Below are positions 1 through 64,000 of a DNA stretch of 64,000 nucleotides, one piece after another (within the stretch, counting starts at the first letter, position 1; every line of letters starts with the position of its first letter). The stretch is from Methanocorpusculum sp. (GTDB lineage Archaea > Halobacteriota > Methanomicrobia > Methanomicrobiales > Methanocorpusculaceae): positions 1,472,820 to 1,536,819 of the forward strand of contig OZ245878.1 in assembly GCA_965229365.1 (NCBI GenBank), written 5' to 3'. The notes beneath the pieces are model-generated. The model was given only the letters and a program-made list of their open reading frames with translations. It did not search any database and was not told where the DNA came from. A program made the translations under genes and the position numbers.

Positions 1-594
1 ACGAAGCCGCATACGATCAATATCATCGTCACGTCGAACGAGGGTTTTTCCGAGGCCGCTCTTCTTGAAACGATTATTACCGCGACCGAGGCGAAAGCCC
101 ATGCCCTCCGCCTCCTCGGCCGGGATTTCACCGGTACAACATCGGATGCCGTGATCGCAGCGTCCGAGGGACCTGTCAAATATACATATGCAGGGACCTT
201 CACTGAGCCTGGAAAACGCATCTACGCCGCCGCCCTTCACGGCGTTATGGAAGCGGTCAAACGCCACGAGGATACGGTCGAAGCGGCCGCCCCCACCTAC
301 TTCATCTACTCCAGATATAACGATCACGGCTGGTTCGAATGGAAAAAAGAGGGATGTCCGTATTACCCCTGTCATTTCGCCGGTCAGTCCTGTGATTCCT
401 GTTACTGCCCGTTCTATCCTTGTCATGACGAATCTCTTGGCGAATGGATCGACAGCTCTTCAAGCGGTCAGAAGGTCTGGGCATGTACGAACTGCCTGCT
501 TCTTCACAAACCGAACGTCGCCGATTATCTCAAAAAACATCCCGATGCAACGCTTGCTGAACTGAAAAAAGTAGACGAAGATACAAATCAATAA
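1..594 (+). CDS. 5'-truncated conserved protein; N-terminal part possibly adenosylcobinamide amidohydrolase (CbiZ)-like, C-terminal cysteine-rich small domain (CPYYPCH...CDSCYCPFYPCH...CTNC)
   Basis: Open frame runs from window position 1 into the listed ORF 151..594. Dense CxxC/CP motifs at the C-terminus are typical of the archaeal Cys-rich small metal-binding domain. N-terminal assignment is from memory of family association only. Confidence 0.35.
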   Translation, partial: TKPHTINIIVTSNEGFSEAALLETIITATEAKAHALRLLGRDFTGTTSDAVIAASEGPVKYTYAGTFTEPGKRIYAAALHGVMEAVKRHEDTVEAAAPTYFIYSRYNDHGWFEWKKEGCPYYPCHFAGQSCDSCYCPFYPCHDESLGEWIDSSSSGQKVWACTNCLLLHKPNVADYLKKHPDATLAELKKVDEDTNQ

Positions 595-712
595 TATTTG
601 CAAATACTTTTTTTGCTGAAATTACTGCTTACTGTTTTTGCGGAGAGAATTCTCTGACCGCACTTCATTTTGAAAAGAATAAAAAAATAGTGAAGGTAAT
701 TTGCGGGGGGTT

Positions 713-1963
713 TTAGACCCAGCCGCGGACTTTCATACCTTCAACTACACGTGATACTGCAACAACGTATGCTGCCTGACGCATGTTGATCTTATATTCT
801 TTGGATGCTTTCAGGACGTCGTGGTAGGACTTGGTCATTGCTGCATCGAGTTTTGCGTAGACGTCGTCGAGAGTCCAGTAGTGCATATACATATTCTGGA
901 CCATCTCGTAGTAGGATACAGTTACTCCGCCTGCATTGCACAGGAAGTCGGGGATAACGTGTACGCCGTTCTTGTAGAGGATTGCGTCTCCTTCCGGAGT
1001 GGTCGGGCCGTTTGCGAGTTCGCAGATGACCTTTGCCTTGACGGTCGGGGCGACCTTCTCGTTGATTGCTCCCTCATCAGGTGCTGCGGCGACAATGACA
1101 TCAACAGGGAGTGCCATGACTTCATCGTTGGTGAGGGTCTTGAGACCTTTGTAGCCGACGACGGATTTGGTCTGTGCCTTGTGGGCTGCAACTGCTGCGA
1201 TGTCAAGTCCGTTCTCGTCGTAGATACCGCCTTTCGAGTCGGTCACTGCGACAACTTTGGAGCCGAACATTTCCTGGACGAGCGTGGATGCGAATGCACC
1301 TGCATTTCCGTATCCGAGGATTGCGACTTTTGCAGTCTTCAGGTCAAGGTTGAGCTCTTTTGCTGCTTCACGGAGGGTGAACAGTCCGCCTTTTGCGGTG
1401 GAGTCACCACGGCAGAGTGAGCCGCCGATAACGAGTGGTTTGCCTGTCAGAAGACCGAACTGGTTCTTGCCCTGAATGACGGAGTACTCGTCCATCATCC
1501 ATGCCATGATCTGACCGTCTGTGTATACATCCGGTGCCGGGACATCAGTGTCGGGACCGATGTTCTTCCAGATTGCACGGATATAAGCGCGGCTCATGCG
1601 TTCAAGTTCGCCCTTGGACATTTCCTTCGGGTTGCAGATGATACCGCCTTTTCCTCCGCCGAGCGGAAGGTTCATTACTGCGCACTTCCAGGTCATCCAT
1701 GCTGAGAGAGCACGAACGGTGTCGATCGTCTCTTCAGGGTGATACCGGATTCCTCCCTTATATGGTCCGAGTGCATTGTTGTACTGTAAACGGAATCCCT
1801 GGAAAACCCGGGTGGTGTCGTCGTCCATCTTGACGGGGATAGATACCTGAATCTGTCTCTGCGGTTGCATGAGGATATCAACAACGCCCTGATCGAGCTT
1901 GAGGATTTTTGCACAATCCATAAGCTGATGCTGGGCCATTTCAAACGGGTTTACCTTCGACAT
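713..1963 (-). CDS. gdhA: NAD(P)-dependent glutamate dehydrogenase
   Basis: 416 aa; K-G-G-x-R Glu/Leu/Phe/Val dehydrogenase motif (KGGIRYHP), GGGKGG and GYGNAG Rossmann motifs. Confidence 0.9.
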   Translation of the reverse strand: MSKVNPFEMAQHQLMDCAKILKLDQGVVDILMQPQRQIQVSIPVKMDDDTTRVFQGFRLQYNNALGPYKGGIRYHPEETIDTVRALSAWMTWKCAVMNLPLGGGKGGIICNPKEMSKGELERMSRAYIRAIWKNIGPDTDVPAPDVYTDGQIMAWMMDEYSVIQGKNQFGLLTGKPLVIGGSLCRGDSTAKGGLFTLREAAKELNLDLKTAKVAILGYGNAGAFASTLVQEMFGSKVVAVTDSKGGIYDENGLDIAAVAAHKAQTKSVVGYKGLKTLTNDEVMALPVDVIVAAAPDEGAINEKVAPTVKAKVICELANGPTTPEGDAILYKNGVHVIPDFLCNAGGVTVSYYEMVQNMYMHYWTLDDVYAKLDAAMTKSYHDVLKASKEYKINMRQAAYVVAVSRVVEGMKVRGWV

Positions 1964-2225
1964 GGTTTGTTTCCTGCCAATCGCACGGAACTCTAGAGTT
2001 CAACTGCGTTGTGACAATTAACGTTAGGATTCCCCGTATAAAACATATCGTGTTATTTCCGATTCAGGCCGATATTCTCGATGCATTTCTAAAAATACTC
2101 TATAATTACCGGGATTTTTATTTCAGGCTTTGAGCGTGGTATTTGCATGATACGTGTTAGCATGGCACCATCCGCCCGGATGAAATAAACGGAAAAAAGA
2201 TTGGAAAACGCGCATAAAAATAGGA

Positions 2226-3074
2226 TTATGAATATTTATACCAGCGCCCCTTCTCGTCAACAGTTCCCTGCTGGTTTTCCTGGGACGGCTGAGCGGGAAG
2301 AGTGAGAAGTCCGCGTTTATAGAAGCAGGCCTTGTAGGAGACAAAAATCGGGACAAAGATCAAGGCACAGATCGCGAGAGCCATGCATCCGGATGAAATG
2401 ATCTCGGGGGAGGTAAACAGGGCCAGAAGTTCTTCCTGGGACATTGAGAGGATATCCGCCTCGTTCATCTGCGTGATCGGGGTCAGTACATCCGCTGCTA
2501 AAAGTGGCCATATCGCGGAAAAGATAAATGACGCGGCGAAAAAGATCGCGACGTTGAAGAGATAGAATACCGTGACCGAGATCGATCCGGTCGTCACCCG
2601 GAGAGCGCTGTCTTTGATTGCCCGAAACGCGGAAAAATTATTGACCATCGCGGAGATGTCGGCAAAGTATAAGAAGAATACCAGCGGGATGATCAGGAAT
2701 ATGCTGAAGTAGAACGCTGTATCGACGGAAATGCCGAGCATCAGCAGTATATACGTCAGCGTGTTGGAAAGCACGAATCCGATCATAAGAACGACAACAT
2801 TCGGGATAAGGCATCTGAAGTATCCGTACACCGCATATTTTCTGAAATCGGCCGAAGATGATTTCTCCCCGATGATGATCCCGTAGGTGCCTGCAAGAAA
2901 TGCCGGGAAGACCAGCAGAAGGACGATGCCAACCGTAAATGCTGCAATTGATCCGAAAATCGTGAAGATATAGTAGGTAAACAGAATGGAAAATGCGGCA
3001 AAAAGCCCGGGCATCCATACGAGCGGCTTTTTGGCGAGCAGGCCAAGCGCTTCCGACAACGATTTGAGGGCCAT
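2226..3074 (-). CDS. polytopic integral membrane protein, function unknown
   Basis: 282 aa with about 7-8 long hydrophobic segments; no recognisable catalytic motif. Confidence 0.4.
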   Translation of the reverse strand: MALKSLSEALGLLAKKPLVWMPGLFAAFSILFTYYIFTIFGSIAAFTVGIVLLLVFPAFLAGTYGIIIGEKSSSADFRKYAVYGYFRCLIPNVVVLMIGFVLSNTLTYILLMLGISVDTAFYFSIFLIIPLVFFLYFADISAMVNNFSAFRAIKDSALRVTTGSISVTVFYLFNVAIFFAASFIFSAIWPLLAADVLTPITQMNEADILSMSQEELLALFTSPEIISSGCMALAICALIFVPIFVSYKACFYKRGLLTLPAQPSQENQQGTVDEKGRWYKYS

Positions 3075-3075
3075 C

Positions 3076-3663
3076 TCAGCGGTTCCTTGGCATCGCTACA
3101 AATTCCCTGACCTGCAGATCGAAGAAAGCCGCCGTGTGGGCCGGTTTGATAACCACTGCCGTATCGGCCCCCTCGATGGTCCCTCCGACCGCGATGACTT
3201 CGTCGGATACCGATATCACTCCCTGATCTGCGGCGATCAGAACACACTCGACGGCGACTTTCATCCCGATCGCCACCGTCCGCCTGAATGCTTCTGCGAT
3301 GGCTTCGGTTCTGCTGCTTCCGCCAAGCCGCGGGTTCCGCGAGATCGCCCGTTCCAGACCGGAAAGGGAATGCGTGCCGCAGACAATCGTCACGCCAGCA
3401 GCTCTCAGCTCTTCTGCGAGTTGGGGGTCAAAATTCCAAACCCCCGGTTTGGAAAATCCCACGGCGTTGGCCACGACCACGAGACGAAGGTTCGTCCCCT
3501 TCATCACCTCGAAAAAGATTTTTGCCGTGTATCCTCCGGAACTTGCCACAACGATCGTTGAAAGTCCAAGCTCCTTTACACGCTGTACGGCGATCTCTGC
3601 GCAGTCCCGGGTATTTTCTTTTCCCGGTTCGCTGAAGTATGTGATGGTTTTCTCGATTTTCAT
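3076..3663 (-). CDS. stand-alone pyruvate-kinase C-terminal (alpha/beta) domain-like protein
   Basis: 195 aa; SSGGYTA ... VVIKPAHTA pattern resembles archaeal PK_C-domain-only proteins; weak recall-based call. Confidence 0.4.
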   Translation of the reverse strand: MKIEKTITYFSEPGKENTRDCAEIAVQRVKELGLSTIVVASSGGYTAKIFFEVMKGTNLRLVVVANAVGFSKPGVWNFDPQLAEELRAAGVTIVCGTHSLSGLERAISRNPRLGGSSRTEAIAEAFRRTVAIGMKVAVECVLIAADQGVISVSDEVIAVGGTIEGADTAVVIKPAHTAAFFDLQVREFVAMPRNR

Positions 3664-3667
3664 GTTT

Positions 3668-3940
3668 TTACTCCCGTTTAATCGTAAAATCTGTGAAATC
3701 GGTCAGAACATAGCCCGTGCATTTCATATCCCTGATGATTGCACGCGGACAGGAGTAGATCATGGCCAGAAACTTTTCGATGATGACCTCCTCACCTGTC
3801 ACAAGGACCCTGACCCGGCCGTCGGATAAATTCTCCACTTCGCCGCACAATCCCAAGTTTAATGCTGCATTTCTTACACAGGCGCGAAAGCCGACTTTTT
3901 GTACTCTTCCTGAGAAGAGGATCTCCATTGTCTGTTTCAT
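3668..3940 (-). CDS. acyP: acylphosphatase
   Basis: 90 aa; VQKVGFRACV ... GEVENLSDGRVRV matches the two acylphosphatase signature regions. Confidence 0.65.
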   Translation of the reverse strand: MKQTMEILFSGRVQKVGFRACVRNAALNLGLCGEVENLSDGRVRVLVTGEEVIIEKFLAMIYSCPRAIIRDMKCTGYVLTDFTDFTIKRE

Positions 3941-4047
3941 GAGCGTCTGACCTAGTTGTTATCTTTAGTTTGTCATTCGATGTTTAATAACTCGTTTGTA
4001 CAACAAAAACCCTCTTCATCTAAAAGCACAAATATCACTAGTCAATC

Positions 4048-5325
4048 ATGCTCGATATCAAATTCGTCAGAGCCCACCCGGAAGTCGTTCTGGCAGATCT
4101 GGAAAAACGCCAGGATGCCGAGAAACTCCTCTGGGTCGATACGGTTCTTCAACAGGATAAACTTTTCCGCGAACTCACCGTCAAAAACAATGAACTTCGC
4201 GCCAGAAGAAATCAGATAGCAAAAGAGATCAATGCTTACAAAAAAGAGGGGAAGGATCCCGCTCCTCTTTTTGCCGAGGCAAAGGCTATGCAGGGACTGA
4301 TCAAGGAAAACGACGATATCATGGAAAAGGCGACCGAGCAGGTAAGATATTACCTGATGCGTCTGCCTAATATTCTCCACGAAAGCGTTCCTTATGGAAA
4401 AGATGACACGGAAAACGTTGTCGTGAAGAAAGTGGGCACGCCGAGATCCCTTGATTTCGAGCTGAAAAACCACGGGGAACTCGCCGCGGAAAACGGCTGG
4501 GCCGACTTCGAGCGTGCCACGAAAACAAGCGGCGCCGGATTCTATTTCCTGAAAGGCAACCTTGCTCTCCTCGATATGGCTCTCCAGAGATTTGCTCTGG
4601 ATACGATCATTGCCAAAGGCTATACGCCGATCATCCCGCCGTACATGATGAATAGAAAATCCTACGAAGAGGTCACCGATCTTGGCGACTTCGAGAAGGT
4701 CATGTACAAGATCGAGGATGACGACGCCTATCTCATAGCCACTGCAGAGCACCCGATGGCGGCCATGTATCAGGACGAGATCTTCGAAGAGAAGGATCTC
4801 CACCTCAAAATGGTGGGCATCTCGCCTTGCTTCCGCCGCGAGATCGGCGCTCACGGACTCGACTCCCGCGGTCTGTTCCGTGTCCACCAGTTCACCAAGA
4901 TCGAACAGTTCATCTACTGCATGCCGGAAAAATCCTGGGAGATGCATGAGGAACTTCTCGCCAACGCCGAGGAGATCTTCACCAAACTCGGGTTACCCTA
5001 CAGGGTCGTGAACATCTGTACCGGTGATATAGGAACTGTTGCCGCCAAAAAATACGATATGGAGGCCTGGATGCCGCGGGACAACGAGTACCGCGAAGTA
5101 GTGTCCTGTTCGAATTGTACTGCATATCAGTCGGTCCATCTGAATATCCGCGTTCGCGATGCGCACGATTTCGAATCCAAAAATTGGCTCCATACTCTCA
5201 ATTCAACGGCGGTCGCCACCTCCCGCGCTCTGCGCTGCATTCTTGAAAACTACCAGACCAAAGACGGCAAAGTCGAGATCCCAAAAGTCCTCCGCCCGTA
5301 CATGAATGGTCTGGAGTATCTCTAA
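4048..5325 (+). CDS. serS: seryl-tRNA synthetase
   Basis: 425 aa; N-terminal coiled-coil arm, class II aaRS motifs (FRREIGAHGLDSRGLFRVHQF, GTVAAKKYDMEAWMP). Confidence 0.9.
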   Translation: MLDIKFVRAHPEVVLADLEKRQDAEKLLWVDTVLQQDKLFRELTVKNNELRARRNQIAKEINAYKKEGKDPAPLFAEAKAMQGLIKENDDIMEKATEQVRYYLMRLPNILHESVPYGKDDTENVVVKKVGTPRSLDFELKNHGELAAENGWADFERATKTSGAGFYFLKGNLALLDMALQRFALDTIIAKGYTPIIPPYMMNRKSYEEVTDLGDFEKVMYKIEDDDAYLIATAEHPMAAMYQDEIFEEKDLHLKMVGISPCFRREIGAHGLDSRGLFRVHQFTKIEQFIYCMPEKSWEMHEELLANAEEIFTKLGLPYRVVNICTGDIGTVAAKKYDMEAWMPRDNEYREVVSCSNCTAYQSVHLNIRVRDAHDFESKNWLHTLNSTAVATSRALRCILENYQTKDGKVEIPKVLRPYMNGLEYL

Positions 5326-5336
5326 CCTTTTTTTGA
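5326..5336 (+). terminator. oligo-T tract immediately after serS stop (archaeal-type terminator candidate)
   Basis: cctttttttga directly after the TAA stop. Confidence 0.25.
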
Positions 5337-5339
5337 TTC

Positions 5340-6684
5340 GAGTCTGTCCAATCGTGGATTCTGTGATATAAACTCATCCCCCATTTACTCTTGTCGACTT
5401 TTTTGGAGGGGAACAATACCTTTATGTATCCCTGCGCCGAGTGGTATGTCTGAATTTCAAGACGAATACGAACGTATTTTCAACAATGGAGTCATCCCTC
5501 CAGATATGTCCATTTGCTGGCTCATGTCCCAGCTCAACATTAGTGACATTGTACGAAAAATCGAACAAACTTATTATTCACCTCATCTTCGCGATTATTT
5601 TCATTATCCCATTGATTTTCTGATAAAACTGACTGTTGTCATGACTTATCGCAGAATAGCCTATCGTCATATTAGGCGTAAAATAACGGAAGAAGATCTC
5701 AGACACCTTCTTCCGGCAAAATCACCACTCTGGTTACCTTCGCCGAGTACGTTGCATTACTGTGTGAAATATCGGTTAGGTGAGGAGGGTATGGAAGTTC
5801 TTATGTTTTTGATAAGCAAAAAGATTGTCCATTTCCTCAAATCCGAAACCGAGGTAATTATCGATTCCACTCCTTTAGTTGCAAGCCGTTATTGTCCCAA
5901 TAGTCTGTTTAACCCTCATTATCAGGTTAAAATGGATAAAGCACATATTTTGAATCTGGGGGCTTATCCCTTGTTTATGATTCATTCAGAAGGAACGGAG
6001 AATGACAAACCCTATGCGCATTTTTTGATTCAGATTGCCGAACTTCTCGGCGTATCCTGTGATCGTGTATTGATGGATGCGGGATATGACTCCCTAGAGC
6101 TACACACGTTAATATTTGAGAAACTTCATGCAAAACCCCTTATTCAACTAAGATCTGACGCGCAATTGTCCCAATTAGGTTCAGAGAAGACCATAATAAA
6201 ACAGATCAATACGTTCTGGAGAAAAGGAGTAAATGCCCAAATGTCTCTTACAGAAAAACTGGTATTTCTCTGCAAGAATGGTAAACGGGAGATGGTAGGA
6301 GCATATCTCAGAAATCAGACTATTCTTCATGGAAGGGAGGTAAAAGATGCTATGAAAAGGCGGGGAACGCGCGAACGTAAGCATGCACACCTCAAAAAAA
6401 CCGTCAAATTTGATGTGGTGCATTGCAAGAAAAACAACAGAGCGCTCTCTGCAATAATGAATTTTATAACGTTCCAATTATTGATGTTAGCCCATTTACA
6501 GAATAGATTTCAGAATATGAATTTTGCAAATTATCGATAAAAAGTCTAAAGAAGTCTGATTTGGCAGATTCCCTCCCAATCCCATGTCAATAGTGAAACG
6601 GTTTAATCATGATATTCCTAGGTGAAGTTATCTCGATCAAAAAAAACTCTGTCCAATGGATTGACGTATCGATTGGACAGACTC
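5340..6684 (+). mobile_element. IS element copy 1 (1345 bp) with perfect 15-bp terminal inverted repeats GAGTCTGTCCAATCG
   Basis: Left end gagtctgtccaatcg at 5340 and right end cgattggacagactc at 6670-6684. One DDE transposase ORF. Three near-identical copies elsewhere in the window. Confidence 0.85.
5446..6540 (+). CDS. DDE transposase of the repeated IS (IS4/IS5-superfamily-like; DSTPL ... LMDAGYDS motifs), intact copy
   Basis: 364 aa ORF; the only copy of four with an uninterrupted frame and ATG start. Confidence 0.75.
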   Translation: MSEFQDEYERIFNNGVIPPDMSICWLMSQLNISDIVRKIEQTYYSPHLRDYFHYPIDFLIKLTVVMTYRRIAYRHIRRKITEEDLRHLLPAKSPLWLPSPSTLHYCVKYRLGEEGMEVLMFLISKKIVHFLKSETEVIIDSTPLVASRYCPNSLFNPHYQVKMDKAHILNLGAYPLFMIHSEGTENDKPYAHFLIQIAELLGVSCDRVLMDAGYDSLELHTLIFEKLHAKPLIQLRSDAQLSQLGSEKTIIKQINTFWRKGVNAQMSLTEKLVFLCKNGKREMVGAYLRNQTILHGREVKDAMKRRGTRERKHAHLKKTVKFDVVHCKKNNRALSAIMNFITFQLLMLAHLQNRFQNMNFANYR

Positions 6685-6747
6685 GTTTATCCAAAGGATA
6701 TATCCCACAAGCTATATTGAAAAGCCGGACTAATAGTGTTTACATAA

Positions 6748-9693
6748 ATGACGGAACCCAAATATACATCGATATTGAAAATCGGCATCGACATCGGCTC
6801 GACCACCGTCAAAGTTGTAGTCCTTGATGAAGCAGACAATATTCTTTATCGGGCATATGAACGTCACTTTTCGAAGGTAAGGGAAAAAACGGGAGAACTC
6901 CTGAGTCGGGCTTCGGATATTCTTGACGGAAGAGAAGTTCGCATCCTGATCACCGGTTCGGCAGGTCTCGGGGTTGCAAAATCTGCCGAACTGCCGTTTA
7001 TTCAGGAGGTTTTCGCGACCGCAAAAGCCGTCATAAGCTACATCCCCAACGCAGACTCCGTGATAGAACTCGGAGGAGAGGATGCAAAGATCATCTTTTT
7101 TAAGGGGAGTCTCGAGGAACGGATGAACGGGAGCTGCGCCGGAGGGACGGGAGCTTTCATCGATCAGATGGCAACCCTGCTAAACGTGAGTGTCGAGGAA
7201 CTCGACAAACTCTCGCAAAATTTCGAAAAAATCTATCCGATTGCCTCGCGCTGCGGTGTTTTTGCAAAGACAGACATTCAGCCGATCCTCAATCAGGGTG
7301 GACGAAAAGAGGATGTGGCGGCATCCATTTACCAGGCAGTCGTTGACCAGACGATCGCCGGACTGACGCAGGGGAGAAGTCTTGGTGAGACGGTTGTGTT
7401 TTTGGGCGGGCCGCTGTATTATTACAAAGGTCTTAGAAAACGGTTTACCGAGACGCTCGGCCTCGACAATGAGCATGCAGTCTTCCCGGAAAACGGCGAC
7501 TGTTTCGCGGCGCTTGGGGCGGCACTCTCGACGGACGGATACGACACAATCATGTTCTGCGAAGTTCTGAGACGAATTCGGGAAAGCGTGGACGACGCAA
7601 CCCACACGAACACCATGCCCCCTCTTTTCACATCTCAGGAAGAGTATGAGGAGTTCTGCAGACGGCATAACAGCAGCACCCCGCTGGAAACCGACATATC
7701 ATCCTACATTGGTGACGCCTGGGTCGGCATTGATGCGGGAAGCACGACGACGAAACTCGTTTTAATCGATGAAGACTGCGGTCTTCTCTACACGTACTAC
7801 GGATCTAATCAGGGCAACCCGGTCGGGATCGTTCTCGCCGAACTCAAAAAAATCTACGAACTTGTCGGAGACAGGATCAAAATCAAAGGAAGTGCGGTCA
7901 CAGGATATGGAGAAGAGCTGATCAAAAACGCGTTCAATATGGATCTCGGCCTTGTCGAAACGATCGCTCATTATCGGGCCGCCAAGCACTTCAACCCGGA
8001 CGTGGACTTCATCATCGATATCGGGGGTCAGGATATGAAGTGCTTCAAGATCCAGAACGGTGCTGTCGACAGTATCTTCTTAAACGAAGCATGTTCATCC
8101 GGCTGCGGCTCGTTTATCGAGACGTTCGCCAGGGCTCTCGGCTACGAGATCGAGGAGTTCTCCAGACTCGGTCTGTTCGTCAAACATCCGGTGAACCTTG
8201 GGTCAAGATGCACGGTCTTCATGAACTCATCGGTCAAACAGGCACAGCGGGACGGAGCGACGGTCGCCGATATCTCTGCCGGACTGTCCATCTCGATCGT
8301 CAAAAATGCAGTCTACAAAGTCATACGTGCAGCAAGTGCCGATGATCTTGGAAAACACATCGTCGTTCAGGGAGGGATATTCAACAATGACGCGGTTCTT
8401 CGAAGTTTTGAACAGGAACTCAAGCGCCAGGTCACCCGGCCTGTCATTGCCGGGATATCGGGGGCATACGGCGCTGCGCTGTATGCAAAGGATACGGCAC
8501 CGGAGAACCCGGGGATGCTTAACCGGGATCAGCTTGCGGATTTTACCCACACGGCGAGACCCATCACCTGTAAACTTTGTACGAACCACTGCAGTCTGAC
8601 CATCAATACCTTCGACAACGGACGCCGGTTCATCTCGGGAAACAGATGCAGCAGACCTCTCGGAAAACAGAAGAACGATCTTCCGAATCTGGCGAAATGG
8701 AAGTATGACCGTCTGCGGTCCCTCACCGAAGTTCCCGGACCCCGCGGAAAGATCGGGATACCCTTTGGACTCAATATGTTCGAGAACCTCCCGTTCTGGC
8801 ACGCATTTTTTACCAGACTCGGTTTCGAAGTGGTGCTGTCTCCCGAATCATCCCGCAGCATCTACCGGCTCGGCCAACACACTATTCCTTCGGATACGGT
8901 CTGCTACCCGGCAAAACTTATGCACGGGCATGTTATTTCTCTGATTGATGAAGGTATTGACACGATCTTCTACCCCTGCATGCCCTACAACTTCGACGAA
9001 GGGGCGGGAGACAACCACTTCAACTGCCCGGTCGTCGCCTACTATCCGGAACTTCTTGCAGCAAATATCTCAGAACTTGAAAAAGTCAGGTTCCTGAATC
9101 CGTACTTCGGTCTGCACAGACCAAAAGATTTTGCAAAACGTGCCGCCGCCTACTTCAAAGGAGAGTTCGGCATTCCTGCACATGAAACAAAGGAGGCGGT
9201 CGATGCAGCATACAAGGCATATGAGAATTATAAAGCCGATATCCGTGCAGAAGGCGAGGAATATATCAAATATGCACGGGAGAACGGGAAAAAGATCCTC
9301 GTTATGGCTGGAAGACCCTATCACATCGACCCGGAGATCGGTCATGGGGTCGACGAACTTGCCGTATCTTATGGATTTGTTCTCATCAGCGAGGACTCGA
9401 TATCCCATCTCGTGAAAAAGGAGCCGAGAAAAGTATTGAATCAATGGACTTATCAGTCGAGACTTTACTCGGCTGCCAGATACGTCTGCACCCAACCGGA
9501 TATGGAATTGATCCAACTCGTCTCGTTCGGATGCGGGATCGACGCAATCACAACAGACGAGACCAGGGATATACTTGAATCGGGCGGCAAACTCTATACG
9601 CAGATCAAGATCGATGAGATCACCAATCTGGGAGCAATCAAGATCCGGCTTAGAAGTCTGATCGCAGCGGTCGAAGCACGGGAGAGAGCATAA
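6748..9693 (+). CDS. CoA-substrate-specific enzyme activase (two BadF/BadG/BcrA/BcrD-type ATPase domains) fused to a 2-hydroxyacyl-CoA-dehydratase-like C-terminal domain
   Basis: 981 aa. IGIDIGSTTVKVVV and IGIDAGSTTTKLVLID each open an ASKHA ATPase repeat. Cys-rich C-terminal domain. Confidence 0.7.
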   Translation: MTEPKYTSILKIGIDIGSTTVKVVVLDEADNILYRAYERHFSKVREKTGELLSRASDILDGREVRILITGSAGLGVAKSAELPFIQEVFATAKAVISYIPNADSVIELGGEDAKIIFFKGSLEERMNGSCAGGTGAFIDQMATLLNVSVEELDKLSQNFEKIYPIASRCGVFAKTDIQPILNQGGRKEDVAASIYQAVVDQTIAGLTQGRSLGETVVFLGGPLYYYKGLRKRFTETLGLDNEHAVFPENGDCFAALGAALSTDGYDTIMFCEVLRRIRESVDDATHTNTMPPLFTSQEEYEEFCRRHNSSTPLETDISSYIGDAWVGIDAGSTTTKLVLIDEDCGLLYTYYGSNQGNPVGIVLAELKKIYELVGDRIKIKGSAVTGYGEELIKNAFNMDLGLVETIAHYRAAKHFNPDVDFIIDIGGQDMKCFKIQNGAVDSIFLNEACSSGCGSFIETFARALGYEIEEFSRLGLFVKHPVNLGSRCTVFMNSSVKQAQRDGATVADISAGLSISIVKNAVYKVIRAASADDLGKHIVVQGGIFNNDAVLRSFEQELKRQVTRPVIAGISGAYGAALYAKDTAPENPGMLNRDQLADFTHTARPITCKLCTNHCSLTINTFDNGRRFISGNRCSRPLGKQKNDLPNLAKWKYDRLRSLTEVPGPRGKIGIPFGLNMFENLPFWHAFFTRLGFEVVLSPESSRSIYRLGQHTIPSDTVCYPAKLMHGHVISLIDEGIDTIFYPCMPYNFDEGAGDNHFNCPVVAYYPELLAANISELEKVRFLNPYFGLHRPKDFAKRAAAYFKGEFGIPAHETKEAVDAAYKAYENYKADIRAEGEEYIKYARENGKKILVMAGRPYHIDPEIGHGVDELAVSYGFVLISEDSISHLVKKEPRKVLNQWTYQSRLYSAARYVCTQPDMELIQLVSFGCGIDAITTDETRDILESGGKLYTQIKIDEITNLGAIKIRLRSLIAAVEARERA

Positions 9694-9694
9694 T

Positions 9695-10954
9695 ATGGCT
9701 GAATTAGTGTATGATGAGACCGGGCGGCTCCTTTTCACCGAAGAGATGAAAAATGAATACACGATCCTCATGCCCCAGATGCTTCCGGTGATGTTTCATC
9801 TTTTGAAGAGGATCATCGAGCTAGAGGGATATAAGATCGACATTCTGACTTCGACCAACCGGGAGATCGTAGAGACCGGGCTGAAATACGTGCATAATGA
9901 CACCTGCTATCCAGCCCTTCTCGTCATTGGTCAATTGATCGAGGCAGTCCAAAGCGGAAGATACGACCCGCACAAAGTAGCTCTTCTCATCAGCCAGACC
10001 GGAGGAGGATGCCGGGCCTCGAACTACATTCACCTGCTCAGAAAAGCGCTCAAAAAAGCGGGCTTAGAGTACATTCCGGTGATCTCGATCAATCTGTCGG
10101 GTCTGGAAAATAATCCCGGTTTTAAGATCCCCGTCTCGGTCGGCCGCCGGATGATTTATGGGATGATGTACGGAGACCTGCTGGTTCATCTCGGCAATCA
10201 GTGCAGAACGTATGAACTGGAGAAGGGAGCGACCGATTCCCTGATTTCGACATGGACCGATGATCTCGTCGATCTTTTCGTTCACGGAAAGGGAATGAGC
10301 CGCGGGCAGATGAAAAGATATATGGAAAAGATAACCCGCGAGTTTGCAGCGATCCAAAAAAGCGAAGAAAAGAAGATCAGGGTCGGAATCGTCGGCGAGA
10401 TTTATATCAAGTACGCTCCGCTTGGAAACAACAATCTCGAGGATTTCCTAACCAGTGAAAGTGTGGAAGTGATCGTTCCCGGAATCACCGACTTCATGCT
10501 GTTCAAATTTAACAACCGCTATGTGGATGTGGATCTGTACGGCGGAAGCAAGCTGAAAAAATTCGCAATCGGGGTCGCCCAGCGATATATTGAGAGCTGC
10601 CAGAAGATCATGATCGGTGTGATAAAAGACGAGGGAACATTTCGTGCCATGGGATCCTTTGCCGATCTGCAGAAACTCATCAAAGGATACCTCGGATATG
10701 GGAATAAAATGGGTGAAGGGTGGCTTCTTACTGCGGAGATGCTGAAACTTATACACTCAGGAACCAAAAACATTGTCTGTACACAGCCGTTTGGGTGTCT
10801 GCCGAATCATGTTGTCGGAAAAGGCATGATGAGAAGACTGAAAGTGGATTTTCCGGATTCAAATATTGTTGCTGTAGATTATGATCCCGGAGCTACAAGA
10901 ATCAATCAGGAAAACCGGATCAAACTTATGCTGGCCAACGCAAAGCGGGAATGA
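9695..10954 (+). CDS. activase-associated protein (DUF2229 / dehydratase D-component-like) partner of the upstream gene
   Basis: 419 aa, start overlaps the stop of the activase gene (ATAATATGG), the usual pairing of these two families. Confidence 0.55.
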   Translation: MAELVYDETGRLLFTEEMKNEYTILMPQMLPVMFHLLKRIIELEGYKIDILTSTNREIVETGLKYVHNDTCYPALLVIGQLIEAVQSGRYDPHKVALLISQTGGGCRASNYIHLLRKALKKAGLEYIPVISINLSGLENNPGFKIPVSVGRRMIYGMMYGDLLVHLGNQCRTYELEKGATDSLISTWTDDLVDLFVHGKGMSRGQMKRYMEKITREFAAIQKSEEKKIRVGIVGEIYIKYAPLGNNNLEDFLTSESVEVIVPGITDFMLFKFNNRYVDVDLYGGSKLKKFAIGVAQRYIESCQKIMIGVIKDEGTFRAMGSFADLQKLIKGYLGYGNKMGEGWLLTAEMLKLIHSGTKNIVCTQPFGCLPNHVVGKGMMRRLKVDFPDSNIVAVDYDPGATRINQENRIKLMLANAKRE

Positions 10955-11097
10955 TTCCAAAAATACCACATTTACAGTAAAACTGTAAAAATAGCAGACA
11001 GTATAAGTTCTGAATGCAGACGAGCTTATGTGAAACGGGGTGCCCGCCTCACATAAGGGTATGTTCAACTATTTTTTCTTTCAGGAAAGATACCGCA

Positions 11098-11211
11098 TTA
11101 CTTGCGGTTTCTTTTCTTTGAAGGTGCGTCGCGTGCTGGGGCTGCTTTCGGGGCTGCGTCTGATTTAACAGGTGCTGCGTCCTTTTTGCCAGCCATAGGT
11201 TTGTTCTGCAT
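11098..11211 (-). CDS. possible small (37 aa) lysine/alanine/proline-rich basic protein MQNKPMAGKKDAAPVKSDAAPKAAPARDAPSKKRNRK
   Basis: ATG preceded by GGTGA on the minus strand, TAA stop; below the ORF-track cutoff; found by reading the 600-bp noncoding gap. Confidence 0.25.
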   Translation of the reverse strand: MQNKPMAGKKDAAPVKSDAAPKAAPARDAPSKKRNRK

Positions 11212-11613
11212 TTGGTTTTCACCTCGGTTTTTAGTGAGTGATTACGCAAATAGTCTGGCTACCTGTCGTTGAATAAATTTCCATGGCGAGACGATTCCCG
11301 TCTTCCCGGCACCTCGTTTATCTCAATGACTGCAGCATTCAGGGGGTGGTCAGACCCCCTATCCGGCTCCCCGGTGTAAGTTAACCCACGTCGCCTCAAT
11401 CCTGTGGAACTTCCTATTTTTCTTGTTGATTTCTCACTGTAAATACTTTTGTGAAGGGAACGAATGAAATCCGGTAAAATCGATAAAAACGTCGTATATG
11501 AGGAGTTTTGCGGTGTTGAAACTAGAGCGCGGACACTTGCGCACGTTAATCATATGCGCCCCGGGCATCTCCCGCAAAATCCTTGAAATCCAATGCGGGA
11601 CATCCAACACGCA

Positions 11614-12459
11614 TTAAAAAATCATATACACCAATTCTGGAAACAAAAAGAGATAACCAATTCCGAACAGGAGGAAAATCCACTCGGCAAATGCCAGAGG
11701 TTTCTTTGGAAAATGCATCGAAGAGTCGGCCTCATATCCCCGGCAGCACATCGAGACGTAGGTTCGTTCTCCCTGATCTATAGCACGGATAAACAAAGAA
11801 CCTGCCGCATTGCCGATCACGCGAAGCCGATACGCAAGAGGAAGATGACGATCGGACCAGGTGAAACATTTGCAGGCAAATGCCGACTGAATTTTCTGGA
11901 AAATCAGTGCGAAGACGAAGATATAGCGGACGGTGAGACTCATGACCGTGATGAAGAGTCTTGGAACATGGAGGCGGGAAGCTGCCTCAAGCATTCCCTG
12001 CATTGTTGTCGTTGCGGACAGAAGAATGATGAACGACAGGGAAATAACGAATTTCGCAAAAAGCGAGAAGCCGAAGATGAGCGACTCCCAGTATACATTC
12101 ACCCCCAGAGGGAAAGAGAACAGAACATGATACAGATCATAATACGGATTTCCAAAGAACGGCTGGAGAATAATGAAGAACAATCCAAACGGCATGATGA
12201 GTAGAAGCCGGACAAGATAGTATCTGATTGAGGCACCCGAAAGGATATAGAGACACCAAAAGAGCATATAAATCACGAGAAGAGCGAAGAGTTGTGGCCA
12301 GGGAATAATCTGATCACCTATCCTGACGTAGGGCAGAATGATCGTTACCAATAAACCCAGAAGACAAAGGATGAGTTTGACTCGGCCATCCATTGAATGG
12401 ACTGGGCTTTTTCGGTATGCCTCGTGTTCGATATCAAAGAGTTCATCGATGAGCGTCAT
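11614..12459 (-). CDS. ecfT: ECF transporter transmembrane T component (CbiQ/EcfT family)
   Basis: 281 aa, about 6 TM segments, stop overlaps the start of the ATPase gene. Confidence 0.65.
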   Translation of the reverse strand: MTLIDELFDIEHEAYRKSPVHSMDGRVKLILCLLGLLVTIILPYVRIGDQIIPWPQLFALLVIYMLFWCLYILSGASIRYYLVRLLLIMPFGLFFIILQPFFGNPYYDLYHVLFSFPLGVNVYWESLIFGFSLFAKFVISLSFIILLSATTTMQGMLEAASRLHVPRLFITVMSLTVRYIFVFALIFQKIQSAFACKCFTWSDRHLPLAYRLRVIGNAAGSLFIRAIDQGERTYVSMCCRGYEADSSMHFPKKPLAFAEWIFLLFGIGYLFLFPELVYMIF

Positions 12460-13388
12460 TCTTGGTGAAAATGGGGATGAGGATGGCCGTGCTGATGATC
12501 ATACATATGTTCCAAATCAGAATGAACGGGAATCTCCTTTTTTTCCCGGGGGATAGGCTCCTTTCCAAATGCTTTCATGAAAGCATCTTCAGCATCCTGA
12601 TACGTGTAGGCCGATTCGATGTTGACTCCCTGGGCCTGAAGAGAACGAATGAGTCTTGGAAGAGCCGGAAGTTCTAAGTGGGCACGTGCAAGCAGATCGT
12701 CCTGAAGGAATATCTCCTGCGGAGTTCCGTATCCGGTGATCTCGCCCTTTTCCATGACGTAGACACAGTCTGCCATCTCCGGAACCAGCTCAACCTGATG
12801 TGTGGAGTAGATAACCGTGAATCCGTATGTTTCGGGAAGAGCGTTCAGGAAACTGAAGAGTTCTTTAACCCCCTGGGGATCCATACCGGCGGTCGGCTCA
12901 TCAAGGATGAGAACATGGGGTTCCATGGCAAGCACTCCTGCAATGGCCACCCGCTTTTTTTCACCGCCGGAAAGGTGGTGGGGAGCCCTGCCACGCAGAT
13001 CTTCGAGACCGAGCATATGGACCACGGAATCAACGCGGTGGGCAATGGTTTCCTCGTCAAGCCCGAGATTACAGGGACCAAAAGCAATGTCCTGTTCAAC
13101 AGTTGTTGAAAATACCTGATCATCTGGATTTTGAAAAACGAGACCGACAAACTTCCGCACCTCGTGGATGTTTGCTTTGGTGATAGGCTCGCCCCGAATC
13201 AAAACCGACCCCGATTTCGGCTTGAGAATGCCGTTCAAATGACGGAAAAGTGTACTTTTTCCAGCTCCATTTGGCCCGAGAACCGCGATCCGCTGTTTTC
13301 TACCGGCAATGAAGTTGATATTGTTTAATACCGGCTTTTTGGATGTGCTGTATGAATAACAGAGGTCCCGGGTTTCAATGAGGTGCAT
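12456..13388 (-). CDS. ecfA: ECF/ABC transporter ATPase (CbiO/EcfA family) with His-rich C-terminal tail
   Basis: Walker A GPNGAGKST, ABC signature LSGGEKKRVAIAG, Walker B ILILDEP; tail HQHGHPHPHFHQE. Confidence 0.8.
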   Translation of the reverse strand: MHLIETRDLCYSYSTSKKPVLNNINFIAGRKQRIAVLGPNGAGKSTLFRHLNGILKPKSGSVLIRGEPITKANIHEVRKFVGLVFQNPDDQVFSTTVEQDIAFGPCNLGLDEETIAHRVDSVVHMLGLEDLRGRAPHHLSGGEKKRVAIAGVLAMEPHVLILDEPTAGMDPQGVKELFSFLNALPETYGFTVIYSTHQVELVPEMADCVYVMEKGEITGYGTPQEIFLQDDLLARAHLELPALPRLIRSLQAQGVNIESAYTYQDAEDAFMKAFGKEPIPREKKEIPVHSDLEHMYDHQHGHPHPHFHQE

Positions 13389-13506
13389 TGTAATGATTTA
13401 TGTATGCTTTGAAGACATAAAGATGGTAGCATTGGTATTACGGAAGACGGGAGAAAAACTGCCTGCAAAAGATTCTAAACTTCAGATAGGGAATTCACGA
13501 AATGGA

Positions 13507-14726
13507 TTACCCGAACATCGATCTAAGAACTCCTTTGACCCCGACTCTGCCGAATGTTCCATACAAAGAGGGCTTCATCATAAGTCTCTTCAGCAGATCG
13601 GAAGGCCGATCCATATCCCCGTAACGAACGATCAGATCAAGAATCTCCGAAGTATTCATTGCATCGATCGCCGCATCGATATCCTCAGAATCCAGGTTCC
13701 GGGGGAATTCCAGAGCCTTCAGACCCATATCAAGTTCACGACCAAAATCACCGCGCCAGAGGGTTTCATATGCTGAAAGAAATGCATCCGTCGTGTCTCC
13801 GGCCTCCACTGATTTGACTGCGGTCTCGGTAGCAAACCGGGCAGAGCGGATCCCTGTATACACTCCACCTCCTGAAGTCGGTTTTGGAAAACCTGCCGCA
13901 TCTCCGATAAGCATGCAGCCATACCCAAACGTTTTACGCCAGATCCCCATTGGAATCGTGCCCGTTACCGAGTGGGTGGTGCTTCCTGGAAACTGGGCGA
14001 GAAATTTTGCAAAAAGGTCAGGTACATTTTTCATTCCGCAAAGACCCACTCGTGCTCTTTTTTCGGACAGAGGGATGACCCAGGCAAAAAAATCTGGAGC
14101 GGCGTTTGGATGAAGTTCGACGAGCGAAGTATTCCCATCCCAAGGAATTTCAGCCTGGATCCCGGAATAAATACAGGGCGACGGTGGGATCCCAAGACTT
14201 CTGGCAACAACACTCCGCGGACCGTCTGCTGCAATCAAAATAGTATAGGGGATTTCCTCCCCGCCGGCAGTATGAATGATTTTTTTCCCGGATTGATCTT
14301 GGTGACGCATGTCTTGAGAGAAAATTCAGCGCCGATCTCAGCAACACGAACGGCGATCTCATGATCGAGTCTGCCTCTGTCAACAACATATGCATTCGTC
14401 GTTTTTACATAGAAAGAAAGGGAATGACCCTCCGATCCACAGATTTTCGCTCCGCGAACCGTATTATACACGGACCGGTCCGACACTTCGCATTCGGCAA
14501 AGGCATTATTCGAAAGGAGACCGGCACACTGTACAGGATACCCTAACGAAGCATGCTCTTCAAGAACCCGGGTGGAAAGACCTGCTTTCGCACAAATTCG
14601 CGCAGCAGTCGAACCGGCTGGTCCGCCCACTATGACGATAACATCAGACACGTATGATTCATTTGGTCGTACTAAAATAAAAATAAATGGGAGTTCCAAC
14701 AAAGATTTCGGTAAACTGAAGGTCAT
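13507..14726 (-). CDS. geranylgeranyl reductase family flavoprotein (archaeal lipid/tocopherol-type GGR), frame broken once
   Basis: FAD motif VIVIVGGGPAGSTAAR at the N-terminus. ORFs 14235..14726 and 13507..14310 are the two halves, joined across an A/T mononucleotide run near 14280-14290. Confidence 0.7.
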
Positions 14727-15547
14727 ATCCCGCGTTTCTTCGCTTCATCATCTACAGAACACTTCATGCTCCGGACATATCTCCTGAGCTCAGCGAGCAC
14801 CCCTTCCTTATCCCCGAGATGATCCTCGATTCTGCCGACAATAGCGCTGCCGACGATAACCCCGTCGGCTCCGTGAAGAACGATCTCCGCAGCATGTGCC
14901 GGCTCTGAGATCCCAAAGCCAACTGCCACGGGTATTTTGGTCCGCGCTTTGACGCGTTCAAGAAGCGGGAAGGCATTTTTCGAGATCTCGGCTCTTTTCC
15001 CGGTGACGCCAAGAGAGGAGACCAGATAGATAAAGCCGGAAGCTAACCTGACGATCATATCGAGCCGCTCGTCAGATGTCGTCTGTGTCACCAGAAAAAT
15101 CTGTGCGATCCCGGTCCACTCAGAAGCTTTCAAGGCAGGCTCAATTTCTTCCGGTGGCATATCGACGATCAGCATCCCATCGACACCGGCCGCATTTGCC
15201 TCATCATAGAACCGGTCAATGCCCCGCCGGAAAACGATGTTACAGTAGACCAGAAACACGATCGGCACATCCGAGTAGCTTCTTACCGCTTGCACGATCT
15301 CAAACACACCGTCTGTTGTAATGCCGGCATCGATCGCCCGATTGTCCGCACTCTGGATCACGCCTCCGTCGGCAACGGGATCGGAAAAGGGAACTCCCAA
15401 TTCCAAAACATCGCAGCCTCCGTCGATCAATGCTTTCGCGATCTCGATCGAATCGGAGAGATTTGGATCGCCGGCAACGGTGTATCCAACGAAACCGGGT
15501 TTTGCAAACGCTGCAGCAACCCACTCTTTTCCGGATTTTTCCGGCAT
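14723..15547 (-). CDS. trpA: tryptophan synthase alpha chain
   Basis: 274 aa; [14 protein letters not shown] ... GFGIS motifs; start ATG overlaps the trpB stop region. Confidence 0.9.
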
Positions 15548-16741
15548 TACTACTCACCCCGAACATCTTTGAAACCGACGAGACATCCTTATCCCCTCTT
15601 CCGGATAAGCATATGACCACGATATCGTCAAGGTCGAAGGAATCCCTGTTTTTCAGAACATACGATACCGTAGGGGCCGATTCAAGAGCAGGAATGATCC
15701 CTTCCGTTCGCGAAAGATAGGAGAAAGCCTCAAGAACCTCGTCATCAATCACGTAGGAATACTCGACACGGTTCAGCTCTTTGAGCATACTGTGTTCTGG
15801 CCCGACGCCTGGATAGTCAAGTCCGGCCGAGATGGAATGCATCACGCCGACCTGCCCGTCCTCATTCTGGATAAGATAGGAGAGAGCTCCATGCAGGACC
15901 CCGGGACTGCCGGTGTTCAGCGTCGCCCCGTTGTTTCCAGGAGTAAGGGCACGTCCTACTGCCTCCACGCCGACCATCCGGACATCGTCATTCAGCATAG
16001 GATAAAACATGCCGATAGCATTCGAGCCGCCGCCGACACAGGCAACAAGCGTATCCTGAAGCCGGCCTTCCTTAAGAAGACACTGACTTCTGGTCTCCTC
16101 ACCAATGACAGACTGGAAATCCCTGACGATCATGGGGAAGGGATGAGGGCCCACGACCGAACCGATCAGGTAGTGGGTGTAGTCGACGATCTTTGACCAT
16201 TCGCGCAATACCTCGTTGGTTGCATCCTTCAGTGTCTTTGTTCCTGAACTGACGGGATGGACTTTGGCCCCCATGAGTTCCATTCTGAATACATTCATTT
16301 TCTGTCTCTCGCAGTCTTCCTCGCCCATAAACACTTCGACAGGCAAATTGAGAGCCGCTCCGGCAATTGCCGTTGCAACGCCGTGCTGTCCGTCTCCGGT
16401 TTCTGCGATCAGGCGTTTTTTCCCATGGCTTTTGCAAGCAGAGCCTGTCCAAGGATGTTGTTGAGTTTATGCGCCCCGCCGTGGACAAGATCCTCACGCT
16501 TGAGATAGACCTTACATCCGCAGTGCTCGGACATATTCCTGCAGAATGTGAGAGGGGTCTCACGTCCGGCAAACTCCGTCAAATAGGAGTTGAGTTCAGC
16601 CTTGAATCCCGGGTCGTATTTTAATCTGTGGTACGCGTCGTCCAGCTCGTAGAGAGCCGCCATGAGTGTTTCGTGGACGAATCTTCCGCCGAACTCTCCA
16701 TAGTATCCTGTTTTTTCTATCATACTGTTGGTCTCCTGCAA
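15548..16741 (-). CDS. trpB: tryptophan synthase beta chain, frame broken (at least two breaks)
   Basis: ORF 16409..16741 (N-term, [12 protein letters not shown] region) and ORF 15300..16346 (GGGSNAIG ... SGRGDKDV). The break at about 16416-16421 is an A6 run where [11 protein letters not shown] needs one more A. The 3' end runs through its stop into trpA because of a further shift near 15580. Confidence 0.85.
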
Positions 16742-17298
16742 ATTTCTATAAATTCCCGCATCTTTTTTCTGTCTTTGATTCCCTTTGACTTTTCAACGCC
16801 GGATGAGACATCGACGGCATACAGACGAAGATCTCTGATGGCGTCCACTAAATTGTCGGGTGTTAAGCCGCCGGCAAGTATAACGGGAACCGCCGACTTT
16901 TCGACTACATTTTGGGCATAACTCCGGTCGTACACGATTCCATGGCCGCAGCTCTCATCGATTACAACCGCATCGCATTTCTCGGGAATGCCGGTCTCTC
17001 CCGACGCCACGCGGTAAATTTTAGTTCCGACTCCCGCCGGAACCTGCAGATTCTGGGGAATCTGAATGTCAGTCGGCTTGAGGGAGAGGATGAGTTCCAG
17101 ATCGCTTTGACTTTGGGTGTTGGTAACGCAGATCTTCTCGGTGTTAGGATGAAGGGCGGCGAAGATCTCTCTTGCACGGCTGACCGGAACCGAACGTTTC
17201 GAATCCGAACAGACAACAATTCCGATAGCATCGGCCCCTTCTTCTTCCGCGATTAAAGCATCCCTTACCGTGGTGATCCCGCATATTTTTACGCGCAT
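16720..17298 (-). CDS. trpF: phosphoribosylanthranilate isomerase
   Basis: 192 aa; MRVKICGIT ... DAIGIVV pattern. Confidence 0.8.
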
Positions 17299-18055
17299 AC
17301 GAATGCCTCCAGGGTTTTTTGCGGATTCACAGATTTCATCAGGGCGGTTCCGATGAGAAAACCGTCACATAAGTTTTTCAAACCAAGGATATCCTCCGGT
17401 ATTTTGATGCCGCTCTCGGAGATCACGGTGAGACCCGCTTCTCTGAAAAGGGGTGAGAGGTCGATCGTTGTTTTCGTATCGACCGACATGTCATGGAGAT
17501 TCCTGTTGTTTATGCCGGTAAGCAGTGCCCCGGATTTTATAGCATTTTCCGTATCTGCCCGGTTCCTGACCTCGACCAGCGGCTCAATATGCAGAGACCG
17601 GCAGAGGATGATGAACTCTTCAACCCGGTCACGCAAAACATCGGCTATCAGAAGCACCGAATCGACCTGCAGGGCACAGGTTTCGTAGATCTGCTTTTCA
17701 TCGACGATGAAATCCTTTTTCAGGATCGGAAGCCTGGTCCCGGGTTTTGCTTTGGTGAGATTCACCGCATTTCCCGAGAAGTAGAAAGGTTCAATCAGAA
17801 CGGAAACGGCACATGCCCCGCCTGCTTCATAGAAGCGGGCGAAGTCGGCCGGTCCAGCCCTGAGTCAAGGGTCTTGTCCGAGGGGGTTTTGTATTTGATC
17901 TCGGCGACAACCGCATTTTTCCGGCCCTGGCAGTTTTTCACAGCGTTGAGGAGACTTTGAGGGACATGATCCATTTCTTCAGCGGTTTTTCTGATCGAGG
18001 GATCGATCAGTGCTGCCCTTTTCCGCGAAAGGTCACAGATGTCATCAAGAATCAT
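17289..18055 (-). CDS. trpC: indole-3-glycerol-phosphate synthase, frame broken
   Basis: ORFs 17795..18055 (N-term) and 17289..17765 (PILKKDFIVDEKQI, IGINNRNL) belong together; breaks around 17800-17880. Confidence 0.75.
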
Positions 18056-19066
18056 TTCGGCCTCCGGAAAGGAGAATCAGATTCTCCAGTTTCTCGAGCG
18101 CACGACCCGAGTCTATGGATCTTTCCGCAGATTTGATCCCGTCCGCGATACTTCCTGCCTTGTCTCCAAGGTAGATTGCAGCCGCGGCATTGAGGATGAC
18201 GATATCTCTTCTCGGGCCTTCTTCACCCGCGAGAACCGATCTGATGATCCGGGCATTGTACTGAGGATCCCCCCGAAGAGAGAGGCGGCATCAGCTCTTG
18301 GAAACCCGAAGGCTGATGCGTCAAGAGAATAACTCCGGACATGACCGTCGTTCACCTCAAATACATGGGTAATGCCGGTCGTTGTTATCTCGTCATATCC
18401 ATCACCGTGAAGAACCATTGCCCTTTTCGTGCCAAGAATATTGAGAACATCAGCGATCTTTTCCGTGAGTGAAGTATCATAGACTCCAAGCAGCTGGGCA
18501 TCGGCACCGGCAGTATTCGAGAGAGGGCCGATAAGATTGAAGAAACTGCGGATACCGATCTCCTTTCTGACCCTGCCCGCATACTTCATAGCAGGATGAT
18601 GGCTTTGGGCAAACATAAATCCGATGCCGTTTTCATCGATTATTTCACAGACTCTTTCCGACGAAATATCGATTTTTATCCCAAGTGCTTCCAGAACATC
18701 GGCGGATCCGCACTTACTGGTTGCTCCCCGGTTTCCATGCTTGACGAAGGTGACTCCGGCTCCAGCCGCAGTGAAAGCCGCTGCCGTACTAATGTTGAAG
18801 GTATTTTTTCCATCGCCTCCGGTGCCGCAGGTGTCAACGAGCATGCCGTTTCATTTCGGAGTGATTTGGACGGCATTCTCCCGCATCACGGATGCAAAAG
18901 CAGCGATCTCGGCACTTGTCTCGCCCTTCATAACAAGGGCCGTCAGGAATGCGCCGATCTGACTGTCTGCAGCATTTCCCGCCATGATATCCTGCATTGA
19001 TCCTTTCGCCTCGAAAATACTCAGATCTGAGCGTGACGAGACTTTTTTTATGCATTCTGCAATCAT
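18040..19066 (-). CDS. trpD: anthranilate phosphoribosyltransferase, one in-frame TGA plus one homopolymer frame break
   Basis: ORF 18851..19066 is the TrpD N-terminal helical domain (QIGAFLTALVMKGET), not TrpG. In-frame TGA at 18851-18853 just before DTCGTGGDG. C-terminal 80 aa recovered by adding one C to the C-run near 18265. Confidence 0.8.
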
Positions 19067-19159
19067 CTGACCACTCCTATGTCCAGAAAATTTTTCATGA
19101 TTTTGTCGCCCGACTCCGTGAGTAGGTGAAACTGTCGTAACAGTCGATTACCAGAACGT

Positions 19160-20657
19160 TCATGCGGTTTCACCCGCTGACTCGATGGCGGCCTTCATGC
19201 TCGCGGCCTTGTTTTCTGACTCAATAAACTCGGATGCCGGATTGGAATCTGCAACGATGCCTGCTCCCGACTGGAAATACGCAGTTTTGTCTTTTACCAC
19301 AACGGTCCGAATTAGGATCGCAAGATCCAGATTTCCATTGAATCCAATATAACCAACGGCCCCGGCATATGGGCCACGGGATGTCGGTTCAAGTTGGTTT
19401 ATGATCTGCATGGCGCGTATTTTCGGTGCCCCGGACACGGTAACGGCAGGAAAACACGACATGAAGGCATCGAAAGATGTCTGGTCGTCCGAAAGGATGC
19501 CCTCAACGGTCGATACGATGTGCTGAACATGGGAGAATTTTTCAACCGACATAAAGTCAGTCACCCGAACGCTTCCGTATCTGGAGACGCGGCCGATATC
19601 GTTTCTCGAGAGATCGACAAGCATCAGATGCTCGGCACACTCTTTTTTTATCAACTAAGAGTTCCTTTTCCAGCTCGATATCCTCTTTTGCATTCTTCCC
19701 GCGCTTTCTGGTGCCGGCGATTGGAACCGAGGTGACCTGCCACCCTTCCACTTTGATCAGCATCTCGGGGCTTGCGCCGATGACCTGTTTGTCGGAGAAG
19801 TCCATGAAATACATATAGGGACTCGGATTTAGTCTTCTCATCTGCCGATAGATCTTGAATGGATCGCCTTCATAGGACACCGCGCATTGTTTTGAGATGA
19901 CGACCTGGAAGATATCTCCGTTGAGAATGTACTCTTTTGAAGTTCTCACAAGATCTTCGAACTCGGTTTCCGATAGGCTGGATGTATAAGTTGATCCTGC
20001 TTTGCCCATGTTTTCGCACGGGAGTTTCTCTTCAAGGGACGCCAGCTCGCAGAGAGTTTTTTTTGCTGTGGATATCTGACGAAGGGCCTCGGCATATCCG
20101 GATTCGATGTCTTGCAGATTCGTCCCGAATAAAAATCTGAGAATGGTGATCGTTCCCCGAACATGATCGAATATGACATACTCTTCCGGCATCATGAACT
20201 CGGTAAGAGGAAAATCACGCGGTTTTTCTTTGATGCCGGGAACACTAAGGGTTTTGAGCGCAAGATCATACGAGAAGTATACGGCAAGACCGCCTGCATA
20301 TCCGGGAATGTCCGGACTTTGATACTCGATGCAGCGTAACAGTTCGTTGAGTGATTCCGCGGACACGTCCCGATCTTCAATTCCTTTTGCAGGGGTGTAT
20401 TTTCCTCTGAGTGCCTCATATGCAGAGGCAGGCGAGATTCCCGGGTCAGTAAAGGTAGTATAAACGGGAATCAGCTTATTGGCCGTTAAGGTCTTTTTGA
20501 GTTCAGGTAATTCCTCTCTTGAGGGAAAGACCGGATTTGGACTATATTCCCCGATTATACCAGTTTCCATTCCACCGGCATCACCATCCGATTCGTATTG
20601 ATTGATTGCATAATTCACAATAATTGTTGTCTGTTGCACACATACATTACTGTACAA
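19160..20657 (-). CDS. trpE: anthranilate synthase component I, frame broken
   Basis: ORFs 19557..20657 and 19160..19654 (chorismate-binding C-terminal domain, GAPKIRAMQII ... GYIGFNG); break at a T/A run near 19641-19650. Confidence 0.85.
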
Positions 20658-21049
20658 ATAATTTAAATTGCGTGTGCCGTAAAATAAAAAAACATCCCAT
20701 AATTATCCCAAAAATCTCGGGAAAATGAGACGATAACACCCAATGAAACGATATTCTGACAATTTATCGATGTTTAACAGCATGCAAGGAATAATCCGTC
20801 AGTGTGTCGACTAGAATAAACGTCACCATTACTGCAGCGAAATCTTAAGGGCACCCATACGGTCAACTTTATCCTGCATCATCGCCTTGACCACATAGAG
20901 CATCGGGATTTAATTAACACCTTAAGTCATGGATTATCAAACGCATTTGTCCGGGTTTCTGAATGAGATGAATTCATCCCCCACCCCCAAGTAGTAAAAT
21001 GAGGGAAAAACCCTCTAGATATCTCGTAACATATCAACACGGTTTGCGG

Positions 21050-21790
21050 TTACTTGTAGTGTTTTTTTTCACCGTTTTCTGAAAGGAAGGAAAGAGCAGG
21101 TGTTATTAAAAGATCGGGATTTGTAGCAGAAAACAGGTGATCACCATCCACAAGGACAAGTTTAGATTTTGGAATGCCACAAACCAGCTCGCGTGTAATT
21201 TTCATCGGGATGATTTTATCATTTTTTCCGCTGACGATAAGTACCGGACATTTTATCCGACCAAGCAGTGGGCGGGTATCGCATCTGTTTGCAGCACCTG
21301 TCATTCATTTAAAAGATGCCGGAGTTGGTGGATATCTCTGTTCATACACCCATCCGGTCATCTTCTCTTTTACCCCGGGAATCATTGTTGCAGCAATGCC
21401 AATGAATCGCATCACAGGCAGGGCACGACTGAACCCAACAACGAGAATGAGGCTAATTACCCTTTCGGGATATTTTGCGGCTATTATGTGTGCTGTCTGA
21501 GACCCCATTGATGTTCCCATAATATGAGCTTTTGAAATCCCCAGCGCATCCATCAAATCGACGGCATCTTCGGCCATCATTTCTATTGTGTAGGGAACGT
21601 CTGGTTTATCGGTTCGTCCAACACCGCGGCAATCATATACAATAACCCGGTATCCGGCGGCGAATTTGTCGAGATATCTCGATCTTCCCGGTTTAGTGAC
21701 CATCGAAGATATTTCGAATCCAAGCCCTGTATCATAAGAAGAGGTTCACCAACACCGTGAACCTCGAAATGTATATTGATACCGTTAACA
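21050..21790 (-). CDS. alpha/beta-fold hydrolase, frame broken
   Basis: Nucleophile-elbow GTSMGS and C-terminal GDHLF motif. ORFs 21305..21703 and 21050..21304 plus an upstream extension (ANVNGINIHFEVHGVGEPLLMIQGL) recovered by one G in a G-run near 21745. Confidence 0.55.
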
Positions 21791-21810
21791 TTTGCAATTG
21801 GAATTTTTCA

Positions 21811-22047
21811 TCAAATCCTTAAAAAATCCCTGTCAATCTCAAACAAAATACAACCCCTTTCATTCCACCATGTACATACTTCACAACTGTTGTGATCGCG
21901 CGTACATCTCCGTCTGGTAGATTCCAGCGGACATTCATACCGTTTTGCGCATTCCCAGCAACATGTACCCGTGGCCCTTCCTGCAATATAACCAGGATTC
22001 AAAAATGAGCCTTTACGCCTCTTCACCTCTCTTATCATACCCTGCAA
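21811..22047 (-). CDS. small cysteine-rich ORF (78 aa, 8 Cys: CCWEC...C...C...C..C...C) of unknown function
   Basis: ORF-track ORF inside the low-GC island; codon usage looks coding but no family recognised. Confidence 0.2.
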   Translation of the reverse strand: MQGMIREVKRRKGSFLNPGYIAGRATGTCCWECAKRYECPLESTRRRCTRDHNSCEVCTWWNERGCILFEIDRDFLRI

Positions 22048-22084
22048 CCTCCGTCACAACAACACAATTTCATATAAGCTGCTT

Positions 22085-23036
22085 TCATTCACAAGCTTCC
22101 TCCTTTTCAAACTCAGAATAATTACCAACTGATGCAGATGCCAAGAAAAGAAGACTGGATACTGGGCGTTCGGTATTTTTAACATTATAATACGTTTCTC
22201 TGTATAAACCAGAATGGATTACCTTAACATTTGAAAAGCCCAGTTCTGAAAGAAATATTTGCACCTCTCCATCGGCAAAACCGGAAAGCAGAGGCTCACC
22301 TGCGGCGGCCGTACATTGTCTGATATTATCTCTGCCCTCACTTTCAGACGTTCCGTCTGCAAGCGACTTCGGGATGAAATCAAACAGAACTAAGCTCTTT
22401 TCACAGTAATTTCTCGCAATTCCTGAAAAAAAGATTGAAAACTGCATCATATGATAGATACATTAAAAGCCCTTCTAAAATAAACAAAGTCTTTAAAGCA
22501 GGAGAATAGCCGGCTGTTTTCATCTGCTCCCACAAATTACCGTCTTCAAGGTCAAAAGGTACAAATGTCACATGAGAGGGGAATTTTCCAAATATTTCTT
22601 TTACAATTTCTTTTTTTCTCTTAATCGTCGATAGATTGTCAACTTCAAACACCTTTATCCCATTTTTCAAAGAGTCAATCCGATATGCCCTTGTATCATA
22701 ACCTGCTCCGAGAATTACAAGTTGCCTGAATCCATCTGTGGCGGCGTTCTGTATTATGTCGTCAAAATAACGTATTCTTGCACGGATTGAGTTGCTCCAG
22801 CCCGGCATCTTCCTTTCGTACTCTTCTGCCATTACCCTAGCTTCAATCGGATGTTCCTTTGCCCATTCAAGTACATGACGATTTATAAAATAAGTAGCAT
22901 ACTGATCACAAAAAATGCGTATATCCTCAGGCAGTTGTGATTCAGCGAGACGCTGCAGTGCTATTCCTTCGGCCATTTTACTGGAACCTTTAGTTGTTCT
23001 TATATTTTCGTTGTCATTGATCATAGCATACCTCAT
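22085..23036 (-). CDS. SAM-dependent methyltransferase of the LCMT/Ppm (TIGR00027-like O-methyltransferase) family, frame broken at an A7/T7 run near 22430
   Basis: VILGAGYDTRAYR and EGLLMYLS motifs. ORF 22401..23195 plus ORF 22085..22450. Likely true start is the M of MRYAMIND at 23036; the upstream YTYVEYVIY repeats are the translated tandem DNA repeat, not protein. Confidence 0.6.
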
Positions 23037-23051
23037 AATTTTTTGATAGAT

Positions 23052-23147
23052 AACATACTCAACGTATGTATAAATAACATACTCAACGTATGTATAAATA
23101 ACATACTCAACGTATGTATAAATAACATACGCAAAGTATGTATAAAT
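23052..23147. repeat. 4 x 24-bp tandem repeat AACATACTCAACGTATGTATAAAT, each unit an ACATAC-N5-GTATGT palindrome; 4th unit degenerate
   Basis: Read directly at 23052-23075, 23076-23099, 23100-23123, 23124-23147; abuts the IS copy 2 left inverted repeat at 23151. Confidence 0.85.
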
Positions 23148-23150
23148 AAA

Positions 23151-24495
23151 GAGTCTGTCCAATCGTGGATTCTGTGATATAAACTCATCCCCCATTTACT
23201 CTTGTCGACTTTTTTGGAGGGGAACAATACCTTTATGTATCCCTGCGCCGAGTGGTATGTCTGAATTTCAAGACGAATACGAACCTATTTTCAACAATGG
23301 AGTCATCCCTCCGGATATGTCCATTTGCTGGCTCATGTCCCAGCTCAACATTAGTGACATTGTACGAAAAATCGAACAAACTTATTATTCACTTCATCTT
23401 CGCGATTATTTTCATTATCCCATTGATTTTCTGATAAAACTGACTGTTGTCATGACTTATCGCAGAATAGCCTATCGTCATATTCGGCGTAAAATAACGG
23501 AAGAAGATCTCAGCCACCTTCTTCCGGCAAAATCACCACTCTGGTTACCTTCGCCGAGTAAGTTGCATTACTGTGTGAAATATCGGTTAGGTGAGGAGGG
23601 TATGGAAGTTCTTATGTTTTTGATAAGCAAAAAGATTGTCCATTTCCTCAAATCTGAAACCGAGGTAATTATCGATTCCACTCCTTTAGTTGCAAGCCGT
23701 TATTGTCCCAATAGTCTGTTTAACCCTCATTATCAGGTTAAAATGGATAGAGCACATATTTTGAATCTGGGGGCTTATCCCTTGTTTATGATTCATTCAG
23801 AAGGAACGGAGAATGACAAACCCTATGCGCATTTTATGATTCAGATTGCCGAACTTCTCGGCGTATCCTGTGATCGTGTATTGATGGATGCGGGTATATG
23901 ACTCCCTAGAGCTACACACGTTAATATTTGAGAAACTTCATGCAAAACCCCTTATTCAACTGAGATCTGACGCGCAATTGTCCCAATTAGGTTCAGAGAA
24001 GACCGTAATAAAACAGATCAATACGTTCTGGAGAAAAGGAGGAAATGCCCAAATGTCTCTTACAGAAAAACTGGTATTTCTCTGCAAGAATGGTAAACGG
24101 GAGATGGTAGGAGCATATCTCAGAAATCAGACTATTCTTCATGGAAGGGAGGTAAAAGATGCTATGAAAAGGCGGGGAACGTGCGAACGCAAGCATGCAC
24201 ACCTCAAAAAAACAGTCAAATTTGATGTGGTGCATTGCAAGAAAAACAACAGAGCGCTCTCTGTAATAATGAATTTTATAACGTTCCAATTATTGATGTT
24301 AGCCCATTTACAGAATAGATTTCAGAATATGAATTTTGCAAATTATCGATAAGAAGTCTAAAGAAGTCTGATTTGGCAGATTCCCCCCAATCCCATGTCA
24401 ATAGTGAAACGGTTGAATCATGATATTCCTAGGTGAAGTTATCTCGATCAAAAAAAACTATGTCCAATGGATTGACGTATCGATTGGACAGACTC
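23151..24495 (+). mobile_element. IS element copy 2 (1345 bp), same 15-bp inverted repeats; flanked by AATAAA on both sides (possible 6-bp target-site duplication)
   Basis: gagtctgtccaatcg at 23151; ...ggacagactc at 24486-24495; flanks ...ataaataaa / aataaattg. Confidence 0.8.
23257..24352 (+). pseudogene. transposase of IS copy 2, frameshifted (ORFs 23257..23901 + 23888..24352)
   Basis: gatgcgggtatatgac here versus gatgcgggatatgac in copy 1. A non-homopolymer 1-nt insertion splits the frame. Confidence 0.7.
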
Positions 24496-24559
24496 AATAA
24501 ATTGAGGATGTTAACGTGACCAAATAGTTATACAAATAATCACAAATAAATACTGTAAT

Positions 24560-25186
24560 ATGCCGAAACTCATTCCCCAGTATAAAGATGAGGCAAAAAG
24601 GAAGATTGTTCTTGCAGCATTAGAGGTGATGGCAGAATCTGGATATGACAAACTTACAATGGATGATGTCGCAAAAAAGCTTGGAGCTACAAAAGGGGCA
24701 ATTTATTGGTACTTTCAAAATAAAAATGCCTTAATTCAGGAATTATTAGAAACAATCGACACAGAATTTAGACAGATAGCAGATGATCCTTTTTTTGATC
24801 AAATGAAGAATATCATTATTCCCCCTGCATTAAATCGTCTGGTATTTAATGACGAACTGAAAAAAGAAATATTTTATGAAATTGGTTTTTTAAACAGCCC
24901 AAAAGCTGACATACCCCTCACAAATCCCAAATTTCTTACGGAATTAATTACAATTTTGGAGACACAACTAGCATACGAGCAAAAAAAAGAGCAACTGCCA
25001 TCATTATCTGATAAAAAAAATCTAGCATTGAGTTTGGCCGTATTATTTTCAGGTTTGCAAAGAGGGGAGATATACACAATCCTTTTTTTCGGACGGACAA
25101 GAATCCAACAGATGTGGTTCACTGCCATGAAAAAATTATTAAATTGTGAATTGGCAATCAATCTGATTAAAAAATATTCAGTATGA
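24560..25186 (+). CDS. TetR/AcrR-family transcriptional regulator
   Basis: 208 aa; N-terminal HTH LTMDDVAKKLGATKGAIYWYFQNK. Markedly AT-rich (about 35-37% GC by eye) relative to the flanking genome. Confidence 0.8.
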   Translation: MPKLIPQYKDEAKRKIVLAALEVMAESGYDKLTMDDVAKKLGATKGAIYWYFQNKNALIQELLETIDTEFRQIADDPFFDQMKNIIIPPALNRLVFNDELKKEIFYEIGFLNSPKADIPLTNPKFLTELITILETQLAYEQKKEQLPSLSDKKNLALSLAVLFSGLQRGEIYTILFFGRTRIQQMWFTAMKKLLNCELAINLIKKYSV

Positions 25187-25238
25187 TCATTTGTTGTTTT
25201 ATTTTATTATTGGAGATGACAAAATCAATCCAATATAA

Positions 25239-26579
25239 TCTGTCCAATCGTGGATTCTGTGATATAGACTCATCCCCCATTTACTCTTGTCGACTTTTTT
25301 GGAGGGGAACAATACCTTTATGTATCCCTGCGCCGAGTGGTATGTCTGAATTTCAAGACGAATACGAACGTATTTCAACAATGGAGTCATCCCTCCGGAT
25401 ATGTCCATTTGCTGGCTCATGTCCCAGCTCAACATTAGTGACATTGTACGAAAAATCGAACAAACATATTATTCAACTCATCTTCGCGATTATTTTCATT
25501 ATCCCATTGATTTTCTGATAAAACTGACTGTTGTCATGACTTATCGCAGAATAGCCTATAGTCATATTCGGCGTAAAATAACGGAAGAAGATCTCAGCCA
25601 CCTTCTTCCGGCAAAATCACCACTCTGGTTACCTTCGCCAAGTACGTTGCATTACTTTGTGAAATATCGGTTAGGTGAGGAGGGTATGGAAGTTCTTATG
25701 TTTTTGATAAGCAAAAAGATTGTCCATTTCCTCAAATCTGAAACCGAGGTAATTATCGATTCCACTCCTTTAGTTGCAAGCCGTTATTGTCCCAATAGTC
25801 TGTTTAACCCTCATTATCAGGTTAAAATGGATAAAGCACATATTTTGAATCTGGGGGCTTATCCCTTGTTTATGATTCATTCAGAAGGAACGGAGAATGA
25901 CAAACACTATGCGCATTTTTTGATTCAGATTGCTGAACTTCTCGGCGTATCCTGTGATCGTGTATTGATGGATGCGGTATATGACTCCCTAGAGCTACAC
26001 ACGTTAATATTTGAGAAACTTCATGCAAAACCCCTTATTCAACTGAGATCTGACGCGCAATTGTCCCAATTAGGTTCAGAGAAGACCATAATAAAACAGA
26101 TCAATACGTTCTGGAGAAAAGGAGGAAATGTCCAAATGTCTCTTACAGAAAAACTGGTATTTCTCTGCAAGAATGGTAAACGGGAGATGGTAGGAGCATA
26201 TCTCAGAAATCAGACTATTCTTCATGGAAGGGAGGTAAAAGATGCTATGAAAAGGCGGGGAACGTGCGAACGCAAGCATACACACCTCAAAAAAACCGTC
26301 AAATTTGATGTGGTGCATTGCAAGAAAAACAACAGAGCGCTCTCTGTAATAATGAATTTTATAACGTTCCAATTATTGATGTTAGCCCATTTACAGAATA
26401 GATTTCAGAATATGAATTTTGCAAATTATCGATAAGAAGTCTAAAGAAGTCTGATTTGGCAAATTCCCCCTAATCCCATGTCAATAGTGAAACGGTTGAA
26501 TCATGATATTCCTAGGTGAAGTTATCTCGATCAAAAAAAAACTCTGTCCAATGGATTGACGTATCGATTGGACAGACTC
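25239..26579 (+). mobile_element. IS element copy 3; left end altered/truncated (tctgtccaatcg lacks the leading GAG), right end intact
   Basis: ...caatataatctgtccaatcg at 25239; ggacagactc ending 26579. Confidence 0.75.
25342..26435 (+). pseudogene. transposase of IS copy 3, frameshifted near its 5' end
   Basis: gaacgtatttcaacaatgg (T3) versus gaacgtattttcaacaatgg (T4) in copies 1 and 4; ORFs 25183..25518 and 25401..26435. Confidence 0.65.
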
Positions 26580-26627
26580 ATGCATAGACCAAAATCCTAT
26601 ATCATACCTCATAACATATTATTTATC

Positions 26628-27491
26628 ATGTTAGTTTACATAAACGGGAAATTTGTGCCTGAAGAGCAGGCAACCGTGTCGATCTTTGACCACGGATTCC
26701 TTTACGGTGATGGAGTGTTTGAAGGAATCAGAGCATACAAAGGCAGTGTGTTCCGCCTCAAAGAGCACATTGACCGCCTCTTCGACTCAGCCAAAGCCAT
26801 AGATCTCGATCCGGGGATCACCCGCGCCGAGATTGGCGAGATCATCAAAGAGACTCTGCGCAAAAATGATTTGAAGGATGCCTACATCCGCCCGATTATC
26901 ACGCGGGGTGTCGGAACTATGGGACTTAATCCGCGTCACTGTGCAAATCCCTCGATCATCTGTGCTGCTTCCGCCTGGGGGGCGATGTACGGTGATCTGT
27001 ATGAGACCGGGCTTACCGCGGTGACGGTCTGTGTGAGAAGAAACCCGCCGGACACCCTCCCGCCGAACATCAAATCCCTTAACTACCTGAACAACATTCT
27101 GGGCAAGATTGAGGCAAACTATAAGGGCGGCGACGAGGCAATTTTCCTTGACCGAACCGGAAAACTCGCAGAAGGTTCCGGGGACAACATCTATCTCATA
27201 AAAGACGGCGTTCTCTACACCCCTCCGACCATCAACAACCTCAAAGGCATCACCAGACTTGTCCTTCTCGACATCTGCGCGAAACTCGGCATCCGCTACG
27301 AGATCTGCGAGCTTGGGCTCTTCGACCTCTACACCTCCGATGAAGTTATGGTCACAGGAACGGCTGCAGAAATCTGTGCAATCACCAAAATCGACGGCAG
27401 AACGATCGGAACCGGCGTTCCAGGGCCAGTCTACAAAAAACTTCTTGCAGCATTCCAGACGGAAACCCAGAATTCCGGCGATGCATACTGA
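26628..27491 (+). CDS. ilvE: branched-chain amino acid aminotransferase (class IV PLP fold)
   Basis: [18 protein letters not shown] and class IV catalytic-region motifs. Listed ORF start 26556 lies inside the IS, so the internal ATG at 26628 (MLVYINGKF) is taken as the start. Confidence 0.8.
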
Positions 27492-27559
27492 TCCTGAAAC
27501 TATCAGGTATCAATCACAATCTTTTTATAAATCAGCGTAGACTATTATAGGCAGTTTGA

Positions 27560-27632
27560 GCTGATATAGTGTAGAGGCCAATCATGCCGGCCTTTCACGC
27601 CGGCGACTCGGGTTCGAATCCCGATATCAGCA
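27560..27632 (+). tRNA. tRNA-Glu (anticodon UUC)
   Basis: Hand-folded cloverleaf: 7-bp acceptor GCUGAUA/UAUCAGC, anticodon stem CCGGC/GCCGG with loop CUUUCAC, T-arm UCGGG-UUCGAAU-CCCGA, discriminator A, no encoded CCA. Confidence 0.85.
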
Positions 27633-27705
27633 TTTATCGGCGGTACGGATGTGCTGCCAAGTCAAACATGACCATTGGTCATGAGTATTTTCCTGCAGTT
27701 TAATT

Positions 27706-28026
27706 ATGACATTTCATCCCACAACCAATCCTGTTTTCTGGAAGACGATCACAGATAATCTTCTCGCAGATGAGCGCTATGAAAAAGCAGCGGAAGCCTA
27801 TCTCAGGCTAACGGGACTTCTGCCGAATGACGCCGAAGCCTGGAAAGGAAGGGGCAAGGCCCTGATCGGTCTGGAAAAATACGGAGATGCCGTCAACGCT
27901 TTCGAAAGAGCATTGATCCTTTTACCCGATGACAAACCCACCCTTAAATTACTTGCCGAATGCTTTGACAAACTTGGTGCTGTTGAGAAAAAAACGGCCT
28001 GTATTCTCCGAATCAGCGATCTGTAG
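27706..28026 (+). CDS. small TPR-repeat protein
   Basis: 106 aa; A-x3-Y-x-R/K ... W-x-G-K-A-L pattern of about 3 TPR units. Confidence 0.55.
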   Translation: MTFHPTTNPVFWKTITDNLLADERYEKAAEAYLRLTGLLPNDAEAWKGRGKALIGLEKYGDAVNAFERALILLPDDKPTLKLLAECFDKLGAVEKKTACILRISDL

Positions 28027-28074
28027 AGCGTATCGGGAAGATATACTTATCCTCTAAGAAATCAAGAAAATTAT

Positions 28075-28845
28075 ATGCCCGATTTTCAGTGTCCAAAGTG
28101 CAGCGCGGCACTTCAGGTCAAACCAGGCACACAGATGGCGACATGTTCGTTCTGTGGCACGGTCACCTATATCGATTGAAGTTCTGCGCTGTTCTTTCAC
28201 CTGCTTCCCTTCTCAATAGACGAGAGTGCGGCAAAAGGGATTTTTAAACGCTGTACTACCGGTCCCGCCCAAGCCAAGGATCTCGAAGCAACAACAAAGA
28301 TCACGAAACTTACCAAAGAGTTCTTCCCGGTATTCCGGTTCCGCCGGACAGTCAACGGCAGTGAAACCGTTTTTGCAAAACCCGCGAAAGGGACCCTTCT
28401 CCCCGGAATGCAGGACCTCACAATTCCCCCGGGTAATACTGTTGTCTATGATGCGAAAGCATCGACCGGAGATGCAGACGTGATCCAGCCGGATATTGCG
28501 ATCGATTCGTATCTTCCCGAACTCACCGGAACGCCCATTGATCAGGCACTCGTGTACTTCCCGATTTACGAAATCGCCTATGAATATCAGGGGACTTCCT
28601 ATCAGGCAGTCATCAACGGATCGTCCGGAGCGGTTTATACGACCTCGTCTCCGACCCGTAGTTCCAGCGCATACATCGCCGTGATGGGACTCGCCTTCAC
28701 GTTAGGTCTTCTCGGCAGCATTCTCGGCGTTATGGTGAATCCGATCTTTTTCGTTCTTATCATTGCCGGATTTTTCGCAGGAAAACTTCTTGCGGGTAAA
28801 GTGGTCGAGCGGCAAAAACCCGGTCAGGGGGTGAAGGCAGAATGA
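28075..28845 (+). pseudogene. zinc-ribbon / repeat-motif / C-terminal TM-anchor protein, paralog 1; single reading frame interrupted by one TGA at 28177-28179 between the zinc ribbon and the body
   Basis: CPKC...CSFC zinc ribbon (34 aa). In-frame TGA, then an uninterrupted frame through ORF 28408..28845. Motifs FFPVFRF and LVYFPIYEIAYEY; C-terminal hydrophobic helix. Confidence 0.5.
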
Positions 28846-29753
28846 GCGAAGCACAGAAGAATCTTGTTTCGATGACTTGCCCGTCGTGCGGAGGTCAGGT
28901 GCAGTGTGAAGAAGGAGAGGATCTGGTTTTCTGCAAATTCTGCGAATCCGTGTTCGCACTGACGACGGACGAGGGTGCAAATAAGGTCATGTACAAAATG
29001 ACCGTCGATAAAGACAAGGCCCTTGCAAAAGTCAAGGCATGGTTCGGGACCGGCCCGAAAGCAAAAGATCTGCAGAAGACGGCGGTGTTTACCGAGGCAT
29101 ACCCCATGTATCTTCCGTTCTGGCTTCTGATTGCCAGAGGAAAGGCCTGTGTCTACGATATCGAAGAGCAGAGAACGGGAAAAGATAATCAGAAGGTCGA
29201 GATCCCGCGCGAGGCACTCGTCAACCGCGAGTACATCTACTCGGAGATTGCCTGTGAGGCGGGAGATCTGGGGATCCAAAGCATAGTGATTCCGGACCGT
29301 GCCGAGGCAATTTCTTATGACGATCAGGAGATCGTCACATTCGACGTGACCTCTTCGCGTGACGCCGCATACGAAGAAGGCGACAGAGCGATCCGGCAGA
29401 CGGCAGACGAAGACGGAAGTGCCCGAATGGACAAGGTTCACTTCTCACAGTCGTTCTGCTTCCCCAAAGCCTTCACCCTCGTCTACTATCCGTTTTAGAT
29501 TGTCAGATACGCTTATGAAGGCAGAACTTACTTCGCAACCGTTGACGGCATCACGGGACGGGTAGTTTCCGGCAGAGCCCCGGGAGATGCCGGCAGTCAG
29601 AGTACGGCTGCAGGTATCGGCGGGGCACTTTCCGGCGGAGCGGTGGGTCTTGGAATTGGACTCGCTATCGTGACCGAAGGTACGGACATCGGGATCGGTG
29701 TTCTCGTTGTCGTAATCATCGCAGCTGTCGCGCTTCTCGGATATTTTCTATAA
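28842..29753 (+). pseudogene. paralog 2 of the same family; frame interrupted by one TAG at 29496-29498
   Basis: CPSCGG...CKFCES zinc ribbon; motifs MYLPFWLLIARG and LVYYPF*IVRYAYEG. The TAG aligns with Tyr of paralog 1. The frame continues to a Gly-rich segment and a C-terminal TM helix ending at 29753. The ATGA overlap with paralog 1 suggests translational coupling. Confidence 0.5.
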
Positions 29754-29886
29754 CAGATTAAGATATGGAGACGAGATTCTGGAAGGAGCCATGAACGGAA
29801 AAGGCCTGAAGTCAGGCAGAACCCAGAAGAAAGTACAGCCGATCTACAATGAAACATATGACTACTTCAAATGAAGGTGATGCAAG

Positions 29887-30480
29887 ATGCTGTTAAAAGA
29901 ACTTAAATGCCCGGGATGCGGCGCACCGCTCAAGTCCAAAGAGCGCGACATGATGCTCGCCTGCAGTCACTGCGGACGGATCAGTCTGTATGCTGATGGA
30001 AAAGTGGGCGATGTTGCCTACTCAATCGCGGCACCCGCAGACGGTTACTCGGGTGAACTGATCTACGTTCCTTTCTGGATCGTGAATGCCGATCTGAATG
30101 TAAAGAAAGAATCCATATCCAGCGGAAAAATTTCCAGATTTATTTCTGACAAAAGACAGATGCGGGGTAACCGCGACTTCTATGTGTGTGCAGCATCGAT
30201 CCCCGAGGAATTTTGCCGGGAATGGAATATGGAGCTGACGCTTGATCAGCCTGCTCTGAATCTCATTTCCGGCTTCAAGGGCGGCAAACGTGCAGTGATG
30301 ACGATGGAGAAAGGGATTGCCGGAGAAAATGCGGAGTTTCTGTTCCTCCGGTATGAAACGGAGATTCCCGGAACTCTCCAGAAAATGGAGTATGATTTTA
30401 AGATAAACAGCACAAAAGTGCTTTATCTTCCCGCATACAAAATCACTGACAAGTATGTATTAGGTATTTCTCATGAGTAA
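29887..30480 (+). CDS. paralog 3 of the zinc-ribbon family (intact, no TM segment)
   Basis: CPGCGA...CSHCGR zinc ribbon; motifs LIYVPFWIVNADL and VLYLPAYKITDKYVLGIS. Confidence 0.55.
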   Translation: MLLKELKCPGCGAPLKSKERDMMLACSHCGRISLYADGKVGDVAYSIAAPADGYSGELIYVPFWIVNADLNVKKESISSGKISRFISDKRQMRGNRDFYVCAASIPEEFCREWNMELTLDQPALNLISGFKGGKRAVMTMEKGIAGENAEFLFLRYETEIPGTLQKMEYDFKINSTKVLYLPAYKITDKYVLGISHE

Positions 30481-30817
30481 TGTTGAAGAGAAACGCATAC
30501 GCCTGATTTGGGCATCCATCATATTGATGCTCGGCATTTCCATTCTGGTGACATATCTTGTACCGGCTGTCGGATTCTGGGAAGGGACTGGCATCTTCCT
30601 GACAGGGGTCGGCGTGATCTCGTTTTGCCTTGCCATGTTCATGGGCGAACGGCGTTCCCCGTTTTTCCCCCTCCTCATGATCCTTGCTGGAGTACTTCTC
30701 TTGATCCAGGGACTGCTGACGACGATTTTTCCAGTCATCAGCACCCCGGTCCTGATCGGTGCAGCGCTGGTGATCGTGGCGGAAGGTGCCATTATTTTCC
30801 TGATACTGAAAAAATAA
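30473..30817 (+). CDS. small polytopic membrane protein (3-4 TM) translationally coupled to paralog 3
   Basis: Start overlaps paralog 3 stop by 8 nt (ATGAGTAATG); 114 aa almost entirely hydrophobic. Confidence 0.5.
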   Translation: MSNVEEKRIRLIWASIILMLGISILVTYLVPAVGFWEGTGIFLTGVGVISFCLAMFMGERRSPFFPLLMILAGVLLLIQGLLTTIFPVISTPVLIGAALVIVAEGAIIFLILKK

Positions 30818-30946
30818 GCGAACCATGACAGTAGATTTACGAGACAAAGTTGAGGAAGACCGCTGTCTGATCAAAAAAAAATCCAGCTCTGCGTCCCATG
30901 ATTTCGGGGATACTGGCAGAAAGAGGATATTCGTATTGCCGATTCG

Positions 30947-31366
30947 ATGCTGCGCCTACAGCTTGCCGACGAATTGAAAAAAAACGTTCTCCTGCCTCTG
31001 GAGCAGACCCGCGAGTCGGCAAGCCGGGCACTCGAGCTTGATCTGATGAACGATCTTGCTGCGGCGATCTCGCAGGCAAAGACCGCTGAAGTAAAGATCC
31101 GTCATGCCGAGCAGGGATACTCGGGCATCTCGCCGGCAACCCGTGTCAAGACGCCGGAGCTGAAAACCCTGTATGAATATGATCTCGAGTTGCTTGACGG
31201 AATCCGTGCGATCGGCGATCTTGCGAAGGCCGCATTCAGCAGTGCCGATGCAGGAAACTTTAACAAAACCGCGGACAGACTCCGGGAAATCAAATCAGGG
31301 TTCAGCGAGTTTACGGTGATATTCGACAAACGCAGCGTTGACATTGCAGGCATTGGTGCATTCTAA
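30947..31366 (+). CDS. alpha-helical hypothetical protein (139 aa), possible accessory/regulatory component of the SPFH module
   Basis: Predicted largely helical, no catalytic motifs; no alternative ATG upstream in frame. Confidence 0.35.
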   Translation: MLRLQLADELKKNVLLPLEQTRESASRALELDLMNDLAAAISQAKTAEVKIRHAEQGYSGISPATRVKTPELKTLYEYDLELLDGIRAIGDLAKAAFSSADAGNFNKTADRLREIKSGFSEFTVIFDKRSVDIAGIGAF

Positions 31367-31371
31367 TGGGT

Positions 31372-32587
31372 TTCTTCTCAAAAACAAACAAAACCATCGG
31401 CTCCGGTTCGGATATTGAGGGCGCAGAATCCAGAAAAAAGCTTCTACTGGGTCGATGATCAGAAGGGCGACAATGTCATCTGGCGTCTCCCGAGAAACGT
31501 TATGTGGAACGACAACGTTCTCGTCCGCGAGGATGAGTATGATATCTTCTTCCGCGACGGAAAAGCCCTCGTTGTTTTCGACCGGCCGGACCGATACGCT
31601 CTGACAACCGAGAACATCCCGGTCCTGAAAAGTATTCTTGGAACCGTTGTCGGAAACGTCCAGATCGGAGAGTTCTACTGGGCACAGAAGCGTGAGTTCC
31701 GGGACAAGTTCGGTACTCCGCAGCCTCTTGCATTCCGCGATGTGGACTTCGATGTTGTCCAGCTCAGAATCTTCGGTCAGTTCTCGTACAAGGTTGTCGA
31801 CCCGCTGCTTCTGATCACTCAGTTCGTCGGAACGAAAGGCCTGACGAAATCTGAGGAGATCGTCGAGTGGCTCAAATCGCAGATCGTCATGATCTTAAAC
31901 GATACCCTCGGCGAGCTGAAAGCCAAAAAGCAGATGGGTGTTCTGGATATGCCAGCATCTCTGCAGGAGATCGAACAGCTCTGCCTAGGTAAGCTGACGA
32001 CCGAAACGGAAGTTTACGGTCTGAAGATCATGAAGTTTGCCGGCCTGAACATCAACATGCCCGAAGAGGTTCAGGAAGCGATCAACAAACGCGGAGCGAT
32101 GTCGGCTCTGGGCGTGAATTATCTCCAATATGAGTCCGGAAAAGCCATTGAAGGCATCGGACAGGGAGCAGCTCAGGGAGGCGAAGGCTCCGGATTTGCC
32201 ATGATGGGTGCCAGAATGGGCGCCGGAATGAGCATGGGCGGCATGATGATCCAGAGTATGGCATGTGCCGGCGGTCAGCCGGCTCCCTTCGGCGGTCACC
32301 CGAGCGCAGGCCAGGTTTCAGCACAAAAACCGGCAGAGAAAATGGAGACATGCAGCAACTGCGGCGCCAAGGTTCCTGTGGGAACGAAGTTCTGTCCCGA
32401 GTGTGGTCAGAAGATGGTGCCGGCTACCGGTTTAACCTGCACAAACTGCGGAGCTGCCCTTGCACCAGGCACTAAATTCTGCCCCGAATGCGGTACAAAA
32501 GTCGAGACCGTCAGGAGATGTCCGAAATGCAATGCCGTGGTCCCTGCCGGAACGAAGTTCTGTCCCGAATGCGGACAGAAACTCTGA
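31372..32587 (+). CDS. SPFH/band-7 (stomatin-prohibitin-flotillin, COG4260-type) protein with four C-terminal zinc ribbons; N-terminus restored across a frame break
   Basis: MGFFSK N-terminus in frame 1 (from 31372) joins ORF 31415..32587 across the A-run at about 31424-31430. C-terminus has 4 x (C-x2-C ... GTKFCPECG) repeats. Confidence 0.7.
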
Positions 32588-32658
32588 TATTTTTTGAATA
32601 TTTTTTCAGCAGATATAATAATCAAAAATATCGGCCTATTTTAATTTGAAAAAAAAAA

Positions 32659-33909
32659 TCAGGACCGGCGGATCGTTACCGACGCGGCATGGGCGGCAAG
32701 TCCTTCGGCTTCGGCAAGGATCTCCACGACATCGCCGATCGTGTCCAGGCCTTCTTTTGTGACCATCTGGACCTGCGAACGTTTCATGAAGTGGTGAACA
32801 TCCAGCGCCGAGTAGCTATTTGCATATCCAGCCGTTGGAAGAACGTGGTTGGTTCCGGACGCATAATCCCCGCAGGCGACCGGCGTGTACGGGCCGATGA
32901 AGATCGAACCTGCGTGACGGATCTTTCCAAGCGTCGTAAGAGGATCGACAGTCTGGATCGACAGATGCTCCGGAGCGATCTCATTCATCAGATCGATCGC
33001 CTCATCTAGATCTCCGGCGATCAAATAGCCTGAGTGGGCCAGAGCTTTTTCCATGATCTCACGACGCGGAGCGGACTTTATATGCTGTTCAATCTCGTCC
33101 CCGACTTCCAGAGCGATCCGCTCGGATGTGGTCACGAGAACGCAGGCCGCGTTTGGATCGTGTTCTACCTGGGCAAGGATATCGGCTGCGATGAATGCAG
33201 GGTTTGCCGATTCGTCCGCAAGAACGCTGATCTCGCTTGGTCCGGCCGGGAAGTCGATCTCTGCATACTCTCGAAGCAACATCTTCGCCTGAGTGACGAA
33301 GACATTTCCCGGCCCGACGATCTTTTGGACCGGGCGGATCGTTTCAGTTCCAAGAGCCAGCGCTGCTATTGCCTGAGCTCCGCCGACAGAGTAAGCTTCC
33401 GTAACGCCGGCAATATCGAGAGCGACCAAAGTCAGCGGGTTTACCGGCGGCGGGGTGAAAAGAACGATCTCCGGAACGCCGGCAACATGGGCCGCGACTG
33501 TGGTCATAAGGACAGTGGAAGGATACGCCGCCCGACCGCCGGGAATATAGGCACCGACACGGTCGAGAGGCGTCGTTTTAACGCCGAGCGTGATGCCTGG
33601 TTCGGTTTCCTCCAGCCATAGAGATTTATCCATCTGGAGTTCGTGGAACTGGGTGATGCGGGCCTCGGCCTCGATCAGAGCCTGAACGAGGGCAGGGTCG
33701 ACCTCATCATACGCTGCATCGATCGCTTCCCGGGATATTCCAAGCGAGGAAAGTTTCTGCTTATCGAACTTTTCTGTCAGCGCAAAAAGAGCGGCATCGC
33801 CATTTTTACGGACATCCTCGATAATTGCCCCGACTGATTCCTTTACGTCGGCCAGCGACCCACGGCGCATCGAAACCCACAACTCAACATTAAGCGGCTG
33901 CCATAACAT
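32659..33909 (-). CDS. hisD: histidinol dehydrogenase
   Basis: 416 aa; [21 protein letters not shown] zinc/NAD motifs. Confidence 0.9.
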
Positions 33910-33950
33910 GATAAACAGTATGGGATTTGAAAAGATTTAGAGTATGGGGA

Positions 33951-34433
33951 TTACTTTTGCGTGTTTGCTTCCCATTCGTCCATTTTTTTCTCGAGGATCA
34001 GAGTAGCCGACCCCACAAATTTTGGACAGAGCGTTTTAAACAGACCTTTCTCCTTGATGACTGTCAGTTCATTTTCCTTCATTACATTGTACCCAAGGAG
34101 ATCCCGGCAGAAGATCGAGCCGTTTTCCGCTTTGAACGCGTCGAGAAGTTCCAGCGTTTTTTCATTCGTATCTGCCTTTTCTTCAACATCTTCTGCTGTG
34201 GAGGCGCCGTATTTCAGACCGATGACCATCAACGCACCCGTGACTGCGCCGCAAACCTCGCCGCACCGCATACCTGAGCCGAAACCTCCGGCGATTTTTG
34301 TTGCGGTCTTTTCATCGACACCGAGGTCTTTCGAGAATGAGGAAAATACCGACTGCGCACAGTTTAACCCTTGGGAAAATGTAGCTACTACTTTCTCTGC
34401 ATGATCCATACGTAAATCCCTTAAAGTTATCAC
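33951..34433 (-). CDS. C_GCAxxG_C_C family protein
   Basis: GLNCAQSV ... CGAVTGA signature. Confidence 0.55.
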   Translation of the reverse strand: MITLRDLRMDHAEKVVATFSQGLNCAQSVFSSFSKDLGVDEKTATKIAGGFGSGMRCGEVCGAVTGALMVIGLKYGASTAEDVEEKADTNEKTLELLDAFKAENGSIFCRDLLGYNVMKENELTVIKEKGLFKTLCPKFVGSATLILEKKMDEWEANTQK

Positions 34434-34449
34434 ATTAATTGTGAAAAAA

Positions 34450-34956
34450 TCATTCGGCGAGCAGTTCGACTTCCATTGAAAGACGCCAGATCTTTCGTTT
34501 CGGACGGGTAGGCAGATCTGCGATCTGCATCATGCGCTGATAGATCGTGACCTCGCGCGACCCGCTCACGAGATTGTCGGCATGCGCTACGATCTTCTCT
34601 TCAAGCGTCTCCAGAATCACAGAAACAGGGGAGAGACCCAGAAGCACCGATTCATCCTCGGTTAGACCGGCGCCCGTATGCCGTCCGACGATTTTGATGA
34701 TATCCTCGGAAAGGTCCAGGCGGCGGCAGATCTTCGCCCCTTTTCCGGCATGTTTGATAGAATGCGTCTTCGATCTCCCGATGTCATGCAGCATCGCCCC
34801 GGCATGTACCAGATCGGAATCGACCGATTCGCCAACATAACGTGCGGCGACCTCGGCAACTTTTTCGCAGTGGGAAACGACCCCGGCGTCACAGCCGGCG
34901 GAAAAAAGAGTGTTGGAATATTCAGGCATTATCAAGTGCGGTCTGCATCTTGGCAA
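34450..34956 (-). CDS. HD-domain phosphohydrolase
   Basis: H...HD(IGR) ... HTGAG metal-ligand pattern. Confidence 0.6.
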   Translation of the reverse strand: MPRCRPHLIMPEYSNTLFSAGCDAGVVSHCEKVAEVAARYVGESVDSDLVHAGAMLHDIGRSKTHSIKHAGKGAKICRRLDLSEDIIKIVGRHTGAGLTEDESVLLGLSPVSVILETLEEKIVAHADNLVSGSREVTIYQRMMQIADLPTRPKRKIWRLSMEVELLAE

Positions 34957-35557
34957 GGCGTTTTTTCAGCGCAGCAACGATCAATTCGTCATCGAAATGC
35001 ACCAGCATGGTCCCGCACTGAGGACAGGCGAAGTTGGTCATCATTGCATTATTGAAGGTTGTCGTGATACCGCAGTTTTTGCATTGATAGAAGTCGTTCG
35101 CCTCGTCATATCTCAGCCGTGCAGCAAGTTTTCCTGCCGCGACCTCCATCTCGTTGCGCAGAACCATGTTCATATGATCCATACGCATAAGCCAAAGATA
35201 CGTCAGCCAGCCGGTCTCATTATTTTTGATCCTGCGGTACTCTGCAAGACGGTGTTCATATAAATTATAGAGAGTGTGACGAACCGAGTTCAGATTGATG
35301 TCTGTTATTTCGGCAATCTCTTCGTCACTGCGTTCCACTTCGATGAGTTCCTCGTCGGAACGCTTGGATTCGGCAAGGAACCGTGCCTTATCGAATGCCT
35401 TGAGATCTTCACTGCTCAGCTTTTCCTCTACCCATCTGCGTGCGTATGATATATCAGACCAGCGGCGAATGAGTTCCAAACCCTCTTCCCCGACCAGTTT
35501 GAGCAGATATTGATAGATTGCCGGATTCCCGAGTTGCTCTTCTGTGATGACCGTCAT
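34922..35557 (-). CDS. tfe: transcription factor E (TFIIE-alpha homolog)
   Basis: N-terminal winged helix; C-terminal zinc ribbon CKNCG ... CPQCG. Confidence 0.75.
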   Translation of the reverse strand: MTVITEEQLGNPAIYQYLLKLVGEEGLELIRRWSDISYARRWVEEKLSSEDLKAFDKARFLAESKRSDEELIEVERSDEEIAEITDINLNSVRHTLYNLYEHRLAEYRRIKNNETGWLTYLWLMRMDHMNMVLRNEMEVAAGKLAARLRYDEANDFYQCKNCGITTTFNNAMMTNFACPQCGTMLVHFDDELIVAALKKRLAKMQTALDNA

Positions 35558-36627
35558 TCCTTAATAAATTGTAGGGCATCCCTAATATGTTTATCCAGCG
35601 AGGAGAAGGCACCCTCTCGGGTCGGCCCGGAACCGGTCACGGAAAACATAACCTCTCCTTCTTCAAAGGATGTGCCAGGGTGTGGAATGTCGGTGATCGT
35701 GCTGCGCAGAGCGGACATTTCTTTTTGGATCGTGATGGGACGTGGGGCCGCAAGGATCCTTCGAACGCCGAAACACACCGGTTCATGGCGTTTTTTCGGC
35801 AGGATGCCCATACAGGCATCACGGTGCAGCGAAAACAGATTTATCCCGAGAGCGGTTTCGACCGTCTCGACGGTTCCCTGAAACCGCGGATTTATTTCGA
35901 TCGCATAGGCCTCGTCATCGGTCAGGACGAAGTCCACCCCGACCGAACCCACACAGCCGCTCGCCGCGATGATCGTCTCCGCATACTCCATCATGCGGTC
36001 TGCAAGCGGGTGCCTGCACGGTGTCAGCGAACCGGAGAAGGCATAGGCACAGGAGTCGCCGCCCCGGAGGATCTGCTCGTTTGCGCAGAGAGCAAGGGCG
36101 GTATCTCCTGTTCCAAGGCACGAGACGCTTGCCGGTTGGCCGTCAATCGGCTGTTGAGCCATGCGGGGAACATACCCCGCAAACGCTTCCCAGGCTTCGC
36201 GTTCGGCATCGGAGTGAACGCAGGCATTCCGCCATCCTCCTGCACCGGATAAGATTTTCATCATCGCCGGATACTCGCCCGGACCGAGTCTACGGGGGAC
36301 GGGAACGCCGATCTCCTCAAAAAAGTCCTGGGTCTTTCCCTTATCCATGAACCGTTCCGCGATGTCTGCGGTAGTTCCAAGCCGTTTCTCTATATCAAGG
36401 AGTTCGGCGCCGGATGTGGTAACGATATGGTCGATATTATACCTCTCCAGCATCTCTTCCACCGCAAACGGCAGCTCATCCTGTTCATCGAAGGCGAGAT
36501 GATCTTTTGTGTACCAGATCAGATCCTGATCGCTGAAATGATCAACAGCATATACGTCATAACCGGCACGGGCTGCCGAGGCGGCAACGTGGCGGGTCGT
36601 ATATCCGGCGACGAGAACACTCTTCAT
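35554..36627 (-). CDS. ATP-grasp carboxylate-amine ligase (COG2232-like, MfnD / tetrahydromethanopterin-glutamate-ligase type)
   Basis: 357 aa; ATP-grasp fold order with the EINPRFQG motif. Confidence 0.5.
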
Positions 36628-37178
36628 AATGTTTCTTGGTCGTGTTTATGTTTGATTGTGGTCTTCCCGATCTTCGTCGGCAGGACTTCAAACTCGGCGT
36701 ACGGAAATGCAAGGTCAAGTTCCTTTCCTTCATAGAGATGATCCAGACAAAGGGCAAGAGCGGATATCTCAGAGTGGGGCTGATTTGCGACGGCAACATT
36801 GTAGTCGGCAAGTTCATACAGATCGCCCGGGACTTTTTCCGCACCTACGACGATCATGACCTTCTCCTCCTTTCTGATATCGGCGATGACGTCCTGAAGC
36901 CGGAGACCGTACATCGTCAGGTGAACGACTTTTCCGCCGCTCTTTTTGAACTGGTTGATGCAGGATTTCCATTTGACATTGTTTTCGCAGAAGAAGGTTC
37001 CGCCGAACCGGGTCGCGACATCGGTGATACTGTCGGCGACCTTTGCATCGTCGGCCGCCAGATACATACCGCTCGCCCCAAGAGCACGTGAGCTTAAACC
37101 GACATGGGTGGTGACACGCTGATCCCTTTCGGGACGGTATCCTATTCTGAGGATATAGGATTCGGGTTTGAGATTCAT
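36624..37178 (-). CDS. trm56: tRNA (cytidine56-2'-O)-methyltransferase (SPOUT)
   Basis: [26 protein letters not shown] matches the aTrm56 N-terminal signature. Confidence 0.7.
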
Positions 37179-37441
37179 TTTCGTACCTTGATGATGCCGT
37201 CTTCAATGTAAATGTCGGAGGATGCATGCTGTATTTCGTTCATCATGAATATATCAGTGATCGAGAGAGCACAGACAACCTCGCCTTTTACATGGATAAG
37301 ACAGGCTTTTTGGAGGCGTGCAAGAGAAGACCTGATTTCATCATCAGAGAATCCGGACTGTTCCGCAAGTTCGGTGATCGTCCGCTTTCCATTCTCCGGG
37401 ATCATATGAAACATTGTCCAGTCCACGTCCTCATTTCTCAT
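37175..37441 (-). CDS. small winged-helix DNA-binding-like protein
   Basis: 88 aa; [23 protein letters not shown] resembles a wHTH recognition helix. Confidence 0.3.
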
Positions 37442-37478
37442 GTCCTAACAATTAGGAAGAGATAGACATTATACTTTA

Positions 37479-37916
37479 TTGATTCACGCAACAGAAAAGT
37501 ACAACGTAATGGCATATACCTCCATCTCGGATCTTGATTCCCTTGCCGATGAACTCTACGAAGCATCGGGGGACGATGACTTCAGACTCGCCGAACTCCT
37601 TCGTCAGCTCCCAAAAGAGACGGCGGTCCTGCTCTGCACATCGAATCTTACCAATGCCCTGCAGACATACATCTATGCATTTGAGGAGGAGCCGGAGATC
37701 GATATCTATGAACGCCTGCTGCTCCAGCCCTCTTCGCAGATTGCGCGCGGGATAAAAATCGCAAATGTGGAGCTCGCCGAGATCATCTTCGGATTCGATA
37801 AAAATAGCTCGCTGTTTTTCATCGCGGTTTGGGATGGAGAAAAGTTCCTCAAATCATTTTCCGGACCCGGGTCATACCGGGAAGCGGTAAAGTATGCAAA
37901 AGAGATTTCCGCCTAA
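37479..37916 (+). CDS. hypothetical protein
   Basis: 145 aa ORF, no recognisable motifs. Confidence 0.3.
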   Translation: MIHATEKYNVMAYTSISDLDSLADELYEASGDDDFRLAELLRQLPKETAVLLCTSNLTNALQTYIYAFEEEPEIDIYERLLLQPSSQIARGIKIANVELAEIIFGFDKNSSLFFIAVWDGEKFLKSFSGPGSYREAVKYAKEISA

Positions 37917-38686
37917 CCTTTCGTGATCAGATCATAGCTGACATGTGCCGGCACGATCGCGGGCAGATCTCCCAACCTGCCGATCCAGTCGCCAATTACC
38001 GCATACACGGCGAAAACCGATGATCCTTCAACTTTTTTCATTACCTCTGCAAAGTTTTCCGGCGTGAGGATATTACAAAGACTCGTGGCCCAGGCATCCG
38101 CCTTTGCAGGATCATGGGAAAAACAGGTTACTACGTCTGCGGTCCCAAACGAGACCGAAGGCCCGACGCTCGCTGACGAGGTGCATATTCCGAGGATTTC
38201 TGTCTGCGGAGGAATGATAAATGCTAACTTTCCCGAAGATGGGGCGGAGCCTGCATAGATTCCGACCCGCAGCTCCCTATCCGAAAACAACACGATATCC
38301 CCGCCGTTGTCGATCAATCCGAAGGAAGCTCCTGCATTTTGCATCGACTCGACGCCTGCCCAGCCGATTGTTGCCGCAACGGCCGCCATAGGGCCGACAT
38401 CCGCCTCGAACGATGCATCGGCCATACACCGGATCGACTCCGGCGCTTCTGCAGGGGCAGAGACCGGACTGTAACTCATCTGAAAAAAGGGATCAGTCAG
38501 TAGATACTCCTCAAGACCGGTCCGGGCAGCTATCATCCCCTCCTTTGCCGCTTCGATGTGCGAGGCATCGTCGGCTAAGATCGTGGTGATTGTTTCACGG
38601 TACGTGAACTTCTCGCGGATCATTACTTCTGAATACTCAGAGCACGCTGGGGGCAGTAGGTTGTGCATCTGCCGCAGAGGACGCAC
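37913..38686 (-). CDS. UPF0280 / ApbE-like family protein
   Basis: 257 aa; overall similarity pattern to archaeal UPF0280 proteins (recall-based). Confidence 0.45.
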   Translation of the reverse strand: MRPLRQMHNLLPPACSEYSEVMIREKFTYRETITTILADDASHIEAAKEGMIAARTGLEEYLLTDPFFQMSYSPVSAPAEAPESIRCMADASFEADVGPMAAVAATIGWAGVESMQNAGASFGLIDNGGDIVLFSDRELRVGIYAGSAPSSGKLAFIIPPQTEILGICTSSASVGPSVSFGTADVVTCFSHDPAKADAWATSLCNILTPENFAEVMKKVEGSSVFAVYAVIGDWIGRLGDLPAIVPAHVSYDLITKG

Positions 38687-39009
38687 CGCTCTGACTCGAC
38701 GACAAGCTGCCAGTTTTCATCGAATGAGAACACCTGTTTTTGACAGATACTGATACATAGTCCGCAGTCCACACAGTCCGTACGGCTGTGAGACACCGCA
38801 TCCTTTTGAATGCGGATAGAAACACCTGTTCTGGTAAGTGCCGCGATGAATTTACCTGAATCCTTGTCAGCGACATCGAGGAGCGCCCAGCCTTCATCCC
38901 CGTCGATAAGGGCGCGTTCCACATTCACCATCACGCCGGATCTGAGGATGGCGGCCGCGATGTTTGGATACTGGACTCCGTCCGAATCGAACTCTACCAT
39001 CAGTTTCAT
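38623..39009 (-). CDS. NIL-domain 4Fe-4S ferredoxin (MA1822-type partner of COG1900 protein)
   Basis: N-terminal NIL-like domain; CVDCGLCISIC and CVLCGRCTTYCP clusters. Confidence 0.6.
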   Translation of the reverse strand: MKLMVEFDSDGVQYPNIAAAILRSGVMVNVERALIDGDEGWALLDVADKDSGKFIAALTRTGVSIRIQKDAVSHSRTDCVDCGLCISICQKQVFSFDENWQLVVESERCVLCGRCTTYCPQRALSIQK

Positions 39010-40514
39010 CTTCGTCCCCTCCCGCCGACAAGATCTCCAAGATCATAGGAGTTGAGCATGCCGAGGATATGTCTGGATGCATCGATCACAACAAGGGCGC
39101 CGATGTTGTGCTGCTGAAGGGTCCGGGCGGCAAAGTCCACCGGCGCGTCCGGCGCGATCGTGATGACGTTTTTGGTCATGATCTCTGATACGGTCATATC
39201 CTGCTCATCGTTTGCAAAGGCTTTGGAAACATCGTAGGTCGTAACGATGCCGATAAGTCTGTTCTCCGAATCGATCACCGGAAGATGGTTCGTCTCGCCT
39301 TTCATAAGCCGTTTGGCAGCTTCCTTAACGCTCTCCTGTCCCGTGATGGTGACGAAAGTCGCCACCATCATCTCGTTGACATGACAGACATACCCCTTCT
39401 CCGCCATGGGTTTGTTTATTTTCTGGGAATCGATCGGCCTGGAGGCCAGCGCCATCATAAAAGAGCCGTTTTCGATCAGGTTCTTCAGTTCGGCCGCGAT
39501 CTCACGTGCCTTCTTGTAACTGGAGAGCGGAGAACAGCGGACCTCTTCGCCGTCGATCTCGACTGAGCCGCTTTTCAGCTCGGCGTAGGTGACCTCGCGG
39601 ATCACGGGTCTGTCCCTGAACGGCGTTCCGTAATCGACGATACTTGTCTTCAGATCCTCGTCGCGGACCGCAGTGTGCTTAACAATCTCCTCGTTTAAGA
39701 GGGGGATCGGGATACCTATTCCGACATACATCGTCACACCGTATCCGGTCATAGTGGCAGCCCGGATAAAATCTGGAGACATATCTTTCATATTTCCGGA
39801 GGTCATGAGGGTCCCAAACCCGGATCCGGGAGAAGACTGCGTGCCTTCTCCGACAACAACTCCGTTCGCTCCGCCGATAAAAATCGGAGTGCCTGACCCG
39901 ATTACCGACAAGGTAGGGTCGTTTGGAAGAGGAGAGAGACAGCCGGCTCCCGAGTAAGTGATATTTCTGTGAGACGGAAGAAGGAATCCCATATATGTTC
40001 GTATTGCCCGATCACTCATATTCGTTGCTGCATTATAGGATTGATACGAGTTTCGCGGGTTGACCATGATCGCCTGATTCAGTTCATCAATGGTAAATTC
40101 GTTGGTTATTGAAGTTCTCGGGTAGCAGTCGGTTCCTTTCGCCCGGGCGTGGAGTTCCACGGACTTGCCGGAGATCAGATCCTCGATGACATGGGCCCCT
40201 CCGTATTCCGCGTTTCGGGTGGTGGACTCCTGGGTTGCCCCGATATAACAGTCGACTGCTGCAACGCCGGCATAGGCCTCGACATTGTTCAGCCACATTT
40301 TTTCCATTCTTATTGGGATTTCGGGATGGCCGAAGTTCAAAAAAGCTCCGGACGAGCACATCGCGCCGAAAGTACCGGTGGTGACCACGTCCACTTCTCG
40401 AAGTGCCCCGGTAACGCCGAGTTCTTCGACGATATCCGGCATCTCTTCAGCGCTGACCACACGGACACTTCCATCACGAATACGTTCATTTATTTCGTCG
40501 ATGGATTTGTACAT
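39006..40514 (-). CDS. COG1900 (DUF39) protein with two C-terminal CBS domains: L-aspartate-semialdehyde sulfurtransferase-type homocysteine biosynthesis enzyme (MA1821 family)
   Basis: 502 aa; DUF39 core, then HLPVIDSENRLIGIVTTYD and IGALVVIDASRHILGMLNSYD CBS pairs; adjacent ferredoxin partner. Confidence 0.75.
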   Translation of the reverse strand: MYKSIDEINERIRDGSVRVVSAEEMPDIVEELGVTGALREVDVVTTGTFGAMCSSGAFLNFGHPEIPIRMEKMWLNNVEAYAGVAAVDCYIGATQESTTRNAEYGGAHVIEDLISGKSVELHARAKGTDCYPRTSITNEFTIDELNQAIMVNPRNSYQSYNAATNMSDRAIRTYMGFLLPSHRNITYSGAGCLSPLPNDPTLSVIGSGTPIFIGGANGVVVGEGTQSSPGSGFGTLMTSGNMKDMSPDFIRAATMTGYGVTMYVGIGIPIPLLNEEIVKHTAVRDEDLKTSIVDYGTPFRDRPVIREVTYAELKSGSVEIDGEEVRCSPLSSYKKAREIAAELKNLIENGSFMMALASRPIDSQKINKPMAEKGYVCHVNEMMVATFVTITGQESVKEAAKRLMKGETNHLPVIDSENRLIGIVTTYDVSKAFANDEQDMTVSEIMTKNVITIAPDAPVDFAARTLQQHNIGALVVIDASRHILGMLNSYDLGDLVGGRGRR

Positions 40515-40554
40515 ATAAATAATATTTAATTCCGCTCATCCCATATAAATGGCG

Positions 40555-40928
40555 TTATATTGGGTGCGGATAATCCTGTTTTGCCCGAATTACGGCCCGG
40601 ATTCCGCCGCGGGGATTGGGTGCATCGCCCGCATACCGCGGTATGAGATGAAGATGGGCATGCATGATCGTCTGACCGGCAGCCTCCCGCAGTTCACCCC
40701 GATGTTGTATCCCGCAGGCGAGTAGATTGGGTCCAGATATTCTTTGGCGCGTTCGATAAGTTCGCTCACCGCCGCATGCTCTTCTGGAGTGAGATCGAAC
40801 CAGGATGATACATGACGGCGGGGAATAATAAGGACATGACCCGGCGAAACTGGATACATATCATATTTGACATATGCGAGGGCATTCCCAAACAGGGGCG
40901 TGTCCACGTCGCAGAACGAACAGGTCAT
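40555..40928 (-). CDS. HIT-family (histidine triad) hydrolase, frame broken at a G-run near 40685
   Basis: ORF 40590..40928 lacks the triad. Shifting one nt after NIGVNCG gives ...GQTIMHAHLHLIPR (H-x-H-x-H-xx). Confidence 0.6.
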
Positions 40929-41785
40929 ACGTTTTTCCGCGTTCCTTTGCCGAGCATCGACCGGATATCGTCTCTGTAAATGAACAGGATATCACGGATG
41001 TTGCTGATTAGGCCGGGTGAGAACCGGAAAAGGAGGTAGGCGATCACGAGAATGAGAAGGAACGCCGCCCCTTCGCATATGACATTGTGCGACCAGAAAA
41101 AGCTTGCATATCCGGGAATCGTCGGGTGAGCCAGCTCGTCTTCGAACCAGGGAAACCACTGCCCGAAGTAAGCCATGACGACGAAGACGTTCCTAAAGAT
41201 GTTTATGATAAAGATCGGCACGGAAACCAGAAGCGTAAGCCCGATCTTCTGCGCCAAGGATGTTTTGGTGAGGGCTATCACGCCTAAGAGGATCGCGATC
41301 GCGGTAATCCCGGTGCATCCGAGAATGATCTGATCCATATATCCGTATGTCTGACCCGGGATGAGCCATACAGATTCGAACATATTCCAATCAGCCATGA
41401 TGTAGGGAAAACCGATCATATCGAACACCTTTTGAATACAGAACACGACGACCGAGATAAGCCAGTCGCCGAGTTGAGTGAACACGGCAAACGGGACATA
41501 GATGATCCCGCAGATGGCCGCCGCGTAGGTGAGTCTGAGGATGTGCTGATCCCGAACGAGCAGACGTTTGACGGTAATATATACGAGCGGGATTCCGGCG
41601 ATGGCGAGCAGCGGGTAGAAAATGTTTCCTTCTTCAAGAAGGGACGGAAGCATCAGAAGGAAGCTGAGTTCCAGCGTGATCCACCCGACAATCGCGGTAT
41701 ATTTATCATATTTTCCAGGAATCAGCGTGAGAAGAAATGCGACCAGACTGATGATTAGTGTGCAGAGTATCAGAGTATCCAGCAT
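40925..41785 (-). CDS. archaeosortase/exosortase-family polytopic membrane protein (ArtA-like)
   Basis: 286 aa, about 8 TM segments, candidate active-site Cys in ILGCTGITA and a conserved Arg; family call is tentative. Confidence 0.4.
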   Translation of the reverse strand: MLDTLILCTLIISLVAFLLTLIPGKYDKYTAIVGWITLELSFLLMLPSLLEEGNIFYPLLAIAGIPLVYITVKRLLVRDQHILRLTYAAAICGIIYVPFAVFTQLGDWLISVVVFCIQKVFDMIGFPYIMADWNMFESVWLIPGQTYGYMDQIILGCTGITAIAILLGVIALTKTSLAQKIGLTLLVSVPIFIINIFRNVFVVMAYFGQWFPWFEDELAHPTIPGYASFFWSHNVICEGAAFLLILVIAYLLFRFSPGLISNIRDILFIYRDDIRSMLGKGTRKNV

Positions 41786-41887
41786 ATCGATGTTTATTGG
41801 TAGGGCATAGTTGGATAAATGGGTTTGCCAGCCGAACCTGCCGGTTTCATAAGGCTATTTAACATTGAAAAACCAATAGTACATTCT

Positions 41888-42208
41888 ATGATGTTCTGCC
41901 CAACATGCGGGAAGCTGATGAAATCAAAGGACGGCCAGCTGTGCTGTTCAAAATGTGGATATACCGAAACCATCACCGCCGAAAATAAGGAGCAGATGAA
42001 AAAAGTCGCGTACATGCAGGAAAACGACATTCTAATCGTGGAAGAAGGCGCGGATATAGGAACCAAACCAACAATCGCCATCAAATGTCCAAACTGCGGT
42101 CACGGCATTGCCGAGTGGTGGCTCCGTCAGTTACGCAGTGCAGATGAATCAGAAGTACGGTTCTTCCGCTGCACGAAATGCAAACATACCTGGCGTGAAT
42201 ACGACTGA
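41888..42208 (+). CDS. tfs: transcription factor S / RNA polymerase subunit M
   Basis: N-terminal zinc ribbon MMFCPTCGK ... CSKCGY and C-terminal C4 ribbon CPNCG ... CTKCKHTW. Listed ORF start 41819 is probably upstream of the real ATG. Confidence 0.8.
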   Translation: MMFCPTCGKLMKSKDGQLCCSKCGYTETITAENKEQMKKVAYMQENDILIVEEGADIGTKPTIAIKCPNCGHGIAEWWLRQLRSADESEVRFFRCTKCKHTWREYD

Positions 42209-42279
42209 GCAGATTTCTTCACTCTTTTTTAAGCATTCCACACGAGTATTTATATACTAACCTGTATTAACTTATAAAT

Positions 42280-42849
42280 ATGTCAAACCTTCCCGAAGAC
42301 TCGCTGAAGATTGAAAACATTGTTGCATCAACCAAGGTGAATGACAGTCTTGACCTGGTGGCGCTCGCCGCCCAGATTCCGGGAGCGGAATATAATAAAC
42401 AGCGTTTCCCCGGAGTCGTCCTGCGCATGCAGAATCCTAAGATCGCGGCCCTGGTTTTCGGATCGGGTAAAGTCGTTCTAACCGGTGCCAAAAGTCTTGA
42501 AAATCTTACCAAAGGCCTGGAATATCTCTTCACCCTCCTAAAGGATCTCAAAATCGAGATTCTGGACAACCCGACCTATACCGTTCAAAACATCGTCACG
42601 TCAGCCGACCTTGGAAGCCGCATCAATCTCAACAAAATCGCGATGAGCTTCAATCTGGACAAGATCGAGTATGAACCCGAGCAGTTTCCGGGCCTTGTCT
42701 ACCGGCTCGATGATCCGAAAGTGGTCGTTCTGCTCTTCGGTTCGGGAAAACTTATCATCACCGGTGGGAAGAAAACGGCCGATGCAAAGAAGGCGGTCAA
42801 AAAGATCTACGATGATCTGATCTCTCTCAAACTCCTGCAGATAGAATAA
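42280..42849 (+). CDS. tbp: TATA-box binding protein
   Basis: Two imperfect repeats IENIVAS ... and QNIVTSADLG ... Confidence 0.9.
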   Translation: MSNLPEDSLKIENIVASTKVNDSLDLVALAAQIPGAEYNKQRFPGVVLRMQNPKIAALVFGSGKVVLTGAKSLENLTKGLEYLFTLLKDLKIEILDNPTYTVQNIVTSADLGSRINLNKIAMSFNLDKIEYEPEQFPGLVYRLDDPKVVVLLFGSGKLIITGGKKTADAKKAVKKIYDDLISLKLLQIE

Positions 42850-42922
42850 CCAATACTGATTTTCACTCTGTTTTTTGTATTTTTCGCCGAGGTAAGCGGA
42901 GGCTTGAAAAAAATTCAGGGAT

Positions 42923-43381
42923 TTAACCCTGATAGGCGACCTCGAGACTGCCGTTGGCAATGGTCTTACCGTCTCGGAGTGCCTCGATCACTTCATCCAT
43001 TTTGGCATTTGCCGGAATGACCAGCTGCTCGACCCTTCCAAACACCTGGAACAAAAGCCGGTCGGTGATCCCGAGACCCGGCGAGGGGCCGTGCCAGGCA
43101 TGCTCGCCGAAGTCGTTGAGCCCCTGAACGGCGGGGAACGGGAATTTCGGAGTTGGACCGGCGTCGTATCCCGGCGGGATGTAGCCGACAGACGGGATGT
43201 TCCAGATCGACCAGATGCATTTGTAATTTTCGCCGCCGGATTTATTCTGGACGATCATGCTTACATACTGAACCTCTTTGGGTACACCCAGAAGTTCGAT
43301 CTTCGGAGAGATGTTTCCTCCGTCAAAGGTACTCGACGCGGTCAGACCATGAGTTCCTACATGAATGGTGATAGTGTCCAT
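42923..43381 (-). CDS. phosphatidylethanolamine-binding protein family (YbhB/YbcL-like)
   Basis: WNIP ... GP.PP ... H pattern. Confidence 0.55.
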   Translation of the reverse strand: MDTITIHVGTHGLTASSTFDGGNISPKIELLGVPKEVQYVSMIVQNKSGGENYKCIWSIWNIPSVGYIPPGYDAGPTPKFPFPAVQGLNDFGEHAWHGPSPGLGITDRLLFQVFGRVEQLVIPANAKMDEVIEALRDGKTIANGSLEVAYQG

Positions 43382-43434
43382 GATCTATACTTATACAGGC
43401 ACATTAATTAAAGTATAGGTCGAGTTACTAATCC

Positions 43435-44274
43435 ATGGACCAGCTGACGATCTACACTGACGGAGCAAGTCGGGGAAACCCGGGACAGGCCGCTGCCGCG
43501 TGGCTGATTTTACGCGGCGATGAGGCCCTCGAGTCGGACTTTCTCACCCTTGGACGGGCAACCAACAATGCCGCCGAATACTCGGCTCTGAACTTCGCTC
43601 TCCACCGTGCCGCGAAGTTCTGTAACCCGAAAGAGACAAAAGTCGATGTCTTTTCCGACAGCAATCTGATGATCTCCCAGATGACCGGGAGATACGCGGT
43701 CAGGTCGGAGGATCTGCGGCCGCTGTATGAAAAAGCAAAAGAACTGGCATCGGTTTTTGCCTCGGTTGCCTACACCCATGTCCCGCGGGAAAACGCCTAC
43801 GTCGGGTCATGCGACTGTTTATGCAATAATGCTCTCGATCTCCTCTCTCTCAAATCCGTAACGGTCCCAAATAAAATAGAATGCGTGCCGATCGGTATCG
43901 TTCATTCGCCTTTTGAAAATGTGGACGACGCACCAAGACAAGGGATCTTTACCGACAAACCGAGCAGGATAACGATCTATGAAAAATACCGGAACGGACT
44001 CTCCGGGCTTGCCGCCGGGGACAAAGTCTTCATCCTCTGCTGGTTCAACCGAGCGGAGCGGGACATCTTGAAAGTGAAGCAGCACGGTCACGTAAAAGGC
44101 GAGATGCGCGGCGTATTCTCGACCCGTGCCCCGGTAAGGCCGAATCTGATCTCTCTTACGCTTGTGACGATCATCAGCATCAACGATCTCGTCCTCACCG
44201 TCAAGGGCCTTGAGGCGCTCGATAAAACGCCGGTCCTCGACATCAAACCGTATTACGGAGATATCGACAGCTGA
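43435..44274 (+). CDS. fusion protein: N-terminal RNase HI-like domain plus C-terminal TsaA/YaeB (TrmO-type tRNA methyltransferase) domain
   Basis: TDGASRGNPGQAAAAW and the D/E residues of the RNase H fold for about 140 aa, then IGIVHSPFEN ... GVFSTRAPVRPN ... TPVLDIKPY of the TsaA fold, one continuous frame. Confidence 0.6.
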   Translation: MDQLTIYTDGASRGNPGQAAAAWLILRGDEALESDFLTLGRATNNAAEYSALNFALHRAAKFCNPKETKVDVFSDSNLMISQMTGRYAVRSEDLRPLYEKAKELASVFASVAYTHVPRENAYVGSCDCLCNNALDLLSLKSVTVPNKIECVPIGIVHSPFENVDDAPRQGIFTDKPSRITIYEKYRNGLSGLAAGDKVFILCWFNRAERDILKVKQHGHVKGEMRGVFSTRAPVRPNLISLTLVTIISINDLVLTVKGLEALDKTPVLDIKPYYGDIDS

Positions 44275-44326
44275 GAAGCATCCGGTTTGCGATCTCCACC
44301 ATCTCCCGGACCTCGGCCTCGCACCT

Positions 44327-45254
44327 CTATTCGACTGCCCCGTATTCTTTCGCGTCCATCATCTCCCACACCTTTTTTCCGGTAGGTTTTCTCGCACGCT
44401 CAGGAAGCAGAGCGTCGGCCAGCTGATTATGCGAACAGGGATGCAGGATCGAATTTTGTGTCAGAACAAAACCGATCCCCGCGACGGAAAGATCAACGAC
44501 CCGGCACGTGCCGATCGTGTCGTAGATCTCCGCAGGGGAGCGACCTGATACTGCAGACATTTCGCAAGCAGAAACGGCATATCGAATGTCGAGATCCCGA
44601 CCACGCAGACAACAGGATCCGCCTGGATCATCTTCTTGTCCCTGACGCCCTCCCACATCGCGGCAAACACCCGGTAAAGGGCGGCAACCACCTCCTTTTC
44701 GCCGCCTTCGCGCCACATCCAGTAATGAGCGTAGTCCAAAACAACCTCGCCTGCAAGCGGCCGGCAACCACCTCCTTTTCGCCGCCTTCGCGCCACATCC
44801 AGTAATGAGCGTAGTCCAAAACAACCTCGCCTGCAAGCGGCCGGCCGCCGTAGACCACGCCGCCGAGGAGAGTGTGCCCTTCGCGGAACGCATTCACGGC
44901 AAGTGAGGCGCCGATTCGTTTCCTCCGATCCACGGACGGCACGAACGCCTCCAGATCGAAAACGAGGAACTTGGTCAGATCTGGTTTGAAGACAACCATG
45001 ATCAGGTGACCGAAAGGGCGATTAGTCCAAGAATACCAGTCCAGATCGTTTGAACGGCGATCGCCGTAAGCAGAAGACCGACGATTTTTGAGAGGATTTC
45101 GAGCACGGTTTCTCCGAGCAGTTTTTTGATCTGCGCCGAGAAGATCAGGATCAGCCACATACAAAACAGGGCAAGGATCACGGCAACGAGCGTCAGAAGG
45201 ATACCGTCCTGAGCCCCGAGGATCATCACCGTCGTGATCGCTCCAGATCCGCAC
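44327..45254 (-). pseudogene. hypothetical (possibly RNase H-like/nuclease-fold) gene disrupted by an 80-bp perfect tandem duplication
   Basis: ORF-track pieces 44628..45254, 44461..44796 and 44327..44893 share the duplicated peptide (GGVVYGGRPLAGEVVLDYAHYWMWREGGEKEVVA) in different frames. Confidence 0.5.
44685..44844. repeat. perfect 2 x 80-bp tandem duplication inside a coding region
   Basis: caaccacctccttttcgccgccttcgcgccacatccagtaatgagcgtagtccaaaacaacctcgcctgcaagcggccgg occurs at 44685-44764 and 44765-44844. Confidence 0.85.
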
Positions 45255-45706
45255 ATCACCGGCGTGCCGATGATGACGCCTGCCATGGATTTTTTGCCGA
45301 TCAGGTCGGTGCTCTCGAGATTTTTGTGCCCGGTAGAGGAGCCGCCGATGTCCAGACCGAGAACGATCTGCAGACCCAGAATAATGAGGATGATACCTCC
45401 GGCGACCTTGAAGCTCTCCGGTTCGATGCCGAGAAGATCAAACAGCAGATTATTGAAAATCAGAAATGTCAGCATTAGAGCACCTGCGACGCCCGTTGCC
45501 ACAAAAGACTGCCTGATCATCTCGGGCTTTTGGAGGTCCATGGTCAGATTGATGAACATCGAGACCGAAAGCAGAGGATTCATAATAATTATCAGCGTAA
45601 ACGTGGCTGATATGACAGCGACCATTAGTTCTAGCATAGAGATACATAATATTGAGCGTTCCAGCATATTATACCTCGGGAAGATGGAATTTTCATGGAA
45701 GACCAT
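45002..45706 (-). CDS. MarC/UPF0056-family integral membrane protein
   Basis: 234 aa, 6 TM; NPLLSV motif. Confidence 0.6.
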   Translation of the reverse strand: MVFHENSIFPRYNMLERSILCISMLELMVAVISATFTLIIIMNPLLSVSMFINLTMDLQKPEMIRQSFVATGVAGALMLTFLIFNNLLFDLLGIEPESFKVAGGIILIILGLQIVLGLDIGGSSTGHKNLESTDLIGKKSMAGVIIGTPVMCGSGAITTVMILGAQDGILLTLVAVILALFCMWLILIFSAQIKKLLGETVLEILSKIVGLLLTAIAVQTIWTGILGLIALSVT

Positions 45707-45788
45707 GAAAATTCCTTTACGCCTCTAAAAAGAAAATCAGTAGATATCGGCAGCTCGATGTCCGTCTCCAACAAATATATACCGGATT

Positions 45789-46642
45789 GTGGAATTCTAT
45801 TCACATAACAGCGAAATGGCAGAGAAAGAAGTTATCCGTGTTGAAAGACTCGGCTTTCCGTTTGCAACGGACAATCCGTTTCTTTTCTGTGCTCATCATA
45901 AGGACATGTATCCGAAAGGAGAACGAGACCTTGGTCAGGCCATCTCTCTTTCCGGCAGAAATCTGGGAAACGATTTCGTCATAAAAAACGGGTTTAGCAT
46001 GTATCACGGGCAGCGGGTCCCTGAATTCCAGGTCCATCCACACAGAGGATTCGAGACGGTCACGATCACGATACAGGGATACGTGGATCATTCTGATTCG
46101 CTCGGCGCCGCAGGGAGATATTGTAACGACGATGTTCAGTGGATGACGGCAGAATTGCACCCGTTCCCTCGCCGGCTTCGTGGTCTGCCGACCCGAAAAA
46201 TCATGTCAGAATCCTGCTCATTCGCATGGATCCGGGAGCGGAACTTCGTATCCCGGCTGTTACTCCGACGATCTCCCGTAATCTCTACTTATATGACGGC
46301 GATAAAATCGTGGTCGGAACAAAGGAGATAGGCCCATACTCGAGAATTGTTCTTTTGGGAGGCGAAGATATTTTCGTACATGCCGGAAATGCCCGATGTT
46401 CCCTGCTCCTTCTGGAGGGAGAGCCGATCGAGGAGCCGATCGCCAGATACGGACCGTTCGTCATGAACACCCCGGATGAAATCCAGGATCCCTACCGTGA
46501 CTGCCGGCAGACGGCATTTGGCGGCTGGCCATGGGATGTGCCAGACCCCGTCCACGACATCGGGGAAAACAGGTTCGCAAAGTACATCGACGGGCTTGTC
46601 GAGGAACGCCGGTCGTATCACGAACCAATGCAGGATGAATGA
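45789..46642 (+). CDS. pirin-family protein (cupin), frame broken once
   Basis: HPHRGFETVT ... GDVQWMTA in ORF 45789..46331; C-terminal cupin half in ORF 46139..46642 in another frame. Confidence 0.65.
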
Positions 46643-46783
46643 CCTGATTTCAGATTGAAAATCCTGTCTGCAATTCTTTTTTTCTTTAGAAATATCCTAA
46701 GCTGCAGATGGATTTTATATAAACCCCCTCGCATTTCCGGATGAAACCTAACCCGCTGCTAACGCGAAGTATTATGCTTCTCC

Positions 46784-47368
46784 GTGCTCCATTTAATAAA
46801 GATGGATGGGAAAACATACTCCTCTCTGAAGATTGAAAATATCGTCGCCTCCGGCGTAATTGCCGAAGAAATTGATCTTGCAGAGATCTCTGAAAAAATT
46901 GACGGGTGTGAACTCAATACAAAACGTTTCCCCGGTGCAGTGTATCGTATAGACAATCCGAAAATGGCATCGCTCATCTTTTCCTCAGGAAAGGTCGTGC
47001 TTACCGGAATCAGAAATGAAGCAGCATTAGATGAGGGTCTCGCAAAGGTGCTTGCCTCCCTGAAAGAAGCGGGCGTAAACGTGCTGGATGTCCCGCGGGT
47101 TGCCGTGACCAACATAGTCTGTTCCTACGACATCGGCCGGTTTATCAACCTGAACCGTGTGGTCGCGACCCTCTCCCTTGAAGCGATCGAGTATGAACCT
47201 GAACAGTTCCCGGGTCTCGTATACCGGATCAAAGACCCGAAAATCGTTGCACTGCTCTTCTCTTCCGGAAAGATCATCTTAACCGGCGGAAAAAATCTTG
47301 ACGATGTCAGAAAAGGTCTGGACTTCCTCGAAGAGAGTCTCAAAGACGTCTTAACCGAACAAAAATAA
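46784..47368 (+). CDS. tbp: TATA-box binding protein, second paralog
   Basis: LKIENIVASGVI ... and VTNIVCSYDIG ... repeats; 4.5 kb from the first TBP gene. Confidence 0.85.
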   Translation: MLHLIKMDGKTYSSLKIENIVASGVIAEEIDLAEISEKIDGCELNTKRFPGAVYRIDNPKMASLIFSSGKVVLTGIRNEAALDEGLAKVLASLKEAGVNVLDVPRVAVTNIVCSYDIGRFINLNRVVATLSLEAIEYEPEQFPGLVYRIKDPKIVALLFSSGKIILTGGKNLDDVRKGLDFLEESLKDVLTEQK

Positions 47369-47623
47369 TCAATTACCCTTTGTGAGATTCTCACATATAT
47401 CTTTATTTTATGTGTTTTTAATTCGGCTATGCTTGATTTATTCCCTATTTTCTCCGTGTGTCGTTGAATGCTTTGATTGAATATCGAATATACTGCGGTC
47501 AGATATCAATAGAAAAAAACACTAGTAAAAAATTAATGATTTATGAATTGAGAGATTCTGGGTAATTTCTGTTTAAATACCAGAAATAACCGTCTCGATA
47601 AAAATAATGAGTTGATGTTACTT

Positions 47624-47917
47624 TTATTCTTTCAGTGAAATCTCAAGCCCGCCGAAGAGTTTGACGGTTTTGTTGTAGGCAGCCGCGAAAATTGCACCGG
47701 CAATCATGCCGATGATGAAGCCTGCGAGTGCGTAAACGATGAAGTAAGCAAGGATATCAACAACACCCAGACCGAATCCGAATGTGAATCCTACGTCTAG
47801 CTGAAGATTGAACATCAGCAGGACACCTTTGATTATTCCAAGGATTGCCCAGAGGACAGCCAAAACTCCTCCCACAACAAATGCTGCGGATGATACACCA
47901 ATATGCTCGATTTTCAT
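47624..47917 (-). CDS. small two/three-TM membrane protein
   Basis: 97 aa, hydrophobic; overlaps the helicase stop by 4 nt. Confidence 0.3.
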   Translation of the reverse strand: MKIEHIGVSSAAFVVGGVLAVLWAILGIIKGVLLMFNLQLDVGFTFGFGLGVVDILAYFIVYALAGFIIGMIAGAIFAAAYNKTVKLFGGLEISLKE

Positions 47918-50150
47918 GGTTGAAATCTATAGTAAGAATTTACATCGGAATTATTTATAGACAAGGGTTTTTTGGATTCGCCTTCAAGGTATTTGAGAAG
48001 TTCAGCCGTACCTGCTTTATTCAGGGGCTGATTGTTATTTCCGCAATTTGGTGAGTGAATACATGACGGACACCCGTCCGTGCAGGGACAACCGGTTACC
48101 AGTTCACGGGCAAAGGTAAGAATATCGGCAAAGAGATCAGCTGCTTTTTCTGCGAGGCCGATGCCTCCTTTAACGCCGTCGTACATGAAAATGGTTGGAG
48201 CGAGCGTATCACTATGGAAGGGTGTTGCCACGCCTCCTATGTTTGATCTGTCGCACAAGACATAATGCGGCATAGCAGCTATGAGAGCGTGCTCTGCCCC
48301 GTGAAGAGACCCGGGAAATGCGTCCGCAGCAATACCGCACTCCTCATCAATAGTAATCCAGCAGGCTTTCGTCGTGAATTGTCTTGGAGCGACGTCGAGC
48401 TCGCAGGTGGTTACGATCTGATCATATTCGATCACTGAATAACCGCATAAATGTGATGAAACCTGAACTTCCCCATAATTTACAATCAGATCATGGTGTC
48501 TTCTGGTTTTTTCTCTGGATGTAATGGATATTTCTGTACGTATTATCGGTTGGGTCGAATAGATATCGGATGTTTTTACAACTCTGATAATGCGGAGTTC
48601 CGCATCGATGGTTTCGACACGGTACCGTTCCCCCTGGTGAAAAATGACTGCACCCGAATATGCTTCCATGTATGCCTGATTTTCATCCATGGTCTCAAGC
48701 GCGGTATTTTCATAACGTACCGACCATGAAGTTTCATTCATTCCAAAGAGCGGTGTATTCTGGGCCGAGTTATCTCCACCGCAGTATACATATCCTTTCG
48801 ATGTACTGGCGAGAAGATGGGTATCTTTGAGAGATTCAAGGATATCTGCGGCCGCATCACCGAAGTATTGCTGGTCACGCTCAACCCTGTAAGGAAGTTC
48901 GGAGGCAGCGTACAGGAAATGAGATGAAAGCAGGTAGGGATTGTGAATTCCAAAGATCACCTCTTCCTGCGGTGCATTGAAAAAAGCCTCGGGATTTCTG
49001 GCATAATACTGGTCTATGGGATTTTGACCGGCGATAAAAGTGATCAACGCATGCTTTCGGTTTCTTCCTGCACGCCCGACCTGCTGGAGAACAGAAATCA
49101 TGGAACCCGGAAATCCGCTTATGACTACATAGTCAAGACCGCCGACATCTATGCCGACTTACAATGCGTTTATGCTGATAACACCGGACATACTTCCTGT
49201 TTTCAGCGCTGACTCAATATCCCGCCGCTCAGACGGATGATATCCTCCGCTGTATGATGCGATTTTACCGAGGGGCTGTTCTTCCCTGCATCGTATGGCA
49301 GTGATCTCGGCGGCTTTTCGTGAACGGGTAAAGCATAAGGTCTGCATCCCTGCCTCCATTTGGGCGGTGACCAGCTCGGCGGCAGCGGAGATACTGCTTT
49401 TATTTTGTGGATAATAGATGCGAAATATGCGTTTCGCCCGGGGAAGCCGTCATTATCTACCTCAATAAACGGCAGGCCGGTTAATGTCTCGGCAAACGTC
49501 CCAGCATTTCCAAGGGTAGCCGATGAAAGAAGAAACTGCGGCTCGGCATCGTAATAATTGCAGACACGGCGCAGTCTTCTTAAGAGAAGAGCGGTGTTGG
49601 ATCCGAAGATTCCCCGATGTCTGTGTGCCTCGTCCACCACAATATAGGAGAGATTCGCCCAGAAGTCTCCCCATTTTGCGCGCCATGCAAGAATATGATG
49701 GAGTTCATACATGTTGGTGAGAATGATCCGCAAACTGGACCTGATCTTGGAACGAAGTTCTTGTCTGGTGTCTCCGTCATAGATCGCCGGTTTTGTACGT
49801 GCGCGAAGATCGGCGTCGAGCGCTTTCAGGAAAAGCAGCTGATCGCGTGTCAGTGCCTTGGTCGGATATATGAACAGTGCAGTCGCTTCCTGATTCGCGA
49901 TTAGACCCTCAAAAACGGGAAGCGCGTAGGCAAGGGTTTTGCCGGACGCGGTAAGGGTGGTAATAATGACATTCTTCCCTTCCAAAACATGATCGAAGGT
50001 ATCCGCCTGATGCGTATAGAGTTGAATCTTTTTCTCTGCAAGGTAATTCTTGATCTTCTCCGAGACCGGAGAGTGAGGGGTTTGATACTCTGGATCTTTC
50101 GCCTCCTCGCATTTTATGTACATCTGTTCTTCATCCATAGATGGCCTCAC
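47914..50150 (-). pseudogene. DEXH-box helicase with C-terminal DUF1998 zinc module (YprA/MrfA-like), split into at least three frames
   Basis: ORF 49203..50150 (TASGKTLAY ... VVDEAHRHRG), ORF 49159..49359 (motif VI region) and ORF 47914..49101 (DUF1998 with CPCTDGCPSCIHSPNC). Confidence 0.6.
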
Positions 50151-50880
50151 ATTCTGTTTTGAGAAGGAGAGACAGATTCGCTACATCAAGTTCATTATGT
50201 TCTACGATCGGGACAAGTTTTGAAACGTCCCGGGTACGCAGATAATTCTGATAATATGTCGGAACGAGATATCCCGGCAGATCATCGGTTCTCGGTCTCT
50301 GCAGGATATATTTTTCAACCGTCCCTAAACAGCAGTCGGGCATATCTCTCCCGTATAATCTCCGGGTGGGATACAACAGATCGAAATGAAGGTTGGGGGT
50401 GACCGTTCTCTCCCCGTAATAGGAGAGACGATTATTTAGATACGGAACATCGAACCATTTTCCGTTATAGGTGACCACATGGGTGTGTTTACAAAACAGC
50501 TGATTTGTTAGATAGAGAGCGGCAGGTTCATCTTTAATATCGCGAAGCAGATACTGAACGACGGTAAGTTCATTCTCTTTCCAGAAACCGCATCCGAAAA
50601 GGATAATCGGCGACTGAAACATGCCAAGTGTTTCAATATCGAAATACAGAAGATCCTCTTTTGGAAGAGCATGAGAAAAACCCAGAAGGAGCGGGTCATT
50701 TCCCCTGCGGGCATCCTGAAACAGACGGCAGATATCTTTTGGCGTATCATTTTCGATCACGTCCGCGATCTCGGATGCGCTGTCTCCCCAGCAGGTATCT
50801 CCCAAATCGATCAGATAGAGATGTCCTTTTATGCGAAGTTCGAAGGCATGCCGCGGGCCGATGCCGGAAACGAGTGTCAA
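50131..50880 (-). CDS. RNase H-like 3'-5' exonuclease (YprB/MrfB-like) partner of the helicase
   Basis: LYFDIETLG DEDD-like motif I, YNGKWFDVPYL motif II, HNELDV motif III. Upstream ORF 50877..51074 may be a detached N-terminal piece. Confidence 0.5.
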   Translation of the reverse strand: MTLVSGIGPRHAFELRIKGHLYLIDLGDTCWGDSASEIADVIENDTPKDICRLFQDARRGNDPLLLGFSHALPKEDLLYFDIETLGMFQSPIILFGCGFWKENELTVVQYLLRDIKDEPAALYLTNQLFCKHTHVVTYNGKWFDVPYLNNRLSYYGERTVTPNLHFDLLYPTRRLYGRDMPDCCLGTVEKYILQRPRTDDLPGYLVPTYYQNYLRTRDVSKLVPIVEHNELDVANLSLLLKTECEAIYG

Positions 50881-51433
50881 TTCATGCAGGCATCGGTCCC
50901 GGACCCTTTCTTCAGAAATACAATAATCCGTGCAGCTCCAGGTGGTTTTTTCGCAAGACAGGCACCCTCCGGTGTATCTATCTCATAGGTTCCGGGAATT
51001 TCTCCGTAACCCGCCTTTGGGGTTTCGGTTTTCAGAAACACTCCCGGTATTAATGCCTTGCTTTGAATCTGCATCGGATCCGATCAGCAGATTAGATAAT
51101 TCTGATCTTTTGCAAAGCATGCCGATTCAGAATTGTCGGATGCAAACCAGCAAAGCTTCGAAAGCTGATTCCTTCTCTGAATAATGGTGTATCCTTCTGC
51201 ACGTTTTGCGATTGAGTTTAACGCAATGCTCGTCATACACAAAAATCAACGTCAGAGTATATATATCCCGGACCGCGCGGTGCGATAATGCCCTGGGTGC
51301 CGTTTCAAAAATCATAAATTAAACGCAAATACGAATTATTTTGAAAATTTAATCGCGCATTGCGTCCAAAATTATCTGCAAAAAAAAAATGATGGATAAC
51401 TCAGCTGAACCGCGGGGAATGCACTGATCGAAT

Positions 51434-52778
51434 AGAGTCTGTCCAATCGTGGATTCTGTGATATAAAATCATCCCCCATTTACTCTTGTCGACTTTTTTG
51501 GAGGGTAACAATACCTTTATTTATCACTGCGCCGAGTGGTATATCTGAATTTCAAGACGAATACGAACGTATTTTCAACAATGGAGTCATCCCTCCGGAT
51601 ATGTCCATTTGCTGGCTCATGTCCCTGCTCAACATTAGTGACATTGTACGAAAAATCGAACAAACTTATTATTCACCTCATCTTCGCGATTATTTTCATT
51701 ATCCCATTGATTTTCTGATAAAACTGACTGTTGTAATGACTTATCGCAGAATAGCCTATCGTCATATTCGGCGTAAAATAACGGAAGAAGATCTCAGCCA
51801 CCTTCTTCCGGTAAAATCACCACTCTGGTTACCTTCGCCGAGTACGTTGCATTACTTTGTGAAATATCGGTTAGGTGAGGAGGGTATGGAAGTTCTTATG
51901 TTTTTGATAAGCAAAAAGATTGTCCATTTCCTCAAATCTGAAACCGAGGTAATTATCGATTCCACTCCTTTAGTTGCAAGCCGTTATTATCCCAATAGTC
52001 TGTTTAACCCTCATTATCAGGTTAAAATGGATAAAGCACATATTTTGAATCTGGGGGCTTATCCCTTGTTTATGATTCATTCAGAAGGAACGGAGAATGA
52101 CAAACCCTATGCGCATTTTTTGATTCAGATTGCCGAACTTCTCGGCGTATCCTGTGATCGTGTATTGATGGATGCGGGATATGACTCCCTAGAGCTACAC
52201 ACGTTAATATTTGAGAAACTTCATGCAAAACCCCTTATTCAACTGAGATCTGACGCGCAATTGTCCCAATTAGGTTTAGAGAAGACCATAATAAAACAGA
52301 TCAATACGTTCTGGAGAAAAGGAGGAAATGCCCAAATGTCTCTTACAGAAAAACTGGTATTTCTCTGCAAGAATGGTAAACGGGAGATGGTAGGAGCATA
52401 TCTCAGAAATCAGACTATTCTTCATGGAAGGGAGGTAAAAGATGCTATGAAAAGGCGGGGAACGTGCGAACGCAAGCATGCACACCTCAAAAAAACCGTC
52501 AAATTTGATGTGGTGCATTGCAAGAAAAACAACAGAGCGCTCTCTGCAATAATGAATTTTATAACGTTCCAATTATTGATGTTAGCCCATTTACAGAATA
52601 GATTTCAGAATATGAATTTTGCAAATTATCGATAAAAAGTCTAAAGAAGTCTGATTTGGCAGATTCCCCCAATCCCATGTCAATAGTGAAACGGTTTAAT
52701 CATGATATTCCTAGGTGAAGTTATCTCGATCAAAAAAAAACTCTGTCCAATGGATTGACGTATCGATTGGACAGACTC
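51434..52778 (+). mobile_element. IS element copy 4 (1345 bp), intact 15-bp inverted repeats
   Basis: gagtctgtccaatcg at 51434; ...ggacagactc ending 52778; no flanking direct repeat. Confidence 0.8.
51601..52635 (+). CDS. transposase of IS copy 4; canonical start codon mutated (ggtatAtctgaatttcaag versus ggtatGtctg), so the ORF begins at an internal Met
   Basis: Direct comparison with copy 1 at the start-codon position; otherwise full-length. Confidence 0.6.
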   Translation: MSICWLMSLLNISDIVRKIEQTYYSPHLRDYFHYPIDFLIKLTVVMTYRRIAYRHIRRKITEEDLSHLLPVKSPLWLPSPSTLHYFVKYRLGEEGMEVLMFLISKKIVHFLKSETEVIIDSTPLVASRYYPNSLFNPHYQVKMDKAHILNLGAYPLFMIHSEGTENDKPYAHFLIQIAELLGVSCDRVLMDAGYDSLELHTLIFEKLHAKPLIQLRSDAQLSQLGLEKTIIKQINTFWRKGGNAQMSLTEKLVFLCKNGKREMVGAYLRNQTILHGREVKDAMKRRGTCERKHAHLKKTVKFDVVHCKKNNRALSAIMNFITFQLLMLAHLQNRFQNMNFANYR

Positions 52779-52849
52779 CAACTGTCAAAGTCAGGTTATA
52801 AGAAGACATTTAAAGAAATATCCCCTTACATAATATAATCTCGATAAAT

Positions 52850-53503
52850 ATGCTTGATCAGGATAATATATCTCACTTACTGGACATCCTTGGAAACCGG
52901 AACCGAAGGCGAATCCTCGATCTACTCCGGCAGAAACCATGCTTCGTCACCGAAATATCCGACCGGCTGGTCATCAACCCGAAAGCTGTTATCGAACACC
53001 TTGCGATCATGCAGAAGGAAGCGGTCATCTCCAGTTATCAGGATGACAAGCGGCGCAAATACTACTATCTCGTCAATGACTTCACCCTCTCGGTCCAGGT
53101 CACAAAAACCGATCAGCCGGTGCAAACCGTTTCCACCGATAACGGCGATGTTCTGCCTCTTTCCGACAAGATCATGATGATTCGCCGTCTTCTCGACTCC
53201 CGGGAAAAGCTCATCGAAAACCTTGAGGCTGTGGAAAAGGATATCGACGAGATGATGGGTGACGTGATCGTCAACGGAAGAACGGTGTTCCAGAACAACA
53301 TCGAAGCCGAACTTCTTCTCGCTTTGGTGTATGCCCCGTTAACCCCGATCGAACTTTCCGATACCAGCGGCCGAAGCATCCCTGAAGTAACTGTGGCCCT
53401 GCGCTCTCTTGCGTCAAAAGGGTATGTCCACTCAGAATGGGGCCGATACTCCCTGTGCGGCATCACGCATCACGCACTCGAGACCACCGAGCTCACTTCA
53501 TAA
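52850..53503 (+). CDS. ArsR-type transcriptional regulator with two winged-helix domains
   Basis: RRRILDLLRQKPCFVTEISDRLVINPKAVIEHL HTH at the N-terminus; second wHTH-like segment near the C-terminus. Confidence 0.5.
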   Translation: MLDQDNISHLLDILGNRNRRRILDLLRQKPCFVTEISDRLVINPKAVIEHLAIMQKEAVISSYQDDKRRKYYYLVNDFTLSVQVTKTDQPVQTVSTDNGDVLPLSDKIMMIRRLLDSREKLIENLEAVEKDIDEMMGDVIVNGRTVFQNNIEAELLLALVYAPLTPIELSDTSGRSIPEVTVALRSLASKGYVHSEWGRYSLCGITHHALETTELTS

Positions 53504-53545
53504 TAAGAAACCTCTATATCTCTGCAAGTAATATGTTACTGAGAT

Positions 53546-53616
53546 GCGGTAATGGTCTAATGGCATGACAGGGGCTTCCCAAGCCTCTAATCCGGGTTCG
53601 ATCCCCGGTTATCGCA
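53546..53616 (+). tRNA. tRNA-Gly (anticodon CCC)
   Basis: Hand-folded: acceptor GCGGUAA/UUAUCGC, anticodon stem GGGGC/GCCUC with loop UUCCCAA, T-arm CCGGG-UUCGAUC-CCCGG, discriminator A. Confidence 0.85.
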
Positions 53617-53626
53617 TTCGATTTTT

Positions 53627-54295
53627 ATGGTGCCCCATCACGCAATTAGTCTCATAGCCGACAACCAGAAAGGTATCCTCAGAGATATCGGTTCGGTATG
53701 CGCTGAGCAAAATGCGAATATTACCTCCATTCAGCAGGAGATTCTGACCCGCGGACCGGATAAGGGCTATGCGTGGGCGGACATCGAGATTGAAGGCGGG
53801 GATGACACCGATGCAATCCTCTCGGAACTCCGTCTCGTAACAGGTGTGCGTGAAGTCGTTTTGCACGACACGTTTGAGGAAATTTTTGGAAAGCGCGTCA
53901 TCATCATCGGCGGAGGGGCGCAAGTGGCCCAGGTCGCGATGGGAGCAGTGAATGAAGCAGACCGGCACAATATCAGAGGCGAACGCATTTCTGTCGATAC
54001 CATCCCGCTGGTCGGTGAACAGAATCTGGCGCGTGCCGTGGAAGCGGTCGGCCGCCTGCCCCGCGCCTCGATCCTTGTCCTTGCCGGTTCGCTGATGGGT
54101 GGCGAGATAACCAGTGTCATCAGATCCATTCAGGCGGACGGCATCCCGGTGATCTGTCTGAAAATGGTGGGAAGCGCCTCTTCGGCAGCCGATCTCGTGG
54201 TCACCGATCCGATTCAGGCAGGGGTCATGGCCGTGATGCATATCAGCACAATCGGCGTATTCGATATTGCAAAAGTGAAAGGGGAAGAGTTCTGA
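53627..54295 (+). CDS. ACT-domain-containing protein of unknown function
   Basis: N-terminal regulatory ACT-like fold (ISLIADNQKGILRDIGSV), then a Rossmann-like GGGAQVA segment. Confidence 0.4.
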   Translation: MVPHHAISLIADNQKGILRDIGSVCAEQNANITSIQQEILTRGPDKGYAWADIEIEGGDDTDAILSELRLVTGVREVVLHDTFEEIFGKRVIIIGGGAQVAQVAMGAVNEADRHNIRGERISVDTIPLVGEQNLARAVEAVGRLPRASILVLAGSLMGGEITSVIRSIQADGIPVICLKMVGSASSAADLVVTDPIQAGVMAVMHISTIGVFDIAKVKGEEF

Positions 54296-54891
54296 TGATA
54301 ATACCAACAGAAGAAACCAGAATAGAAAAAGCCGTCCGCGTCTTATCCCGCGACGGCCTTGTTGTATATCCGACGGAAACCGTGTACGGGCTTGGTGCGG
54401 ACGCTTTGTCGGACACCGCGGTCATCAAAGTCTACGAAGCAAAACAGCGACCTCTTGGAAAACCGATCTCGGTCGCCGTTTCCGATATCGAAATGATCTA
54501 CGGCATTGCAGACGTCAGCCCGTTTGCGAAACGGTTCATCAGCAAATTCCTGCCGGGTCCAATCACGATCGTTCTCCCGGTGAAAAACTGTCTGCCGGGC
54601 GACCTTTCCGGAGGGACGGGTACGATTGGAATACGGTATCCCGATCACACCCTGGCTCTTGAACTGATCTCCATGTTCGACTGTCCGATAACCGCGACCT
54701 CGGCGAACATCTCGGGCGAAATTTCGCCTGTAAGCGTCGATCAGGTCAACGTTCCTCATGATTATCTGCTTGACGGCGGCGTTCTTCCGGGCATTCCGAG
54801 CACGGTCGTCAATCTTGAAACAAGAAAAATTGAGCGTCCCGGCGCGATGCTGGACGACATCGCCCGTTTCTTTATTGAAGACGCGAAGTGA
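54295..54891 (+). CDS. tsaC: L-threonylcarbamoyladenylate synthase (YrdC/TsaC type)
   Basis: VVYPTETVYGLGADA ... KxR motif; 198 aa = YrdC-only length. Confidence 0.75.
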   Translation: MIIPTEETRIEKAVRVLSRDGLVVYPTETVYGLGADALSDTAVIKVYEAKQRPLGKPISVAVSDIEMIYGIADVSPFAKRFISKFLPGPITIVLPVKNCLPGDLSGGTGTIGIRYPDHTLALELISMFDCPITATSANISGEISPVSVDQVNVPHDYLLDGGVLPGIPSTVVNLETRKIERPGAMLDDIARFFIEDAK

Positions 54892-54915
54892 AAAAAAACC
54901 TACTTAGTATCCGGC

Positions 54916-57319
54916 ATGACCTGTTCGGCATGCTCTCTTCATGTTGAAAAGGCCGCAAAAAGTGTAGAGGGTGTGAAATCCGCGTCAGTGAATCTTCTGG
55001 AAAACCGTCTGGTGGTCGACTCGGATGATGTATCCGATGATCAGATCAGACAGGCCGTGCGCGCAGCCAGATATGATCTGGTTTTGGGCGATACCCCTCG
55101 CGGGGGGTTCGCTTCGCCCGATGCAGATCCGGCTTATTGTCTCTTTTGCTTTTCTTATTCCGCTTATGTATGTGTCGATGGGTCATATGTGGGGGTTGCC
55201 CCTCCTCGAATGGACCCATGATCCGGCAAACGCCGGGATATTCGCCCTCCTCCAGCTTGTTTTGACCATCCCGATCGTCATCGCGAACAACAAATACTAC
55301 ACATCCGGCATCCCAGCACTCTTCCGCCGTGCCCCGAACATGGACTCGCTTGTGGCGATGGGCTCTCTTGCGGCGCTCATATACGGGCTGTATGCGATCT
55401 ACATGATTTTTTCAGCGCTCGCAAGCGGCGATACGGCCGCTGCCGGAACGTGGTCCATGGACCTCTACTTCGAATCGGCGGCGATGATCCTTTCGCTCGT
55501 TACGATCGGCAAGTATCTGGAGACGAGATCGAAAGGAAAGACCACCGAGGCGGTCAGAAAATTCATCGACCTTGCCCCGAAAACGGCAACTGTCCTCCGC
55601 AGCGGCGTTGAAGTGATCGTCCCCGCCAAAGAAGTCGTGGTCGGCGACCTTATCGTGGTCTGACCGGGGGCAGGCATCCCGGTCGACGGCACGATAACGG
55701 AAGATTCGGCGCCGATCGATATGTCGGCTTTGACCGGCGAAAGCATTCCCGTGATCAAAAATCCGGGCGATGCCATCTCTGCAGGAACGATCTCGCTTGG
55801 AAGTTTTACGTTCCGTTCGTAAAAGGTCGGCGAAGACACGACGCTCGCCGCGATCATCGAACTCGTGCAGAATGCCAACGCATCCAAGGCTCCGATAGGG
55901 AAGATCGCCGACAAAGTGAGCGGGATCTTTGTCCCTCTGGTCATGACCATCGCCGTTCTTTCGGGAGCGTTCTGGCTGTTTCTCGGCGAGCCGTTTACGT
56001 TTGCCCTTTCCATCGCGATCTCGGTTCTCGTCATCTCATGTCCCTGTGCTTTGGGACTTGCCACACCTGTCGCCATCATGGTTGCGACCTGAAAGGCCGC
56101 TTCTCTTGGCATTTTGATAAAATCCGCAGAGTCGATCGAGACCGCCGGCCGTGCCGACACCATCCTTCTCGATAAGACGGGAACTGTCACAATTGGAAAG
56201 TCCGAGGTCACCGGGGTCGTCACGCTTTCCGGGACAACGGACGAACTCCTACTGATCGCCGCCTCGGTCGAATCCGCATCGGAGCATCCTCTCTCAAAAG
56301 CCATCATCACCTATGCCGGAGAACACGGCATCATGCCGGTTAAAGCGCAGGATTTCGTCTCGGTTCCGGGACGAGGCGTCTCGGCCATGGTGAACCAGAA
56401 GATCTGTTATGCCGGAAAAGCCGCCTTCATGGAGGAAAACGGGATATCTCTTACCCAGGCGAACATGACCGGGACTCCGCTCTACTTCGCCGCCGGAAAG
56501 GAAATGCTTAGCATCATCTCCGTTGCCGACCGGATTCGACCCACCTCTAAAGTGGCCGTTGCCGGACTGCAGGATCTCGGTCTGGATATCGTGCTTTTGA
56601 CCGGCGATACCAGAACGGTTGCCGAATCCATCGCCGGGCAGCTGTCGATCGGTAACGTGATCGCCGAAGTTATGCCTGCAGAAAAAGAGGGGAAGGTCAG
56701 ATCACTGCAGGAAGCGAGCCATCATGTCATCATGGTCAGAGACGGGATCAACAATTCCCCCTCGCTTGCGAGAACCGATGTGGGTATCGCGATCGGTGCG
56801 GGTTCCGACATCGCTTTGGAATCCGCCGACTTCGTTTTGATGAAAAGCGATCCCTGGGACATCGTTTCGGCGATCCGCCTCAGCCGTGCCACGCTTCTAA
56901 ACATCAAGGAGAATCTCTTCTGGGCCTTCATCTACAACACGATCGGCATCCCCCTTGCACCCGGGGTGTTCTTTGTTCCGTTTGGATGGAAACTCTCTCC
57001 CGGCTTTGCGGCTCTGGTGATGAGTCTCTCTTCGGTCTGCGTTGTAATGAATGCGCTCAGGCTTAGATTTTTTACATCAGACATCCCAACTATTTCAAAA
57101 GAGGAAACCATGAAAAAAGTACTTACTATCGATGGTATAATGTGCGAACACTGTAAAATGGCTGTTGAAAAAGCTCTCGCCCAAATCCCCGGTGTCGTCT
57201 CGGCAAGTGTGGATCTCAAAGCAAAAACCGCCGCGGTGGAACTTTCGGCCGAGGTTTCGGATGTCGAGTTTACTAAGGTAATTTCCGAGTCAGGTTACAC
57301 AATTCTGTCTATTAAGTGA
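54916..57319 (+). pseudogene. copA: copper-translocating P1B-type ATPase with N- and C-terminal HMA domains; one frame break plus three in-frame nonsense codons
   Basis: GMTCSAC HMA; TGE, CPC, DKTGT, GDGINN, HMA-C (CEHC). Frame shift near the G-run at about 55105. TGA 55661-63 replaces the Arg of VV(R)PGE, TAA 55820-22, TGA 56090-92 replaces the Gly of GTGKGA. All the rest is one frame. Confidence 0.75.
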
Positions 57320-57412
57320 TAAAATAGACAAAAATATTTCCGTTTCTATTATATGTTCCCCCGTAAATAATACTATGAGATTTTTTTTACCGCTTGATCG
57401 GAGGATACATAT

Positions 57413-59119
57413 TTGACATTACATTACTCTGAAGAAAACAAACGTTCGCTGTATGAAGCACTCCTATATGGTTTCAACCGGGCAGGCAATACTTCACCCG
57501 CAGCCGCATATTACGGAAGGCACATCTCTTTCAACCAGTTTATGGACGAGGTCCATGCGATATCTGCGGCCCTGGTGAAGCATGGTGTGAAAAAAGGCGA
57601 TCATATCACCATTTTCCTGCCGAACATCCCTCAGGGAGTTCTGGCTCTCTATGCCGTCAACCGGATCGGCGCAATATGCAATATGGTCCACCCCTTATCA
57701 CCTCAGGAAGACATCGATTATGCAATAAAACTCACGGAAAGCAGGATCGTTCTCGCATGCGAAGTCAACGAAGGTTTCCTTTCCGGGAAAAATATCGAGG
57801 TCATCAGATGCAGGACCTCCGGCTACTTCCCTTCTACTCCGAAAGGGTTTGTGCTGGACAAAGGATTCCGGTTTGCCATGCGGAAATATCCAAAGGTACA
57901 GAACGTCGCAAAGATCACGCTGTGGAACGATCTTCTTGCCGAAGGAACGAAACTGATCAAAGAAGGTTTTCAGCTTCAGGCTGACGACGTGAAACCGGAC
58001 GATACCGCCGTGATCATGTATACCGGCGGAACAACAGGCGACTCGAAAGGCGTCATGCTCTCCAACTATGCGGTGAACTCGATGTCGATCCAGCTTTTAA
58101 TCGACATCGGCGAGGGAAAAACAGATGTGGGCGATGGGTTCCTTGCTATCCTCCCGATATTCCACGCATTCGGTCTGGCGGTTTCCGTCCATGCGCCGCT
58201 TATCTCGGGTATGAAAGTGGTTCTCGTACCCAGATTCGATCCGAAAGGATGCGCCCAGCAGATTTTCTCCGAAGATATCCTGTTCCTTCCGGGAGTGCCG
58301 GCCCTGTTCGAACGCATGTATCCCTACTTCAAAAATAAAGATCTCTCAAGAATGAAGCTCATGGTCAGCGGAGGGGACCGTGTCTCCAAAGAGCTCGCCA
58401 ATAAATATAATGTTCTTTTAAGGAGAGCCAAAGCGGACATCCTTTTCAGGACCGGTTACGGGCTGACGGAGGCGTGCGGTGCCTGCTGTCTCGTCTCGAA
58501 CCAATATGAAAAACTCCCGACCGGCTGTGTTGGTTTTCCGGTCACCGGAACTAAGGTCTGCGTCGTGAAGCCGGGCACAACGGAAGTCGTGCCCGACGGT
58601 GTGGAAGGCGAACTTTGTTTCCTTGGTCCTTCGGTGATGAAAGGGTATTACAAGAACGAAGAGGCAACAAAGGACGTTCTCCGAATCCATGAGGATGGAA
58701 ACGTCTGGCTTCATACCGGTGATCTCGTCGTGATCAGGAAGGACGGAAACGTCTGTTTCCGTTCCCGGCATAAGAGACTCGTGAAGGTGAACGGCTATAA
58801 TGTGTATCCGACCGTCATTGAGGAGGCGATGCAGAACCACCTCGATGTCAAACAGGTATGCGCCGTTGCGACTCCCTGGAAACTTGACCGGAAGATCAAA
58901 CTGTTCGTTGTTCCGGAAAAGCCGGTCGGCTCTTTTGATTCGGCGGAAAAGGAGAAGCTCCTGATCGATTACGCCAAAGACCAGATGAACCGCTGGAGTG
59001 TTCCGGTCAAGGTGGAGTTCGTGGCCGATCTTCCCATGACCAAGTTCAATAAGATCGATTACCGTCTGCTGGAAAAGCAGGAACTTTCACAGGCAAACGA
59101 AAAAAAGCAGGCTGAGTAA
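57413..59119 (+). CDS. AMP-forming acyl-CoA synthetase/ligase (ANL superfamily), paralog 1
   Basis: YTGGTTGDSKGV (A3), TGYGLTEA (A5), TGD (A7), KVNGYNVYP (A8). Confidence 0.75.
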   Translation: MTLHYSEENKRSLYEALLYGFNRAGNTSPAAAYYGRHISFNQFMDEVHAISAALVKHGVKKGDHITIFLPNIPQGVLALYAVNRIGAICNMVHPLSPQEDIDYAIKLTESRIVLACEVNEGFLSGKNIEVIRCRTSGYFPSTPKGFVLDKGFRFAMRKYPKVQNVAKITLWNDLLAEGTKLIKEGFQLQADDVKPDDTAVIMYTGGTTGDSKGVMLSNYAVNSMSIQLLIDIGEGKTDVGDGFLAILPIFHAFGLAVSVHAPLISGMKVVLVPRFDPKGCAQQIFSEDILFLPGVPALFERMYPYFKNKDLSRMKLMVSGGDRVSKELANKYNVLLRRAKADILFRTGYGLTEACGACCLVSNQYEKLPTGCVGFPVTGTKVCVVKPGTTEVVPDGVEGELCFLGPSVMKGYYKNEEATKDVLRIHEDGNVWLHTGDLVVIRKDGNVCFRSRHKRLVKVNGYNVYPTVIEEAMQNHLDVKQVCAVATPWKLDRKIKLFVVPEKPVGSFDSAEKEKLLIDYAKDQMNRWSVPVKVEFVADLPMTKFNKIDYRLLEKQELSQANEKKQAE

Positions 59120-59123
59120 TATC

Positions 59124-60812
59124 ATGTCACGTCCAGTATTTAGAGACGATGCAAAGACGGAACTGGAATACTCGGACGAGACGAAACAGTCTCTCTATTC
59201 CATGTTCAACTATGGTGTGCAGCATGCAGGCCGCGAAGCCGTCGCCATTCAATATTTCGACAACCGGATCACGTACGGGAAACTGTATGATCTCGTCGAC
59301 ACCTGTGCCACGGGTTTTCTCGAGCGCGGTGTAAAGAAAGGCGATTTCGTCACGCTCTTTCTGCCGAACATCCCGCAGTGCGTCGTTGCGGTCTATGCTC
59401 TGAACCGGATCGGTGCGGTCTGTAATATGGTCCACCCCCTCTCGACCTTATCAGAGTTGGAGAATGCGGTCAAACTTACGGACAGTAAACTCATCCTCAC
59501 CTTCGAGCTGAACGAAGGTCTCGCGTCCAACTTCGATCTTGATATCATCCGGTGCAGAACGCCGGGCTACTTCCCGCCGTGTCCGAAGGGCTTTGTGATG
59601 AAGACCGTCTACTCCTACAAGGTCCGGAAATCGCCTAAGGCCTCTTCCCGCGTCACCGAATGGACCGATCTTCTGGCAGCCGGCGAAAAGAGGCTCAAGA
59701 CAATGCCTCTCCCGCCCTGCGAAGGAAAAGCCGACGATACGGCCGTCATCATGTACACAGGCGGGACAACCGGGCCCGCGAAAGGGGTCATGATCTCGAA
59801 CTGGTCAGTGAACTACGTCACGACGCGTCTTCTTCTGGAAAACGTCACACACACCGCCCATATCGGGGACGGATTCCTCGCAATCCTTCCACTCTTCCAT
59901 GCATTCGGTCTTGCAGTCTGCATCCAGGCCCCGCTTTCATCAGGCATGCGGATCATGCTCTCCCCCCGTTTCAATGATAAAGAGTGCAGCAGTCTTCTCC
60001 TCAAAGAGAAGGTCGCCTATGTGATTGGCGTTCCCGCGATGTACGAGCGGATGTATCCGTATCTGAAAGATCACGACCTCTCGTTTATGAAGCATGTGGT
60101 CTGCGGAGGAGACTGGGTGAGTCATGATCTCGCCTATCGGTATAACGAGATCTTGGGAAAAGACAAGGGAGGTGCTGAGTTCCGTCCAGGCTATGGTCTA
60201 ACCGAGGCCTGCGGGACCTGCTCTCTTACACGGAATCATTACCAGGCGTTCCCTGAAGGATGCGTGGGAATCCCTGTAGAAGGAACGGACATCTGCCTCG
60301 TGAAGCCCGGGACCGTGGAATTGGTTCCCGAGGGCGAAGAGGGGGAGCTGTGCATCCTCAGTCCTTCGCTGATGAAAGGATATTATGAAAATCCCGAGGC
60401 GACTGACGACGTCTTAAAGATCCATCCCGACGGAAAACGCTGGCTCCACACGGGAGACATATTCGTCATCGGCGAAGAGAACAATCTATGCTTCAGATCA
60501 CGTATCAAGCGGCTGGTCAAGGTGAACGGGTATAACGTCTATCCTCCTCTGATCGAAGCGGCAATGGAAGGCTGTCCGATCGTTGCAAAAGCCTGCGCTG
60601 TAGGCTTCACGTGGCGGGATGACCGGCGGATCAAACTGTATGTGACCCTGAAACAGAAGATGGATCATGCCGAAGCTGAAAAACGTCTGCTTGCCTTTGC
60701 GACCGAACATCTGAATCACTGGAGCGTTCCAAAAGCGTTCGTCATTCTCGACGAGATGCCGATGACGAAGATGAACAAGCTCGATTACATGACGCTGCAG
60801 GATAACGTCTAA
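59124..60812 (+). CDS. AMP-forming acyl-CoA synthetase/ligase, paralog 2
   Basis: Same motif set (YTGGTTGPAKGV, PGYGLTEA, KVNGYNVYP); 5 nt after paralog 1. Confidence 0.75.
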   Translation: MSRPVFRDDAKTELEYSDETKQSLYSMFNYGVQHAGREAVAIQYFDNRITYGKLYDLVDTCATGFLERGVKKGDFVTLFLPNIPQCVVAVYALNRIGAVCNMVHPLSTLSELENAVKLTDSKLILTFELNEGLASNFDLDIIRCRTPGYFPPCPKGFVMKTVYSYKVRKSPKASSRVTEWTDLLAAGEKRLKTMPLPPCEGKADDTAVIMYTGGTTGPAKGVMISNWSVNYVTTRLLLENVTHTAHIGDGFLAILPLFHAFGLAVCIQAPLSSGMRIMLSPRFNDKECSSLLLKEKVAYVIGVPAMYERMYPYLKDHDLSFMKHVVCGGDWVSHDLAYRYNEILGKDKGGAEFRPGYGLTEACGTCSLTRNHYQAFPEGCVGIPVEGTDICLVKPGTVELVPEGEEGELCILSPSLMKGYYENPEATDDVLKIHPDGKRWLHTGDIFVIGEENNLCFRSRIKRLVKVNGYNVYPPLIEAAMEGCPIVAKACAVGFTWRDDRRIKLYVTLKQKMDHAEAEKRLLAFATEHLNHWSVPKAFVILDEMPMTKMNKLDYMTLQDNV

Positions 60813-60909
60813 CCTCTTTTTTATGCCGGCATCCTCTTTCGGCACGCCGTTTTCGGCCGAAGTATAAATACTATTTGGGGCTGGCGTACGTCGTCAATTT
60901 ATACGGTAT

Positions 60910-62658
60910 TTGTTCAAATTCCGCATGACCGCCAGTTATAATATGCTATCATTCATATGTATATGGTTCATGACCGCCCGCATATACAGAAATGATTCCA
61001 TCACCAAACTGGAGTACACAAATGAGACGAAAAGGTCTCTCTATACCATGCTCACCTACGGTGGAACCCATGCAGGACCACAAGCAACCGCCATACAGTA
61101 TTATAATAATCATATCTCATACCGCAGTCTGATGGAACAGGTACATGCCTGTGCTGCCGGCCTCGTCCGCCGCGGTGTGAAAAAAGGCGATTTCGTCACC
61201 ATTTTTCTGCTGAATATCCCTCAAAGCGTTATCGCCGTGTATGCCGTCAACCGGATCGGCGCCGTCTGCAATCTCGTTCACCCGCTTTCAACGAAAGATG
61301 AACTGCGTTATGCGGTGGAACTCACCGAATCCAGGATCGTTTTGACCTTTGAACTCAACGAAGAGCACTGTTCCGATCTCGGCGTTGAGGTCATCCGCTG
61401 TAAAACGCCGGCCTACTTCCCCGCAGGAATCAAAGGGCGGATCATGAAAACGGTCTACAACCACTCGGTCCGTCATGCCAAACAGACGACCGGAAGATCC
61501 TGCGAATGGAGCACTCTTCTTGACGAAGGACGCGAATTTTTGAAAACTGCATCCCTTCCCCCGCACGATGTTACGCATGAGGATACTGCCGTCATCATGT
61601 ACACCGGCGGGACGACCGGCCCCTCGAAAGGCGTGATGCTGTCGAACACCTCGGTCAATTATCTGGCGACCCAGCTTCTTTATGACTATGCAGACGGCAC
61701 TCCCCATATCGGTGACGGCTTCCTTGCCGTCCTACCGATCTTCCATGCGTTTGGACTGACCGTCTGCATCCACACGCCGCTTGCGTCGGGAATGCGGGTC
61801 GTTCTCTGTCCGCGGTTCGATGCGAAGGAGTGCGCACGTCTCATCGTCGAGGAGAAGATAGCGTTCCTTTGCGGCGTTCCCGCGATGTACGGGCGGATTT
61901 ATCTGCATATCAAAGGTAAGGATCTCTCCTGCGTCAAGCATCTGGTATGCGGCGGGGACCGCGTCTCGCCCGAGCTTGCCTACCGGTATAACGACATTCT
62001 CGGCAAAGAGAAAGGGGGTGCGGAGTTCCGCCCGGGCTACGGACTGACCGAAGCCGGAGGGGCCTGCGTCATCACCGGTGTTCATTATTCCACCTTAAAG
62101 GAAGGAGGAGTCGGCGTCCCTCTTGCTGGAACTGAGATCTGCATCGTCGTGCCCGGCACTACTGATGTCCTTCCAAACACCGAGGAAGGGGAGCTTTGTA
62201 TGATTGGCCCTGCCATCATGACCGGCTACTACAAAAATCCGGAAGAGACCGCCGCTGTTCTCCGCATGCATGAAGACGGCCGCGTATGGCTCCACACCGG
62301 AGACATCGTTTCGATCGGCGACGGGAACAACATCAATTTCATATGCAGATACAAGCGACTGGTCAAAGTCAACGGCTACAATGTCTATCCTCTCATGATC
62401 GAGACCGTCATGGAGAAGTGCCCTATCATCTCCCAGTCCTGTGCAATGGGTATTCCCTGGAAAACGGATACGCGAATCAAACTCTATGTAACGCTGAAGC
62501 AGAAGATGGATCCTGAGGCCGCGGTAAAAGACATCATCGCCTTTGCCAAAGAGAATCTGAATCACTGGAGCGTTCCGGTCTCAATCTCGATTCTGGAAGC
62601 CATGCCCCTTACCAAAATGAATAAAACGGATTATAAAGCGCTGGAAAAGCAGGAATAG
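60910..62658 (+). CDS. AMP-forming acyl-CoA synthetase/ligase, paralog 3 (true start probably about 60 nt downstream of the listed one)
   Basis: YTGGTTGPSKGV, PGYGLTEA, KVNGYNVYP. Confidence 0.7.
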   Translation: MFKFRMTASYNMLSFICIWFMTARIYRNDSITKLEYTNETKRSLYTMLTYGGTHAGPQATAIQYYNNHISYRSLMEQVHACAAGLVRRGVKKGDFVTIFLLNIPQSVIAVYAVNRIGAVCNLVHPLSTKDELRYAVELTESRIVLTFELNEEHCSDLGVEVIRCKTPAYFPAGIKGRIMKTVYNHSVRHAKQTTGRSCEWSTLLDEGREFLKTASLPPHDVTHEDTAVIMYTGGTTGPSKGVMLSNTSVNYLATQLLYDYADGTPHIGDGFLAVLPIFHAFGLTVCIHTPLASGMRVVLCPRFDAKECARLIVEEKIAFLCGVPAMYGRIYLHIKGKDLSCVKHLVCGGDRVSPELAYRYNDILGKEKGGAEFRPGYGLTEAGGACVITGVHYSTLKEGGVGVPLAGTEICIVVPGTTDVLPNTEEGELCMIGPAIMTGYYKNPEETAAVLRMHEDGRVWLHTGDIVSIGDGNNINFICRYKRLVKVNGYNVYPLMIETVMEKCPIISQSCAMGIPWKTDTRIKLYVTLKQKMDPEAAVKDIIAFAKENLNHWSVPVSISILEAMPLTKMNKTDYKALEKQE

Positions 62659-62883
62659 CTTTTCAAGTTTTGGTAAAAAAATATAAATTGAGAACATCTA
62701 TCAACTCGTTTTTTAACACGAATCATGATTTAAGGAAGATTGGCTACATCCCTACACCCTCATCCCCCCAAAAAAAAGAAAAATACCCATTATTCCTTGA
62801 CGTTTTTTTTTAATTTACACTCTGTTTTGAATCGTTTTCACCTGATAGATATTATAACAAAATGCAGCCAGCATATTTTTCAC

Positions 62884-63755
62884 TCATACTATTTGTAGTG
62901 TTGTTACCTTCACCAACCCTGCATGAAAAACATTTTTGATCACTGCATAGGGTCTCTCGCCCTTTGATCTCTTCCTACTTATTCTCAGATTTCTCAGTTT
63001 ATCTCGTATGCCAATGGGATGCCCTCTCGCTCCCCTTTTCATTGTGGCACTATATCCCTTGCATTTTGCTCCCTGATATCCCCGATCCCGATAGACCACT
63101 TCCCTTTTTGTGACAGATCCACCTGACTATCATGAACATTTGCCGTGGTGGTTTCAATGCGTCGAATAAGATCGTGCGTCGTATCTATTATGGTATGAAG
63201 TTTATACCCATAGTGCATTTTGCCGTTCTTGGACATGATTTTTCCATCTTTATCCCGTCGTGTTTTTGCCTGCTCTCCTCGCGGCGTGTCTTTCTTACAA
63301 TGACCAGGTTCAGCATATACAAACGTTGCATCCTGGATCATACCTTGTTCAATTTTGAGACCTTTCAGGTCAAGTTGTCTCTGAAACTCCTGCCAAACCA
63401 ATGTATCAACGCCAGATTCGGACATGCGCTCCCGAAATAACCAGATCGTTGAATTGTCGGGTATTTTGTCAGGACAGCCAAGAAAATGCCAAAAGGAGAG
63501 ACGATCATAGATTTCACGTTCAACGGCGAGATCAGACAGACTATACCAGACTTCCAGAAGCTGAATCTTGAACATGAGAATTACATCAACATTGGGATGA
63601 CCGCCATTGCCGGATTTATTTGTATACATGGATTCAAGAAGAGGGCGAAACACATGCCAATCAAGTGTTTTACCAACGTCGGAGAGACGGTCGCCAAGTT
63701 TTTCATAACGTTCGTGATATGCCTGGTTGAGACCAAAGCTGCTGAAAGTCCCCAT
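62884..63755 (-). mobile_element. IS5-family (IS5 subgroup) DDE transposase gene in two frames (ORFs 63039..63755 + 62884..63099); element boundaries not resolved
   Basis: C-terminal YRDRGYQG ... RPYAVIKNVFHAGLVKVTTL matches the IS5 Y-x-D-x-GY and RVEH-F...K-Y-G signatures. Confidence 0.65.
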
Positions 63756-63817
63756 GCATACTACTCAACGTATGAAAAGAAAGTAATTTCTGTCGAAAAA
63801 AAAAGTTGTTAGAAATT

Positions 63818-64000
63818 CTCAAATTTGTTTTTGAATCGATTTTTTAATTACTGTCAGTCCTGCTGTTGTGAGGTATGCCACAAAAATCAGGAAAGCTGCT
63901 ACGTATCCATAGGCCGCCGGGAGGACGTGGGGCAAACCTAGAAGCAGAATGGCAAACAAAATGATTGCCGAGACGCCGATGATAACATCAAATATCCAAT
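63818..64000 (-). CDS. 3' end of a membrane-protein gene continuing beyond the window
   Basis: Minus-strand open frame ...IIGVSAIILFAILLLGLPHVLPAAYGYVAAFLIFVAYLTTAGLTVIKKSIQKQI* with no start inside the window. Confidence 0.3.

Follow-up and report, generated by a model that had tools for sequence, protein, structure and literature searches.

SPFH proteins are universal. In several systems, such as HflK/C-FtsH, stomatin-NfeD and flotillin-YqiJ/YuaF, an SPFH oligomer is encoded with dedicated membrane partners, and its expected role is that of a membrane microdomain or scaffold (PMC11237479). The SPFH proteins of these systems are self-anchored in the membrane. Membrane recruitment of the soluble, anchor-less class represented by YdjI is known from a single Bacillus study, in which the membrane foci of the soluble YdjI needed YdjG and YdjH, and in which YdjH (a TPM protein), not YdjG, contacted YdjI and PspA in a two-hybrid analysis (PMC8581546). 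In archaea, the 'Meth_adaptin' ESCRT loci encode SPFH, coiled-coil and zinc-ribbon proteins (Makarova et al. 2024, PMC11188069).

Here we analyzed a stretch of 64,000 nucleotides from Methanocorpusculum sp. (the window), which contains, at 28075-32587, a gene cluster related to the YdjG-YdjI pair of Bacillus. A preliminary description had called the cluster 'PspA-less YdjGHI-like'; the absence of a linked PspA and the likeness to YdjG and YdjI were retained, whereas the YdjH part was dropped because no TPM protein is linked, and the cluster is better named 'YdjG + YdjI-like'. A literature search found no description of this archaeal module.

Results

Layout of the module

Inspection of the open reading frames in the window confirmed six consecutive, tightly coupled genes on one strand, designated P1 to P5 and SPFH (Table 1). 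P1 and P2 overlap by ATGA at 28842-28845, P3 and P4 by 8 nt, and P5 meets the SPFH gene in the sequence TAATG. In the close relative L001 (93.6% DNA identity), the intact genes encode proteins of 256, 343, 197, 114, 179 and 406 aa (P1, P2, P3, P4, P5 and SPFH, respectively). Of the six products, P1, P2 and P4 are hydrophobic, in contrast to P3, P5 and SPFH. The helical protein of 139 aa described before corresponds to the 3' portion of the P5 gene, which starts at 30825.

Table 1. Genes of the module and lesions in the window copy
Feature	Position	Strand	Remarks
P1 pseudogene, YdjG-family paralog 1	28075..28845	+	in-frame TGA; 256-aa intact orthologs in L001/L020
P1 nonsense, Arg35 CGA>TGA	28177-28179	+	translation, comparison with relatives
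P2 pseudogene, YdjG-family paralog 2	28842..29874	+	343 aa in homologs; P0001 95% identical
P2 nonsense, Trp219 TGG>TAG, within second YYPFW motif	29496-29498	+	comparison with relatives
P2 frameshift, +1 T (T4 vs T3 in L001)	29744-29747	+	C-terminus shifted
P3, divergent YdjG-family paralog	29887..30480	+	197 aa, intact, without membrane segment
P4, small polytopic membrane protein	30473..30817	+	114 aa, intact
P5 pseudogene, four-helix protein	30825..31366	+	179 aa when intact
P5 frameshift, +2 A (A9 vs A7 in L001)	30873..30881	+	comparison with L001
P5 nonsense in repaired frame, invariant Gly25 GGA>TGA	30899-30901	+	comparison with relatives
SPFH pseudogene, YdjI homolog	31366..32587	+	Band_7_1, Gly/Met-rich linker, three C4 zinc ribbons; 406 aa intact
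SPFH frameshift, +1 A in A-run	31434-31439	+	splits MGFFSK start from SPFH body

P1, P2 and P3 belong to the YdjG family

P1 and P2 are paralogs (BLASTP E 4e-17; hhalign 99.9%), and P3 is a divergent third (hhalign 97.6-97.9% against P1 and P2). The twin aromatic motif is an internal duplication (repeat 1 against repeat 2: hhalign 90%, E 1.4e-6), which bears out the original view of three paralogs with a duplicated motif. P1 and P2 share a plan of a cytoplasmic zinc ribbon, a duplicated alpha+beta core with YxPFW motifs and, at the C-terminal end, a pair of hydrophobic segments. In the N-terminal C4 ribbon, C13, C16, C31 and C34 were invariant among 71 diverse members, and the zinc-ribbon Pfam matches of the triad were weak. 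The two hydrophobic segments lie side by side (residues 201-234 in P1), and the AF2 model of a P2 ortholog (pLDDT 82.8) shows a helical hairpin at residues 250-308 and, after it, a FRYGxE tail that is conserved and cytoplasmic. Most likely, both P1 and P2 end in a membrane hairpin of two helices, in place of the Gly-rich linker plus one helix described before. P3 is a soluble paralog, with neither this C-terminal anchor nor any hydrophobic segment. P2-P3 fusions were found in three proteins (P0058, P0071 and P0079), which suggests that P2 and P3 may associate physically.

A profile search of the paralogs, proposed in the preliminary description, led to the YdjG family. With the Bacillus-type pspA-ydjGHI locus L012 as the Bacillus reference, the P2-family profile matched YdjG with an hhalign probability of 98.8% (E 4.8e-17, 255 columns), in an alignment that takes in a zinc ribbon, the two YxPFW motifs and the membrane segment. 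P1 matched YdjG at 98.5%, and the direct match between P3 and YdjG was confined to the ribbon (87%). B. subtilis YdjG likewise has an N-terminal C4 zinc ribbon, two YxPFW-type motifs and a C-terminal membrane segment, and its operon partner is a Band_7_1 protein; YdjG-type and Band_7_1 genes also lie in one operon in the archaeal module. However, YdjG is a single gene with two zinc ribbons, whereas the archaeal module has three paralogs with one ribbon each, of which P3 is without an anchor and P2 has an extra second membrane helix in addition to the FRYGxE tail.

The YdjG-type family comprises about 4200 sequence clusters and has no solved structure. The earlier remark that the twin-motif domain could not be assigned to a named family was correct insofar as there is no Pfam or NCBIfam model for it (scans gave zinc-ribbon matches only), but the domain had already been noted in YdjG as an uncharacterised, YpeB-related core with an NTF2-like fold (Ravi et al. 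2024, PMC11237479). No PDB entry was matched by the core below E 0.01 in a Foldseek search, and therefore structure gives no functional clue; the match to the YpeB C-terminal domain (5boi) was weak (E 0.58). Pfam PepSY was matched by 1 of the 71 members (E 0.008), and a PDB sequence-profile search with the P2 family returned zinc ribbons or noise only. A further homolog search, for which the broad alignment A2 served as query, recovered mostly Methanocorpusculum sequences.

The SPFH protein and P5

The frame-repaired SPFH sequence matched Band_7_1 (PF13421) in Pfam at E 9e-36 (123.8 bits against a cut-off of 24); its intact orthologs also have precomputed Band_7_1 hits. The SPFH protein aligned end to end with YdjI (E 7e-21). 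Both proteins have the order Band_7_1, Gly/Met-rich low-complexity linker and C-terminal zinc ribbon, and both are without a membrane segment; the archaeal protein differs in having three zinc ribbons (6 CxxC, 3 x GTKFCPECG) against one in YdjI. The assignment to the SPFH/band-7 group was thus upheld, and the original count of four ribbons was corrected.

The P5 gene is always directly upstream of the SPFH gene, and the Bacillus operon has no counterpart of it. Its predicted model consists of two long helical hairpins. Searches with P5 gave no PDB sequence-profile match and no Pfam match, and the hhalign probability of its profile against PspA was 0.2%. The sole family match, to LIMLP_15305, was weak (E 9e-6), colinear and far below the cut-off; a literature search found a single paper that mentions this family, without characterising it.

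Linkage and distribution

The linkage survey used alignment A1 as its query, because the broad A2 had no conserved stretch, and so favoured archaeal P2 orthologs with an identity of about 35% or more. Of the 69 archaeal loci in which the flanking DNA was long enough, 65 had the P5-SPFH pair adjoining the P1-P2-P3 triad. The archaeal co-occurrence that the preliminary description had proposed to look for was therefore found, and it spans Methanomicrobiales, Methanocellales, Methanomassiliicoccales, Thermoplasmata and DHVE2. The order is P1-P2-P3-P4-P5-SPFH in Methanomicrobiales and DHVE2, and P5-SPFH-P1-P2-P3 in Methanomassiliicoccales, Methanocella and most Thermoplasmata. P4 is confined to lineages with the former order and was absent from all 31 loci with the latter, which does not support the idea that it replaces the anchor of P3. 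Within Methanocorpusculum, the module has a stable chromosomal position among housekeeping genes.

No further conserved gene was found around the module; Vps4, ESCRT-III and PspA were looked for and not found. A single-sequence PspA profile found nothing either in the window or across 79 archaeal loci (approximately 10 kb on each side), and the TPM/YdjH profile matched the Bacillus-type loci L011 and L012 only. The archaeal module differs in this from the pspA-ydjGHI operon, being without a linked PspA or TPM protein. As described in PMC11188069, the 'Meth_adaptin' loci are similar in having an SPFH protein with a zinc ribbon in a membrane-related cluster, but they hold Vps4, ESCRT-III, adaptin-appendage-like proteins and ProX; the surroundings of the present module contain none of these. 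The protease, NfeD and YuaF partners of the self-anchored SPFH proteins are unrelated to the YdjG family.

Loci with a triad but no SPFH gene were also seen: in bacteria beside metG and tatD (L008, L009), in a Thermoplasmata MAG (L004/5), and, as a second copy, in genomes of Methanocorpusculum and other Methanomicrobiales (L046-L049). It follows that the triad has a role independent of SPFH.

Decay of the window copy

The preliminary description had implicitly taken this copy as functional, but it is a dead relic in which four of the six genes (P1, P2, P5 and SPFH) are broken, with P3 and P4 intact. Comparison with relatives showed three nonsense substitutions and three frameshifts. Relatives have Arg, Trp and Gly codons at the three nonsense sites, and the Trp codon lost in P2 is the 'x' in the motif previously given as LVYYPFxIVRY. 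The inserted T in P2 hides the final 41 residues. In the SPFH gene, the MGFFSK start (ATG 31366) and the body ORF (31415-32587) are in different frames as a result of the inserted A. The flanking housekeeping genes were undamaged (approximately 6 kb verified). Two further Methanocorpusculum genomes had independent lesions within the same module; lesions affected the triad as well as the SPFH gene in all three decayed copies, and P5 was hit only in the window copy. Six independent lesions have inactivated the module in this genome, it is no longer functional, and the locus should be annotated as pseudogenes.

The window also holds other split genes, as well as four copies of one IS element.

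Discussion

The best explanation as a whole, to which we give a probability of roughly 65%, is that this locus represents, in archaea, the YdjG-YdjI part of the PspA-YdjGHI envelope-stress system known from Bacillus, and that it is built of two linked sub-modules, the YdjG-family triad and the P5-SPFH pair. P1, P2 and P3 would assemble into a hetero-oligomer at the cytoplasmic side of the membrane, and this would recruit and organise P5 and the SPFH oligomer, the latter being soluble otherwise, a role equivalent to that of YdjG and YdjH in recruiting YdjI. From the homologies we infer that the function of the module may be a sub-membrane SPFH scaffold anchored by YdjG-like proteins, which would serve membrane organisation or stress protection without a linked PspA. 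Counting against this proposal are the two-hybrid contact in Bacillus, which is made by YdjH while no TPM protein is linked in archaea, the existence of triad-only loci, and the lack of a significant PDB match for the core fold.

The triad-only loci in bacteria and some archaea would also fit a triad and a P5-SPFH pair that are unrelated systems and neighbours by chance, and the position of the pair on either side of the triad, depending on lineage, is as expected of a separable unit. This is unlikely, however, because adjacency has been retained over several archaeal orders despite rearrangement and with no other conserved neighbour, the same two families are co-operonic in Bacillus and mutually dependent for localisation, and lesions of the three decayed copies affect the triad and the SPFH gene alike. 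We also consider it improbable that P5 is a cryptic PspA/ESCRT-III-like filament former, which would make the module a complete PspA-type membrane-remodelling system: its modelled hairpins and its place as a soluble helical partner beside the SPFH gene would suit such a role, but the comparison with PspA, the PDB sequence and Pfam searches and the weak LIMLP_15305 match all speak against it. An anti-virus defence or conflict system might be suspected from the patchy loss and extra paralogous copies of the module, and some conflict systems contain zinc-ribbon membrane proteins and SPFH-like proteins. PADLOC, however, gave a zinc-ribbon-only match at E 9e-4 and nothing else, and the stable setting among housekeeping genes and the lack of an enzymatic effector domain make this reading highly improbable.

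It is very unlikely that the genes of the window copy are intact and expressed. All three indels are in homopolymer runs (T4, A9 and A6), a typical error site on some sequencing platforms, but the other three lesions are base substitutions to stop that replace an Arg, the motif Trp and an invariant Gly of close relatives. The orthologs in L001, L020, L013 and L018 need no recoding, and we know of no use of Sec or Pyl in Methanomicrobiales. Furthermore, the six lesions are all confined to the 4.5-kb module, whereas approximately 6 kb of verified flanking coding sequence is free of them, a distribution with a chance of about 0.006 by our arithmetic under a uniform rate. Recoding of the stops as selenocysteine or pyrrolysine, programmed frameshifting and pure sequencing or assembly error were rejected on the basis of the substitutions, the intact relatives and the clustering of lesions; the other split genes and the four-copy IS element fit real genome decay.

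Returning to the archaeal YdjG-YdjI version, we tentatively consider a broader possibility, on which the triad and the P5-SPFH pair might be a self-sufficient archaeal membrane-integrity machine with no need for PspA, ancestral to the Bacillus YdjG/YdjI arrangement. The repeated module-specific decay in some Methanocorpusculum might then reflect a relaxed need in a protected or host-associated niche.

For the window itself the message is more modest, being one of pseudogene annotation. For the family, the partnership of YdjG and YdjI extends far beyond Firmicutes in age and range, and in several archaeal orders it exists without a linked PspA or TPM protein, with three paralogs in a fixed stoichiometry and with P5 as a new obligate partner. 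The independent decay in three Methanocorpusculum genomes is a natural experiment on the dispensability of the module, and the conserved five- to six-gene module is a concrete target for structural and interaction work on the YdjG-type family.

Module architecture and protein families

Six same-strand reading frames with operon-like junctions filled the module: three paralogs of the YdjG family (P1, P2 and P3, the triad), a small polytopic membrane protein (P4), a helical protein (P5) and a Band_7_1 protein of the SPFH type. P1 and P2 were joined by an ATGA overlap, P3 and P4 overlapped by 8 nt, and P5 and SPFH shared a TAATG junction. P1 and P2 were clear paralogs (BLASTP E 4e-17, hhalign 99.9%), and P3 was a divergent one, with an hhalign match (97.6–97.9%) spanning the ribbon and both repeats. 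The twin aromatic motif noted in the preliminary description was traced to an internal duplication by matching repeat 1 to repeat 2 (hhalign 90%, E 1.4e-6); both repeats consist of a helix and then a strand ending in YxPFW.

A homolog search with P2 returned orthologs of 343 aa, and the AlphaFold model of one (pLDDT 82.8) comprised a ribbon, two repeats, each a helix plus a long beta-hairpin, a membrane hairpin of helices (residues 250–308) and a short tail. Hydropathy analysis placed two adjacent hydrophobic segments in each of P1 and P2; P3 had none. The P2-type family contained 4198 representative clusters at E≤1e-3; its hallmarks were YxPFW as motif 1, LVYYPxWxxRYxYxGRxYxxxVDGxxGxVxxGRAPG as motif 2, and a FRYGxE motif after the membrane segment. 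Neither Pfam nor NCBIfam held a model of this family, in line with the earlier failure to place the twin-motif domain in a named family, and a search of solved structures gave no significant match. Three single polypeptides (P0058, P0071 and P0079) were P2-P3 fusions, in which a complete P2-like part, membrane hairpin included, was joined to a P3-like part.

P5 belonged to a conserved archaeal family of 176–180 aa (474 matches in a homolog search) with the invariant motifs PGFRGYRxxEDxRxxD and RHAEQGYxG, and was modelled as two long helical hairpins (pLDDT 85.6). P4 had at least three hydrophobic segments.

Comparison with the Bacillus operon

A Bacillus-type pspA-ydjGHI locus was retrieved by means of the ydjG primer sequence in Scholz et al. 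2021 (PMC8581546). YdjG matched the P2-family profile over 255 columns (hhalign 98.8%, E 4.8e-17), a match that took in the second YdjG ribbon, MYIPFW and LLPVWMVSYDY...NGQTGKV, as well as the membrane segment. Ravi et al. 2024 (PMC11237479) noted in YdjG an uncharacterised domain related to YpeB, with an NTF2-like fold; the present data, a Foldseek match to the YpeB C-terminal domain 5boi at E 0.58 and a Pfam PepSY match (E 0.008) in one of 71 family members, neither support nor contradict this link. YdjI and the SPFH protein aligned over their full length (E 7e-21), and both contain Band_7_1, a linker rich in Gly and Met, and a ribbon at the C-terminus. For YdjH, a TPM protein, no counterpart was found beside the archaeal modules. 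The two systems are alike in the two core families, YdjG and YdjI, but differ in their partners: the archaeal module has three paralogs, P5 and sometimes P4, and has no linked PspA or TPM gene. The "PspA-less" label given earlier was borne out, with the relation being to YdjG and YdjI rather than to all of YdjGHI.

Linkage survey in archaea and bacteria

A P2 alignment was used to scan one genome per species, and the loci were annotated with profiles for all six proteins. Among the 79 archaeal loci returned, 33 had the order P1-P2-P3-(P4)-P5-SPFH (Methanocorpusculum, Methanomicrobium, Methanocalculus, other Methanomicrobiales, DHVE2 and one Thermoplasmata MAG) and 31 the order P5-SPFH-P1-P2-P3 without P4 (Methanomassiliicoccales, Methanocella and Thermoplasmata). 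One carried the P5-SPFH pair divergently on the opposite strand, four lacked SPFH despite sufficient flanking DNA, and ten were too short to judge. Linkage of the triad-type family to the COG4260-type SPFH protein, the point on which the preliminary description had proposed a neighbourhood check, was clearly conserved (33 + 31 + 1 loci), and no other conserved neighbour genes were found around the module across the survey loci. The suggestion that P4 stands in for the missing anchor of P3 did not hold generally, because P4 was not found in lineages with the upstream P5-SPFH order.

In at least two of the four SPFH-less loci the triad is a second copy, the complete module lying elsewhere in the same MAG (L046 with L035, L049 with L036). 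The second triad (L046–L049), approximately 42% identical to the module P2, occurred in Methanocorpusculum petauri, Ca. M. faecipullorum and the two MAGs also holding a complete module. Triad-only loci were also present in one Thermoplasmata MAG and in bacteria, where the context was housekeeping (tmk-holB-PSP1-metG-[triad]-tatD) and no SPFH gene lay within 10 kb upstream or 2–9 kb downstream. The existence of triad-only loci indicates that the triad has some SPFH-independent role. The five clustered P2-like paralogs of Methanofollis formosanus, most of which lacked the zinc ribbon and had extended multi-helix membrane tails, were accompanied by neither P1, P3 nor SPFH; this cluster is a separate expansion of the P2-type family.

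The module in the window is a pseudogene cluster

Direct translation showed that the frames of the module were not intact: P1 contained an in-frame TGA, and P2 an in-frame TAG within its second aromatic motif, after which the frame stopped early. Codon-by-codon comparison with relatives identified six lesions, none of them in P3 or P4. The P5 glycine hit by a nonsense change is invariant across its family. No lesions were found in approximately 6 kb of flanking genes, and by our own arithmetic a uniform lesion rate would place all six in the 4.5-kb module with a chance of approximately 0.006. Homopolymer sequencing error was considered and rejected as the sole cause, since three of the six lesions were substitutions. 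We conclude that the window's copy is a pseudogene cluster. The earlier module idea was largely right at the family level, erred in several details and overlooked the dead state of this copy.

L001, almost identical to the locus of Methanocorpusculum sp. MCE (L020), was the closest one found, sharing 93.6% DNA identity with the window over 7.7 kb; its proteins were intact (256, 343, 197, 114, 179 and 406 aa). Intact copies were present in MCE, M. parvum (strain XII, L013) and UBA424, and Methanomicrobium mobile also has an intact module. Two further Methanocorpusculum chromosomes carried independent, different lesions. Among these were deletions of 20 and 23 nt in P1, stop codons in P2, P3 and P4, and in SPFH both frameshifts and a deletion of 393 nt. 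The housekeeping neighbours tested in L014 were intact, except for an FKBP match containing stops. A 160-aa gene intact in the window was frameshifted in L001 at two T-runs, and therefore homopolymer-length variation breaks genes in both lineages.

The window also carries signs of broader genome decay. The tryptophan operon looked decayed, with trpA and trpF apparently intact. The IS element encodes a 344-aa DDE_Tnp_1 transposase, and two of its copies bracket a TetR-family gene; in this region, just upstream of the aminotransferase gene, synteny with L001 and L020 breaks.

Features of the module, its relatives and the window
Feature	Position	Description
Module	28075-32587	six reading frames
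P1		Arg35 CGA>TGA (28177-28179)
P2		Trp219 TGG>TAG (29496-29498); one extra T in T-run (29744-29747)
P5		two extra A in A-run (30873-30881); Gly25 GGA>TGA (30899-30901)
SPFH	31415-32587 (long ORF)	one extra A in A-run (31434-31439); MGFFSK start codon (31366) out of frame
Flanking genes		lesion-free: aminotransferase, hisD, HD protein, TFE, ATP-grasp protein, three others
Tryptophan operon	14723-20657
trpE	19557-20657; 19160-19654	split; ORFs cover consecutive halves of Chorismate_bind
trpB	15300-16346; 16099-16572	split
trpC		truncated, 158 aa only; second half of IGPS
Pirin gene	45789-46642	split; two overlapping ORFs, one N-terminal, one C-terminal cupin domain
IS element, four copies	5340-6684; 23151-24495 (transposase split); 25239-26580; 51434-52778	~1.35 kb each, 98% identical
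TetR-family gene	24560-25186
160-aa gene	33951-34433 (-)	L001: 11239-11388
L014 (OY781078.1)	9251-13343	decayed module copy
L022 (OY782579.1)	9255-13714	decayed module copy
L008, bacterial triad	9237-11591	genes ~250, 350 and 160-210 aa
L009, bacterial triad	9230-11585	genes ~250, 350 and 160-210 aa
L006 (CP037968.1), M. formosanus cluster	1790-9335	five P2-like paralogs

Discussion

In Bacillus, soluble YdjI forms membrane foci only with the membrane proteins YdjG and YdjH (PMC8581546). The predicted topology of the archaeal proteins places the ribbons and cores in the cytoplasm, with C-terminal hydrophobic segments in P1 and P2. By homology with Bacillus and from this topology, we infer that the triad most likely docks SPFH and P5 as a sub-membrane scaffold: P1, P2 and P3 would form a hetero-oligomer beneath the membrane, this would dock an SPFH oligomer plus P5, and the assembly may serve membrane organisation or protection. 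Membership of the module in a defence system was unsupported.

Published work covers the Bacillus pspA-ydjGHI operon (PMC8581546) and, in another setting, SPFH-ribbon proteins of archaeal ESCRT loci (PMC11188069). Our literature search found no description of an archaeal YdjG-triad/SPFH module, as the preliminary description had supposed. What is new here is an archaeal module with the YdjG and YdjI core families, already known from Bacillus, but with other partners. The copy in the window is itself a relic; the analysis defines a widespread, uncharacterised module, together with a natural series of its loss.
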